Of a stretch of DNA of 64,000 nt, positions 1 to 64,000 are shown piece after piece. Both the position numbers and the translations under genes were made by a program. This DNA is from Phaeosaccion multiseriatum. Its lineage: Eukaryota > Protista > Ochrophyta, other classes. The notes under the pieces are model-generated. The model saw only the letters and a list, made by a program, of their open reading frames with translations. It was not told the DNA's origin and did no database searches. Location of the stretch: NCBI GenBank assembly GCA_965112735.1, contig OZ218950.1, positions 1,240,001 through 1,304,000 on the forward strand. The letters are read 5' to 3'. Position 1 is the stretch's first letter; every line of letters begins with the position of its first letter.

Positions 1-1
1 G

Positions 2-259
2 GGTCACACTGGGGCGGTGATGGAGCTTCTCTCAGGAGGGGCCTCCCTGGCAAAGGCTCTGACTCAGGCACGAGGGAGTCACGCTGTAACCTCAATCGAG
101 CGCCTTCTGGCCGCGGACAGACAGCACTTTGCGTCACAAAGCGCTTTGGACCTGATGCGAGGCACTGACCCTCTCTTTCGCAAGGAAGGGAGGCTGAAGG
201 TGTCCCAGAGAGAGCTTAGCCCTGAGGTGCTGCAGGAGGTGGCGGAGGAGATGGCATGA
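2..259 (+). CDS. 3' end of a gene entering from the left, possibly containing an ankyrin repeat
   Basis: Open frame GHTGAVMELLSGGASL... resembles ankyrin GH..vv..LL..GA; stop at 257-259. Confidence 0.3.
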   Translation, partial: GHTGAVMELLSGGASLAKALTQARGSHAVTSIERLLAADRQHFASQSALDLMRGTDPLFRKEGRLKVSQRELSPEVLQEVAEEMA

Positions 260-1277
260 ACAGAGGAGTGCCTCTCACCGGCGGTGTGGAGTCGGCTTGG
301 GAAAGGAGGACTGGTGCTGATCTGAGGGAGAGGACGAGGATGAGAAGGAAGGGGTGCGTGGGCGTAGGAGGTCAGCGTGAGGGGCTGGGGGGTAGGCTGT
401 TCGCTACCACTCTCCAGGACGCAGTGTCTTTGTAACAAACAGGACCTAAGTTACGAAAAGAAGGAGAGACGGGAAAGAGCGCAGATTGGGAACCGTGATC
501 GTGACTGACGTTTAACAAGGCAAAAAGTAGACAAAATATTCACAACGCTGGAACAAAACGAATCAATGCTTGGACTTGACTGTCCTTGATTGGCGCCTCC
601 CCGCCTCTCATCATCTCTCCCTCCATCTCTCTCTATCCACATCCCTCTTATCTCTCTTCTCTCTCTCTCTCTCTCTGCTGCTCCATAGAGAAGAACGCAA
701 CTTCCGGTGTGTCTCCCTCTCTCTCTCTCTCTCTCTCGCTCCATAAGAAGACAAGTTGACCATCGATCAGTGGAAGGCCGGCAAGTCTGTACGGCCTACT
801 TTGGATGAGACAGGCGCCTACCACTTCCCCACCTGAGGTGACCAAGAGAGTGAACAATCACAAAGCAAGGCCATCACCATGGCATGGAAGGGAAGAGAGG
901 CGGCGAAAGAGAGGGGGGAGGGGGGAAGGGAGGGGGAGGAGAGAGAGAGGTGTGGGGAGAGGTAGCGCGAAGGAAAATCGAGCAGAACGGCAACGGCATT
1001 GGTGGGTGAGGGATCCGCGGCAGGATCGATTCAGCTCAACGCGCACAAGCAATCGCATCATGCAAACAATATCAAAACACACACACACACACACATATCC
1101 ACACACATATCCACATGCCCATGGGGCAAGAAGACGGCAGGGGTACTCGGTAAAGAGCAACGCAACACCACAGAACAAACACATGGGCCCTCAGTACAAC
1201 GCATCTGGATCATGCTTGCTCGTAACGTCGTGCTTCCCTTCCGTTTCCCTTCCTTTCCCTCCTCTCCCCTTCCTTGC

Positions 1278-1827
1278 TTACATTTGCGAAAGCAGCAGGC
1301 CTTTACGGTCATCGATTCGGCCCCGTCCTTCTCCTGCCGCTGCCCCTGCTGCCCCCGTCCCTGCCTTTGCCCCTGCCCATACTCCTCCTGCTGCTGCCGC
1401 TCCTGCCCCTCCGCCTGCCCCTCCTCCTGCCTCTTCTCCTGCCCTTGCTCCTGCCCTCCGATCTGATGTTCTTCTTGAGGTTGACGATGATAATGATAAT
1501 GATGACGATGATGATGATGATGGTGGTGATGATGACAGCAGCGTGGGAAGGCTCTCCTCCAAGAAGTCCGTGGCTCGCATGTCTGAGTACTGTGCTCCCA
1601 TCACCTCCGCTGCTGCCTCCGCCTCCACCTCCGCCTGCCCTGCACAAGCAGTGGCAGCGGCAGCGGCAGCGACATTGGCGGCTTCTGTCTCTGCCTGTGT
1701 TGGTTCTTCGTCGTCATCCAAGTCGCTGCAATTTGTTGGAATCGTCTGAAGGAGGTCAGACAGATCCGTCCGGGCGACGCCGCGCTTCTCAAGAGGTGAG
1801 AAACACGCACACACACAGAGAGAGAAG

Positions 1828-1865
<38 letters not shown>

Positions 1866-2156
1866 AGAGAGAGACAAGAGGGGGAGAGAGAGAGATAGAC
1901 CGAGGACGAGAGGGAGGGAGAGGAGAGAGAGAGAGACAGAAAGATAGACAGGGAACAAGACAGAGGACAGAGGACAGAAAAAAGGAGGCGGAAGGGGGGG
2001 GGTGGGGGTGGTTCAGAGTGAAAGAGGCAAAGGGGGGCTTGGGGTGCAGGAGTCGAGGGGTGCGACACGAGGGGAAAGGAAAGGGCGAGATCGACACCAC
2101 CATACAAGAGACGTGGATGAGCATATGGGCATTGACTTGAGTGAGCCGGAGGGGAG

Positions 2157-2235
<79 letters not shown>

Positions 2236-4503
2236 TACAGGGGTCGTCTGCGTCTGTCTGTCTGCCTGTCTGTGTGTTTGTCGGTCTATATGTATGTATA
2301 GTTGCGTGTGTGTATGTCTGCTCTTCCTTGCGTACCTGCTTCTTCTGCTCCTCTTCTTCCTGCCGTTGCCCTGCTAGCAGCTTCGACTCCATGCCGTCAC
2401 GGTCCTGCATGAGAGAGAGAAGCGCGAAGAGAGAGAGAGACAGAGAGGGGGAGAGAGAGTGAGAGTGAGAGGCGGTGACAGAGAAGAGAGGCACGGGCAG
2501 AGAGAGAGGAAGAGAGTGGGAGGGAGACGGAGGGAGAGATGTGTGTGCCAGAGCGCCTGCCTGGACATGCCTCAGCAACACTACACACAATCACTACACT
2601 CAAGCACCTCCACACTCACGTATGCGTTGACAAGGCGGAAGGCTTCAAAGAACATGTTGATATCAATGCCCGTCTCCAAATCAAAGGGCTGAGAGGCGGC
2701 CTGCTGCTTGCCCTTCTTCTTGCCCCTCTTCCTGCCCGCCGACACGTTCATGAGCTCCAGAACGCGATGGAACTTGGTGAGCTTCTCGCTGGGGGGCAGC
2801 ATGGTGTTGATCTGAGTGCAGGCTACTCGTTCCGTGTGTATTGCGTTTGTGTTTTTTGTGTGTAGTGTTGGGGAGGAGCAGCAGCAGCAGCAGCAGCAGG
2901 AGGAGGAGGAGGAGGAGAAAGGGTGAGGGAGGTGAGGGAGGTGATCTCCTTCGCCCTGCTTTGCTCTGCTCTGCTCCTTGCGTATATGCCTCTACTCTAC
3001 CCATATGCCTGCGCTCTGCCCCTGTACCTTGTCGGAAGTCGTTGTGACTGATGAGCCCATCTCCGTCCATGTCGAAGAAAAGGAACAGGGCGTTCAGCCT
3101 GACGCATTCCATGTAGAGGCATATCGGCAGACGCAGGGGTGAGCGTACAGGTATATGGGCAGGCCGGTAGTAGACAGGCACGAGGAATGGTAGAGGCATA
3201 ATAGACAGACAAGCACGGAGTGAGTTAGAGCACGACCCAGACAAGACGGACAGGGGAGGGGAGGGGAGGAGAGGAGAGAGGAGGGGAAGAGGCGGGAGGG
3301 GGGCATTGAGACGAGGAGGAAGGTCCACTCTTGCCAAGCTAGGCAAGGGCAACCCGCAAAGATAACCATACACACACAAACATACGCAAACACACATACA
3401 CATATACACATGCACACCCCTCCTTATCTTGTCTTTGCTTGTCCATATACTTCTGCAAACACCCTAACCCCACACATGTGTACACAAACACAGACACACA
3501 CTGACACACAATGACACACGCACACACACACATATATATACACATCTGCATCACCAACATACACATTAACACACACACCTTTGCTTGTCGAGATAGAGTG
3601 CATCGAAGAAGGTGGCGGTGCCCTTTCCGTGCTCTGCGAGGGTCTTAAAGGTGCTTTGACAGTCATGCAGAAAGGCCTCGAAGTCAATCAACTCGTGGTT
3701 GGGGCCTTGGGAGGAGGGAGGAGGGGGAGGAGGGAGGGGGGAGGGAGAGGAGGAGGGGAGGGGGGAGGAGGGAGGGGAAACGAAAGAGGGAGAGGGGGGG
3801 TGAGGTTGAGGGTGAAGGTGAGGGCGAAAGCTTTCGTTGCAGATGGCAACTACTCAATCATTCAATCACTCAATGAATCTTATGAATCACCAGCACGCGC
3901 ACACACCACGAGTTCAGTCCATTCTTCGCACGCACCGCGAATGTGCTCCTCTCGAGCGACAAGAGGGAGGAGAAGGAGCCATTGAGCGCGGATACCGACC
4001 TTCGTCCACCACAGCACAGAAAAACAACGATGAGATACAAGAGGGAGGGGAGGGGAGGGGAGGAAAGGGGAGGGGAGGGGAGGGGAGGGAGCGAAAGGTG
4101 GTCAGGAAGTGGTGGAAAGTGGAAGCGACTTAAGGCAGGGGCTCGCCAATGGAGTCCTTGCCCTTTTCCTTGAAGTGGAGGCCACCCCCCTCACTCACTC
4201 ATTCAAATCAAGTCCTCACTCACTCACTCACTCATTCACTCACTCCTTCTTTTACTCATTCACTCAATCACTCAATAACTCACTCACTCACTCACCCACC
4301 CACTCACTCACTCACTCACTCACTCACCACTCACTCACTCACCACTTCATTCATGACTTCAGCCCACTTGATTTTGCTGCTACATCCCTTAAGGGGTGGT
4401 GTACCGCCCCCACCGCCCCCACCGCCCCCACTGCCCCCACCGCCGCCACCCTCGCTCTCGCTACTAACGACCGCGCTTCCCTTCACTAAGCCGCCGCCGC
4501 CGC

Positions 4504-4541
<38 letters not shown>

Positions 4542-6900
4542 CTGCTGCTTCTGTGCTGCTGTTCTTCGCTTCGCCGATGGCAGCGGATGTCTCTTGGTCT
4601 TGCGGCTGGACGGCAGTGGATGCCTCTTGCTCCTGCTGCTCGACGTCCATGAAGGCCTTGCGAAGGGCCATCTTCTTTCGCAGAATGAGACCGGCCAGAG
4701 TGAGTTCGTTCTTCGCCACCAAGTCTCCCTACCGTATGATACCATACATTGCCATCCACGGTAAGTAGACCATCCATTGCCATCCATTGCCATCCATTGC
4801 CACCCATTGCCATCCATGGGAGGGTGTGTGTACCGTCCATTGCCATCCATGGTCGGAAATCGCCACCAAGCGTGAGGAGGAACATCATAACACAAACAAA
4901 TGTACATACATGCACACATACGTGAGAAAACAAACGCCACAAGAGAAGAAGCAGTCCTACAGGAGAAATATATGTGTGTTCCCCTCTCCCCCTCCCCCCC
5001 CTTCCTTCCATCCCTCCATGCATCCGTCCATCCACTTAAGTGTTTGCTCCCCTCTCCCCACCCCCCTTCGTCCATCCATCCATCCGATATATTTGCTTGT
5101 CCACCTGTCTGCCTGCCTGGCACCAACACCAACACGCACACACGCACACAAACACACACGCACACACACACAAACACACACGCACACACACACACAAACA
5201 CACACACCACACACACAACGCACACAACACACACGCACGCACACACACGCACCCGCACGCCAAAAGTAGTCGTAAACTGCTGTACATCGTAATACATCAC
5301 TCTCGAGGCTTTGGGATTCACCGTCTAGGGAGGAAGGGAGGGAGAGGAGGGAGGGAGGGAGGGAGGGCGGGAGGGAGCGGAGGGAGGGACTGAGGGAGGG
5401 AGGGAGAGGAGGGAGGGAGAGAGGGAGGGAGGGAGGGAGGGAGGGAGGGAGGGAGGGAGGGAGGGAGGGAGGGAGGGAGGGAGGGAGGGAGGGAGGGAGG
5501 GAGGGAGTGGGTGAGTGGGGGAAGGTAAGAATGCAAGCGGGAGTGGGCACAAGAAGTAGGAGAGGGAAGGAGGGTATATGGAAAAGAACGAGGCATCCCG
5601 TCATCCACTGCCATCCCCCTCCCCACCCCCACCCAGGCAATCCTACCTACTCCCTACCTGACTCTCTGGGCCCTTGGTCCAGGTGAGAGAGACGGTGGCT
5701 GCCTCATTGCCACTCATGCAGTAGCTACTCGCGCTAAACACCGTGCACAGCAGCGCGCCAAAGTGCTTGAGAAAGCCCTGGGGCACGCATTCGTGACTTC
5801 GAAATACAATGTCGAGCTTGTTTGTCTTGAGAAAGTCGCGACAGTGCTCCTTGCCGAAGAGAACTCCGGCGCCTCTGCTGTTGGAGGTGAGCTCTGATCG
5901 GTCCCATGGGTCACTCCACAGGCATCCCTGGGGTGGGGTGGGGTGGGGAGGGGAGGGGGGGAGGAAGAGGGGGTGGGGGAGAGGGGGGGCGAGGGAGGGG
6001 TGGGAGAGAGAGAGGAGAGAATGAGAAAGAGAGAGAGAGGGAGAGACAAGAGGCAAAAGGTGAATAAAGGAGAGACAGAGATGGTTACACAGAGCGATGG
6101 AAGGGGGGGAGGGAGAGAGCGAGAGGAGGTAGAGAGGGCGAGAGAGAGAGAGGGAGAAAACACAGAGAGAGCGACAGGCATCAAGATAGAGAAGAGAGAG
6201 AGAACGAGAATGAGAGAGCGAGAGAGGAGGAGGGAAAAAAAAAAAAAAAGAGGAGGAGGAGAGAGAAACAGAGAGACAGACAGATAGACAATGAGACAAC
6301 GACACAGAGGGAAGCCGCTCACCCGCATGAGCTCTAGCGCTTCCTCCTTGCTCCTCCCCGGGGCGGTGGCAAGGGATGTCCTTCTGAGGGGCGAAGGCTT
6401 GGCGGGGGATGTTTGTTACGATATAAGGCATCCCAATATGCCTTCAGTATTATCCAAACGCCTATAAGGCATCCCAATATGCCTTCAGTATTATCCAAAC
6501 GCCCCACTGAAGGCATATTGGGATGCCTTATATCGTAACAAAAGAGGGGTTCGAGTCCTACCTGAGGAAAGAGGAAAAAATAATATGATGTTTCCCGAGG
6601 GGGGTTCCCAAGGAGATACCAGAGGGTCGTACCCTGTTGAAAAAAGCACGTGAAACCTGGTGGGATAAACAAAGGGACAGTATTTAGGGACGCACGTGTC
6701 GGTAGCGCCAACCCCCCGGTGCGAAGGTGTAGGGCTCAAGGAACCCACCTTTTGTTACGATATAAGGCATCCCAATATGCCTTCAGTATTATCCAAACGG
6801 GCGCCGGCGTTTGGATAATACTGAAGGCATATTGGGATGCCTTATATCGTAACAATGTTCGAGAGCTTGGCCAGGGTCACGCCCCTCTGAGGGAACATGC
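1278..6900 (-). pseudogene. PPEF/RdgC-like Ser/Thr phosphatase with EF-hands; lacks N-terminal catalytic motifs in the window and is interrupted by an insertion
   Basis: LWSDP, RGAGVLFG, RSHE, TVFSASSY (5660-5925); GVTLAKLSNI|PRQ split by the element at 6414-6854; EF-hand DMDGDGLISHNDF (~3030-3080); further exons near 5270-5325, 4490-4725, 3580-3700 and 2620-2815. The 3' end is uncertain. Confidence 0.7.
6414..6854. mobile_element. 441-bp non-autonomous element: palindromic unit, spacer, palindromic unit; TG..CA ends; 5-bp TSD ATGTT
   Basis: TGTTACGATATAAGG...CCTTATATCGTAACA hairpin units at both ends; ATGTT at 6409-6413 and 6855-6859; removing it restores the phosphatase frame. Confidence 0.85.
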
Positions 6901-7719
6901 GTGAGGAGCCACGCACGCACGGACGGACGGATGTATGGACGCCATGTTGGTACTCCGCCGCCGTGAAGCGAGCAGTCTCAAGTGCTCTGTGAACAGACCC
7001 TGCTGCGTGAGGTTTTGCAGTTGGCTGCTGCTGTATCACCCACTGCTACGGTTGGCGCTACTGCTCCTGCCGCTGGTGTAATACATATATCAGCTCCTGC
7101 TGCTGCTGCTGCTGCTGCTACTCCACGTGTTGGTGGGGGCGAGTGCGTAGCAGATGACAACAACATGAGCATCACCAATGGCGAGGACTGGGATTGGACT
7201 GTAGACACATAAGGCCGGGCTCTGTTGGCGCTGCTCGTGCCGTGCTGTCGACCAGTGCCAGTGGTGGCGAGGCGAGAAGGGGGGGCGCAGGAGGAGGGAG
7301 AGCCGGAGGAGGAGAAGCAGCAAAAGGAGCAGCAAAAGGAGAAGCAGAGAGAGGAGAGGGGGGCGGGCGTGGAGGAGGAGGAGGAGGAGGAAGAGGAGGG
7401 TGCCTACAGCGGCAGTGGTGACGTGGAAAGTCACTCTGTTTCACCAAACTGCTACAGCAATGCACTTTAGCGCCGCGATGATGGCCGTGAGGAATCCCCT
7501 TCGTCCTAGAGCTACTGAGGTAGGTGGGGCGAGGGGTGGTTCTTGATTGCCGATTAAATATGGAACTGATCGACATCGACACGTCCGAGAGCTGCTGAGA
7601 TGTGGTGAGTGGGTGTCAGTGGTGGCTGTGGTGACGCAGTCGTCATCACTTGCGTCTAGTCCAGTCTGCCATTCTTATCCCTCTCCCTCTCTCCCTCCCT
7701 CTCCCTCCCCTCCCTCCCC

Positions 7720-7964
7720 TCCCTCCCTACCCACTGTCCCTACCACCACCGCAGGGCCCTCTCCATGGTGCTCCAGAGCCCCTCCTCATGGCACCCCCCC
7801 CAACTGGCAGGAGCACCACGCCGTCTCACTTCTCACGGACCTCGCTACCCCCGAGATCGGCGCGGTTCACTCTCTTGTCGCACTCCTTACGTGGCTGGCA
7901 TTGTTGTCGACGCCCTCACCGTCGGTGATGCATAAGGGATCAGGACCAGGACAAGGAGATGTGC

Positions 7965-8017
<53 letters not shown>

Positions 8018-11000
8018 CCATCATCATCACCATCATCATCATGGAAACCTTCATCTACTCCTCTTGGTCCTAATAGTCCCACCCGTTCAAGTACTTGTGC
8101 TCCTCCTCCTCCTCCTCCTCCTCCTCCTCCTCCTCCTCCTCCTCCTCTCCTGCGGTCGTTGTGTATGGAGTTGCTGTCTTGCTTGGGCGCCTTGTTGCAA
8201 CGATGCGAACTGCTCTGGGAGAGGAGGTGTGGGGTTGGAGGTGGGAATGCCGGTCATAGAAGAGGAGGAGGACAAGGAGTAGGACGGGCATATGGGCAGG
8301 GAGGAGGAGAGGTATATGGGTCCGCTTCAGCCCAGGCCATTCGAGGGGTGCTCTCCGCGTGTTTGCCTCTCTTCCAGCAGGAGGGGTGTGTGCTACGCGT
8401 CGTCGGACAACGGAGACGATCCAGGGGGGGAAGGAGAAGACCCGAGGGGGCAAGACGACCACGGGGGGGCTACAGCAGCAGCAGTAGCAGCAGCGGTGGT
8501 GGTGGGAACGGGGGGGGTGGCGCAGCACCAGTTGGTGATACAGCCCCACCACGCGGTCAGCAAGGAGGGAGGGGCGCTAGGATGGAGGACGAGGGGGAGG
8601 TGGAGGAGGAGGAGGAGGAGGTGGAGGGGGAGGGGGAGGGGGAGGAGGAGGGCGAGGGGGAGGAGGAGCAAACGGGGATCCATCGCTTGCTGCTGCACGG
8701 CTTCTTGCATCTTAGCGAGCGTTTCTTCCTTCTGTGGGGACGAGTAGCAGGAGCCAAACGGCGGGCCACCCTCACTGGAGGGGGAGATATCCGAGCCGGG
8801 GTAGGAGAGGAGGAGGAGGAGGAGGAGGAGGAGGAGGAGGGAGCGGAGCGGCCCTCTCCCTCCTCTTCGCCCTTGTGCCCTGAGCTGCACGTCCCCCCTC
8901 ATTACCTTGCCTTCTTACGCCTCTGCCGGAGGGACCAACGGCGCCGAACAAAAGCACCGCAACAATCACAACGCGTGGCTGTTGGTGATGATGATGGACT
9001 TTCGTCTTCTTCTTCTTCTTCTTCTGAGGCCATCGACGACGCGGAGCTCTGTCGAGGTCATCTTCGCGTGCTACTGGGTAAGTCAATGACAGGGGCTTGT
9101 GTGGGTGCTTTTGCGTGTGCGCGTGCGTGCCATGTGTATAAGTCAAGGAAGGGTCTATCCACTCGTGCCGCCGTATATGTGTCCTTTACGCCTTCCCTCT
9201 TGCCAACTGTTGTATGACCAAGTTCTGCTGTATCACTAAATGTACCACCAACTGGCGTGTGACCACCTCCCGTCCACTGATGTATCACCAACTGCTGCAC
9301 AGCCCTATCCCAGCTGTCGAACCCTCTGGTGGGACAGCGTCTGTTCGACTTGCGTGTGTGCCACTTCCTGGGCCAAGAGATCGGAGAGGAGAGGCGCATC
9401 AGGGACACGTCGCTGGGTCAGCAGTTGGTGATACAGCAGCAGCAGCAGCCGTTGGTGGCACAGCAGCGGCATGATGCGAGGGACGATTGTAGGCGGAGCA
9501 AGGACAAGATCAAGAGAACAACGAGAAAGGCAAGGAGGAGGGGGCGCAGTAAATGCAAGTCCCGAGGGGGTGTGGTCATGTCGACAGGAGCACAGATGGC
9601 ACCAGAGGGTGCATATGATACACTCACAGGAGCAAGAGGCAGCGGTGGGGGAGTCGATTTATCGGCTGCTGGTGGCGGCGGCGACGGTGGTGGTGGTGGT
9701 GGTGATGGCAATGGTAGCCGTGCTGCATCTCCAACTGGTGCTGTTGGTGTCGTACCAGCGCCCATCGTGCCCTCCCTGCCCATTTCGACAGCGGCGAGGA
9801 GAGGGGAGCGCAGCGACGGTACAGCGGATAATGATAGAGCAGCAGCAGCAGCAGGAGTAGCAGTTGGTGATACAGCAGCAGCAGTAGCAGCCTCTGATCG
9901 AATGCAGCGGAGAGAGCTGAGAGCGCGGGGAGGGGTTTGGCTGAGGTTGCGGCTTGGGAGGGGAGGGCAAAGAGGACGACGATTGGCACTGACAGTAGTA
10001 TGTCAAGAGGTGACAAGAGCAGTAGTAGCGGCAACGGCGCCCAGGAGGAGAAAGGCGCCCTTGCGGCTCCTATCGCAAACACGAGTGCAGCAAGTACAGG
10101 TGTGGGTGATACAGCGGCAGCACCAGTCACAGGCCCGGCACCATATGCCTGTGCTAAGTATGAGGTGGGGCAGGAGGTAGACGCTGCCTTCTTGACCAGG
10201 ACCGGCAAAACGAGGTGGTTTCCGGGCACCATCCAAGCCATCCACTACCATCCCTCCTCCTCCTCCTCCTCCTCCTCCTCCTCCTCCTCCTCCTCCTCCT
10301 CCTCCTCCTCGTCTCCCCCTTCCTCCCCCTCCTCCCCCCCCCGCTCTTCCAAGCCCGTCGACTGCCATCTCTCCGCGGCCGATGGACAACCCACCTTCTC
10401 CGTGAAGGTGAGTGAGTCCTCCTTGAGCATCAGAAGTTGGTGATACAGCAGGAGCAAGGCGGAGAGAGGTTAAAGGCATGCGGGTGCAAGCCGCGCTGTT
10501 TCTGCCTCCGTTGCCTTTGTATCATGCGAAGAGCGTTAACCTCGCAGGTTTACTTCCCTCCCTCCCCATATCCGCTTTTCTGCCTCCGTCCTTGGACGTC
10601 TCAATCTCCCTCTCTCCCTCCCTTCTCTCGCCCCACCCCCATTCAGTTCGATGACGGTGACCAAGACCCCTCCATCACCCTCGCTCAAGTCCGCCCTCGC
10701 AAGCGTCGCTCCCGCATCGTCGGCTCTGCCATGACCTTGCCAGGAGGAGCAGTTGGTAATACAGCCCCTTCCACTGGCATCACCTTGCCGGGAGCACGAG
10801 GAGGAGGAGCAGCAGCACAAGGAGGAATAGGAGGAGCGGGTCCTACTCTTGCCCCTGCCCTTGCCCTGGCCCTTGCCCCTTCTCCGGTCATTTCCTTGCC
10901 GGAAGGAGGAGAAGGGGCAGGAGCAGAAGGAGAAGTTGGTGATACAGCCCCTTGCCCTTCCCCTGGCACTGGGCTGGTGCCACCCCCCCTCCTCTCCACT

Positions 11001-11680
11001 GCCCGAGGCACCGCTCGCCTCACCGCACGCTCGACCTCTCGCAGCACCGCCCGAAGCAGTCCCAGGAGCAGTGTGACGATGAGTATGAGCACAAGCATGA
11101 ATATGGGTATGTCAAGCGGCGGACTCACAGATGGCGGGTCGGAGGTGGGCAGAGACGCTGCTGCTGCTGCTCCTGCTGTGTCACGAACTGCTGGGGCGTC
11201 ACCAACTGCTGCTCCTGCTGTTGCTGATGTTGTTGCTGCTGTCCCGGGGGGGCTATCCGAGGTGGCCGTAGCAGCGTGCGAAGCGCCCCTCCACCTGCAC
11301 ACGCCCAGCTCGGCCGACTTGGGAGGGCAGGAGATGCCCAACTTGATGATGATGAGCACTTCGCGCAGCATCCAACACGCACAGGTCGGTAGCGGAGGCA
11401 GCGTCAGCGCCAAGACCTTGGTGGAGCACAGTCGGAAGGATGACGAGGAGGAGGAGGAGGAGGAGGAGGAGGAGGAGGACGGGGAGGAAGATGATGACCA
11501 ACACGTGAAGAAGCAGCAGCAGCAGCAACAGCAGCACGAGGAGCGGCAGCATGCCGTCGATGATGATGAGGGTGTTGATGAGGGTGACAGAGACGGCAAC
11601 AGCGATAACCGTCATGATGACAGTCGAGACAGCAGAGAGAGCGATGGCAGTGGATGCAGCGACGATGGAAGTAGATCCAG

Positions 11681-11736
<56 letters not shown>

Positions 11737-13361
11737 GTGGTGATGATGATGATGACAGTGACAGCGAGTGCTGCTTCGACATTGTGCCCGTGATCCAGTC
11801 CACACCAAGCGCTGACTCCTTTCGTGCCACGACCTCTCTACCAAGAATGAACCTTCAAAGCCCGCACTTCCAGCAGGGGGGACAGGGGATGGCAGTGAAT
11901 GGGCAGGGGCAGGAGTATGGGCGGGGGCAGGGGGGGGGGGTTCGACTTCTCCTCTTCCTCTCCGCGGCTGCTGCTTCAGTCCTCCTTGTCTTTCTCCGCT
12001 CCCTCGTTGGGGTTGTTGGGAGGGGGAGGAGGAGGAGAAGGAGGGCAAGCCGTGGGAGCAGCAGGAGCTGTAGCCGAAGCAAAAGGGACGCCTGGGGGGG
12101 GTGAAGGGGAGTCCAGCGGGGCCTTGGGTGCCTCAGTGCAGCTACTGTCGTCGGATAGCGATGCGCCGAGCAGCAGTGACAGGGGCAGCAGCGTCGGGGC
12201 CAACTGTCGCTTGTACGCATATTCCTCGCAGGGCTCGCTGCTGGATGAGTCACTCGAGCCCACTGCCGCTGCTGCTGTATCACCAACTGCTGCTGCTGCT
12301 GCTGCTGCTCCTGCCCATAGTGAAAGTGAGGAGGGCATCAAACCAGTCAAGGTAGCTGACAGTGGTGGTTGTGGTGGTGATGATGGTGATATCGGTGCAG
12401 GAGGTCGTCGTCGCCAGGAAAAGCCCCCTCCACCTTCGGTGCCTCCTTCCCCGAAGGATCTTCCACCAGCGGAAGTCACTTCCTATCGCCTTGCTCAGCG
12501 GCAGCAGAGGAGGCTGGAGCAGCAGCAACAGCAGCAGCAGCAGCAGCAGTGGGAGCAGAGGGCGGAGGAGGAGGAGGAGGAGGATCAGGAGGAGGAGGAG
12601 GAGGAGGAGGAGCAGGAGGAGGAGAAGGGGTATGCAGCAGTTGGGGATACAGTAGTGATGAAGCAGCACTACGCCGCCCATCGCCGCTCTGCCATTCCGC
12701 TCTATCGAGACACTGCACTGCATGAGACGGCGCTGCTGCTGCTGCTCGTGCTCGGCTCGGGGCAGGCAGATGGAGGTGCGTGTGTGGATGGGGTGGGAGT
12801 GATGGAAGGGATGGGAGGGATGGGGGGGATGGCAGTGGATGGCAGTGGATGACAGTGGATGAGAGTTGAAGGGGCGGGAGTGAGGGACGGCAGTGGACGA
12901 GGTTGGAGTGAGATATGGCAGTGGATGGGGGTAGGAATGATCTGCTCGACTGTGGCACAGCGGCAGGCCCTCTGACGACATTTGCTCACTGACATAGGGA
13001 CCTCCTCGTCAACACCCTCATCTCCGGGCCCCTCTCTCTCTCACGCGCGCGTGTGTGTGCGCGCACGTGTGATGGTGTTCTTCTTTGCGTGTGCGCTTGT
13101 GCGGTGTGTGCATGTGTAAGCAGGTTCCCATCTCGATCCCCGCTACTGCGCGAGTGAAGAGCAGCAGGGAGGAGGAGGAGGAGGAGGAGGAGGAGGAGGA
13201 GGAGGAGGAGGAGGCTTCAACATGCTGTATGGCCTGCAGGTAGGTGTCTGGAGCAGGATTATCAGCTGTCAGGATCAGGTCATCAGGGGGAGGGGAAGGG
13301 GAAGGGGAAGGGGAAGGTGCCTCTGATGCTCGTCACCCCTCTCTCACTTGCTTGGCTGTGC

Positions 13362-13416
<55 letters not shown>

Positions 13417-13473
13417 AGTCTGTCTGTCTGTCTGTCTGTCTGCCTGCCTGTCATCTGTCTGTCTGTCTGTCTT

Positions 13474-13528
<55 letters not shown>

Positions 13529-13535
13529 GCCTGTC

Positions 13536-13570
<35 letters not shown>

Positions 13571-14961
13571 GGTCTGTCGGTCTGTCTGTCTGTCTGTCTG
13601 TCTGTTCTGTCTGTTTGTCTGTCTGTCTGTCTATCCCTCCTTCCATCCATCCAGTGCCATCTTTGCGCTCCTGAGAACAAACACGTGCTTCCCGGGCTGG
13701 TGGCGCAGCTTCACCGCTTAGGTAGGGGACAGGGGGGGGGGGCGATGGCAGTGGAGGATAAGGGATATGAGTGGCTTGCCCCACAGCTTGTCTCTCCCGT
13801 CAATTTGGTGTCATTCCTACCCCCTTCCCTCCTCTCCTCTCCCTTGCTTCATGTGATCCTTGATGCATGTGACTCATCTATGCCCTGCCCTGTATCACCA
13901 ACTTCCCCCCCCCCCCGCCCTTCCCTCCCCAGGCAAGGATAAGCCTGCTCTGCTGTTGGCGAAGCTCTCGTTTGAGGATCTCTTCGAAGCGGCCTCTTAT
14001 CAAGACGAGGTGGCCACACTTGGTGCCGGACGCTTCGGGCAGGTCAGTCAAGTCGACTCGGTATCAGTCATTCAGCCAGCCAGTCAGTCAGTCAGTCAGT
14101 CAGTCAGTCAGTCAGTCAGTCAGTCAGTCAGTCAGTCAGTCAGTCAGTCAGTCAGTCAGTCAGTCAGTCAGTCAGACAGTCAGTCAATGCCTGGCGTCTG
14201 GTAGGTCAGTCAGGTCGACTCGGTATCAGTGAGTCAGTGAGTTAGAGTGTCAGTCAGTCAGTCAGTAACTGGTGTCGGTCAGTCACTCAGTCCTCACTAC
14301 TGGTATCAGTCAGTCAGTCTGTCAGTCAGAGTCAGTCAGTCAGTAACTGATGTCAGTCAGTCAGTCCGTCGGTCAGTCAGCCAGTCCGTCAGCCAGCACT
14401 TGGTGGAAGGAACGAACGAAGGAAGGAAGGAAGGAAGGAAGGAAGGCAGTCAGTCCGTCAGTAATCAACCAGTCAGTCAGTCAGTCAGTCAGTCTCTGTC
14501 TTGTGGGGTAATTCTCATCTCGTCGGGGGCTGGCTCAACCTCTACTCTTTGACCCTGACCCTCCAAATGCCTCCAAATGCCTCCAAATACCTCCATATGC
14601 CTCCATACGCTTCCAACCCCTTCTCAGGTGTTCGCTGTGAGAGCACCTCCTTCCATGAGGAGGCAGGGACTGGGACATTTGGTGGGCAACAGCTGTCCTG
14701 ACACCAACAACACGTTCACAGATGGCGATGATAGTGAGAATGGCAGCAGAGGCACAGTTGCGGTCAAGCGCATCCCCCGGGAGGATGGTCCTCTATGGGC
14801 TCAGTCCCCCGGGGGGGGCGGGGCTTTGTGACGTGTTTGCGGAGGTGAGGGCACTGCAGTTGCTGAAGGATGTGAAGGGGGTGTGTCGCCTTCTCGACTT
14901 TGGCGGTACAAAAACGAACTATACGATGGTACTGGAGCGGTGTGAGGTTAGCCTCAAGCAG
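7720..14961 (+). CDS. Large low-complexity protein with a Tudor/Agenet-like domain and a protein-kinase N-lobe; multi-exon, frameshifts at G runs, kinase C-lobe missing, start uncertain
   Basis: YEVGQEVDA...WFPGTI...FSVK|FDDGD (10158-10690); LGAGRFGQ|VFAV (14020-14042, 14628-), VAVKRI, EVRALQLL, VCRLLDFG, MVLERC (to 14961). Confidence 0.55.
13362..13631. repeat. (TCTG)n intronic microsatellite
   Basis: Direct inspection. Confidence 0.95.
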
Positions 14962-15042
14962 GTCAGTCCGGAAGGGAGGGAGGGAGGGAGGAGAGGGGAG
15001 AAAGGGAGGGAAGGAGAGAGAGAGAAGGGAGAGAGGGGGAAC

Positions 15043-15392
15043 GTCCTCCTCCTCCTCCTCCTCCTCCTCCTCCTCCTCCTCCTCCTCCTCCTCCTCCTCC
15101 TCCTCCTCCTCCTCCTCCTCCTCCTCCTCCTCCTCCTCCTCCTCCTCCTCCTCCTCCTCCTCCTCCTCCTCCTCCTCCTCCTCCTCCTCCTCCTCCTCCT
15201 CCTCCTCCTCCTCCTCCTCCTCCTCCTCCTCCTCCTCCTCCTCCTCCTCCTCCTCCTCCTCCTCCTCCTCCTCCTCCTCCTCCTCCTCCTCCTCCTCCTC
15301 CTCCTCCTCCTCCTCCTCCTCCTCCTCCTCCTCCTCCTCCTCCTCGTCCTCCTCCTCCTCCTCCTCCTCCTCCTCCTCCTCCTCCTCCTCCT
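15043..15392. repeat. (CCT)n microsatellite, ~350 bp, with duplicated flanks
   Basis: Direct inspection; the flanking sequence recurs at ~15468-15625 around a shorter tract. Confidence 0.95.
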
Positions 15393-15667
15393 CCCCCTCC
15401 CCCCCCCCTTCCTCCTCCTCCCCTCCCCCTTCCACCTTTTCCCCTCTCACTCCTAATATATCCCCCCGGAGGGAAGGAGAGAGAGAGAAGGGAGAGAGGG
15501 GGAACGTCCTCCTCCTCCTCCCTCCTCCTCCTCCTCCTCCTCCTCCTCCTCCTCCCCCTCCCCCCCCCCTTCCTCCTCCTCCCCTCCCCCTTCCACCTTT
15601 TCCCCTCTCACTCCTAATATATCCCCCCCACCCCGTCCACTGCCATCTCTCCCCCCCACCCTTATAG

Positions 15668-18198
15668 AACCAAGTCTCGATTCCCAGGCAGCCGTATCTC
15701 CGCAGACTCCCTCGTGGCGTGGGCGCTGCAGGCAAGCACGCCTTCGGTCGGACAGCTCACCACCGATACTCTGCCCAGGTCAGTCAGTCAGTCAGTCAGT
15801 CAGTCAGTCAGTCAGTCAGTCGGTCAGTCAGTCAGTCAGTAGGTCAGTCAATCAGTCAGTCAGTAGGTCAGTAGGTCAGTAGGTCAGTCAGTCAGTAGGT
15901 CAGTAGGTCAGTCAGTCAAGCAGTCAGTCAGTCAAGCAGTCAGTCAGTCAGTAGGTCAGTAGGTCAGTAGGTCAGTCAATCAGTCAGTCAGTCAGTCAGT
16001 CAGTAGGTCAGTAGGTCAGTAGGTCAGTCAATCAGGCAGTCAGTCAGTCAGTCAGTCAGTAGGTCAGTTGGTCAGTCAGTCAAGCAGTCAGTCGGTCAGT
16101 CAGTCGGTCCGTCAGTCAATAAGGATTGGCGCTTTCTGCTTCGATCGGAGGGCGTTCTGTTCCCTTCACTTTTCTTGTCTTATACCTTCCTTCCACTTCC
16201 TTGCCCCCACTGCCTTCCACCCACTGCCTTCCTTCCCCACGCCACCACCACTCACAGATACTACACACTGGCGGCGAAGGAAGTAACCGTTTTCACTGAC
16301 GTGGACCTTGACGCCAACAGCAAGGGCTACGAGTACTTCGCCACAAGGTTACGTAAGGCCACGCAGGGCTTACCTAAGCATGAGGTAGTCACCAACATTG
16401 CGGATGCAGAAGAGCTCAAGGAGAGGATGGCAGAGAGGTACATGATTACTGATATGGAGGGACGAGATACAGCGGTGGGCATGCGCGTCGGGCTCAAGTT
16501 CTTTGCCATGAAGGTGAGCGTGTTGGTGATACAGAGAGAGAGAGAGAGAGAGAGGGAGGGAGGAGTGGAAGCCACACCACGCCATTTGACATCATTTGGT
16601 TGGCACTTTTTTGACACAGACGCTATTCTCTTTTTGGAGTAAGCGCAGAAGCTTCCATATGGACCCCACATAGAATATGGTGTTCGATTACTGATACGGT
16701 CACATAAAACAGAAACTGAAAATTGCTTGACACTTGCTTGACACTTGACATTTGACAGGGCGTGTTTTCAGGAGAAGCATTGGATGCGTTTGTTCGCTCC
16801 GTTCTCGCGGGGGATGTACAGCCCGTACATACAGCAGCGGGGCCGGAGACCTTCTCGGTGAGTGAGACTTGACCAGAGCATTTGGTGATACAAAGCAGAG
16901 CAGTTGGTGATGCAGAGCAAAGTAGACGAGGTAGAAAGTGATTCAAAACACTCCATGATCATATCACAAGACGTGACACATGTCGGTGATACATGCTGGT
17001 GATACTGACACATGTTGGTGAACATGTTGGTGATACAGGAGGAAGCGAAGCGGGTTCGTTCACGCTGAAAGGAATGTGAAGAAAGCCCTTCCTTGGCTGG
17101 TCTGTCTCAGCCATCCATCTTTCTTCCCTCATCTTTATCCATCCATCCGTCTACCCTACCTACCACCGTAACTTATTTATCCATATGCCTGTGTACGGCA
17201 CCGTATCACCAACACACCACAGCCGCCCATGCCATCGTCGCCGTTTGGCGAAGCCCAAGAGGAGGAGGAAGTGGACGACAGCCACGTCGTGCACGTAACA
17301 GACAAAACCGTCAAGGAGGTGAGGTGCTGGAGAGAGAGAAGTCCGGGGAGTCATGGCGATTGCGGTTGGGGAGGGAGGGTGCCCATTCCATAGCGCATCT
17401 TCTTTTGTTCTTTGTGTGCATCTTGCCTTCCGCTGCACTGAACGAACCTATGTTTTCTTGTCCCTCCCCTCTCCCTCCCTCCCTCCCTCCCTCCCTCCCT
17501 CCCTCCGTCCCTCCCTCCCTCCCCTCTCCCTCCCTCCCTCCCTCCCTCCCTCCCTCCCTCCCTCCCTCCCTCCCTCCCTCCCTCCCTCCCTCCCTCCCTC
17601 CCTCCCTCCCTCCCTCCCTCCCTCCCTCCCTCCCTCCCTCCCTCCCTCCCTCCCTCCCTCCCTCCCTCCCTCCCTCCCTCCCTCCCTCCCTCCCTCCCTC
17701 CCTCCCTCCCTCCCTCCCTCCCTCCCTCCTCCCTCCCTCCCTCCCTCCCTCCCTCCCTCCCTCCCTCCCTCCCTCCCTCCCTCCCTCCCTCCCCCCCTCC
17801 GTCCGTCCGTCCCTCCCTCCCTCCCTCCCCTCCCCGCTTTGTGTATTGCCAGGTGACAGAGAGCGGAGACGTGCTTATCGAGTTCTACGCGCCTTGGTGT
17901 GGCCACTGCAAGGTACGCTGCAAGTATGGCTGTTCGGCCTGTTTGTGTCCTTCTCTCTCTGTCTTTCTCTCTCTGTCCTTGTCTCTCTTTCTTCTCTCTC
18001 CTTCTGTCTCTATCTTCCCCTCTCTCTCCTGTCTTTCTCTCTATCCTCCCTCTATCTCTCTGTTCTGTCCGGTCCTGTCCTGCTTTGGCTCCTTGCAAAA
18101 GTCCAGCTCACGCTGACGTACATCATCACGTCCTCTCATCGGCGACCACCTACACACACACACAAACACACACATACATACACACACACAAACACACA

Positions 18199-18255
<57 letters not shown>

Positions 18256-18529
18256 GCACACGCACACGCGCACACACATACACACACAGTCCCTCAAGCC
18301 AGAGTTCGCCAAGCTTGCTGAGCAACTCAAGGATACCGAGGGCATCACCATCGCGGCTATGGACGCTACTCAGCACTCCCCCCCGGACAGTTTCGAGGTC
18401 TCGGGCTACCCTTCGATCTTCATGGTCAAGGGAGGGGATGCGAGCAAGCCTGTACGCTACGAGGGGGCGAGGGACGCGGCGGCGATGTTGGATTACCTCC
18501 GGAAGGAGAGCACAGCGACAATTAGCTAA
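15668..18529 (+). CDS. Protein disulfide-isomerase (ERp57/ERp72-like), C-terminal b'-a' part only
   Basis: Exons 15668-15778, 16258-16513, 16759-16857, 17223-17318, 17853-17912, 18290-18529 splice in frame. Motifs [14 protein letters not shown]|[28 protein letters not shown]. Confidence 0.85.
15779..16118. repeat. (CAGT)n intronic microsatellite (also at ~14080-14490)
   Basis: Direct inspection. Confidence 0.95.
17461..17835. repeat. (CCCT)n intronic microsatellite (similar tracts at ~5330-5506, ~30490-30610, ~32155-32525)
   Basis: Direct inspection. Confidence 0.95.
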
Positions 18530-19037
18530 GGGGGCATCAGCCCAAGGGCGAAGGAGGAGGAGAGGAGAGGAGAGATGAGGGAGGGAGAGGTCAGCGACCA
18601 TCTGCTGAGGAGCAGTCGCCAAGGGCTGAGGAGGAGGATAGGTCAGCGAGTATAAGCTAAGGACAGGAGAGGAAAAGGGAAAGATGAGGGGATGGAGAGA
18701 TTCCGGGAACGTCAGCCATGGGGAGTGCGGAGAGGACAGCTCAGGAGAAGGAGACGGCAGATCAGCGAGCATCAGCTGAGGAGAAGGAGGGGCTCAGTCA
18801 GGATGAGCTAAGGAGAAGGGGACAGAGAGACAGAGAGAAGGACATGTCACCCAAGGAGGAGGAGAGATGAGCGAGAGCGAGCAAGGAGAACGGAGGGTTC
18901 AGCCAGGATGAGCTGAGGAGCTACATCTACGGAGGAGGAGACATGAGCGAGCATGAGCGAAGGAGAAGGCACTGAGAAGGAAGGGCACGGCAAAGGAGAG
19001 CAGAACCTTACAGGAACTGAAAGTTTTTTTTTTTTTA

Positions 19038-19417
19038 CTGCGATTTCGCGGTTGAGTGGCACTTTTGACGCCCCATTAATTTTTTTTGACGCCAAATGAC
19101 GATTTTTTTGACGACGTTTGACGACGTTTGACGACGCTTTAGCCCCCTATTTGACGCCCTTTGACGCCCTTTGACGCCTTTTGACGCTCTTTGACGCCCT
19201 TTGACGCCCTTTTCCGTGATTTTTTTTTACGTCATTTTTTTTAGACGAAATTAAGGCGAATTAAGATAAAAGGGCGTCAAAGGGCGTCAAAGGGCGTCAA
19301 ATAGGGGGCTAAAGCGTCGTCAAACGTCGTCAAACGTCGTCAAAAAAATCGTCATTTGGCGTCAAAAAAAATTAATGGGGCGCGTCAAAAGTGCCACACT
19401 CAACCGCGAAATCACAG
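19038..19417. mobile_element. AT-rich foldback MITE with ~150-bp inverted arms built from TTTGACGNCN subrepeats; probable TTA TSD
   Basis: CTGCGATTTCGCGGTTGAGTG... mirrored by ...CACTCAACCGCGAAATCACAG; tandem TTTGACGCCC / GGGCGTCAAA arrays; TTA at 19035-19037 and 19418-19420. Confidence 0.75.
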
Positions 19418-19899
19418 TTAATTAAAAAAAAAATTAAAAAAATAAAACCTCAGATCTATTAATATATATATATATATATATATACCAGGCCTCTCGCTGC
19501 GTGCTCCACACGCTGCCTGCATCATGTAAGCCGCATCCCCCTTGTCCTCTCGGGCCTCTCCTCTGCCACGACTCTTGGGCCTCCCTCTCTCCCTTCCTCC
19601 TCCCTCCTCCCTCCTCCCTCTCCTTCCCCTCCGCTCCTCCTCCCCTCTCCCCCCCCTTCCCCTAGGCCATCCCGTCCGTGAGCAGCAGCGTCACCAGCAC
19701 CTGCACCACCGGGCTTGCAGAGATGTCAAGACCCGGGCACTCTACCTTGTCGAACAACAATTGGTCCACGCGCTCACAACAATTGGTCCACGCGCTCACC
19801 GAGCTCGTTCTCGCCATGGTGGAAAGCGGATCCACCCATCGATCATGGGTCCGGGACCAGCCAGCCAGCCAAGTATACCAAACAATCGCCCGTATCGTA

Positions 19900-20497
19900 T
19901 GTTAGAAGTCGTGCTTTTGCTAGACTGGTACCTACCCTCTGAATTCAGACCGGGAGGTACCAGTCTAGCAAAAGCACGACTTCTAACAAGCCCTAATGCT
20001 AGAAGTCGAACCCCCCCCCCCCCACCGCACATAGTGGAGAGAAGTAACTCGCAGTCTGGGAATCAGACTAATGGGTGCCAGCCGGTACCAGTTTTCGCCG
20101 AAAAACACACTTTTTTCACAAGCTACAGCCAGGATTCGAACTCGCAATGGCCTTGTTAGAAGTCGTGCTTTTTGCTAGACTGGTACCTCCCGGTCTGAAT
20201 TCAGAGGGTAGGTACCAGTCTAGCAAAAGCACGACTTCTAACAAGGCCATTGCGAGTTCGAATCCTGGCTGTAGCTTGTGAAAAAAGTGTGTTTTTCGGC
20301 GAAAACTGGTACCGGCTGGCACCCATTAGTCTGATTCCCAGACTGCGAGTTACTTCTCTCCACTATGTGCGGTGGGGGGGGGGGGGTTCGACTTCTAGCA
20401 TTAGGGCTTGTTAGAAGTCGTGCTTTTGCTAGACTGGTACCTCCCGGTCTGAATTCAGAGGGTAGGTACCAGTCTAGCAAAAGCACGACTTCTAACA
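19900..20497. mobile_element. 598-bp near-perfect palindromic element A-B-A-B'-A with three ~88-bp hairpin units; TG..CA ends; 4-bp TSD CGTA
   Basis: TGTTAGAAGTCGTGC...GCACGACTTCTAACA units at ~19900, ~20154 and ~20410; spacer B followed by its reverse complement; CGTA at 19896-19899 and 20498-20501. Confidence 0.88.
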
Positions 20498-20510
20498 CGT
20501 ACTAGAGGGA

Positions 20511-23153
20511 TCAAACTACATCAAGTCTATCGGCATTCTTGGTCTCCTCAGGCTGTTGCGCACTCTGCAACGGGAAAGACGCTACTCCTCGGCGAGGGCT
20601 GCTTCTCTCTCGAACCGCATGTCTCCTCCACCCCGCTCTGCCCTTGTTGCGAAGGGTTCCCTCTTCTGCCGGGGCTCCGGCGCTATCCAGCTCCGTTTCG
20701 CGACGGCGCGGCGCAGCGAGCGCTCGGGAGGACAAGACGTGCTTTCTCAGCGGTATGCCCACCCACGCCACGTCTCCACCCTCTGAATTGGTGACACTTT
20801 CACCTCTCATGGCCATGCTCAGGTCACCAACGTTAGCTCCTGCTTCAACGCGGCATCCAGGCTGCAAGTGAGCCCTTGCTCCGAGCCACGCGTTCTCCCC
20901 GACTTGGACAGCCTTGAAGACGAGCCCTCCCGTGCCTTCGATGGTGTGCGCGAAGATTGTGGAGTCTTGCAACACCACCGCTTCGTCTCCAATGACGAGA
21001 AGATGCGCATCTTCAGGCCTGAGCCATAAAGATGTGTCCTTGCCAACACTTGCCCCCAGCAGCCGCAGCCACGCCGCGTACACCGGCCCGCCCGCGAAGT
21101 ACTTGATGCAGAGAGCCTCTATGAAGGCAGGGCCTATGCTGCCGAAGCGACGTAAATCGAACGAAGGCGAATCGAACGCTATGGGAGGCTGCCCCTCTTT
21201 GGCCTGCAAGGATGTGCCCAGAACTCGATGGAAATGAATGGCTGAGAGAGCGCCCGCCAAGGCCATGAGAACTTGAAAGACGAAGCTCCCCAACACAAGG
21301 AAGAACACTCCAGTATGGCTCTCGCTCAGAGTATCCTTCGCCACCACTTCCGGAAGGACGAAGGGACAGAAGGCGGCAGCCCCATGCACATGGCCATTGC
21401 GAAGCAGCAGGTCAGATGCCGACGCGCTGATCAGCACCCCCGGACACCATACGCCGAGGAGCAGCACCACAGTCGCAAGCCCACGCAGCGCATTGTGCAC
21501 CCTCGACGGAACAGGAAGATTGCCTGCTGCATCGACGCCATCCTTCTCAGCATCAGCACTCGCTGGGTTCGGCAATACAAACGGCCGAGGGGCGCCCACT
21601 ACAGAAGAGTTGCGCGGCACGTCGTCGTCTCTACCCACAACGGTGCGATCGGCGACCGTGCTTCCGTCCCCAATGCAAGCTCCGCCCAGGAGAAGAGCTT
21701 CGTTCGCAACAACGCTGAAGCGCCCGATGGTGATGCTTTGCGTATCCTCCTCTCCACGAGTTCCCCCATCAGCGAAAAGGTGCACACGGTTCGCGAGCTG
21801 GGAGTTTTCCCCTATCCTGAGCTTCTCCCATATCGTAGTGATAGGAAGTGTATGAAGTGTGCACCCCCGCTCCAGTCTGGCGCCCATGGCGGAAGCAAAA
21901 ACACGGCTGAGCCCACAGTGTGCCACAAGAAGGAAGCCAACCTTGAAGAGAGGACTCTCCTGAAGAACTCCGAGTGACAGCCGTGTGGTGGCGCTGGGGC
22001 CCAGTAGCAAGAAAATACGCTGTAGCGATAGCACTGCCACCATGTACAGCAGGCTTCCGATCATCAGCAGCACGGGGAACGCCAATGCACGAGCGAAGAT
22101 GGGGACACTCTCCCCCGCGCCATCGTCATCACCCCCACCGGCAAGCACGAGTATCCAGAGGGGCAGCAGGTACGACCCCAAGTTGGTCACTGAAAGCAGG
22201 GCCAAAGCACAAAGCTCTTTTCCTATCCGCCGCAGCCCCTGGTCGCGTTCGACCTCTGCCAGCGGGCCAGAGAGTGACGAATGACCGAGCGACGCGTACG
22301 GACCGAGCTCCATCCCCTCGCCGATGATCACGTCCTTTGGCTCCTCATTCAGGCCCTCCCCCCCCTCCTGCGTCTGCCCCCCCTCCCATGGAGACGGACA
22401 CACGTTGGACAGTATGCCCACCTTTGCTCCCTTCCCGATCCTCACGCGATGGACATGGAGCATGCCATTCCGAGTAATGACAGACGGGCGAATGACGGCT
22501 CCGTACTCGATCACGGCCCCTTCTCCAATCTCGATCAAGTCATGCTCGTGCAGCAGCCAGCTCTCTAAGCGCGCGCTTCCACTGATTCGTGCCCCCAGCA
22601 GGCGGTTCCACACCCGCAAGGCGAAGGTACCACGGAGGGTAGAAATCAGCAGTGCGGCAAGTTTCAGCACATTCTGCACAGCATACCACCGCCAGTAGTA
22701 CCAGCTCCTCACGGACCATCGCCCCGGTCGCATGCGGCCCAGCACAGTCCACTTCACCACTGCAATCAGGGCAAGGAACCAGCTTGCTGACACGACGACG
22801 AGGAGTGGTAGCCAAGAAAGAATCCTCGTATTGCCGCGCCCTGCTCTGCGTAGCAAGTACACGCCAACGAAGCTGGGAGAAAACCCGCAGCTGAGCACAG
22901 CAACAACGAGCAGCCAACTCAGAATCTGCAGCACCACTTGCTTGTCAGTGCTGAGCCTCCGGTGCGCTTTCATCGCTTCCCCTCCTCCATCGACTGACTC
23001 GAAATCGCGCTCCTCGTCCGCCACTCGGGGGGCCTCGCTTGCTGCCGACGACTCCTCCCCGCTGTCTCCTCTGCCTCCGCCCTCCTCCGCGGCACCAAGC
23101 ACTGAAAGTGCCACAGCGGTTCGGTTCTGGAAGATCTGCATTACTGTCAGAGC
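20511..23153 (-). CDS. Last exon: end of PCP plus Pls/PosA-type NRPS terminal domain (3 TM pairs alternating with 3 hexapeptide-repeat left-handed beta-helix domains)
   Basis: Six hydrophobic segments; [19 protein letters not shown]; repeated R(L)LGA(R/S)(I/V)G followed by [LIV]G-repeats ([49 protein letters not shown]). This matches the TIGR02353-type terminal domain pattern from memory. Confidence 0.8.
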   Translation of the reverse strand, partial: ALTVMQIFQNRTAVALSVLGAAEEGGGRGDSGEESSAASEAPRVADEERDFESVDGGGEAMKAHRRLSTDKQVVLQILSWLLVVAVLSCGFSPSFVGVYLLRRAGRGNTRILSWLPLLVVVSASWFLALIAVVKWTVLGRMRPGRWSVRSWYYWRWYAVQNVLKLAALLISTLRGTFALRVWNRLLGARISGSARLESWLLHEHDLIEIGEGAVIEYGAVIRPSVITRNGMLHVHRVRIGKGAKVGILSNVCPSPWEGGQTQEGGEGLNEEPKDVIIGEGMELGPYASLGHSSLSGPLAEVERDQGLRRIGKELCALALLSVTNLGSYLLPLWILVLAGGGDDDGAGESVPIFARALAFPVLLMIGSLLYMVAVLSLQRIFLLLGPSATTRLSLGVLQESPLFKVGFLLVAHCGLSRVFASAMGARLERGCTLHTLPITTIWEKLRIGENSQLANRVHLFADGGTRGEEDTQSITIGRFSVVANEALLLGGACIGDGSTVADRTVVGRDDDVPRNSSVVGAPRPFVLPNPASADAEKDGVDAAGNLPVPSRVHNALRGLATVVLLLGVWCPGVLISASASDLLLRNGHVHGAAAFCPFVLPEVVAKDTLSESHTGVFFLVLGSFVFQVLMALAGALSAIHFHRVLGTSLQAKEGQPPIAFDSPSFDLRRFGSIGPAFIEALCIKYFAGGPVYAAWLRLLGASVGKDTSLWLRPEDAHLLVIGDEAVVLQDSTIFAHTIEGTGGLVFKAVQVGENAWLGARAHLQPGCRVEAGANVGDLSMAMRGESVTNSEGGDVAWVGIPLRKHVLSSRALAAPRRRETELDSAGAPAEEGTLRNKGRAGWRRHAVRERSSPRRGVASFPLQSAQQPEETKNADRLDVV

Positions 23154-26100
23154 CTGCAGGAGTCACACAGACACAACAGGGTCAGTAACAAGAGCGGGAC
23201 TCAACACGACGAAAGCTTTGGGCTCAAAGTCACTCACCTCGAAGCCGGGCACCTCTGCCCGGATACGCGAAACCGCCTGAGCCGCACTCAACGATGTGCC
23301 TCCCTCTGCGAACAAGTCGTCATTGGCCTGCAAGCGAGGCTGCTCTGTGGCCTGCCTCAGGATGCCCAGCACTTGGCGGGCAGTGTCGCCTAACGCCTCG
23401 TCGCCGTCGGACGACTGTACAGCGGTTTTAATGTTTGCTTCCGCCTTAATCATTCTCAGCACCTCTTTCACGTCTCGCTTCCCGCTGCTCGTCATCGGCA
23501 GAGCATCCACGGCCACAGCCGTGCTCGGCACCATGTATGCCGGTAGCAGCTTGCCCACTCCTTGCAGCACCACCTCAACGTCGGCACTAGGAGGTGTCAG
23601 AGCCGCCACAACCGTCTCACGCTCTCTGTCCACGGCTGCCACAGCGCTCCTCACACCCTCTTGATGGAGCAGCGCAGCCTCCACCTCGCCCAGCTCAATG
23701 CGATAGCCGCGCACCTTCACTTGAGAGTCTCGGCGACCCCTAAACACCAGCGATCCGTCTGCCAGCTGCCGCACCAAGTCACCCTGTCCGAAGGTGTTAA
23801 GTTTGAGACGCGTCAGATCAGAACAGTGCCACAGGGCAGCAGAGAAAACCACCTCGACCCCCCCCCCCCCGTTGCATTCTCTGCTGTTCACTGCATGACA
23901 TGCCAAAAGCAAGCCAAATGTACACACAACACACGCACACACACAAAGCCGCACACCCATGGGCAACCTTTTCCACTTACCGTACGATACACTCTGCGCT
24001 GGTCCGCCAAGAAGGGCGCGGGGATGAAGGCCTTCGACGTGAGCTCTGGGCGCTTCAAGTACCCACGGGCCAGCTGTCTCCCCCCAATGCACAGCTCGCC
24101 CTCCACGCCCTGAGGCACCAGCTGCAGACGCTTATCCACCACATACACTTGCACGCCGGCTCGAGGCTTGCCGATGACGAACCCATTCGACATGGCACCC
24201 GGACTGTACTCATGCGTCGTCACGGCATTCGTTTCGGTTGGGCCGTAGCTATTCACAAGGCGCACATGGTGCCTCCACATGTCCACTTGGCCTTCCTTGA
24301 TCGGCTCCCCAATCAATGCGATGGACCGTAGGGTGGCCTCCTTAGCTCCAGTGGTGATGTCTTGCGGTCGGAGCAGCGACAGCAGTGACGGGGTGCAGTA
24401 CATGTCCGATACCCTCAAAGACCGTATCAGCTCCGGCAGGTCGTTCAGCATGGAGCCCTTCTCTGCCAAGCAAAGCGTCGCCCCACACGACAACGGCCCG
24501 AACAGCGACGCCACAGACACATCAAATGTCAAAGCCGCACTCAGGAGCACACGAGAAGATGCCGTTATCGTCAGCTCCTCTTCGAAGAGAGTCGCCATGA
24601 AGCTGGCCGTGCTTCCATGCTCAATCATCACGCCCTTTGGCCGGCCGGTACTACCGGACGTGTGAATCACGTACGCCATGTTCTCGCCCACCGCGTGGCA
24701 CACAGGCTCCGCGGTACTCTCCATTTGCATCACAGCCACCACGTCCACACAGCTCACGTCTCCGACACGCCGCGCTAAGCTGGCATCGGCGGTTGCCAGC
24801 ACCTCAGACTCGCCTGCTGCCTTTGCCGTCGTCAGAACGACGCTCAGCCCGGCGTCTTGTGCGATCATCGACAGCCTATCGTCGGGATGCTCGGGATCCA
24901 GGGGCACGTACGCCGCCCCGGCCTTGAGCACGCCCAGCACTGCCACAACCGCCTCCACGCAGTCCCCAGCAATCAGCACCCCCACCAGGCACTCCGGCCC
25001 CACGCCCCTCCCCTGCAGCATGCATGCCACCGCATTCGCATGCCCATTCAGCTCCCCGTAGCTCATCACCCGACCCGTCTCATACTCGTGCAGGGCCTCC
25101 TGCTCCGGACTGCGAGAGGCCATCTCTTCGAAAGCCGCGTGCAGGAGGGGCGGTGGTGGCGATGCTTCCTCTGCACCTCCCTCCGTGTCTCCATTGGCAT
25201 CCCCCGCCACCAGTGCAGCGCCGCTCAACGTATCCACCACCTTCACACGGTCCTCGTGTGCCAAGAGACTCAGCTTCCACACGCTCTCGCCCGGCCTGCC
25301 CACTGCACTCTCCAGCAGCGCCAGGAAGCTCCGCCCCAGGGTCTCCACTGTGGCCTGGTCGAGCACCGCCGTATTGTAGCACAGGCTGCCGAGCATATCC
25401 GACGCACTGTCCGTGCTGCGCACAAGGCATAGCTCGATGTCAGCCGTATTCTTCCAAGTATCCACACCCGCCTCCTGCAGTACAAAGAAAGCCTGCAGCG
25501 CATTACCACGACCATCTCTGCCCAGCTGGGCCCGCTCCACCACCTTGTGGAACGGTGCCTCGGCATGCTTCATGGCACCCAGATACGCGACCTGTACGCG
25601 AAGAAGCACCTCCCGAAAGCTGGGGCTTCCTCCCAGGCCCAGACGGAACGCGAGGGTGTTGACGAAGCATCCCATCACGCCCTCCAAGCCTTGCGCCACG
25701 TCTCTTCCGAAGTGCGCAGTGCCCACCACCACGTCCTCCGCTCCGCACACACGAGCCAGCAGCACTTGGAACGCGCCCATGAGCCCCACAAACAGCGTGG
25801 CGGAGCTATCCGCGCACAGTTTACTCAACTTGACCAGCATTCCATTGGGTAGGACCAAGTCCACCCTCCCGCTTCCTCCCACACGGATATCTTCACGCAC
25901 CATTTCTCCACTGAGGCTCATTTGGGCATGTCGCTGACGGAGAGGCAGCTGCAGTGGACTGGTACCAGCCAGTTGACCCTGCCAGTATTCAAGCAGCTCC
26001 TCAATACGGCCTTCGCCGTCCAGCCGAGCTCGTTGCCACCTGGAGTAGTCCGCGAAGCTGAAGGGCAGAGCCGGTAGGTCTTGTGCGATTCCTCTCCCGG

Positions 26101-29100
26101 CCATGGCAGCCGCGCATGTGGCCTTGAACTCGCCCTGGAAGAGCAAGTAGGATGCACCATCAAAGATGCAATGATGGAAAGTAGATACTGCGGCATACTG
26201 CTCCTCTAGTCCGCTCTGCTGCGGGAGGTGTACGACCAACGTACGCCATAGAGGCTGGCTCCGCTCCAAATCGAATGGACGAGCGATATCGGCCTCGATC
26301 AGGCTCCGAGCGGCCCCAACACTGGTGGCCACGGCAGAGGAGAGACCAGCTGACACCACCGCGGCTGCCGTAGTTCCAAGCTGTAGCTGCCTCAGAGAGC
26401 CCTGCTTTGTCCACTCAAGCGACGTCCGGAGCACATCATGTCGCTCCACTATGCTGCCTAACACTTGTGCTATCATGTCCACAATTTCAGCGGATGTTCG
26501 TCCGGAGATCAGCGAGACTGGCAGCGGCAGCACAAGTGGGAGATTGTACGCGCTCTGCCCGCCAGGGGAAGTCGTCCGCAGTGCTATGTCTGAAAAGTAC
26601 ATGTGTTCCTGCTGGTAAGCCGCGGGGGCGTCAGCATCCAAGGAGAAGTAGTACGAAAGACCTGTTGCTTGATCATCAGGCTCACTCAGATGCCCCGAGT
26701 CCGCTCCCAGCACTTCCTCTTGGATCCATGCAGCCATTGCAGACACCGATGGATACGTAAACAAGGCGCCGCTCGACATGGTGACACCACACCAGGCCTC
26801 GACTCGCTTGCCAAACTCCACGGAACCCATCGAATCGAGCCCGGCTTCCATCAAGGGCATCGTTGCTGTAATGGTCACGTCATCGCCAACACACTCGACT
26901 GCCATACCCGTCAGGACATGCTCGATCCTCTCCCGCCGTGCTGACTCCGACAAGTGCAGGAGCTCCTCCCGCACCTCGGCATTAACCTTTGCCGCCTCAC
27001 CACTTTCTCCGCGGTCCGTCAACTGCCCGAGAAAATCGCTGTGCACAGGGGCCAAGCTCGCTCGGAATCTGGACCACCTCATGGCCGGCATGACGGCCAC
27101 CTCCTGCACGTTGGCTTGCGATTGACTTGCAAGGACGGCATCCAGAGTCTTCATACCTAGCGCCGATGAGATCAGGCCCACTCCGGCCATCTCCGCAGCT
27201 TTGGACACCATTTCAAGCCGCACCGCCATACCCACGTCGCCCCATGGGCCCCACTGAATGTTGGAAGCAGGAAGGCCAAGCTGGCGTCGGCGGTACCGCA
27301 TCAGCCCGTCCAAAGCAGCATTGGCCCCGGCATAGGCGCTCTGATTGGACAAGCCAAGCAAAGCGGAGGTCGATGAGTACGAGGCGAAGAAGTCGATCTC
27401 CTCCCTGCCGCTCGCCGCCCACTCAAGGCACAGCGCGTGGAGATTCCAACCTCCCTGTATCTTGGCGGCAAAGACGTTTCGCACGTTCTCTTCCTTCTCG
27501 CCCGACAACATTCCCTTTGTGCCATTCACCTCCGCTGCGTGGATCACACCCCGAATATGAGGCAGGCCCACCAAAGCATTCGCTACAGCATCTCGAAGCT
27601 GGCACATGTCAGACACATCGCAGGCCACGGCCACAGCGGTGACACTCTCCATGCTCTGCAGGGCCTGCCACAGCTCTGAAACTTCCTCCGCCACCCGGCC
27701 GCTTTGAGAAAGGAGGAGCAGGTGTCGAGCACCCTGGGAGACCAAGTGATTCGCCGTCGCCAGCCCCAGCCCCCCCAGACCACCGCTGATCAGGTAGGTC
27801 CCATCCTCCCTGCACGTGAAGCGATCGACTCCTGCCGGCGTCAGATGGAGTGTGCTGGGCACCAGCCTCGGAGCGAGGATCCCACACCCTCGAACCAGCA
27901 GGTCCACGCCTCGGCCGCCGTCGCGGGCTCCTGCAGCCAGCGTCACAGCCTGGGAGATAGCTTGGGCTTCCATCTTCTCTACTCTAGGTCGTGCATCCTC
28001 AAACTGTGGATACATGGCATACTCAAGGTCGATGTGGTTCACATCGAGGTCGCCCCGCTCCAGGCGTACGCTTCTCACCAGTCCCACTGCCCAGCTGTCC
28101 TGCCAACCAGCACCGCTGTACACTCCCGTTGTCACCACCGTGATCGGCATCACTGCCGCGTCCCCGTCTAAGCTCTGTACAGTTTGCACAAAGTGGATTG
28201 CCCCATCGGTAGCAGAGCCCGTTGCTGACGTCAAGTAGAAGAGATGGGCCCCACGTGGCTGCGCGTCCGAGCCGAGCGCCTCCACCATGTGCACCTCTAC
28301 ACCAATTGCTGCCGCCGTGCTTTGGATAGCTTCCAAGGCTCTGTGGTTGTTCGATGCGTGCTGCTCTTCAGCTGCCTGGGGAATCACGACGAGCCACGGA
28401 AGGTGGCCGGTCAGCGAAGCCGGCTGCGAAGCCGTGGGCACCTCCACCGCCTCCCACTCAACAACATAGAGCGGGCCCTGCTCAGCTTCACTCCGCGGCT
28501 GACGTGCTGCTGTGGCTCGCGCTGTGTACCAAGGAAAGGCTTTGCGCGTTGGGAACAGGATATGCTCCTTGCCCTTACTCTCTGGCTGCTGCACTGTGCT
28601 TAGAGCTGCTCGAAACGAATCCTCAGAGTTCTGCCCTCGTGTGAGGGAGGAGATCCACGCCAACCCCTCGCGACGCTCGCACTTGGCTCCCATGCTGCTC
28701 AGCACAGGGTTGGGGCCCACCTCAACGATGCTCAGGTCAGCCCCCCTCCCGTCTCCCATCCAGTGCTCCACCACCGTGTGGATGCCTTCTGCGAACAGCA
28801 CTGGCGACAGCATGTGCTGCACCCAATACGTCGCCTGCGTCACCTCCTCCCCTCTCACCACCTCACCCGTCACGTTGGACACCAGGGGAATGCGTGGGGC
28901 GCTGAATGACACCTGCCTCAGAACCTCCTCCAGCGCACGTACAGCGGGCTCCATCAGAGGAGAGTGGAAGGCGTGCGATACCTCCAGGGCCTTGCAGCCC
29001 ACCCCATCTGCCGTCAGCCTCTCCACCACCTTGTCCACACCGCTGCGCGCTCCAGAGATCACGCTCGCGCTCGGTCCATTCGACGACGCCAGCACCACCT

Positions 29101-32100
29101 CGCCTGCCCCCCCCGCAGCGTCGATGCTTGCCAAAGTCGCCTCTTTGCCTGCCGTCACTGCGAACATCACTCCCTTGCCCTCGGGGCAGGCCTGCATGGC
29201 GGCTCCTCTCTTGGCGGACAGCATCAGTCCATCCTCCAGCGACATGACGCCGGCCACGCACGCCGCCACCACCTCGCCCAGGCTGTGGCCCATCACCATG
29301 GACGGCTCCACGCCCTCCGACTTCCAAAGCTCACACAGGGCGTACTCCAGCACAAACAGGCACGGCTGGCAGTAGCGTGTCTCCTTCAGCAGAGCTTGTG
29401 CAGTCTCCTTCTCCTTCCCCTCCTCCTCCTCCTCCTCCTCCTCCTCCCCGTCCTCAGCGACCGCCGGGTACATGAGCTCCACCACAGACTTGTCCAGCCA
29501 AGCCCGCTCCATGAGCAACCTGCTGCACCGCTGTATGCACTCGCGGAACACGCCCTCTTCCTCGTACAGCTCTCTGCCCATGCCCACGTATTGCGAACCC
29601 TGTCCAGTGAACACAAACGCCACCGGTGCACGCTTCTTGCTTTGCTGTCCATCCAGCTGCAGCAAGGCTTCGCCCCTCTCAACCAACGTTGGTCCGAAGC
29701 TGCTGAGCACTGCGTGGGCATTCGTGCCTCCAAATCCGAAGGAGCTCACCCCCACCACCACAGATCCATCGGAGTTGGTGGGTAAAGGGGTCATGGAAGA
29801 TGGGAACAGGACTGCAAGTCCCTCCATGTCGAGCTCTGGATTTTGCTCGATGAAGTGAAGATTGGGTGGAGCGGTCTTGTGCTGCGCCATCAGCACTGCT
29901 TTGATGAATCCGGCAATCCCTGCTGCACCCTCCAAGTGCCCAATGTTTGTCTTGAGCGCCCCCACGATCAAAGGCTTCGCTTCATCGCGGTCGTGGGCGA
30001 ACACTCCTCTCAGAGCGCTCATCTCGATGGGGTCGCCGAGAGACGTGCCCGTGCCGTGCGCCTCCACGAAACTGACGTCGTTCGGACACAGCCCAGCGTC
30101 GATCAAGGCGTCTGCGATGAGCTGCTTTTGAGCGCCAGGGTTTGGAGCCGTCATCCGCGCGGTGGGCCCATTATGGTTCACAGCCGAGCCTCGCAAGACA
30201 GCCAGCACCTCGTCGTCGTTGGCAAGGGCGTCGTCTAGGCGCTTCACCACGATTGCTCCGCACCCCTCGCCTCTGACGTAGCCGTTGGCGGACTTGTCAA
30301 ATGTTTTACAGTGCCTTGAGAGTGAGGACGGAAGAGGGAAACAGGGGAGATTTAGCTAAGAAGGCGGGAGGAGAAGGGGCGATCTAAGGTTCTCACTCTA
30401 CCTCCCTGAACGAAACAGTGGTGCGTAACCAGGTGCCTGCCGACTATAATACTAGCTTCCACCTGCCGGGGTATCATACTCATTCACTCTCTCCCTCCCT
30501 TCCTCCCTCCCTCCCTCCCTCCCTCCCTCCCTCCCTCCCTCCCTCCCTCCCTCCCTCCCTCCCTCTCTCACCCCCTCCCTCCCTCCTTCCCTCCCTTCCC
30601 TCCTTCCTTCCTCCCTACTCTCCCCCCAACGCACACTCACGCACTCACCCATCTGGCGAGAGAAACCCTCCTGAGGAAAGGACCTTGAAGGGCGCCTCGC
30701 TGAGTAGCAGGTTCACTCCTCCGACGACAGCTGTGTCACACTTGCCCAATCGCAGGCTGCTGCAGGCGTTGTCCAGGGCGACCAAGGAAGAGGAGCACGC
30801 CGTGTCTACCGTTGAGCTCGGCCCCTTCAACCCCAGCGCGTAGGAAACTCGGTTGGCCAAATTCGACATGGAGGCTCCTGACGCCACGTACACGCTCTCG
30901 CTTGCCTCGCCAGCTCCTTGGCTTGCTTTGACCTGCAGCCAATCGCTTCCAGCGCAGCCAACAAAGACCCCTGTCTCGCTCTTGCGGAGACTGCGCTTGT
31001 CATAGCCTGCCCTGTGCAGCGCCTCGAAGGCCACCTCCAGCAGCACGCGCTGATTGGGGTCCATGCTTTCCACTTCCGCTGACGAAATGCCGAAGAAGGC
31101 GTTGTCGAAGAGGTGGACGCCCTCTATGAAGCCTCCTCGCCACTCCTTAGAGCCGCTTCCCCACCGGTCTGCTGGAGCTGTAGAGATGCAGTCCGATCCC
31201 GTGCAAAGCATGCTCCAGAAACCTTGGGGCGAAGTCACTCCTCCTGGAAAGCGGCACGCCATGCCCACCACCGCCAGCGGAGCTCGCACGCCTTGAGGCG
31301 AAGCCGAGGTGGGGCGCAAACCTCGCATTGGGTCTGTGACAGCCCTTCCCATTACCTCGCCATCAAGCCAGCCCACAAGCTCCGCCAAGCTGGGGTACTC
31401 AAAGAGCACATCGACGGTGGCTGTAACCCCAAAGTCCGTGTGAAGGCGATTCCGCACCTCCACGAGGGCCATCGAATCCAGGCCTGCCTCCATCAAGGGC
31501 ACATTGTCGTCCAGCGGGGGCATGTCTGCATCAACACACTTCAGCACGGTCGCCTTGAGCGCTTCCAGGAGAGCAGCGCGCCGATCCTCTGGGGAGAGAG
31601 CAGAGAGAGTCTCGCGCAGCTGTGAGAGGGCGTCTCCAGCTGGGGGAGGAGCAGATACAGGACCCTCGAAATCATGCGCTGGTGTTGCCCTCTTCGGGAG
31701 GGGAAACTCTCGCGACGAGGGGAACCCCTGCCATGGGGTGCCCACTCTCTCTGCTGCGCCTTTGGGCCTCATGCCGCCGTAGCTGCCCAAGATGACGTGG
31801 GCGTTGAAACCGCCAGCAGCGTAGGAATTCACTCCTGCGAGCAGCGTCGAGCCGTCGGAGCAGTAGGAAGAGAGGGGCGTCCTTCGGGTGGGCAGCGTGA
31901 CGGGCACGCCCTCCAGCTTCAGGTTGGGGTTGACCTCCTTGAGGTGAAGGTTGGCTGGGGCCTCTCGGTGCTGTACTACCAAGATGGCCTTGATGAGCTG
32001 AGCCATCCCTGACGCCCCTTCCATGTGGCCTAGAGTAGTCTTTACAGTGCCCACTACAAGGGGGGAGGCATCAGGCCTGTTGGGGGTGAACGCTGCCTTG

Positions 32101-35100
32101 AGTGCGCCTAATGAGTACCACGCGACGTGCGTGCGTGCGTGCGTGCGTGCGTGAGAGGGGGAGAGAGGGAGGGAGGGAGAGAGGAAGGGAGAGGGGGGGT
32201 AGGAGGGTGGGAGGGAGGGAGGGTAGGGGGGAGTGAGGGAGTGAGGGAGGGAGGGAGGGAGGGGGGAGGGATGGAGGGATGGAGGGAGGGAGGGAGGGGG
32301 GGGGGGAGGGAGGGAGGGAAGGAGGGAGGGAGGGAGGGAGGGAGGGAGGGAGGGAGGGAGGGAGGGAGGGAGGGAGGGAGGGAGGGAGGGAGGGAGGGAG
32401 GGAGGGAGGGAGGGAGGGAGGGAGGGAGGGAGGGAGGAGGGAGGGAGGGAGGGAGGGAGGGAGGGGGAGGGAGGGAGGAAAGGATGGAAGGAGGAGGGAT
32501 GAAGGGAGGAAAGGAGGGAGGGAGGGACGAGTGGAGGGCACGAATACGCTTTATTATGTCTCATCACATCATCATTTTTCTAGCTGAGACGTAAGAGAGA
32601 CATCACAATGATGGTCCAACACGAATCCCCACCTTTAACCCCCTTTGCTTCCTTCAACGTACCCAGCTCGATGGCGTCGCCCATGACCGTTCCCGTGGCG
32701 TGAGCCTCAACGTAGCCCACTTCTCTCCCCTCGCACGCTGCCTGCCGCAGGGCGCTCCTCGCCAAGCTCTCTTGGGCGGCTCCCTTCGCGGCAGACAGAG
32801 AACTGCTGACGCCGCTGTGGCTGACAGCCGCTGCCTTGATGACGGCAAGGATATTGTCTCCGTCCTTGATGGCGTCCGGCAGGTACTTCAGCACGACGGC
32901 CCCGCTGCCCTCACTGCGCACGTAGCCGTCCCCGGCGGCGTCAAAGGATTTGCAGTACCTGGAGCAGGAGACGGGACACAGAAAGTAGAGTGGGGGGGGG
33001 GTGGATCAGTGTCCAAGCAAGGGACCAGAGAGAAGAGAAAGGGTGCTTTGGAAGGAAGAATATAGATGCAGCAACAGCTGCAGGAGCAAACTCACCCTTC
33101 CTTCGACAGAAGTCCTGCACTGGCCAGGGCGCCAAAGCCTTGGTCGTGGAGCAGCAGGTTGACCCCGCCAACGACGGCAGAGCTGCACTGCCTCAGTTTC
33201 AGACTGTTGCACGCGTTGCTAAGGGCCACTAGGGCCGACGAACATGCTGCGTCTATGCTTTCGCATGGACCTACAAGGCCGAGTGTGTGCGAAATGCGGC
33301 CAGCGAAACATGCTCTGCTTGCCCCTACCGACGTGTAGGCGCTGAGAGAAACACCATCAGCGCTCTCACGCAGCAAAGCGGGCCAGTCACTCCCTGCAGC
33401 GCCCACAAACACGCCAACTCGGTGACCTTCAAGCCTGCGTCGGCCCTCGTAGCCGGCTCTGTGCAGAGCCTCGTACGCCACTTCGAGCATGATGCGCTGG
33501 TTGGGATCTTGGGCCTCCGCCTCGGCGGTGGACATGCCGAAGAATGCGTTGTCGAACACTTCAACACTGTCGATGAAGCCACCTGCTCGCATGACGGGGA
33601 GAGGAGGAGCGTTCAAAATGGGGTGAGTGGGGCACAGAGACGGGCAAAGAAGCGCCCAGCAGCAAAGCTGTTCATGCCCTTCAAGACTAACATTTGCAAG
33701 CCTCGTGGACACAGGGTAAAAACGCACCTCTCACTCCTGTTCCCAAGCCTCGCTCAAGGGGTGCATCGGTGACGCAGTCCTCTTTATTGCACAGCTTCGC
33801 CCAGAGCTCTTCCGGGCTGTTGCAGCCACCGGGGAACCGACAGGCCATCCCAATGACTGCAATATGGCCGCTGCTGCCGTCATAAGAAGGTACCCCAGGA
33901 ATGGAGCGAGGCAGTCCGTCAATGCCAGGAAGCGTGTCCTCCCTGCTCGCACACAAGCGAGACACACCCCTCGCGGTGGGCGTGTGGAACATCTCTGCCA
34001 CCTGGAGCGCCTAAGTACAGCAACGAGTAAAGAGATCCGACGGTCAACGACTACATTAGCAAACCATTTGGAACCACCGGCCACACCAGAAAGACAGCCC
34101 TCCGTCCCACTCACCTCGAAGCCTGGCACCTCTACGCGGATGCGCGCTGTGACACTTACAGCGTCAAGCGAAGTGCCTCCCTCGGCGAACAAGTCGTCGC
34201 TGGCTCGCAGACCCGGCCGCCCAATGGCCTCTCGCATAATGCCGAGCACTTGACGGGTGGTGCCGTCCATAGGTGCGTCATCGCTGACGCTTAGGCTCCG
34301 TTGCTGGCCAGGGCCATGGTGACGTGCAGCTCGAATGGCTCTGAGAACCTCTTTCACGTCTCGCTTCCCGCTGCTCGTCATCGGTAGAGCATCCATAGCC
34401 ACAGCCGTGCTCGGCACCATGTATGCCGGTAGCAGCTTGCTCACTCCTTGCAGAACCATCTCAACGTCGGCACTAGGAGGTGTCAGAGCCGCCACAACCG
34501 TCTCGCGCTCGCTGTCCACGGCTGCCACAGCACTCCTCACACCCTCTTGATGGAGCAGCGCAGCCTCCACCTCGCCCAGCTCAATGCGATAGCCGCGCAC
34601 CTTCACTTGAGAGTCTCGGCGACCCCTAAACACCAGCGATCCGTCTGCCAGCTGCCGCACCAAGTCACCCTGTCCGAAGGTGTTAAGTTTGAGACGCGTC
34701 AGATCAGAACAGTGCCACAGGGCAGCAGAGAAAACCACCTCGACCCCCCCCCCCCCGTTGCATTCTCTGCTGTTCACTGCATGACATGCCAAAAGCAAGC
34801 CAAATGTACACACAACACACGCACACACACAAAGCCGCACACCCATGGGCAACCTTTTCCACTTACCGTACGATACACTCTGCGCTGGTCCCCCAAGAAG
34901 GGTGCGGGGATGAAGGCCTTTGACGTGAGCTCTGGGCGCTTCAAGTACCCACGGGCCAGCTGTCTACCCCCAATGCACAGCTCGCCCTCCACGCCCTGAG
35001 GCACCAGCTGCAGACGCTTGTCCACCACATACACTTGCACGCCGGCTCGAGGCTTACCGATGACGAACCCACTCGACGTGGCACCCGGACTGTACGCATG

Positions 35101-38100
35101 TGTGGTCGCGAAAACCGTCGCCTCTGTTGGGCCGTAGCTATTCACAAGGCGCACATGGTGCCGCCACATGTCCACTTGGCCTTCCTTGATCGGCTCCCCA
35201 GCCAATGCGATGGACCGTAGGGTGGCCTCCTTAGCTCCAGTGGTGATGTCTTGCGGTCGAAGCAGCGACAGCAGTGACGGGGTGCAGTACATGTCTGTTA
35301 CCCTCAAAGACCGTATCAGCTCCGGCAGGTCGTTCAGCATGGAGCCCTTCTCTGCCAAGCAAAGCGTCGCCCCACACGACAACGGCCCGAACAGCGACGC
35401 CACAGACACATCAAACGTCAAAGCAGCACTCAGGAGCACACGAGAAGATGCCGTTATCGTCAGCTCCTCTTCGAAGAGAGTCGCCATGAAGCTGGCCGTG
35501 CTTCCATGCTCAATCATCACGCCCTTTGGCCGGCCGGTACTACCGGACGTGTGAATCACATACGCCATGTTCTCGCCCACCGCGTGGCACACAGGCTCCG
35601 CGGTACTCTCCACTTGCATCACAGCCACCACGTCCACACAGCTCACGTCTCCGACACGCCGCGCTAAGCTGGCATCGGCGGTTGCCAGCACCTCAGACTC
35701 GCCTGCTGCCTTTGCCGTCGTCAGAACGACGCTCAGCCCGGCGTCTTGTGCGATCATCGACAGCCTATCGTCGGGATGCTCGGGGTCCAGAGGCACGTAC
35801 GCCGCCCCGGCCTTGAGCACGCCCAGCACTGCCACAACCGCCTCCACGCAGTCCCCAGCAATCAGCACCCCCACCAGGCACTCCGGCCCCACGCCCCTCC
35901 CCTGCAGCATGCATGCCACCGCATTCGCATGCCCATTCAGCTCCCCGTAGCTCATCACCCGACCCGTCTCATGCTCGTGCAGGGCCTCCTGCTCCGGACT
36001 GCGACAGGCCATCTCTTCGAAAGCCGCGTGCAGGAGGGGCGGTGGTGGCGATGCTTCCTCTGCACCTCCCTCCGTGTCTCCATTGGCATCCCCCGCCACC
36101 AGTGCAGCGCCGCTCAACGTATCCACCACCTTCACACGGTCCTCGTGTGCCAAGAGATTCAGCTTCCACACGCTCTCGCCCGGCCTGCCCACTGCACTCT
36201 CCAGCAGCGCCAGGAAGCTCCGCCCCAGGGTCTCCACTGTGGCCTGGTCGAGCACCGCCGTATTGTAGCACAGGCTGCCGAGCATATCCGACGCACTGTC
36301 CGTGCTGCGCACAAGGCATAGCTCGATGTCAGCCGTATTCTTCCAAGTATCCACACCCGCCTCCTGCAGTACAAAGAAAGCCTGCAGCGCATTACCACGA
36401 CCATCTCTGCCCAGCTGGGCCCGCTCCACCACCTTGTGGAACGGTGCCTCGGCATGCTTCATGGCACCCAGATACGCGACCTGTACGCGAAGAAGCACCT
36501 CCCGAAAGCTGGGGCTTCCTCCCAGGCCCAGACGGAACGCGAGGGTGTTGACGAAGCATCCCATCACGCCCTCCAAGCCTTGCGCCACGTCTCTTCCGAA
36601 GTGCGCAGTGCCCACCACCACGTCCTCCGCTCCGCACACACGAGCCAGCAGCACTTGGAACGCGCCCATGAGCCCCACAAACAGCGTGGCGGAGCTATCC
36701 GCGCACAGTTTACTCAACTTGACCAGCATTCCATTGGGTAGGACCAAGTCCACCCTCCCGCTTCCTCCCACACGGATATCTTCACGCACCATTTCTCCAC
36801 TGAGGCTCATTTGGGCATGTCGCTGACGGAGAGGCAGCTGCAGTGGACTGGTACCAGCCAGTTGACCCTGCCAGTATTCAAGCAGCTCCTCAATACGGCC
36901 TTCGCCGTCCAGCCGAGCTCGTTGCCACCTGGAGTAGTCCGCGAAGCTGAAGGGCAGAGCCGGTAGGTCTTGTGCGATTCCTCTCCCGGCCATGGCAGCC
37001 GCGCATGTGGCCTTGAACTCGCCCTGGAAGAGCAAGTAGGATGCACCATCAAAGATGCAATGATGGAAAGTAGATACTGCGGCATACTGCTCCTCTAGTC
37101 CGCTCTGCTGCGGGAGGTGTACGACCAACGTACGCCATAGAGGCTGGCTCCGCTCCAAATCGAATGGACGAGCGATATCGGCCTCGATCAGGCTCCGAGC
37201 GGCCCCAACACTGGTGGCCACGGCAGAGGAGAGACCAGCTGACACCACCGCGGCTGCCGTAGTTCCAAGCTGTACCTGCCTCAGAGAGCCCTGCTTTGTC
37301 CACTCAAGCGACGTCCGGAGCACGTCATGTCGCTCCACTATGCTGCCTAACACTTGGGCTATCATGTCCACAATTTCAGCGGATGTTCGTCCGGAGATCA
37401 GCGAGACTGGCAGCGGCAGCACAAGTGGGAGATTGTACGCGCTCTGCCCGCCAGGGGCAGTCGTCCGCAGTGCTATGTCTGAAAAGTACATGTGTTCCTG
37501 CTGGTAAGCCGCGGGGGCGTCAGCATCCAAGGAGTAGTAGTGCGAAAGACCTGTTGCTTGATCATCAGGCTCACTCAGATGCCCCGAGTCCGCTCCCAGC
37601 ACTTCCTCTTGGATCCATGCAGCCATTGCAGACACCGATGGATACGTAAACAAGGCGCCGCTCGACATGGTGACACCACACCAGGCCTCGACTCGCTTGC
37701 CAAACTCCACGGAACCCATCGAATCGAGCCCGGCTTCCATCAAGGGCATCGTTGCTGTAATGGTCACGTCATCGCCAACACACTCGACTGCCATACCCGT
37801 CAGGACATGCTCGATCCTCTCCCGCCGTGCTGACTCCGGCAAGTGCAGGAGCTCCTCCCGCACCTCGGCATTAACCTTTGCCGCCTCACCACTTTCTCCG
37901 CGGTCCGTCAACTGCCCGAGAAAATCGCTGTGCACAGGGGCCAAGCTCGCTCGGAATCTGGACCACCTCATGGCCGGCATGACGGCCACCTCCTGCACGT
38001 TGGCTTGCGATTGACTTGCAAGGACGGCATCCAGAGTCTTCATACCTAGCGCCGATGAGATCAGGCCCACTCCGGCCATCTCCGCAGCTTTGGACACCAT

Positions 38101-41100
38101 TTCAAGCCGCACCGCCATACCCACGTCGCCCCATGGGCCCCACTGAATGTTGGAAGCAGGAAGGCCAAGCTGGCGTCGGCGGTACCGCATCAGCCCGTCC
38201 AAAGCAGCATTGGCCCCGGCATAGGCGCTCTGATTGGACAAGCCAAGCAAAGCGGAGGTCGATGAGTACGAGGCGAAGAAGTCGATCTCCTCCCTGCCGC
38301 TCGCCGCCCACTCAAGGCACAGCGCGTGGAGATTCCAACCTCCCTGTATCTTGGCGGCAAAGACGTTTCGCACGTTCTCTTCCTTCTCGCCCGACAACAT
38401 TCCCTTTGTGCCATTCACCTCCGCTGCGTGGATCACACCCCGAATATGAGGCAGGCCCACCAAAGCATTCGCTACAGCATCTCGAAGCTGGCACATGTCA
38501 GACACATCGCAGGCCACGGCCACAGCGGTGACACTCTCCATGCTCTGCAGGGCCTGCCACAGCTCTGAAACTTCCTCCGCCACCCGGCCGCTTTGAGAAA
38601 GGAGGAGCAGGTGTCGAGCACCCTGGGAGACCAAGTGATTCGCCGTCGCCAGCCCCAGCCCCCCCAGACCACCGCTGATCAGGTAGGTCCCATCCTCCCT
38701 GCACGTGAAGCGATCGACTCCTGCCGGCGTCAGATGGAGTGTGCTGGGCACCAGCCTCGGAGCGAGGATCCCACACCCTCGAACCAGCAGGTCCACGCCT
38801 CGGCCGCCGTCGCGGGCTCCTGCAGCCAGCGTCACAGCCTGGGAGATAGCTTGGGCTTCCATCTTCTCTACTCTAGGTCGTGCATCCTCAAACTGTGGAT
38901 ACATGGCATACTCAAGGTCGATGTGGTTCACATCGAGGTCGCCCCGCTCCAGGCGTACGCTTCTCACCAGTCCCACTGCCCAGCTGTCCTGCCAACCAGC
39001 ACCGCTGTACACTCCCGTTGTCACCACCGTGATCGGCATCACTGCCGCGTCCCCGTCTAAGCTCTGTACAGTTTGCACAAAGTGGATTGCCCCATCGGTA
39101 GCAGAGCCCGTTGCTGACGTCAAGTAGAAGAGATGGGCCCCACGTGGCTGCGCGTCCGAGCCGAGCGCCTCCACCATGTGCACCTCTACACCAATTGCTG
39201 CCGCCGTGCTTTGGATAGCTTCCAAGGCTCTGTGGTTGTTCGATGCGTGCTGCTCTTCAGCTGCCTGGGGAATCACGACGAGCCACGGAAGGTGGCCGGT
39301 CAGCGAAGCCGGCTGCGAAGCCGTGGGCACCTCCACCGCCTCCCACTCAACAACATAGAGCGGGCCCTGCTCAGCTTCACTCCGCGGCTGACGTGCTGCT
39401 GTGGCTCGCGCTGTGTACCAAGGAAAGGCTTTGCGCGTTGGGAACAGGATATGCTCCTTGCCCTTACTCTCTGGCTGCTGCACTGTGCTTAGAGCTGCTC
39501 GAAACGAATCCTCAGAGTTCTGCCCTCGTGTGAGGGAGGAGATCCACGCCAACCCCTCGCGACGCTCGCACTTGGCTCCCATGCTGCTCAGCACAGGGTT
39601 GGGGCCCACCTCAACGATGCTCAGGTCAGCCCCCCTCCCGTCTCCCATCCAGTGCTCCACCACCGTGTGGATGCCTTCTGCGAACAGCACTGGCGACAGC
39701 ATGTGCTGCACCCAATACGTCGCCTGCGTCACCTCCTCCCCTCTCACCACCTCACCCGTCACGTTGGACACCAGGGGAATGCGTGGGGCGCTGAATGACA
39801 CCTGCCTCAGAACCGCCTCCAGCGCACCTACAGCGGGCTCCATCAGAGGAGAGTGGAAGGCGTGCGACACCTCCAGAGCCTTGCAGCCCACCCCATCTGC
39901 CGTCAGCCTCTCCACCACCTTGTCCACAGCACTGCGAACTCCAGAGATCACGCTCGCGCTCGGTCCATTCGACGACGCCAGCACCACCTCGCCTGCCCCC
40001 CCCGCAGCGTTGATACTTGCCAAGGTAGCCACGCGGCCTGCCCTCACTGCGAACATCACTCCCTTGCCCTCGGGGCAGGCCTCCATGGCGGCTCCTCTCT
40101 TGGCGGACAGCATCAGCCCGTCCTCCAGCGACATGACGCCGGCCACGCACGCCGCCACTACCTCGCCCAGGCTGTGGCCCATCACCATGGACGGCTCCAC
40201 ACCCTCCGACTTCCACAGCTCACACAGGGCGTACTCCAGCACAAACAGGCACGGCTGGCAGTAGCGTGTCTCCTTCAGCAGCGCTTGTGCAGTCTCCTCC
40301 TCCTCCTTCTCGTCCTGAGCGGCGGTAGGGTACATGAGCTCCACCACAGACTTGTCCAGCCATTCCCGCTCCATGAGCAGCCTGCTGCACCGCTGCACGC
40401 ACTCGCGGAACACGCCCTCCTTCTCGTACAGCTCCCTGCCCATGCCCACGTACTGCGAACCCTGTCCTGTGAACAAGAACGTCACCGGCGAACTGTTCTT
40501 GCCTCGCTGCCCATCCAGCTGCAGCAAGGCTCGGCTCTCGCTCTCCTCCACCATCGTCGGTCCGAAGCTGCTGAGCACCGCATGGACGTTGGCTCCTCCC
40601 GCGCCGAAGGAGCTGACAGCAGCCGTGCGCCTCTCCCCGTCCCTGGCACTTAGTGGCACCATCGTAGACGGCAAAGTCACCGGAAAGCCATCCAAACGAA
40701 GCTCCGGATTGAGCTTCCTCATGTGGAGATTTGGGGGAGCAGATCCATGCTGAAGGACCAGCAGAGCTTTGATGAGGCCAGCAATTCCGGACGCACCCTC
40801 TAGATGCCCGATATTGGTCTTCACCGCCCCAACCACCAGGGGCCGAGCTTCCTCGCGGCCATGGCCATACACGGCCCTCAAAGCACTCATCTCGATGGGG
40901 TCGCCGAGAGAAGTCCCGGTGCCGTGCGCCTCCACGTAATCAATCTCCAGACCGCTCAAGCCGGCCTCCGCCAGTGCCTGCTCCATCAGACGCTGCTGAG
41001 CAGAAGGGCTCGGGGCAGTGTAGCGCAAACTTCTCCCGTTGTGGTTCGCAGCGCAGCCATTGACAACAGCGAGGATGTGGTCGCCAGTGGCCTGTGCATC

Positions 41101-44100
41101 ATCCAGTCGCTTCAGTACCACGGCGCCACAGCCCTCACCTCGGACGTAACCGTTGGCCGCAGCGTCGAACGTCTTGCAGCGCCTGACCATGAGGAATTGA
41201 GGGTTTGCAAAAGTGAAGAACAGACAAGAGGAAATCCATCAGCAGCAACAGGGGCCTTTCAGACAGCTTGGGCCTTTTGATATGGCTCTCATCGCGGCCC
41301 CAAGAACAAGCTACCACCCACACAAAAGAAACACACACTTACCAGTCAAGACTCAGGAAACCCCCTTCAGCGAGGGCTTCGAACGCCTGTGTACCCAGCA
41401 GCAAGTTGACGCCTCCCACCAAAGCGATGTCACACTTCCCCAGCCGCAAGCTGCTGCAGGCCCCCTCCAGTGCCACCAAAGACGACGAGCACGCCGTGTC
41501 GACACTCATGCTCGGCCCTCCGAGGCCCAGCACGTACGACATCCGATTTGCCGGACTCGCATTGGACATGCCCATGACGGAGTACGCACCCTTGTTCGCA
41601 TCGTCTACCACTGAGCCCCACTCGCTGCCGGACATGCCCACGAACACACCGGTGTTGCTGCCATGTAGTGTGTCCTTGCGGTATCCCGCCCTGTGCAGCG
41701 CCTCGTACCCCACCTCCAGCATGACGCGCTGATGAGGGTCCATGGCACCTGCCTCGGCCGCAGAAATGCCGAAGAAGGTGTTGTCAAAAGCCTCCACTCC
41801 ATCAATGAAGCCCCCTTGCCACTGCTTCTGACCCTCATCGGCCCAGCGACCAACAGGGCTGGCTCCAATACAGTCTGTCCCTGCACAGAGCATAGCCCAG
41901 AAGTCCTCGGGGTTCTTAACCCCTCCAGGGAAGCGACAGGCGATCCCGACGACGGCCAGCGGCGCCCTTGAGTCAGTGCGGTGCGCTTCAGCAGCGATCG
42001 CCGCAGAGCGACTGCCATAGGCTTCCTCTACCTCGCCAAGCACCTCCGCTTCGATCCACACTGCCAGCGCCGCTACCGTGGGATACGCGAAGAGCACGTC
42101 AGTGGTCACTACAGCCCCGAAGCGAGCCTGTAGACGGCCGCGCAGCTCCACTGTTGACAAAGAGTCAAGACCTGCCTCCATCAAAGGCGTGTTCGCGTCC
42201 AGCTCTTCGGCACCCTCCCCAAGTAGGTCCTTGGCGATATCAAGCACCGCCAATCGCACTGATTGCTGTCGCTCGCCAGGGGGCAGTCTCAAGAGCGCCT
42301 CGCGCACTTCATTGTTGAGTTCGGTGTTTCTCGACGCGCCCGCTGCTGCTGCGACAAGCCCTGACAGAAGGAACGAGCCGCGGGACGCACCCAAGCTGTC
42401 TGCAAACTTGGCCCAGTCCATCCCTGGCAGCACGGCCACATCGCCCAAATACGCTGACGACATCGCAGCGGCATCTAAGGCAGCCATGCCCAGCTCAGAT
42501 GACACCGTGCCCACACCCGCCAGCTCCAACTGCTTTTGAACGATATCGAGCTGGGCGGCCATACCCACGTCAGCCCACGGCCCCCACTGCACTGACGTCC
42601 CTGTGAGCCCGAGGTGTCGCCTGTGCCGTATCAGCCCGTCCACTGCCGCATTCGCTGCAGCGTAGTTGGCCTGTCCAGCGTTACCCAGTACTCCCGCCAT
42701 GGATGTGAAGCAAAAGAAGAAGTCAAGGCCAGGAGCGCGTCCCTCCTCCTTCGCCCAAGCCAACGAAAGCTCGTGCAAATTTATCGCCCCCTGCACCTTC
42801 GGTCGGAACACGTTCGTCATGCTCTCCGCCGTTTGCTCTCCCAGCAGCTTATCATCCAGCACCCCGGCAGCATGCACCACGCCGCGCACAGGGGGCAGCA
42901 GAGGCAGCACGACCCCCAGGCAAGTCCGAAGTGCCTCAACATCAGCAACGTCACAAGTAGGAGTATGGATCAGCTCCACCTCGTTCTGAAGCTGCTGCCA
43001 TTGCTCTGTCATGCTCTCAGCGACCTTCCCACTCCTCGACAGCAGCACCAAGTGACGAGCGCCCCTCGACGCGAGGTGCTGGGCCGTTACGAGGCCGAGA
43101 GCCCCCAGACCGCCGCTGATGACGTACGTGCCGTCGGACACCACTGGCACACCATACGAGGGGTTGGTTAGCACCACCTTGCCGATATGCTTCGCTTGGC
43201 TCATGAGTGCCATAGCCTTCTGGGTATCCTCCCTCATGTCAAAGGGTATGGTTGGTAAGGGCTTTACATTGCCAGACATGCAGTCTTCAGCCAGATGCTG
43301 CAGCTCGTCGCTTATCCAGCCCGGCCCACCCACCGAAAAGTCGAACTCGATAATGGCGTCCACAGCGACGAGGTTGTACCTCACATCGGGACGGGCGGTG
43401 TGCATCTGCTCGTGACTCCATACACCTATCTTCCCAATCTCCACGAATCTGCCTCCCTCTGTCAGCATGTCCAATGAGAAGGGAATGTAGTCCTCGCTCA
43501 GAGAGTTGAGCACCACGTCCACCTTCATCTCACCCATGGACTGCTTGAACGCCTCTGCGTCTCTTGAAGACGCAATGTGCTCCACTCCCAGGCTCCGGAG
43601 GAAGTCATGCTTCACAGCAGCACCGGCAGTAGCGTACACCTCCGCGCCCACCCGCTGAGCATACTGCACGGCGGCAAGGCCCACACCGCCCGATGCGGCA
43701 TGAATCAACACCTTCTCTCCAGCCTTGAGGTCGTGGAAGGCCTTCACTACCGTCAAGAACACGGTGGGAAGTGCAGCGGCCTGCTCGAAGCTCAGCACGG
43801 CCGGCATCACGGCCAGACACACATCACTCGTCGTCATATGACTGCGCAAACATCCCGCATCCGCAAAGCCAAACACTGCGTCGCCGACACGGAAGCGCGA
43901 GCTTCCTCCCACACTGAGCACCTCCCCGGCGAACTCTGAGCAAGGATCTCCAGGATCGCCAGGGTACATGTCCAGCACATTCAGCACGTCCCGGAAGTTA
44001 AGGCCAACGGCCCTTACGGCCACCTCCACGGAGCTGTCATCAAGGGGCTGATGTTTGCCATTGTTCACATCATCACGAAGGGCGAAAGCGTTGGCAATGC

Positions 44101-47100
44101 TGCCTCTTGCCTTCAAGTCAAGCACGAAGGGAAGCTGCAGGGGCTGACGTATAAGATGAGGAGCCCAGCACTGTCCGTCGCGTACCCACACATCTTCTGT
44201 GGCAGGGAAGGCCAAACCTAAGGCAAGCTCGCTGTCTTGGACCTTCTTGTCGCTCAGGTCCACCACGCCAATCTGCAGGGAGGGGTGCTCCACCCTCGCA
44301 GTCCGCACCAGCCCAGTCACCCAGCTGTGACGCCAGTCCTCGCCACTTTGGACGCCTCTCGTCAAAACCGTCAGCGGTACCCTTGATGCAGTACACAGGC
44401 TCCTAAGTAGAGCCATGAGGGCGTAGGCGGCTCGTGCTTGCGGGCTTCCTTCTGCGTCTTCTTCGCCAGCTCCGGGTATTAGCACGTACAAGACTCGAGC
44501 CCACTCGTCCTCTCCAAGAAGAAGAGCACCATCATCCCCGGAGGCGTCCATCCGCCCATATCGAGTGTGTACGTCCACGTTCTCCGGAGCACAGCGCCGC
44601 ACGGCAGCAATAACTGCAGTCTCTCCCTCCCTCTCGTCCTGTGGAATAACCACGAGCCACTTTTGACGCGCCGCAGCCTCAGCAGGGTCAGTATCACTTC
44701 CAGGGCCCTCGTCTTGTGTAGACGACTCAGTGGTCTGCCATTCAAGCGAGTACATCGCCCGACGAAGCGGATTGGGGCGCGCAAAGCCTCTCGCCCGCTG
44801 AGTGCGGAACCCACGCATCTCCATAAGAATCTGCTTGCTATCAAAGTCGGCAATCTTGATATCAAACTTGATGCTGTTGCCCCCGGGCTCCACTTCACCG
44901 AGCGTCGCGTGCACCCAAACCTGCTCTCCCGTTATGGGGGCAGAAACGATCACCTCGTCAAAGCCAACAGGCAGGAATGGAGCTCCATCCCTCGCTCTCA
45001 GCAACTGGCGTGGGATTGCGTGCAAAAGTGAGTGAGTCGCATTGTCGAGCACCGCAGGGTGCATAGCAAAGCCCGTTACCTCCCAAGGCTCGCACAGGTC
45101 CGAGTCGAGAGCACGCACGACCGATAGCACCTCTCCGGCATTGGCGAACATCTGTACATTCCGCTCAAAGCGAGGGCCATAGTTGAAGTTGGCATCCACC
45201 ATTGCCTTGTACAGGCCATGGACCAAGTCCACAGTCCCTACCCGCCCCTCGATTCCCTCTATATCCAGCATGTCACGCGGCTCGGTTCGCTCCCTGGCAG
45301 ACACGTGGTCCATCCTCGCGGTCGCTCCCTTGTCACCCTCAATGCCTCCGAAAAACTGCATGCTTCCATCGCTCGCGTATAGAGCACTCAAGCCGTCACA
45401 GACAATAGTATTGCGGCTCTGCGCTTGGTCCGTGCCCGTGTGCTGGAAACCCTCAATCTCCAATGGAGCCACAAAGCTGGCTCCTTGCAGGACGACTTGC
45501 TGCTCCGCCCCGAGCCGTCTTCCTCCTAGAGCAGTGACAACACCCACTTCAATGTATGTCACCCCTGGAATGATCACCACATTGTTGACTGCGTGGTCCT
45601 TGAGAAGGTCCTTGATGTGAGGCGAGAAGGGGCAAGAGAGCCGCATTCCGTCTCCCTCTTGGACCACCTCGCCACTGGGCATGAATGCCAGTGGAGGCCT
45701 GAACCAACGAAACGCTTGGCGTGTGGGGTACAATGCGCCACGCTCTGACTCGCTGTCCTTCTGAAGAGCATCGTTGAGACTGACGCCCTCTCTGTCGGCA
45801 TGCGCGGCCGTACTCCCAGCTCTGGGACCGGATAGCACGGCATGAGTATTGGTTCCGCCGGCGCCGAAAGAGCTCACGGCAGCAACGAGCGCTCCTGTCC
45901 GCCCGCCTTGACCCACGGGCTCCATGGTCACAGGTAACGTCACAGGGACGCCCGTGAGCTCCAGCTCGGGGTTGATGTCCTTCAAATGCAGGTTCGGAGG
46001 GGCGACGCGGTGCTGCAGCACCAGTACGGTCTTGATGAGGCCTGCAATACCTGCTGCACCCTCCAGATGGCCGATGTTGGCCTTCAGCGCACCTACCACC
46101 AAGGCATTTGCCTCGCTACGGTCCGGTCCGCAGTACACTGCCTTAAGGGCGCTCATCTCGATGGGGTCTCCCAGCGCCGTTCCCGTGCCGTGCGCCTCTA
46201 CGAAGCTCACCTCTGCGGGGTCCCTTCCCGCCTCTGTCAGAGCGGCAGACAGGAGCTGCTGCTGAGCAAGAGGACTGGGTGCCGTCAGACGAGCGCTGGT
46301 CCCATTGTGGTTGACAGCACAGCCCTCTATCACCGCTAGCACAGCGTCCCCGCTGGCCATAGCATCATCAAAGCGCTTCAGCACAATGGCACCACATCCT
46401 TCGCCTCTGACGTAACCATTTGCCGATGCGTCAAACGTCTTGCAGCGCCTGTCACGAGGAAGAGAAAGGTTGGTGGGGTGTGAGTGGGGTGCAACGGAAG
46501 GTCTTGTTTGACTGTAGCGAAGACGCCCAAGAATGAGCTGCACGGAGCAGAAAAGGGAAAAATGCTTCAGAGCACTCAGACCAGAGCGGCCAGTGCCACT
46601 TACCAATCGGGGGAGAGGAAGGTCCCCGCAAGCAAGGACTGAAAGGCGCTTTTCCCGAGCAGCAGGTTCACGCCACCGACCACCGCCGAGTCGCACTTGC
46701 CCAGGCGGAGGCAGCGTCCAGAGCCACCAGGGACGACGAGCATGCTGTCTGCAGCAACGCGCTGGGGCCGCAGAGGCCCAGAGTGTAGGATACGCGATTA
46801 GCAATGTTCGAAGCCGTCAGGCCCATTCCGCCGTAGGCGCTCTGAGCAGCGGCATCTCCTGCCACGAAGCCCCAGTCCGTGTCCGACAAGCCCACGAACA
46901 CGCCGGTGTTGCTGCCCCGCAGGCTGCTCTTGCTGTGGCCGGCGCGATGGAGGGCCTCGAAGGCCACCTCCAGCATGAGGCGCTGATTGGGGTCCATTGC
47001 CTCTGCCTCGGCAGCACTGATACCAAAGAAGGCATTGTCGAACATCTCCACGCCCTCGATGAACCCTCCCTGTAGCTGCAGCTCGCCCGTCTTACTCTCC

Positions 47101-50100
47101 CACCTGTCGTGTGGCGCTGCCGTAATGCAGTCTCTGCCCTCGCACAACATTGACCAGAACTGCTCCGGGCTATTGGCTCCACCGGGGAGGCGACACGCCA
47201 TACTCACCACAGCGATGGGGGCTCGAGAGTCCGAGGACAAGTGTTGTCCTGTCAGCACCTTTTTACCCCCCTCTACATCATCCAGCACCTCGAGAATCTG
47301 GGCCTCGAGCCACGCGGCCATTGCAGAGACAGATGGATACGAGAAGAAGGCGCCATTCGACACGGGGACACCACACCAGGCCTCGATTCGCTTGCGAAAC
47401 TCCACGGACGCCATCGAATCGAGTCCGGCTTCCATCAAGGGCATCGTTGCTGCCAAGGTGAAGCCCTCGCCAACACACTCGACCACCATGTCCGTCAGGA
47501 CCTGCTCGATCCTCTCCCGCCGTGCTGACTCCGGCAAGAGCAGGAGCTCCTCCCGCACCTCGGCGTTGACGCTGTACCCTCTTGACGCCTCATCATTTTC
47601 TCCGCGGTCTGCCAATTGCCCGAGAAAATCGCTGTGCACCGGGTCCAAGCTCGCTCGAAATCTGCCCCACCTCATGGCCGGCATGACGGCCACCTCCTGC
47701 ACGTTGGCTTGCGCTTGACTTGCAAGGACGGCATCCAGAGCCTTCATACCTAGCGCCGATGAGATCAGGCCCACTCCGGTCATCTCCGCAGCTTTGGACA
47801 CCATTTCAAGCCGCACCGCCATACCCACGTCGCCCCATGGGCCCCACTGAACGTTGGAAGCAGGAAGGCCAAGCTGGCGTCGGCGGTACCGCATCAGCCC
47901 GTCCAAAGCAGCGTTTGCCCCGGCATAGGCGCTCTGATTGGACAAGCCAAGCAAAGCGGAGGTCGATGAGTACGAGGCGAAGAAGTCGATCTCCTCCCTG
48001 CCGCTCGCCGCCCACGCGAGGCACAGCGCGTGGAGATTCCAACCTCCCTGGATCTTGGCGGCAAAGACATTTCGCACGTTCTCTTCCGTCTCGCCCGACA
48101 ACATTCCCTTTGCGCCAGTCACCCCCGCTGCGTGAATCACACCCCGAACATGAGGTAGCCCCACCAAGGCCGTTGCTACAGCATCTCGAAGCTGGCCCAT
48201 ATCGGACACATCGCAGGCCACGGCCATAGCGGTGACACTCTCCATGCTCTGCAGGGCCTGCCACAGCTCTGAAACTTCCTCTGTCGCCCGGCCGCTTCGA
48301 GAAAGGAGGAGCAGGTGTCGAGCACCCTGGGAGACCAAGTGATTCGCCGTCGCCAGACCCAGCCCACCCAGCCCACCGCTGATGAGGTAGGTCCCATCCT
48401 CTCTGTACGTGAAGCGATCGACTCCTGCCGATGTCAGATGGAGTGAGCTGGGCACCAGCCTCGGAGCGAGGATCCCACACCCTCGAACCAGCAGGTCCAC
48501 GCCTCGCGCTCCGTCGTGAGCTTCTGTAGCCAGCGTCACCGCCTGGGAGACAGTTCGGGCTTCCATCTCCTCTACTCTAGGTCGAGCATCCTCAGACTGT
48601 GGAGACATGGCACACTCAAGGTCCACGTGGTTCACGGAGAGGTCGCCCCGCTCCAGGCGTATGCTTCTCACCAGCCCCACCACCCAGCTGTCCTGCCAAC
48701 CAGCACCGCTGTACACTCCCGTTGTGACCACAGTGACGGGCATCATTGCCTCGTCCCCGCCTAAGCTCTGTACAGTTTGCACAAAGTGGATTGCCCCATC
48801 GGTAGGAGAGCACGTCCCTGACGACGCCAAGTAGAAGAGATGGGCCCCATGGAGCTGCGCGTCTGAACCGACCGACTCCACCACGTGCACATCCACACCA
48901 TTTGCTGTCGCCGTGCTTCCGATAGCTTCCAAGGCTCTGTAGTTGCTCGATGCGTGCTGCCCTTCGGCTGCCTCGGGAATCACGACGAGCCACGGAAGGC
49001 TGTCGGGCGCAGAAGCCTGCTGCGAAGCCGAGGGTACCTCCACCGCCTCCCACTCAACAACATAGAGCGGGCCCTGCTCAACCTCACTCCGCGTCTGAGG
49101 TGCTGCTGTAGCTCGCGCTGTGTACCAAGGAAAGGCCTTGCGCGTTGGGAACAGGATGCGCTCCTTACACTTTTGCTGCTGTACTGTGCTCAGAGCCGCT
49201 CCAAAAGAATCCTCAGAGCTCTTCCCGCGCGTGAGGGAAGAGATCCACGCCAGGCCCTCGCGACGCTCGCAGTTGGCCCCCATACTGCTCAGCACCGAAT
49301 TGGGCCCCACCTCAACGATGCTCAGGTCAGCCCCCCTCCCGTCTCCCATCCAGTGCTCCACCAGCGTGTGGATGCCTTCTGCGAACAGCACTGGCGACAG
49401 CATGTGTTGCACCCAATACGTCGCCTGCGTCACCTCCTCCCCTCTCACCACCTCACCCGTCACGTTGCACACCAGGGGAATGCGTGGGGCGCTGAATGAC
49501 ACCTGCCTCAGAACCTCCTCCAGCGCACGTACAGCGGGCTCCATCAGAGGAGAGTGGAAAGCGTGCGACACCTCCAGGGCCTTGCAGCCCACCCCATCTG
49601 CCGTCAGCCTCTCCACCACCTTGTCCACAGCACTGCGAGCTCCAGAGATCACGCTCGCGCTCGGTCCATTCGACGACGCCAGCACCACCTCGCCTGCCCC
49701 CCCCGCAGCGTTGATACTTGCCAAGGTAGCCACGCGGCCTGCCCTCACTGCGAACATCACTCCCTTGCCCTCGGGGCAGGCCTCCATGGCGGCTCCTCTC
49801 TTGGCGGACAGCATCAGCCCGTCCTCCAGCGACATGACGCCGGCCACGCACGCCGCCACTACCTCGCCCAGGCTGTGGCCCATCACCATGGACGGCTCCA
49901 CACCCTCCGACTTCCACAGCTCACACAGGGCGTACTCCAGCACAAACAGGCACGGCTGGCAGTAGCGTGTCTCCTTCAGCAGCGCTTCTGCAGTCTCCTC
50001 CTCCTCCTTCTCGTCCTGAGCGGCGGTAGGGTACATGAGCTCCACCACAGACTTGTCCAGCCATTCCCGCTCCATGAGCAGCCTGCTGCACCGCTGCACG

Positions 50101-53100
50101 CACTCGCGGAACACGCCCTCCTTCTCGTACAGCTCCCTGCCCATGCCCACGTACTGCGAACCCTGTCCTGTGAACAAGAACGTCACCGGCGAACTGTTCT
50201 TGCCTCGCTGCCCATCCAGCTGCAGCAAGGCTCGGCTCTCGCTCTCCTCCACCATCGTCGGTCCGAAGCTGCTGAGCACCGCATGGACGTTGGCTCCTCC
50301 CGCGCCGAAGGAGCTGACAGCAGCCGTGCGCCTCTCCCCGTCCCTGGCACTTAGTGGCACCATCGTAGACGGCAAAGTCACCGGAAAGCCATCCAAACGA
50401 AGCTCCGGATTGAGCTTCCTCATGTGGAGATTTGGGGGAGCAGATCCATGCTGAAGGACCAGCAGAGCTTTGATGAGGCCAGCAATTCCGGACGCACCCT
50501 CTAGATGCCCGAGATTGGTCTTCACCGCCCCAACCACCAGGGGCCGAGCTTCCTCGCGGCCATGGCCATACACGGCCCTCAAAGCACTCATCTCGATGGG
50601 GTCGCCGAGAGAAGTCCCGGTGCCGTGCGCCTCCACGTAATCAATCTCCAGACCGCTCAAGCCGGCCTCCGCCAGTGCCTGCTCCATCAGACGCTGCTGA
50701 GCAGAAGGGCTCGGGGCAGTGTAGCGCAAACTTCTCCCGTTGTGGTTCGCAGCGCAGCCATTGACAACAGCGAGGATGTGGTCGCCAGTGGCCTGTGCAT
50801 CATCCAGTCGCTTCAGTACCACGGCGCCACAGCCCTCACCTCGGACGTAACCGTTGGCCGCAGCGTCGAACGTATTGCAGCGCCTGACCATGAGGAATTG
50901 AGGGTTTGCAAAAGTGAAGAACAGACAAGAGGAAATCCATCAGCAGCAACAGGGGCCTTTCAGACAGCTTGGGCCTTTTGATATGGCTCTCATCGCGGCC
51001 CCAAGAACAAGCTACCACCCACACAAAAGAAACACATGTTAGAAGTGGCCTAGTTGGGGTCCCTTGGGGACCCAATCAGTAGTGTAACGGCCGGAAAACG
51101 GGCCAACTAGACGGTAAATCAGTAATAAAGAAAGGAAGCGCAGCCTGCGTGTGGGCTGGCTTCCGGGTGCTTGCTTCAGCTTCTGCTCTGCTCTAGCTTG
51201 GCTTTGAGGCTAGCTGTCGGTAGTTTCGACAACCCGGAAGACCCGAAAGACACAGGTCTGAGATCCAGCTTTGAGACTGATTTATTGTGTTGGCTTGAGC
51301 TTTGCTTCCAGCTGCCCAGCGTTAGGCCGTTGACGGCTTTAGGCTTGCTAGGGTGGCACTGGCTGAGGAGGGGATGGAATTCCTGCGTCGCCACGCTGCT
51401 AGGGTGGCACTGGCTGAGGAGGAGGGGATGGACTTCCTGAGTCTTGCATCGGCGGAGGGCGCTACGAGTGACGCTGCGGGCGGTGGAGCTGATGGTGGTG
51501 CTGCGGACGTGGGGTCGGTGGTATCTGAAGCTGCTGCTCCTCCTGCGGAGGTCACTGCCAGCCCTGGGGCTTTGGACCGCGTGCGGGAGGCGTTGCGTAG
51601 GGGGGAGGAGTCCCTGGAGTCGCCCTCTTTTTGTGAGGGGTCTGCGATTACGGCTGCTGCCGCTTCCCCTCCTGCTGCTGGGGTGAGGCCGCTGCCGGTG
51701 GCGGAGTCGGAGGTTTCTTTCCACTCGGGTGCTGCAGAGTCGGTGGGCCAGGAGGAGAGCACGGTGTGGGATGTGGTTGGCACGCCCTTGGTCCCTCTTG
51801 TTGGTGCGTCTGGCGGGGCTCGGGTGGTGGATCAGCCAGCGGAGGGAGAGAAGACACCGGAGCAGGAGGACACTCGGGTTCTCCAGGAGGCACCAAGCTG
51901 CGCAGCTCATGGCGGCCCAACTGTGGGAGAGCAAGGCGGAGACGGCGGCCCTCCGGCGGGAACTGGAGGTGCTGCGGCTCTCGAGGGCGGAGCAGCAGCG
52001 GGAGTTTGCGGTGGAGCTGCAGCAGCAGGTGGCGGCGGAGCTGCAGCGACAGATGGCGGCGCAGCCGCAGCCGGCTGCGCCTGAGGGTGCTGCCCAGTTG
52101 GAGGTGGAGACGATGCAGCGGGAGCTGTTAGCGGCGCAGCTCCAGCAGGTTAAGGATGCCGCACAGGGGGGGGTAGAGGTGCTGCAGCAGCAGGTTAAGG
52201 ATCTGCTACAGCGGGACATGGAACGGGAGCGGGAGCGGGCACGGCAGCAGGCACTGGGTGTGCTGCAGGCGCCCGCCCGTCATACGGTGCAGACGATCAC
52301 GCCGCCCGTGGGTGCTATCCGTGTGCTCCAGGAGCAGAAACTTCCCTCTCTATTCGATGCGGCTGGACAGCCTCATCCTCGTGCTGTGGTGCTCACACGC
52401 ATGTACAACTGGGTGAGCATTCTGCAAGGACAGGAGATCTTGACTTCTACTGGGTCCGTGCTTCCGGGCCAAGGGCGGGTGATGGAGCAGCGAGTGCTGG
52501 CCGACTTGGGTGCAGTGGATCGGGCCACTGTCCTGGCGGAGGCTCAGAAGGGTGCGTCGTGGATGGAGGGCGACCAGCACGTCACATTGGAGTGGGAGAC
52601 GGAGAGTGCACAGTTCCAATTGCTCGCGAGGTGTCTGTTGCGTCTCTTCGGCGTTCCTGTTGCGCGAGACGGCCTCCAGCAGCTTGTCCAGACGTTGGTG
52701 CGGGAGGCCAAGCCTCTGGAAGCGTCCACCGTTCCTGCCGAGGTGAACCAGGCGCTCGCCAGGCTGCTCACCAAGCTGGCGGAACTCTCTCTGTGTCTGG
52801 CGCAGGTGACGGGGCAGGCCACGGATGAGCAAGCCTTGGTTACGGGCCTGCTGGCGGTGCTGCGGCCAGAGGTCGAGATTCGGCTTCGTCACGGCTCGTT
52901 GCCATTAACTGACGGCATGACCAACTTCTGGCTGCGCTGGGAGTCGGCGACTCCCTCGTGGAGTGATTTCTACGCCGCCTTCCAGAAGGCATTTCCTTCC
53001 GCGACTCGGGTGCTCCAGGCTGGTAGCCCACTTACGCTCTCTTCTACTGGTGGGGCTCCGCGGGCCCGTGGTGGTGGTGGTGGTGGTGGTCTGCGCACTC

Positions 53101-53213
53101 CGCGCGGGGGAGTGGCCGTGAATGCGGTGGAGCAGCATCAGGAAGTGGCCGTGAATTCGGTGGAGCAGCATCTGGACCATCAGCCGTCACAGGAGGTGGG
53201 GGTGAATGCAGTG

Positions 53214-53244
<31 letters not shown>

Positions 53245-53830
53245 CGGCGCAGCAGCCGCGGCTCACGCCCACCCAGCAGCGGCCCTTGCTGTTCCACGGC
53301 TCGGTCAAGCAGCGTGGCAACGGCAATGCCCCATTTAACTGCATGACTTGTCGCCGCGCCGGCCATGGATGGATAGAATGCAACGCCATTCCCGCTACGC
53401 GTGAGGAGCTGCTCGGCCTTGTGAGTCGCGTGCAGCGGCGGCAGGCGGTCAGAGCGCTGCACCAGGAGTCCGACATGTCTGAAGCCGTAGCAGCAATGGT
53501 GGCGGGCACTCTGGCGGCGCAGGACGGGTTCAAGTTCGAAGGCTGACGGTGCCCCGGGGCTGCTTGGCCAGCAGCCCTGGGGACCACGACCGCAGCGCGT
53601 GAGGATAGCGTCGGCGTGGGGGGACAGGGGGGGAGGGCAGGCAAGAGCAGTGTAGAAGATAATGAATGTACTTCGCACCTATCTTGTTTGTCAGACCCAC
53701 CTTTGCCCCATGCCGACGCTCAGCGTAGGAGCGGTCAGGCTAGTCGTGTAGAGCAGGAATCACCTGCCATCAGAGTTTATCGGAGTGACATGTGGTGTGG
53801 CGACAGACTTGCTGAGCTGCGACGCAAGCA

Positions 53831-53914
<84 letters not shown>

Positions 53915-56900
53915 CCGTGCAGTAGAGGTAGTCGGGGAGGGTGCGCACAGAGAGGCTGTGCCTGCGCCGTCCGCGGTCGAGCAGCTGTCAGCGTTGGAGC
54001 GGCAGCCGCAGCAGCCGCAGCGCCAGCAGCCGGAGCGGCAGCTAGAGCAGCAGCCGGGTCCTGTGGTACGCGCTGTGGTCGAGCAGTCGAGGGGCACTGA
54101 CGGCCCGGATGCAGTCGTTGCTGGTGAGCACACGGAGATGACGGCGGTACAGCAGCAGGCGCAGGGTGCAGTAGAGGTAGTCGTGGAGGGCGCGCACCAG
54201 GAGGCTGCGCCAGCGGCTTCCGCAGTCGAGCAGCTGCCGCCGCCGGAGCAGCAGCAGCAGCAGCAGCAGCCGTGTCCAGTGGTACGCTCCGTGTGCTTAG
54301 TAGAAGCACCGCAGCCCGGCTCTGCCGTCGAGCCGTCGAGCGGACCTGACGTCGCGCTGCCGCTGCCTCTGCGCCAGGAGGATGCAGTCGTTGCGGGTGA
54401 GTGTCCGGAGCAGCAGGCGCCACCGTTGGCAGTTGGGGCGGTTGAGTGCGAGGCGGCAACCGTTGCGCAACACGAGTCTGTCTGGATGGATGCAAGGGGT
54501 TTGGAGCGGGTGCGTGCGTGTGCCTTCCCAGAACAGCGCGCACTGCGTGCGACGAAGGAGCGGCAACAGCGGCTGGGCCAGCAGCAGCAGCTGCTGCAGC
54601 AGCAGCCGGCGGGACCGCAGGTGCAACTGGAGCAGCAGCAGGGTCCTGCTGTCGAGGTAGTCGTCCAGGTTGCCGAGCAGCAGCCGCATGTGGCGGGGGG
54701 GCAGCAGGAGCAATTGGAGCAGCAGCAGGGTCATGCTGTCGAGGCTGCCGTCCAGGTTGCAAAAGCCAGGCCACCGTCAAGCGATGAGCTTCAGCCTCAG
54801 CAGCTGTGCTCCCTGGTGACGCCTCGACAGGCCAAGGCCATGGGCCTCGTGCGGGCCTTGCCGCTCGGGGCAGCATCTCTTCCGCCATTCACTCCCACTG
54901 GGGAACATGAACAGTGGGCGTGGCAGGTTCAGCTTCAGCAGCAGGAGGAGGTTCAGCTTCAGCAGCAGGAGCAGAGCCTTCGGACCCTGCCGCTGACGTC
55001 TCCAGCGGTGCCTCCGGCGGAGGGGCGGAGCAGGACTGAGCAGAGGGTGGCAGCAAAGTGGTTGAGACGGCGTGCCCAGCAGGCGAAGGCAGCGCTGCGC
55101 AAGGGTGACGAGCAGGCGGCACAGGAGCAGCAGGATGCAGCGAGGCGCGCAGTAGCTCTTCGACGGCGGGTACGGAGGAAGCAGCGGAGGCAGCGTGCTC
55201 GTGCGACAGCAGCAGCACAGCAACATCAGCAGGAGGCTGCTTTCACGGCTGTGTTGACGGAGGAGGCGGGGCTGCACACGCTTGCCCTTGATCCGTTTGT
55301 GCGTGCTTGTCATGCAGTCGCCTTGGAGCCTGGCGCGGGAGTCGCTCTGCTCAAGGAGCCCCCCAGTCCGGGAGCTTGTGCCTGTGCGTCGGCTGTTGAC
55401 AGTGAGTGTGCTATGTGTGAGGGGTGTGTGCAACGCGCTGCCTTGGCTCTCTACCGTGTGCGGATGGAGGACGCTCCAGGGGGGGTGGCCGCCTTGCACA
55501 CAGCAGTGCGGAGAGCTGAGATTGCCGAAGCGGTGGCTGCCACGGGTCGTACGGCAGTCCCAGCAGGGCGGGGTCACACGATCGAGGTTACGGTGCGCTC
55601 GCCAGTGAAGGTCAGTGACGCTCGGCATTGCTTGGCCGCTACCGCTCCACGGGATGCCAGTGCCGCCGACGCCGTGGAGAAGAGCGCCTTTACCGCCTTG
55701 ATGGACAGTGGGTGCACAGGAGCGGGCTGCATCTCGACAGCCTGTTTCAATCAACTGGTGGCGGATGGCACGGTGGAGCGGTCAGAGCTCGCCACGCAGA
55801 AGGGGGTGCAGGTGTCTTACGCTGACAATCGTGCCAAGACTATGTCCAGAGGGCTTGTTTGGCTTCAGGTGGGACTCACGCCGACGTGCCAGCCGGTGCT
55901 ACCCTTTCATGTGGTGGACCACTTGGCGCGGCCCATCTTCTTGGGGCAGGATTTCTTCACCCAAGTAGGGGCAGTCGTCGATCATCGTGCGAAGCAGCTC
56001 TACGTACTTCCGACTCCTTCGGAGGAGGCCACGGCGGATGCTCGTCCGTCCGATGCCTTGGCTGTGCAAGTGCTGGCAGTGGTGGACGGCAACGCTGCTG
56101 TTGGGGGGGTACGTGCTGTGGAGGCTTTGAGCTTGGGACCTGGACAGACGGGGTCCCTTCTCCTCGAGCTTACGGGTATCGTTGAGGGTGTCCAGGCGGT
56201 GGTGGAGCTGGGCGCTCACGGACACTTGGCCACAGAGGCGGACGTTCTATGGTGGCTGGAGCACGAGCAGGTTCTAGTGGCGCACAAAGATGGTGTGTAT
56301 GCCGGGGGGCAGAGTTACCGAATCACAGTGCAGAATCACCACAATCAGGTCATTGTGGTCGTTCCTGGGCAGGTCATCGGCACCGCTTCTTGCTTGCTCG
56401 ACTCGGAGGCGAGCGCTGAGGTGGCCGCGCTCATGCTCGCTGAGCCGGCTTCTTCAGATACCGTGCCGGAGACTGCAGCGGCCCCCTCCTCCTGGCTTGG
56501 TGCTCTTGGCGGGATGGTGAGGCGTGTGGTGAAGCGCAGGCTGCCATGGTCCAAGGCGCGGGAGGCGGTTGAGTCTGTGGTGGAGGAGGAGGCGTCGCAG
56601 CAGCCGGCTGAAGCTGAAGCAGGAGCTGAGCCGGTCTGGTGCCCACCGCAGGGGCCTGTAGTTCGCTGCTCGGTGGTACCAGAGGAGGCTGAGCTGGGGG
56701 CTACGGCGCTTCCGCTGCAAGCTGTGCAGGTGCAGGCCCTGACGCACCCACGGACTGAGGTGGGGGTGCCATCGACTCTGGTGCCTCAGCCGGCAGTGAA
56801 GGCCCGGTTTCAGCATTTGCAGCGCAGCGGCAAGAAGGGGAGTCAGTGTCGTCAGAGTCGAGTGGGTGCTGGGCGGTTGCAGCGGCAACGTCGGAGAGTG

Positions 56901-59900
56901 GCATCAATGCTTGTGGAGTCTCCTGTGCTGTGGGACCAGGTTCATCGGCAAGCAGTGTTGGAGCGCCATGAGCAAGTGCGACGACAAGTTTTGCCGCTGC
57001 GACGGGAGCTGTGCGCTGACGGCTCCTGCGCCTGGCATCACCGAGGGCTTCGTCTCGCTTGGGGGAGCGACTTGGGGCAACGACAGGTGCCGCGGGAGCG
57101 TCGAGTGCCCTTGGCGTCCTCCTGGGGGGGGACAGTGCGAGTGCCGGCCAGACGAGCTGACACACCACGAGTGGACTCGAAGGAGGAGACAGCAGCATGG
57201 TTGGCAACGCAGCAGGCCAAGCGGTTACAAGCGGCACAGCAGCAGGCACGGCAGCAACGCCAGTGGGCATTGCAGCGACGGCACAAGGCCCAGCGGGAAG
57301 AGCTCTTTAAGCGAGCGGATCGGGCTGCAGCTCAGCAGGTTCAGCGGTCCAATGCGGTGCAGCAGCAGGTGGCTCCGGCGGCGGTAGCTCGACGCCGTCA
57401 GACACAGTTGCAGGAGCTCCCACCCTCTCGCACAGATCCGCTGCAGGTCCAACACGTGGCGGTGTCTGCTGCTTCCACCAGTAGGCCTGTGACAGGGGCG
57501 GCATCGTTAGTGGCGTCGGAGGAACCGCCACTACGGTCCGAGGCAGGTTCCTCGTCGGCGGCGGTGGGCACATCATTGACTGACCTACGCGGTGATGGGT
57601 GGGTACTGGATGCGGATGGTGCCTTGCGACTCGGTAGCCAGAGTGACACGTCCGGTGGGACTCTGATGGCAGGAGTGCAGTTGATCAAGGAGTGGTATCC
57701 TCACCTGTCAGAGCGAGTGTATGGACGTCTGCGCGAGTGCTTGGTTGCGGCAGAGGAAGGGGCTGTGACCGCGCTACTGCTCCTGCGCCCCCATGTACAC
57801 CAAGCCGCTGGCACGGGTCTGAGCGGCGTTGGGGACGTTGCTGTGGCCGCATGGGCCCAACAGCTCTTGTCGTTGTGGTCTAGTCGCCCATTACAGCAGC
57901 AGGAGAAGGTGGAGCAGGATATGACCAATGCGCTGCTGCTCCTTATCCAATTGCGAACGGTGCTGCAGGAGAGTCGCTGTCTTGGTGGGGGAGTGGAGTC
58001 GTGGGATGCAGGAGAGCTTGTGGTGGAGCAGCGGCGCCGTGCCAAGCTCACTACGGAGAGGGCTCAGTTCTGGCTCAGGGAGCTACCGTCGCCCCTGCAC
58101 GCTATCACGATTGGCGACGGTGCCTGGACGGAGGTGCAACGCTGGGGACTGGTGGCGATCCTTCGCGCTCGGTCGCAAGCATTCTGTCAGAGGCCTGGTG
58201 ACTACGGTCGGACGGATACTCTCTTCTTTGAGTGGGGACTGAAGGATGCGAATCAGCAGCCCATTCGGAGCTCCGCTCGACGGTATCCTCCCCATTTGCG
58301 GCGGGGGATTGAAATTGAGATTGACAAGCTTCTCGCGGCTGCCATCATTCGCCCCAGCACTTCCAGCTGGGCCACTCCGCTGATGGCGGTCTTGAAGACG
58401 GACGCAGCTGGCAAAACCAAGTGTCATGAGGATGGGACGCCTGTGGTACGTATGACGTGTGACTTGTCTCAGCTGAATGATGCGTGTCGCACGGAGGCCC
58501 CTGCGATGCCGGTGATTGATGATCTGCTGGCAGAGATGCATGGCTCCAAGGTGTTCTCGGTGATGGACATCATGTCGGGCTACTTCAATGTGCCGATGGC
58601 ATCAGCAGCGGAAGAGGACATATCCACCTTTGTGTGCCACAGTGGTACTTACGCTTGGCGAGTGATGCCGCAGGGCGCGAAGAATGCGCCTGCAGTCTTT
58701 GTGCGGCTTATGAATAAGGTGCTCAAGGGGCTTCAGGAGCATGTGGCCTGCTTTGTGGACGATATTGCTGTGTTTTCGGCTACGGTGGAGCAGCATCTGG
58801 AGCATTTGGATGCTGTGCTTGCGCGGTTGGTGGAGCACAAGCTCAAGTTGGAGCCGAGTAAGGCTGTATTGGGTGCACCGGAGGTGCGGTTCTGCGGGCA
58901 TTTGCTGGATCAGAATGGGGTGCGCACAGACCCGGCCAAGCATGCGGCGGTGCAAGAGCTGGTCAAGCCGTTGAGGTTGCTTGCGAAGGATGGCGGCGTC
59001 AATCGAGTTAAGCAGGTGCGGCGTTTCATTGGCATGCTCAGCTACTTTCGCCGTTTCATTCCGGAGTTTGCGCGCAAGGTGCGGCCTCTCAATGGGCTGC
59101 TGCGTAAGGGCGTCGACGTGAGCACCGCCTGGAATGCCTCGCACGATGCAGCTTGGGATGGACTCGTTGCCGACTTGTTGTCTTCCCCTGCACTGGCTTT
59201 TCCGGAGTACGGGCCAGCGACGACTTTCACCCTGAGCACCGATGCCTCGACGGAAGGGTTAGCAGGAGTGCTCTCTCCGAAAGATGCGACCGGGGAGGAG
59301 CGTGTGGTGACGTTCATCAGTCGGGCTACCACGGAGACGGAGGCGCGACTGAGCAGCACGGAGCTGGAGCTGCTGGCAGTAGTGTGGTGTGTGCGTAAAC
59401 TGGCCATGTACATCTGCCACTACCCCACCACAGTGGTGACGGACCATCAGCCCTTGTTGTGGTTGGCTGGGCACAAGGATACCAATTCCAAGCTGTTCAG
59501 ATGGTACGAGCGGCTCTCTACGCACCACTTGCAGTTTGTGCATCGTCCCGGGAAGCAAATGGTGGTGCCTGACTGCCTCTCTCGCAACGCGCTTCCGGTG
59601 CAGGAGTGGGAGACGCATGCGGGGGTAGACTTGGCCATGGTTGAGTGCGAGTGGCCGTCGCCCTTGCACACCTGGTGTGCTTCGATGGGGGTGCAGTTGA
59701 ACCTGGTGGAGATGGTAGGGGACGAGTGCAGCCTTCATTGGGAGGAGCCCACGGAGGGCGCACTGCTTCGCTTTCTCGCAGTGGCGCAACAGCTGCAGGG
59801 CGAAGCCGACACACGCCTTCCTATTCCTGTGCCTGCCGTGACGGCCCAGCAACAGCAGCAACGGTGCCACCACCAGCAGCAGAGCGGAGCGGAGGCCCTA

Positions 59901-62900
59901 CAAGCCTGGCAGACTGCAGAGGTGGACTTGTCGGCGACGCAGTCACGCAGGGGTACTGCTCGGCGTGCTTGGACACAGCGTCTTCAGCAATGTGGATGGC
60001 AGCCTACGCGAGCACCTCAGCTGGGTGTGAAGAAGGCTGTGATAGAGGCCTGGCAGCCGGGTCAGATGCCGCCATTTGTGAGTCACATCTCCGCAGCGAG
60101 GTGCACGTACGTATCTACGCCGAGGCACGTGCAGGCTCTATCGACTCAGTTGCGCTCAGCCAAAGTGGTCGCTATGGATTCGGAGTGGGCGCGTCACCGA
60201 CGGCGCGCGTCGCTGCTGCAATTGGCCGTGCAGGTTGGGCCGCTGCCGGATGTGGCGCGTGACTATGGGCTCTTGATTGATCTAGACGCGCTTCAGAAGG
60301 CGGGGGGTATGATGGTACTGGCGCAAGTGTTGCGGGACCTGTGGGCCGAACCCTCGATTGTGAAGCTGGCTCACCACTGGAGTCACGACCAACGTGCCCT
60401 GGGCCGATGGCCGGAGCTCGCGGAGCATGTCCAGCACATCGTCAACTTGGTGGACACCAGTGACCTCTTTAAGCGCGTGTGCCCCGAACATACTCAGTTC
60501 ATCGGACTCCAGGACCTTGTCAGCATGTTTTTGGAGCAACACCTTAGCAAGGAGGAGCGGGCCACCGATTGGACGAAGCGGCCGCTGTCCGCCGCTCAAC
60601 GGGAGTACGCGTTTGCTGACGCTGCGGCGCTCCTCCGCCTCTGGCCTCGCATGGCGGAGTGTGTGCCGTTCGTCCATGGTGGCCCGGGGGTGGAGCTTAG
60701 CGCGATGAGCCCTGCTCACACCCCTGCGGAGCAGGAGGAGATGCAAGTCGGCAGGTTCATGCAGGCCGCGGTTGGTTATTGGGGCGATCGCGACCACGTG
60801 TCACCGCTCTACATCTTTGGTGTCCACTCCAAGACGTTGGAGGTATTCGACCTGGCCAAACTGCAATTCAAACTGCAGTGCTCGTGGGAGACAATGATGC
60901 AGATGGTGGAGCGGTTCACGCGGACATATAAGCGCCAGCGGAAGGTGGTGGGCGCGTTGGCCAGTCATCTAGATACCATGATCGAGTTGCCATGGAAGCA
61001 AGTCCGTCAGGTGTCGCGTGACTACTTCTCGATGTGCACACCAGCGGAGGCTCAGCAAACGGGTGCCGCGGCCGCTCATGCGTGGGCTGCATGGGAGGCC
61101 GAGCTTGAGGAGGATGCGTCTCGTCTGCCCTCGGAGGTGTGTCCAGCTGCTGTTGCTGGTGCCACCGAGGGTGAGGAGCTTGTTACGGAGGAGGGCCGCA
61201 TCACCCACCCTGGGGAGCCGCCTGCTGCGGAGTCGCCGTCGGAGCCTGGTACGGCAGATCTACTGGTCACGGAAGAAGCGGGGGATGCAGGTGATGAAGC
61301 TGCGGATGCAGTGGATAATGAAGCTGAGGAGGCAGTGGATTCAGTTTCCAAGGAGCCGGTGGAGCAGGAGTCCACCTTGCAGCGCGAACTTGATGGGCAT
61401 CGACGAGAGGCAGAGCGACAGTTTGGGTGGTCTCTACCAGGCACGGTGCCTGCTGCCGCGGCGCACAGACGAGCGGCTGGAGCTTTGGGTGGCAGTCTGC
61501 ATGTCGAGGCCGCGTGGTGGGTGCGTGCGCAGCGGGCTGATGCGGAGCTGGAAGCACTCCGTCGCCGTGTTCAGGCTGGGCCCACCGGCGGCGTGGTGGA
61601 TGCAGGTGGGGGTGAGTTCTTTGTGGATGAGGACGGGCTCTTGATGCGTAAGTGGGCTCCTGGGGGCTTTCGGTGGCGGGTGCGGCACACTCGGCTACAA
61701 GTATGTGTGCCCAAGGAGATGCGGCCAGCCTTGCTGCATGCCGCCCACACCGATGCCATCGCAGGTGGGCACCAAGGCCCGGGACGTATGCTAGACGCGC
61801 TGCAAGAGCGCGTATGGTGGGAGAAGATGAATGCACATGCGCTGTATTGGGCCCGCTCCTGTCTGGCGTGCCAGACCCGCAAGACTCCTCGCCGGCAGCC
61901 AAAGCCTGTGCCGCTGTCGTCCATTTCCAAGGTGGATGGACCTTGGGCGGTCATGGGCGCTGATGTGGCTGGCCCCTTTCCTATGGGCATGGGCGGTGAG
62001 GAGTACCTCTTGGTGTTTCAGGATTGGTTCACGAAGTGGACAGTGGTGGTGCCTTTGAGGGCACAGGACTATACGGCGGAAGGTATTGCTCGGGCCTTCG
62101 TGCGGCATGTCGTCACCACCCTGGGTGTGCCCCGAGTGCTGGTGAGTGATCAAGGCTCGCAGTTCACCAGTGCGCTCATGGGCGATGTGATGCGGGTTCT
62201 ATCGGCGTCGCAAGTGTTCACGACGCCAATGCACCAACAGGCCAATGGGCAGGTGGAGCGCTTCATGGCCACGATCAAGGACATGTTGGCGACGACCGTG
62301 GAGTCACAGATGCAGCAGTGGCCAGATTACGTCGCCGGGCTCACCTATGCGTACAACTGCCGCTCGCAGGAGAGCACGGGGATGGCGCCATTCTACGCCT
62401 TGTTCGGTCGGCACCCCCCGGTGCCTCTACAGGCGATGCTTCCGGCGCTAGTGGAGGACGGGTCGTTTTCGTCTGCCTCGGCATGGGTCCACGAACTGCG
62501 GGCACGTCTGGCTGCGGCTGCGGCGGTGGTCAATGGGAGGCGCTGCGACTACCACGGGAGATTGCAGCTGAAGAACGCCTCACGCCGTTGGCCGACGCCC
62601 CTGCGACCCGGCACCAAGGTGATGTTGTATCGTCCTGGTGCCGCCGCCCAGCAAGAAGGGGAAGAACTCGAAGGGCCCCCGTCAGCGCAACTCAAGGCTC
62701 TGCAGCACTCGTGGGATGGTCCTTATACAGTCTTGCCTTGGCCATCTCTGGGGGCCTACTGTGCTCAGCATGGGCGGGTGAGTGAAGAGCACTATCAGGT
62801 CATGCAGCGCAGCGCAGTGTATCTGTCTATGAAACGGGTGCGCGGCAATGGTGTGGAGCAGCTGCAACGGGCGTACCACAGAGACTTGACGAAGCCGTTC

Positions 62901-64000
62901 ATCGATGGGGTGAGCGAGCGGCCCTTCGGTCTCCCGGAAGGGTTCGCCAGGTATCATATCCGTTGGTGCTCTCCTCAGTGGGCTACCAGCGCAATGCAGG
63001 AGCAGCGTAGCTTAGAGCTGGACGAGGTGAGTGAAGGGAAAGTGCCCACGCTGGCGAGGATTGTGAAGTTCCGCTGGCGCAAAGCCACGGGGCTGCCACT
63101 GCGGCGAGAGTATAACGTGCGGTGGGCCGTGTCGGACGGCGGCACTTTCCAGACCTGGGAATGGGCTGAGTGGTTACTGGAGCGGGGACACGCCAAGGCC
63201 ATAGAGGCGTTCGAGAACGCCCTCCCGCACACTGCCCTTGATCCAGGAGTGAATGTCAAAAGAGGGCATAGGTCTAAACGGGAAAGTACGATCCGTCTGC
63301 GGCAACATGAGAAGTGGGGCAGCGGGCTGGCGCACGAGACGCAATTCTATCGCTCGCATCTCGGCTTCTGAGGGAGCTAGCGGAAGAAGCGGGGGTGTAG
63401 TGAGGGGGATGTTAGAAGTGGCCTAGTTGGGGTCCCTTGGGGACCCAATCAGTAGTGTAACGGCCGGAAAACGGGCCAACTAGACGGTAAATCAGTAATA
63501 AAGAAAGGAAGCGCAGCCTGCGTGTGGGCTGGCTTCCGGGTGCTTGCTTCAGCTTCTGCTCTGCTCTAGCTTGGCTTTGAGGCTAGCTGTCGGTAGTTTC
63601 GACACACACACTTACCAGTCAAGACTCAGGAAACCCCCTTCAGCGAGGGCCTCGAACGCCTGTGTACCCAGCAGCAAGTTGACGCCTCCCACCAAAGCGA
63701 TGTCACACTTCCCCAGCCGCAAGCTGCTGCAGGCCCCCTCCAGTGCCACCAAAGACGACGAGCACGCCGTGTCGACACTCATGCTCGGCCCTCCGAGGCC
63801 CAGCACGTACGACATCCGATTTGCCGGACTCGCATTGGACATGCCCATGACGGAGTACGCACCCTTGTTCGCATCGTCTACCACTGAGCCCCACTCGCTG
63901 CCGGACATGCCCACGAACACACCGGTGTTGCTGCCATGTAGTGTGTCCTTGCGGTATCCCGCCCTGTGCAGCGCCTCGTACCCCACCTCCAGCATGACGC
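20511..64000 (-). CDS. Giant spliced hybrid modular PKS-NRPS, 5' end outside window: KS-AT-KR-ACP / KS-DH-ER-KR-ACP / KS-AT-KR-ACP / C-A-PCP / KS-ACP / KS-AT-KR-ACP / C-A-PCP / Pls-type membrane terminal domain. One apparent frameshift at ~46710.
   Basis: Exons joined by GT-AG introns that restore conserved motifs: 64000-63616, 50883-46604, 46448-41343, 41182-34867, 34669-34115, 34001-33728, 33582-33096, 32958-32663, 32107-30649, 30314-23981, 23783-23238, 23153-20511. Motifs: KS DTACSSS/HGTGT/GHLE; AT GQGSQ/GHSLG/HAFH; KR GGLGxLG/YAxAN; ACP GLDS; C HHCIFDG; [35 protein letters not shown]; [11 protein letters not shown]. Confidence 0.93.
23238..30314 (-). CDS. PKS-NRPS exons: KS C-half, AT, KR, ACP, C, A (copy 2), PCP
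   Basis: ORFs 23888..30250 and 23163..24092 joined across a 197-bp intron (23784-23980) at YRT|GDL. AT through A is nearly identical to copy 1. Confidence 0.95.
23460..40480. repeat. Intragenic segmental duplication: ~23460-29620 approximately equals ~34346-40480 (AT-KR-ACP-C-A, including the 197-bp intron)
   Basis: Offset 10886-10889 bp; even the antisense shadow ORFs are duplicated almost verbatim. Confidence 0.95.
30649..34669 (-). CDS. PKS-NRPS exons: A C-subdomain and PCP, then a minimal AT-less KS-ACP module, then N-half of next KS
   Basis: [18 protein letters not shown] and GGTSL; KS split over four exons ([36 protein letters not shown]); ACP GLDSMAL; DTACSSS. Confidence 0.88.
34867..41182 (-). 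CDS. PKS-NRPS exon: KS C-half, AT, KR, ACP, condensation and adenylation domains (copy 1)
   Basis: ORF 34774..41190 (2138 aa) with [54 protein letters not shown]. Confidence 0.95.
39770..41727. repeat. Second duplication: KS-AT segment, near-identical to 49470-51036 plus 63605-64000
   Basis: Offset 9701 bp (22273 across the retrotransposon); includes the 160-bp KS intron. Confidence 0.93.
41343..46448 (-). CDS. PKS-NRPS exon: AT-less fully reducing module (KS C-half, DH, ER, B-type KR, ACP) plus N-half of next KS
   Basis: HGTGT and KANIGHLE; [14 protein letters not shown] and HPAVLD; ER LNFRDVL and [10 protein letters not shown]; [10 protein letters not shown] and YAAAN; ACP GLDSLS; DTACSSS. 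No GHSxG AT between KS and DH. Confidence 0.92.
46604..50883 (-). CDS. PKS-NRPS exon: KS C-half, AT (malonyl-type HAFH), KR, ACP, N-half of next KS (frameshifted at ~46710)
   Basis: ORF 46668..50891: [53 protein letters not shown]. The KS continuation [18 protein letters not shown] lies in another frame. Confidence 0.92.
51037..51231 (+). repeat. 5' LTR (195 bp)
   Basis: TGTTAGAAGT...TTTCGACA, identical to 63410-63604; contains TAATAAA at 51123-51129. Confidence 0.97.
51232..51240 (+). promoter_or_regulatory. Putative self-priming primer-binding site (Tf1-like)
   Basis: ACCCGGAAG directly after the 5' LTR is the exact reverse complement of CTTCCGGGT at 51160-51168 within the LTR; no TGG-starting tRNA PBS. 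Confidence 0.6.
51729..53546 (+). CDS. gag: Retrotransposon Gag (start codon uncertain)
   Basis: Coiled-coil-like N-terminus; CCHC zinc knuckle [14 protein letters not shown] (CX2CX4HX4C) near the C-terminus; lies just after the 5' LTR. Confidence 0.85.
53544..53582 (+). promoter_or_regulatory. Putative gag-pol stop-codon readthrough signal (UGA-CGG plus 13-bp hairpin)
   Basis: Gag and pol are in the same frame, separated only by TGA 53544-53546. CCCCGGGGCTGCT (53552-53564) pairs with AGCAGCCCTGGGG (53570-53582), with one G:U pair. Confidence 0.7.
53547..63371 (+). CDS. pol: Retrotransposon Pol: aspartic protease, RT, RNase H, DEDDy 3'-5' exonuclease, integrase, chromodomain
   Basis: Open from immediately after the gag stop. 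PR ALMDSG (~55700); [11 protein letters not shown] and FVDD (~58750); RH TDAS/ELELLA/TDH/PDCLSR (~59230-59590); exo DSEW...YAFADA (~60170-60625); IN H-H-C-C, ADVAGP, SDQGSQF, VERF (~61730-62420); chromo REYNVRW...TWE (~63050-63220). Confidence 0.95.
63410..63604 (+). repeat. 3' LTR (195 bp)
   Basis: Identical to the 5' LTR; preceded by a polypurine tract. Confidence 0.97.

Follow-up and report, generated by a model that had tools for sequence, protein, structure and literature searches.

The megasynthase gene

The window, i.e. the whole stretch of 64,000 nucleotides that was analysed, carries a giant megasynthase gene of eukaryotic and probably algal origin on its minus strand. In gene order, its domains read KS-AT-KR-ACP, KS-DH-ER-KR-ACP, KS-AT-KR-ACP-C-A-PCP, KS-ACP and KS-AT-KR-ACP-C-A-PCP, and the gene continues upstream past the window edge. 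Pfam recognized the PKS and NRPS domains in one minus-strand open frame after another, with E-values between 1e-40 and 1e-75. These modules are colinear, lie on one strand and are joined by splicing, which identifies the gene as a modular type I PKS-NRPS hybrid. Because five KS and two C-A-PCP modules are found on the same strand within the window, at least seven modules precede the terminal domain, as the initial annotation of this DNA had stated. The elements of the gene are listed below in their order along the gene, with the evidence in brackets.

63615..64000, minus strand: N-terminal half of the KS that comes first in the window, with DTACSSS (sequence)
50892..63614, minus strand: intron interrupting this first KS (donor TG/GTAAGT at 63614, acceptor GGTCAG/G at 50892)
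51036-63604, opposite strand to the gene: LTR retrotransposon of 12.6 kb inside the KS intron (196-nt LTRs, 100% identical)
30645..50891, minus strand: upstream frames with AT-KR-ACP / KS-DH-ER-KR-ACP / KS-AT-KR-ACP-C-A-PCP / KS-ACP / KS (N-part) (Pfam, sequence)
23981..30250, minus strand: KS (C-part)-AT-KR-ACP-C-A, the last PKS and NRPS modules (Pfam, open frame)
23784..23980, minus strand: intron of 197 nt, GTAAGT...GGACAG, splitting A8 at YRT/GDL (sequence)
23238..23783, minus strand: exon coding for motifs A8-A10 of the A domain and for the first half of the PCP at the end of the line (Pfam AMP-binding_C and PP-binding)
23154..23237, minus strand: GT-AG intron of 84 nt cutting the last PCP (donor GAG/GTGAGT, acceptor CTGCAG/G)
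20511..23153, minus strand: terminal exon (ORF, TIGR02353 match, AF2 model and structure-atlas match)
23070..23153, minus strand: C-terminal half of the last PCP (PCP profile across the junction, Chrysoparadoxa colinearity)

The coding sequence is open over more than 30 kb and all splice sites are canonical. The Ppant serine and the KS Cys/His motifs that were seen are intact. Several short introns in the upstream frames (30645..50891) were mapped in part. The introns interrupt conserved motifs, namely A8 (YRT/GD), the PCP and the KS, and in a paralogous KS an intron falls just where the first visible KS has its own. The frame at 23981..30250 has a twin at 34774-41190, with 99-100% identity across about 1,600 aa. 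The retrotransposon sits 10 nt from the upstream splice donor.

The last exon and its splice junction

The minus-strand ORF at 20511-23141 stays open back to 23153, which gives 880 codons and a stop (20511-20513). In order, the exon encodes the second half of a PCP, a linker and a Pls/PosA-type terminal domain. The PCP itself is split between two exons. Its Ppant serine (GGTSL, 23292-23294) lies in the preceding exon, where the Pfam PP-binding match is truncated at 47/67, and the first 28 codons of the terminal exon complete the domain. If the 84-nt intron were retained, an in-frame stop would be present. With a PCP profile made from 119 members of the family, the spliced sequence scored 160.1 bits versus 150.7 bits, and only when spliced did the match run about 30 positions further across the junction. 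In the twin internal PCP, this same codon is followed by an intron (VPGFE/GTGAGT, near 34113). In addition, a single ORF from Chrysoparadoxa (C-A-PCP-Pls_term) aligns colinearly across the splice junction, including the region PCP-linker-TM1. These observations agree with the in-frame fusion to the last PCP that had been proposed for the locus, and we regard 20511-23153 as the true last exon of a giant intron-containing PKS-NRPS gene, with the splice deduced from sequence. The only four runs carrying the stretch belong to one sample and are DNA-like; one Logan contig crosses the acceptor unspliced and no junction 23154/23237 is seen, so that these reads speak neither for nor against the splice.

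Alternatively, 20511-23141 could be a separate gene for a stand-alone membrane LbH protein that starts at the ATG at 23141, while the megasynthase stops inside 23154-23237. The PCP would then miss its last helices and the megasynthase would be left without any release domain. The colinearity of the single-ORF Chrysoparadoxa protein through the junction, and a GT-AG intron placed exactly as in the twin PCP, also argue against a separate gene. What speaks for it is the in-frame ATG four codons into the exon and the presence in databases of proteins of 690-850 aa that consist of the terminal domain only, although many of these are perhaps fragments. It would be very surprising if the terminal exon turned out to be a gene of its own.

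We also considered bacterial contamination or an island of horizontally transferred DNA. This was rejected, as the GC content is like that of the flanks and a spliceosomal-type intron connects the exon to the rest of the gene.

No conventional release domain follows the terminal domain, in line with the initial annotation. Neither a TE nor a reductase was found in the minus-strand ORFs of at least 70 aa below the stop, down to 15.8 kb, or in the 323-aa ORF at 14764-15735. The locus is another intact-looking example of the fusion, for which the splice provides proof at the sequence level; others preceded it, and this may be one of the less conserved copies.

Homology, fold and conservation of the terminal domain

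In a profile search, the terminal exon matched the NCBIfam model TIGR02353 ('Pls/PosA NRPS_term_dom') in three stretches with an E-value of 7e-42 and 143.6 bits. The homology to the Pls/PosA terminal domain, which had been suggested from the letters alone, is thus borne out, although the score of about 144 bits lies below the curated cut-off of 423.1 bits for this equivalog_domain model. For comparison, a canonical member from Streptomyces reaches 631 bits and non-canonical relatives reach 170-329 bits. Pfam Hexapep (PF00132) matched at aa 749-776 with 49.3 bits, above its cut-off of 27. The domain can be divided into the following parts.

22881..22949, minus strand: TM1, aa 69-91 (hydrophobicity, AF2)
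22740..22832, minus strand: TM2, aa 108-138 (hydrophobicity, AF2)
22284..22598, minus strand: soluble repeat 1 (C1), left-handed beta-helix, the best conserved of the three (alignment, AF2, repeat comparison)
22140..22238, minus strand: TM3, aa 306-338 (hydrophobicity, AF2)
22002..22100, minus strand: TM4, aa 352-384 (hydrophobicity, AF2)
21570..21881, minus strand: soluble repeat 2 (C2), beta-helix, the most degenerate, with W392L, R421S and G428E (profile, alignment)
21399..21503, minus strand: TM5, aa 551-585 (hydrophobicity, AF2)
21207..21314, minus strand: TM6, aa 614-649 (hydrophobicity, AF2)
20736..21056, minus strand: soluble repeat 3 (C3), beta-helix, with the near-invariant His H736, codon 20946-20948 (Pfam Hexapep, alignment)

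The proposed alternation of three TM pairs with three hexapeptide beta-helix repeats was seen in two ways. On the Kyte-Doolittle scale, six segments are strongly hydrophobic and form three pairs (73-91/115-133, 314-338/357-375 and 559-577/615-633), and in the AF2 model (pLDDT 77, pTM 0.84) six long helices alternate with three beta-helical blocks. Between repeats 1 and 3 the identity is 31% over 90 aa (E 1e-5), while repeat 2 is recognized by profiles only; the Hexapep and LbH matches fall in repeats 2 and 3. When the model was compared with ESM-atlas clusters that are named Pls/PosA or carry PP-binding and Hexapep, TM-scores of 0.70-0.74 with an rmsd of 3.7-4.6 Å over 704-752 residues were obtained, with predicted structures on both sides. 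Searches by sequence and by Foldseek found no solved Pls structure, and the PDB matches were soluble LbH acyltransferases only. There were 1,201 family matches among 1.84 billion representatives, the best of which are 26-35% identical. Close orthologues with more than about 35% identity were not found in this set, which does not include the protein of the window itself, and a word-index search matched only distant bacterial A-T-term proteins. With six TM segments in three pairs, three LbH repeats, the fold, and a position after a carrier and at the very end of the protein, the terminal exon belongs, as judged by profile and predicted structure, to the Pls/PosA terminal-domain superfamily, within which it is divergent.

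In the tree, the query groups with the Chrysoparadoxa protein and with a FAD-oxidase-T-T form from a metagenome (rows P0047 and P0040; SH-aLRT 98) and falls outside the canonical clade of 57 rows (SH-aLRT 99), with long branches involved. An AU test of a placement inside the canonical clade gave p 0.052, for a group that was named after the tree had been seen. As this value is borderline, we do not claim exclusion from the canonical clade, but the domain groups in our tree with a non-canonical, mostly protist branch. The residues agree with this grouping: E432, D455, R560, E668, D740 and R741, each conserved to at least 90% in the canonical clade and to 0-12% in the non-canonical set, are absent in the window copy. 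H736, R155, R697 and structural Gly residues are retained. H736 aligns with His119 of galactoside acetyltransferase, across a gap and four residues off His115, which we take to be the catalytic residue of that enzyme. H736 thus corresponds to the catalytic His only approximately.

At five positions that are kept by 81-98% of both clades, the window copy is changed (D717H, K642H, W392L, R421S and G428E), and its nearest relatives keep these positions. Such changes would be expected if this copy were weakened or dead, be it that the domain is a mere membrane anchor or that the whole gene is a young paralogue drifting to loss; the chain would then be released by hydrolysis or by an enzyme acting in trans. 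The variation points the same way. The one sample that has been sequenced differs from the window at 85 sites. Among the best-supported 40 of these differences, 31 fall into the terminal exon, and 22 of the 31 alter the protein. The resulting pN/pS of about 0.85 for the exon, again from the best 40 of 85 differences, is indistinguishable from neutral, and an omega of 0.3 is rejected (p 0.005). A recent LTR retrotransposon so close to a donor in the upstream intron would also fit a decaying gene. However, decay fits less well with the open coding sequence and the canonical splice sites throughout, with the intact Ppant serine, KS Cys/His motifs, H736 and most structural Gly and Arg residues, and with the confident folding of the terminal domain by AF2; moreover, the variants are the best 40 of 85 and come from one sample. 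We therefore consider a weakened or dead copy unlikely but possible, given its unusual divergence (D717H, K642H and the pN/pS of about 0.85).

The reads also contain length variants of 1-2 nt at C8, C7 and G6 runs within the terminal exon. These could be counted in favor of decay, but they are typical of sequencing errors at homopolymers.

Chain release and comparison with known systems

Chain release determines the final product of an assembly line. PKS and NRPS are known to release their chains through thioesterases, reductases or terminal condensation-type domains, and to our knowledge a membrane-embedded LbH tri-domain has not been studied as the release step of multimodular lines. If the product is coupled to an acceptor on the membrane side, this would be a new off-loading logic and would point to an unexplored class of protist lipopeptides or lipid conjugates.

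We think it probable, from sequence, models and analogy, that the domain off-loads the chain by a single acyl transfer on the cytosolic side of the membrane and does not carry out homopolymerization. Sequence and models establish that the domain is a Pls/PosA homologue with this topology, that it is fused to the last PCP and that a TE or reductase domain is lacking. For catalysis, acceptor and single-turnover release, we draw on the fold and on Pls/PosA. The three TM hairpins would anchor the three beta-helices on the side of the PCP, i.e. the cytosolic side, where these may pack as a pseudo-trimer in the way LbH acyltransferases do. Those enzymes follow a trimer logic with a His as general base, and LpxA and LpxD use acyl-pantetheine (ACP) donors. 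Likewise, the pantetheine arm of the last PCP would bring the polyketide-peptide thioester to a His-centered site (H736 in repeat 3), which would activate the nucleophile. At or in the cytosolic leaflet, one acyl transfer would then free the chain onto an acceptor other than a diamino acid, and the helix bundle may move the product into or across the membrane. The packing and the geometry of H736 are modeled on the PosA paper; the three LbH domains of Pls/PosA are predicted to pack with pseudo-threefold symmetry (PMC10522769). A cell-surface acceptor, as proposed earlier, fits poorly, since hairpin TM pairs keep all three soluble domains on the side of the PCP.

The initial annotation also suggested, as its first option, that the unit is polymerized. 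The domain would then be a true polymerase that, in the manner of Pls and PosA, adds PCP-bound units one after another to a free growing chain, and the polyketide-peptide unit would end up in a polymer or oligomer. It has the fold and the six-TM plan in common with them, and the characterized members of the superfamily are all iterative polymerases (PMC8506220, PMC10522769). In cationic homopolymer synthetases (Pls, PosA and the PDAP/PDAB synthetases), the A code reads D-x-E, the Glu binds the side-chain amine, and Glu221 is essential in PosA (PMC10522769). The last A domain of the window has the code DVAYAISAV and the internal one DVAYAASVA, whereas a control from the same alignment, the Streptomyces Pls-like P0022, gives DAESIGTV. 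The last A domain thus has no Glu at code position 3 for a second amino group, neither code suggests a basic residue, and a free amine is not to be expected, as the alpha-amines would be spent by the C domains. The charged residues specific to the canonical clade are missing as well, and the TIGR02353 score is far under the equivalog cut-off. Polymerization of the unit is thus the less likely reading, and we regard a true polymerase as distinctly improbable. The same degree of doubt applies to a Pls-type end that works as an iterative ligase, joining polyketide-peptide units to each other or onto a component of the membrane or wall; if true, a membrane-anchored assembly line in such algae would make an undescribed class of lipid-peptide biopolymers. 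A single release transfer is the likelier reading because the domain groups with the non-canonical branch and because the residues of diamino-polymerases are missing both in it and in the last A domain. We know of no characterized member of this branch.

In the literature searched, no characterized PKS-NRPS-Pls_term fusion was found. In this respect the earlier statement that no characterized example of the fusion is known stands, but sequences with such a fusion do exist, e.g. in Chrysoparadoxa and Stygiella. The suggested architecture search in algae and protists retrieved uncharacterized PKS/NRPS-Pls_term fusions from several protists. Such fusions recur in stramenopiles, dinoflagellates, jakobids, amoebozoans, euglenozoans, green algae and some bacteria, and bacterial and metagenomic multimodule forms are present. 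Phalansterium and Diplonema transcripts encode C-A-T-Pls_term proteins, and since these examples and that of Stygiella are transcripts, such fusions are expressed in other protists.

Closest in the tree (SH-aLRT 98) is the uncharacterized CAM9397790.1 of Chrysoparadoxa australica (CAXMZZ020000274.1), with 29% identity over 751 aa (E 2e-60). Its architecture, ending in DH-ER-KR-ACP-C-A-PCP-Pls_term, is of the kind seen in the window. It differs in being one intronless ORF of 3,195 codons, cut by the contig end, in its A code (DAMMEGAV versus DVAYAISAV), and in keeping D717, K642, W392, R421 and G428, all of which are changed in the window copy. The protein of Stygiella incarcerata (EP01028_P005930, 4,380 aa) is a modular PKS with an LbH/Pls-type end instead of a TE, but it is a pure PKS in which an ACP directly feeds the terminal domain. 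Multidomain PKS transcripts of Karenia brevis were described in 2017 to have C-terminal LbH regions, and no link to Pls was drawn (PMC5725682). Going by this description, the Karenia contigs resemble the window gene in the LbH end on a type I PKS (PMC5725682), and the paper is the nearest published precedent that we found.

In Pls (Streptomyces albulus), PosA (Acinetobacter baumannii) and the fungal epsilon-PL synthetase of Epichloe, a carrier is followed by a last domain of about 730-850 aa, as is the case here. Pls and PosA share with the window six TM segments in three pairs and three LbH domains, and the near-invariant His is found in repeat 3 of both. They differ in having a single A-T-term module (1,100-1,800 aa) with D-x-E, while the window gene has at least seven modules and an A code without Glu; the identity between the terminal domains is about 20%, and the charged residues specific to the Pls/PosA clade are absent in the window. 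Galactoside, maltose and serine acetyltransferases and LpxA/LpxD share the beta-helix fold, and LbH enzymes were the only solved structures that matched. These soluble acyltransferases are homotrimers with three equal sites, whereas the terminal domain of the window carries three unequal repeats on one chain with six TM segments.

Terminal exon and its junction with the last PCP

The minus strand from ~64.0 kb to 20.5 kb is a single long run of open frames with ~60% GC. The features around the last PCP are as follows.

20511-23141, open back to 23153 (minus strand): ORF of 880 codons, the terminal exon
23154-23237 (minus strand): intron of 84 nt, GTGAGT...CTGCAG, with an in-frame stop inside
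23238-23783 (minus strand): exon that encodes motifs A8-A10 of the A domain and a truncated PP-binding match, ending at position 47 of the 67-position profile
23784-23980 (minus strand): intron that splits A8 between YRT and GDL

The terminal exon encodes a Pls/PosA-type domain. In an NCBIfam search it matched TIGR02353 (NRPS_term_dom, Pls/PosA family) in three stretches with an E-value of 7e-42; the remaining matches are left-handed beta-helix (LbH) acyltransferases and are limited to repeats 2 and 3 of its three LbH domains, and the sole Pfam match is Hexapep. The initial annotation had described three TM pairs alternating with three such repeats. This is borne out by a 19-residue hydropathy scan, which gave six strong hydrophobic segments in three pairs, and by an AF2 model built on a 74-sequence alignment (pLDDT 77, pTM 0.84), in which six helices of 22-36 residues each alternate with three beta-helical blocks. 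The model resembles ESM-atlas clusters that are named Pls/PosA or carry PP-binding and Hexapep (TM 0.70-0.74 over 704-752 residues); its PDB matches are soluble LbH acyltransferases only, and the PDB holds no Pls structure. Repeats 1 and 3 share 31% identity over 90 aa (E 1e-5), and no likeness of repeat 2 to the others was detectable by BLAST. The anatomy is the same as that of Pls (described, PMC8506220) and PosA (modelled, PMC10522769), with six bent helices and three five-turn LbH domains in approximate threefold packing.

The intron at 23154-23237 splits the PCP itself, so that the last 22 residues of the upstream exon are followed across it by the first 20 of the terminal exon. A profile was made from 119 family members (A-end/PCP/linker region). 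Against it the spliced product scores 160.1 bits, with the alignment continuing ~30 positions beyond the junction, versus 150.7 bits for the exon alone and 152.7 bits for the read-through. In the twin, a near-identical block upstream in the same gene, an intron follows the identical codon (VPGFE/GTGAGT, ~34113), after which come 15 residues and a KS; the same donor context thus leads to a KS exon at ~34113 and to the Pls-type exon at 23237. The closest relative found, CAM9397790.1 of Chrysoparadoxa australica, lies on a contig with an uninterrupted 3,195-codon ORF that reads DH-ER-KR-ACP-C-A-PCP-terminal domain. Its BLASTP alignment with the spliced window product (29% over 751 aa, E 2e-60) is colinear through A8, PCP, linker and TM1 into repeat 2. 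These lines of evidence uphold the in-frame joint proposed initially, and at the DNA level the fusion appears genuine; only four sequencing runs, all from one sample, hold DNA of the window, and all behave as genomic DNA. Past the stop of the terminal exon no TE or reductase was found, in agreement with the initial annotation. A high-copy repeat with many internal joints abuts the 3' end of the gene (19900-20500); its depth is raised in all four runs, the contig depth being 10-100x that of the gene.

Upstream modules and integrity of the copy

Pfam analysis of the upstream minus-strand frames yielded the following modules, given from N to C; a retrotransposon in the same region is added in the last row.

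Minus strand: module 1, (KS)-AT-KR-ACP
41339-46804 (minus strand): module 2, KS-DH-ER-KR-ACP, without AT
Minus strand: module block 3, KS-AT-KR-ACP-C-A-PCP
30645-33930 (minus strand): module 4, KS-ACP, without AT
Minus strand: last module block, KS-AT-KR-ACP-C-A-PCP
51036-63604 (strand opposite to the gene): LTR retrotransposon of 12.6 kb inside the intron of the first KS, LTRs at 51036-51231 and 63409-63604

Modules 2 and 4, which have no AT, may depend on loading in trans or may not elongate the chain. A long (CCCT)n-type microsatellite (32400-32560, minus strand) lies within an intron of the fourth KS. The two KS-AT-KR-ACP-C-A blocks (34774-41190 and 23888-30250) are 99-100% identical over ~1,600 residues and differ mainly around the A-domain pocket, where LAGE stands against LIGE and, through an indel of one residue, a stretch of 12 residues against one of 11. 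The pattern suggests that a module was duplicated very recently, or that gene conversion took place, and that the specificity residues were spared or re-diversified.

The N-half of the first KS is found at 63612-63995, and the gene thus extends off the window. This KS is interrupted after ...FLSLD by an intron with its donor (GTAAGT) at 63614 and its acceptor at 50892. The retrotransposon, whose 196-nt LTRs are 100% identical, begins 10 nt downstream of the donor; without it the intron would measure ~150 nt, and a small intron occupies the matching position in a paralogous KS.

Five positions of the terminal domain that are kept by nearly all members of the family, including the nearest relatives, are changed in the window (D717H, K642H, W392L, R421S and G428E). 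In a partial list of differences between the window and short contigs of the one sequenced sample, 22 of the 31 in the terminal exon are non-synonymous; this list gives a pN/pS of ~0.85, a value consistent with neutrality, and rejects an omega of 0.3 (p 0.005). These changes and the recent retrotransposon beside a splice donor leave a small though appreciable chance that the window copy is weakened or drifting. Length variants of 1-2 nt in the reads, all located in C8, C7 and G6 runs, are probably errors.

Phylogenetic placement and proposed function

A maximum-likelihood tree built from 74 terminal domains joins the window to Chrysoparadoxa and to a metagenomic FAD-oxidase-T-T form (SH-aLRT 98), within a loose set that holds all multimodule and protist forms. 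A canonical clade of 57 rows, among them the Streptomyces proteins, stands apart (SH-aLRT 99); on this tree, which has long branches, an AU test with the query placed inside the canonical clade gave a borderline p of 0.052. Independently of the tree, the curated model TIGR02353 separates the two kinds, scoring Streptomyces at 631 bits, the non-canonical forms at 170-329 and the window at 144.

Column statistics are more informative. They show that H736, R155, R697 and the structural glycines are common to both groups and the window, which suggests a shared catalytic and structural core. E432, D455, R560, E668, D740 and R741, present in at least 90% of the canonical clade, occur in 0-12% of the non-canonical rows and are absent from the window; they may form the site that binds a zwitterionic diamino acid as acceptor. 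The A-domain codes agree with this reading. In one alignment with the window, a Streptomyces Pls-like protein has DAESIGTV, the pattern published for CHPA, in which the Glu is essential (PMC10522769), and the window has DVAYAISAV (terminal) and DVAYAASVA (internal); Glu is also missing from the codes of the other multimodule forms.

The terminal domain is most likely a membrane-bound off-loading transferase. Because every TM pair is a hairpin, the three LbH domains share one side of the membrane with the PCP, presumably the cytosolic side by assembly-line logic. There the domain would accept the polyketide-peptide chain, bound as a thioester to the last PCP, and pass it in a single transfer to a nucleophile that is not a diamino acid; the helix bundle may move the product into the membrane or through it. 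The interpretation offered initially holds in part: ligation to a cell-surface acceptor is at odds with the hairpin topology, and polymerisation of whole polyketide-peptide units, which have no obvious nucleophile, seems quite improbable.

Relatives and earlier reports

When 1.84 billion representatives were searched in full with HMMER, 1,201 relatives came up, none above ~35% identity. Most are canonical A-T-term proteins of ~1,300 aa; longer forms are also present.

Architectures of relatives
Stygiella incarcerata transcript, 4,380 aa: KS-AT-...-KS-DH-ER-KR-ACP-term
Chrysoparadoxa: PKS-C-A-PCP-term
Metagenomic relative: FAAL-ACP-KS-AT-KR-term
Pseudomonadota MAG: A-T-C-A-T-term
Phalansterium and Diplonema: C-A-T-term
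Gymnodinium and Cymbomonas: A-T-term, A domains without Asp235
Eucalyptus: amine-oxidase-A-T-term-catalase-like

The Eucalyptus grandis/globulus cluster (P0139, e.g. XP_039159797.1) comprises land-plant proteins of ~2,300 aa with amine oxidase, A, carrier, Pls-type domain and catalase-like region; in these the Pls-type membrane domain is put to a use in plants that is as yet unstudied. Three metagenomic relatives, some of them bacterial MAG fragments (P0073, P0088 and P0068), read cNMP-binding - A - T - Pls-type domain - FMN-dependent alpha-hydroxy-acid oxidase and form a tight clade adjoining the group of the window. The A domains before the Pls-type domain in Gymnodinium (P0063), Cymbomonas (P0103) and Diplonema (P0116) lack Asp235 and have codes of the type G/A-I/V-W...; their substrates are probably acids that carry no alpha-amino group.

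The network of a 2023 PosA survey was limited to proteins of 1,100-1,800 aa (PMC10522769), which would have hidden multimodule fusions. A 2017 paper on the Karenia brevis transcriptome described three multidomain PKS contigs with LbH regions at the C-terminus or close to it, and made no link to Pls (PMC5725682). The initial statement that no characterised example was known therefore stands in that the PKS/NRPS-terminal-domain fusion is uncharacterised; it is not unprecedented. The locus is a further, cleanly documented member of a Pls/PosA terminal-domain variant that serves multimodular protist PKS/NRPS lines.

Follow-up and report, generated by a model that had tools for sequence, protein, structure and literature searches.

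The terminal module of a giant algal PKS-NRPS gene carries an adenylation (A) domain that is nearly identical to that of an internal module of the same gene, except in the residues that line the specificity pocket. We consider it likely that the two modules have been homogenised by gene conversion while their pockets were kept distinct, and that they select different building blocks. The terminal pocket has a loop one residue shorter than that of its twin, is common to a few other A domains of the same genome, and has a history in conflict with that of the remainder of the domain.

Twin modules and the position of their differences

The sequence studied (hereafter, the window) is a stretch of 64,000 nt from Phaeosaccion multiseriatum (assembly GCA_965112735.1, contig OZ218950.1, positions 1,240,001-1,304,000 of the forward strand). 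It carries the 3' half of one giant algal PKS-NRPS gene on the minus strand, running from beyond position 64000 to position 20511 in long open frames that are cut by GT-AG introns lying inside domains (Table 1). A putative intron of 12.6 kb contains a retroelement.

Table 1. Features of the PKS-NRPS gene in the window (listed 5' to 3' along the gene for the domain strings) and the four A domains with the short-loop pocket.
Feature	Position	Strand	Basis or remark
KS, N-terminal part	window edge	minus	Pfam; first in 5'->3' order
KS(C-part)-AT-KR-ACP-KS(N-part)	46668-50891	minus	Pfam
KS(C-part)-DH-ER-KR-ACP-KS(N-part)	41339-46804	minus	Pfam
KS(C-part)-AT-KR-ACP-C-A	34774-41190	minus	Pfam; holds copy 1 A domain
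Asub part of A domain and carrier domain	33731-34852	minus	Pfam
KS...ACP-KS stretch	30645-33727	minus	Pfam
KS(C-part)-AT-KR-ACP-C-A, second time	23888-30250	minus	Pfam; holds copy 2 A domain
Asub and carrier domain	23163-24092	minus	Pfam
Putative terminal membrane domain, Pls/PosA type, divergent, 876 aa	20511-23141	minus	TIGR02353, Hexapep
Twin unit 1: domain string as in unit 2, then a further KS	34340-40304	minus	self-blastn, Pfam
Twin unit 2: KS(C-terminal part)-AT-KR-ACP-C-A-(part of T)	23454-29415	minus	self-blastn, Pfam
Copy 1 (internal module, loop ATVFA, Ala301), exon piece, A1 to first half of A7	34867-36072	minus	
Copy 1 loop block, E-ATVFA-TT	35099-35142	minus	no net length difference from GrsA 294-397
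Copy 2 (terminal module, short loop), exon piece, A1 to first half of A7	23981-25183	minus	ends ...VYRT at GTAAGT donor
Copy 2 codon ATT, Ile at GrsA 301 (copy 1: GCT, Ala)	24311-24313	minus	1AMU register
Copy 2 loop block, E-TNAV-TT, 41-nt haplotype	24213-24253	minus	site table, alignment; 3 bp shorter than copy 1
197-nt GT-AG intron splitting motif A7 (YRT/GD)	23784-23980	minus	splice sites read
Next exon: A8-A10 (Lys517 in SSGKRD) and carrier domain (GGTSL)	23166-23783	minus	TIGR01733, AMP-binding_C
L001			terminal-module A domain under study (copy 2)
L002	82.9 kb upstream of L001, same contig		near-identical counterpart, part of second gene copy
L005, L006	another contig (C2)		two adjacent modules of an NRPS

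The A domains of the internal module (copy 1) and of the terminal module (copy 2) were each found to be split by an intron within motif A7, that of copy 1 being near-identical to, and at the matching place of, that of copy 2. The exon pieces upstream of these introns matched the whole of the Pfam AMP-binding profile (PF00501, positions 1-384 of 384; E = 7e-74 for copy 2 and 6e-75 for copy 1). Against a TIGR01733 cutoff of 317 bits, model positions 1-359 scored 310 bits in the first exon piece of copy 2 and 318 bits in that of copy 1, and positions 361-409 scored 67 bits on the next exon. Both twins are NRPS amino-acid adenylation domains, in which TIGR01733 and PF00501 are covered end to end. 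The core motifs A3, A4 (FDxS, Asp235), A5 (NxYGPTE), A6, A7 (YRTGD), A8, and A10 (Lys517) are intact in both, motif A4 reading FDVS and thus retaining the conserved Asp of GrsA position 235.

When the window was compared with itself by blastn, the two twin units formed an alignment of 5965 columns in which identity was 98.68%, mismatches numbered 76, and only one gap occurred. This sole gap is a 3-bp indel (24224/24225 versus 35111-35113), and it moves the duplication offset from 10889 to 10886 amid kilobases of near-identical sequence, just as the first-pass annotation of this DNA had described. Perfect identity between the twins extended over 1975 bp (26951-28925). By contrast with an expectation of 0.66, about 15 difference events, including the indel, fell inside 51 bp (24186-24236), a cluster with a Poisson P of 8e-16, or about 5e-12 when corrected for all window positions; differences between the copies are clustered rather than evenly spread. 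Further clusters were observed at the repeat edges (23454-23650 and 28926-29415), and the pocket is therefore the only internal hotspot of twin differences, though the edges differ too.

At the protein level, the twin A domains differ at 14 residues on a scaffold that is 97% identical, and 10 of these differences lie at position 301 (Ile/Ala), in the loop (TNAV in copy 2, ATVFA in copy 1), and at three residues directly following it, in keeping with the earlier claim that the twins differ mainly in the specificity pocket. The upstream C domains of the twins differ at three residues. The quoted segments on which that claim was built, beginning SIALIGE in copy 2 and SIALAGE in copy 1, match the minus-strand translations.

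Positions were numbered by alignment to GrsA (1AMU). In the long-loop twin, query residues 14-117 corresponded to chain residues 294-397 with no net length difference, whereas in the short-loop twin residues 16-116 corresponded to 296-397, with one residue fewer. From these range offsets, position 301 was assigned to the Ile/Ala site and position 327 to the Glu of GPTE, and the differences fall at 301 and at 328-332. This agrees with the assignment of the differing residues to GrsA code positions made at first pass, and the one-residue deficit of the terminal domain holds against both GrsA and the twin. Which residues are read at 330/331 depends on gap placement, being N,A in the MAFFT alignment and A,V in that of HMMER. 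An HMMER alignment to LgrA contained a single gap, located in the loop. In an AlphaFold2 model built from a 36-sequence alignment (mean pLDDT 80.5, pTM 0.85), GPTETNAV lies between strands 308-313 and 322-326, which corresponds to the beta13-beta14 hairpin. The pocket codes read here, DVAYAAS-VF-K for copy 1 and DVAYAIS followed by the four-residue loop TNAV for copy 2, agree with those that had been read by eye.

Distribution and history of the short-loop pocket

A six-frame search of the whole genome recovered 24 closely related A domains, all of which were aligned. The TNAV short loop together with Ile301 was present in only 4 of the 24 (L001, L002, L005, and L006), at three loci (Table 1). 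At every site of the loop block, including two synonymous third positions, the state of L001/L002 is common only to L005/L006, and the 41-nt run of the loop block is identical in L001, L005, and L006. In 100-nt windows along the domain, L001 was 97-100% identical to its twin except in the window holding the loop, where it was 84% identical to the twin and 94% identical to L005/L006. In the 17-nt stretch between the Ile301 codon and the loop (24254-24270), the twins side with one another and differ from L005-L009. This twin-shared stretch divides the pocket differences into two small islands within homogenised sequence.

A maximum-likelihood tree of the 24 domains was constructed with the 150-nt pocket patch removed. 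In this tree the short-loop and long-loop neighbours were sisters (100/98 support), and an AU test rejected monophyly of the short loop, with the four domains held together, at p = 0.0003. The phylogeny of the specificity region thus conflicts with that of the remaining A domain, and the terminal domain belongs to known kinds, as a mosaic NRPS A domain with a short-loop pocket. Among the 16 closest paralogs, variability was concentrated at domain positions 256-336 (around GrsA 272-346), while the first 210 and the last 50 A-domain residues were almost invariant.

The first-pass annotation had viewed the terminal domain as a specificity switch caught in progress, which would make it a domain that has been accumulating new pocket mutations since a recent tandem duplication and is now midway. 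The high similarity of the twins and the concentration of their internal differences in the pocket would be in line with this, as would a few changes near the loop that only one of the twins carries (in copy 2, the Asn of SNGF; in copy 1, the Ala of HAY and the Thr of GATS). However, the pocket type is complete rather than intermediate, and four A domains at three loci carry it as an established allele. The loop block, its indel, and the two synonymous sites are identical to those of L005/L006 on another contig, and the discordant patch-free tree rejects one origin of the short-loop domains. The same pocket is also found in the near-identical second gene copy 82.9 kb away, and may therefore predate that duplication of the gene. 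We regard a switch still under way as very improbable, and this part of the earlier interpretation was abandoned.

The mosaic was read from the assembly consensus, and reads of paralogous modules mixed during assembly or polishing might produce a similar pattern in a region as repetitive as this one, in which modules are 94-100% identical and a perfect repeat extends over 2 kb. Against such an artefact, the same mosaic is seen in both L001 and L002, whose gene copies differ at a few other sites, and neither the reading frame nor the intron nor any motif is disrupted. In addition, the 3-bp indel is in frame and lies outside any homopolymer, which is atypical of long-read error, and the genome assembly comprises 67 Mb in 22 contigs. 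A consensus error of this kind is, in our judgement, highly unlikely.

We propose that the tandem KS-AT-KR-ACP-C-A-T units have been homogenised by gene conversion, in a process of concerted evolution, while the pocket codons (301 and the beta13-beta14 loop) would have stayed distinct between the homogenised twins. The terminal pocket type (Val236, Ile301, and TNAV) is one of several discrete types present among the approximately 24 paralogs. Two routes may have led to this state: selection may have kept the pocket type while its flanks were overwritten, or the pocket type may have been imported as a short conversion tract. By either route the pocket difference would matter to the organism, and the two modules would thus probably select different building blocks. 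We infer both that selection has maintained the pocket difference and that the substrates differ.

If the pockets were instead equivalent, with the same substrate or a relaxed specificity, the patch would represent a neutral remnant that gene conversion had left unerased. The near identity of the upstream C domains could be taken in this sense, and so could the fact that normal-loop A domains of the copy 1 type (L008 and L010) also feed a Pls-like domain. A neutral remnant, however, would not be expected to coincide with position 301 and the loop at 328-332; the surviving differences lie on positions that confer specificity, and the two islands are separated by sequence common to the twins. 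Moreover, L005/L006 keep the same pocket type at approximately 95% overall A-domain identity, and an indel in this loop alters specificity in VinN and in engineered TycA. We therefore consider equivalent pockets improbable, and continue to favour homogenised modules whose pockets were kept apart and whose substrates differ.

In bacteria, recombination is known to target the variable parts of Acore and to leave the interfaces and C domains alone (PMC8097286), and gene conversion has changed the specificity of McyA2 (PMC3640908). The present case resembles that of microcystin McyA2/McyB1 and those of Baunach et al. 2021, in that the specificity part of Acore has a history of its own and neither the C domain nor the flanking interfaces have been altered. 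It differs from the bacterial cases in that it occurs in a eukaryote, between paralogous modules of one genome, in that the discordant tract is limited to about 41 nt and one codon rather than most of the Acore subdomain, and in that concerted evolution of tandem modules appears to form the background. As for the C domains, their near identity is a poor fit to a role as acceptor-site gatekeeper if the substrates differ in backbone class; C domains have been argued not to be stringent filters (Baunach et al.).

Comparison with A domains that activate beta-amino acids

The shortened loop had been put forward at first pass as a mark of VinN-type beta-amino-acid-activating enzymes, and a published review gives support for this use. 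The hallmark was taken as described in that 2024 review (PMC11253843). According to the review, A domains for alpha-amino acids have a beta13-beta14 loop one residue longer than that of VinN, in which it carries positions 330/331; in VinN, bulkier residues face this loop at the equivalents of GrsA 236 and 301, and IdnL1, CmiS6, and HitB follow the same scheme. In TycA, conversion of the four-residue loop to a tripeptide, with A236V always selected, changed the preference 40,000-fold towards beta-Phe (PMC11253843).

The terminal A domain separates the Glu of GPTE from TT by four residues, as against five in the 20 long-loop paralogs, and combines Val236 with Ile301, the twin's pair being Val236 and Ala301. 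With Asp235, Val236, Ile301, and the shortened loop, it thus carries the hallmarks of the VinN type, namely a shorter loop, a bulkier residue opposite the loop, and a retained Asp235. The pairing of Val236 with a loop one residue shorter is likewise that of engineered TycA. The bulky residues themselves are different, VinN having Phe and Ser, and so are the loop residues, for which engineered TycA has Xaa-Leu-Val and VinN K/R. Enzymes of the VinN type are bacterial and stand alone, loading stand-alone carrier proteins with macrolactam starter units, whereas the terminal A domain is part of an in-line C-A-T module of a eukaryotic PKS-NRPS. Neither VinN nor IdnL1, CmiS6, or HitB was found among the best 60 sequence matches with solved structures; these were A domains of in-line NRPSs, those of LgrA, TycA, and GrsA among them. 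In sequence, the terminal A domain is not kin to VinN.

Within the family, Ile301 occurs with a normal loop in L007, L009, and L011, and Val236 occurs in most paralogs, so that only the loop is unique to the short-loop pocket type. As a background, we used 378 bacterial A domains from 120 proteins matched by the A-domain protein search. The combination of Val236, a bulky residue 301, and a short loop was found in none of these 378 domains. A four-residue loop spacing, as judged by the family profile, was seen in 5 of the 378, and 4 of these 5 domains carry a DVQF.A[HQ]/xHVV pattern, which we take to be proline-like. The four-residue spacing in those bacterial domains is probably an artefact of the alignment. 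A general rule by which a short loop would indicate proline had also been entertained, and it was dropped, as the proline domain of GrsB1 (8P5O) showed neither a net gain nor a net loss of length relative to the long-loop twin. In this sample, normal loops were found in domains with a VDWVVSL-type code, presumably beta-alanine-like, and the short loop is therefore not a general mark of beta-amino-acid use; it is rare, yet not the sole route to a beta-amino acid.

A Foldseek search of the PDB with the AlphaFold2 model returned the engineered beta-Phe TycA (5N81/5N82) among its top matches, but other TycA variants and Txo1 were equally among them, so that the ranking does not discriminate. Similarly, the HMMER bit scores of engineered and other TycA structures gave an inconsistent ordering. 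By analogy with VinN and engineered TycA, the terminal A domain may select a beta-amino acid in the VinN manner, a reading that we hold only tentatively. Asp235 would then bind the beta-amino group, and the space gained from the shorter loop would accommodate the additional carbon of the backbone. Selection of an alpha-amino acid with a different side chain comes close to an even prospect, and the remaining probability falls to the same substrate as that of the twin or to an inactive domain.

The Pls-like end domain and the genomic setting

Downstream of the terminal A-T pair, the end domain matched TIGR02353 in three stretches with a total of 143.7 bits, below the curated cutoff of 423.1 bits, and on this evidence it appears to be a divergent relative of the Pls/PosA terminal domain. 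The gene shares with Pls/PosA an A-T pair that feeds directly into a C-terminal membrane domain with a match to TIGR02353. Unlike in Pls/PosA, a C domain and many PKS modules come before the pair, and its pocket is without an acidic residue to hold a basic side chain. The region 3' of the L001 A domain, comprising the carrier and the end domain, was 85-99% identical to those of L008, L010, L012, and, in part, L011, indicating that several genes end alike downstream of their last A domains. The last A domains of these other genes have normal loops and three other pocket types. The end domain thus does not require the short-loop pocket, since normal-loop A domains feed the same type of end domain elsewhere, and the occurrence of this pocket before a Pls-like end is particular to the present gene and its duplicate.

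It is conceivable, though rather unlikely in our estimation, that TNAV and Ile301 form a compact natural cassette by which an in-line A domain of an NRPS changes its choice from an alpha- to a beta-amino acid, and which has been moved or preserved among modules by gene conversion. If so, the Pls-like membrane domain would receive from the terminal module a beta-amino acid acylated with a polyketide. More generally, should the substrates of the twins differ, the two domains would represent a natural minimal pair, separated by about ten residue changes, one of them the deletion of a loop residue, on a scaffold with 97% identity, and exchange units of such a kind are sought by NRPS engineers. The pair would then be a natural counterpart of the laboratory alpha-to-beta switch of TycA, and the first of its kind in an in-line module of a eukaryote. 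Should the substrates be the same, the difference would amount to ordinary paralog variation. With distinct substrates, concerted evolution with preserved specificity islands would be at work inside algal megasynthase genes.

A Pfam scan of ten ORFs in the first 20.5 kb of the window (1-20.5 kb) revealed no relevant enzymes of beta-amino-acid supply. No close eukaryotic relatives were present among the listed matches of a protein search with the A-domain region of the 2120-aa ORF, these matches being bacterial multi-A-domain NRPSs with 33-42% identity. Orthologs were likewise not found in metagenomes, where the best match had 39% identity and all matches were bacterial-looking, many from gut samples. 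The window itself bears a Ty3-like LTR retroelement on the plus strand, which, together with the introns, indicates a eukaryotic genome.

Tandem occurrence of the megasynthase 3' part

The A-domain pair L002/L003 (G000:C1:1181127-1193147), which lies 82.9 kb further upstream on this contig, showed ~100% identity to window positions 23993-36072, and its pockets were likewise one short (TNAV loop with Ile301) and one long. Because the twin A-domain pair recurs in this way, the megasynthase gene is duplicated in tandem over its 3' portion and perhaps over its full length. The twin units themselves, one the terminal and the other an internal module, shared 1975 bp without any mismatch in the AT-KR region (26951-28925 versus 37840-39814), bordered by divergence of 1-3%, and this stretch has the appearance of a gene-conversion tract of very recent origin.

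Features within the megasynthase and beside it

No acyltransferase match was found at E <= 1e-5 in the module at 41339-46804, whereas the neighbouring modules have one. The Ty3-like element, which encodes RT, RNase H, a DEDDy-type exonuclease, and integrase between identical 196-bp LTRs (51036-51231 and 63409-63604), resides in an intron of the same gene, ~8-12 nt past a GTAAGT donor whose position divides a KS domain. The unoccupied counterpart of this site was seen in a paralogous intron (41190-41340). Inspection of the flanks (50850-51080 and 63560-63700) indicated that the element appears to be flanked by a short GTGT-type target duplication. The first three tandem-repeat tracts listed in the table are common to one another, in either orientation; the first lies within the megasynthase reading frame, with a KS C-terminal piece on one side and an ACP on the other. 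The palindrome is directly 3' of the megasynthase stop codon.

Coordinates of features in the window and of A-domain runs elsewhere in the genome
Feature	Location	Strand	Remark
Megasynthase module	window 41339-46804	-	KS, DH, ER, KR, ACP matches
Ty3-like LTR retroelement	window 51036-63604	+	12.6 kb; LTRs and encoded domains
Short-period tandem repeats	window 32151-32540, 17461-17834, 5327-5525, 15044-15454, 13353-13632		
Near-perfect palindrome	window 19900-20497		598 bp; 98.7% self-complementary
Five A domains	G000:C2:2642251-2658376		
Seven A domains	C2:985512-1009095		
Three A domains	C8:1953520-1962187		

A-domain runs and acidic-pocket paralogs

In the C2 and C8 runs, A domains were spaced at ~3.7 kb, each with an open frame of ~1000 aa, suggesting that these are multi-module NRPS genes in which every A domain is interrupted by an intron at the identical position. 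Along the runs, pocket types alternated, and the run of five included two short-loop modules side by side. Two C2 paralogs, L012 (C2:2642251) and L013 (C2:996718), carried Ala236, Glu239, and Asp278 (pocket string DAEDAGS); the acidic residues among them suggest a basic amino acid as substrate. Of the two, L012 is the final A domain ahead of another Pls-like end.
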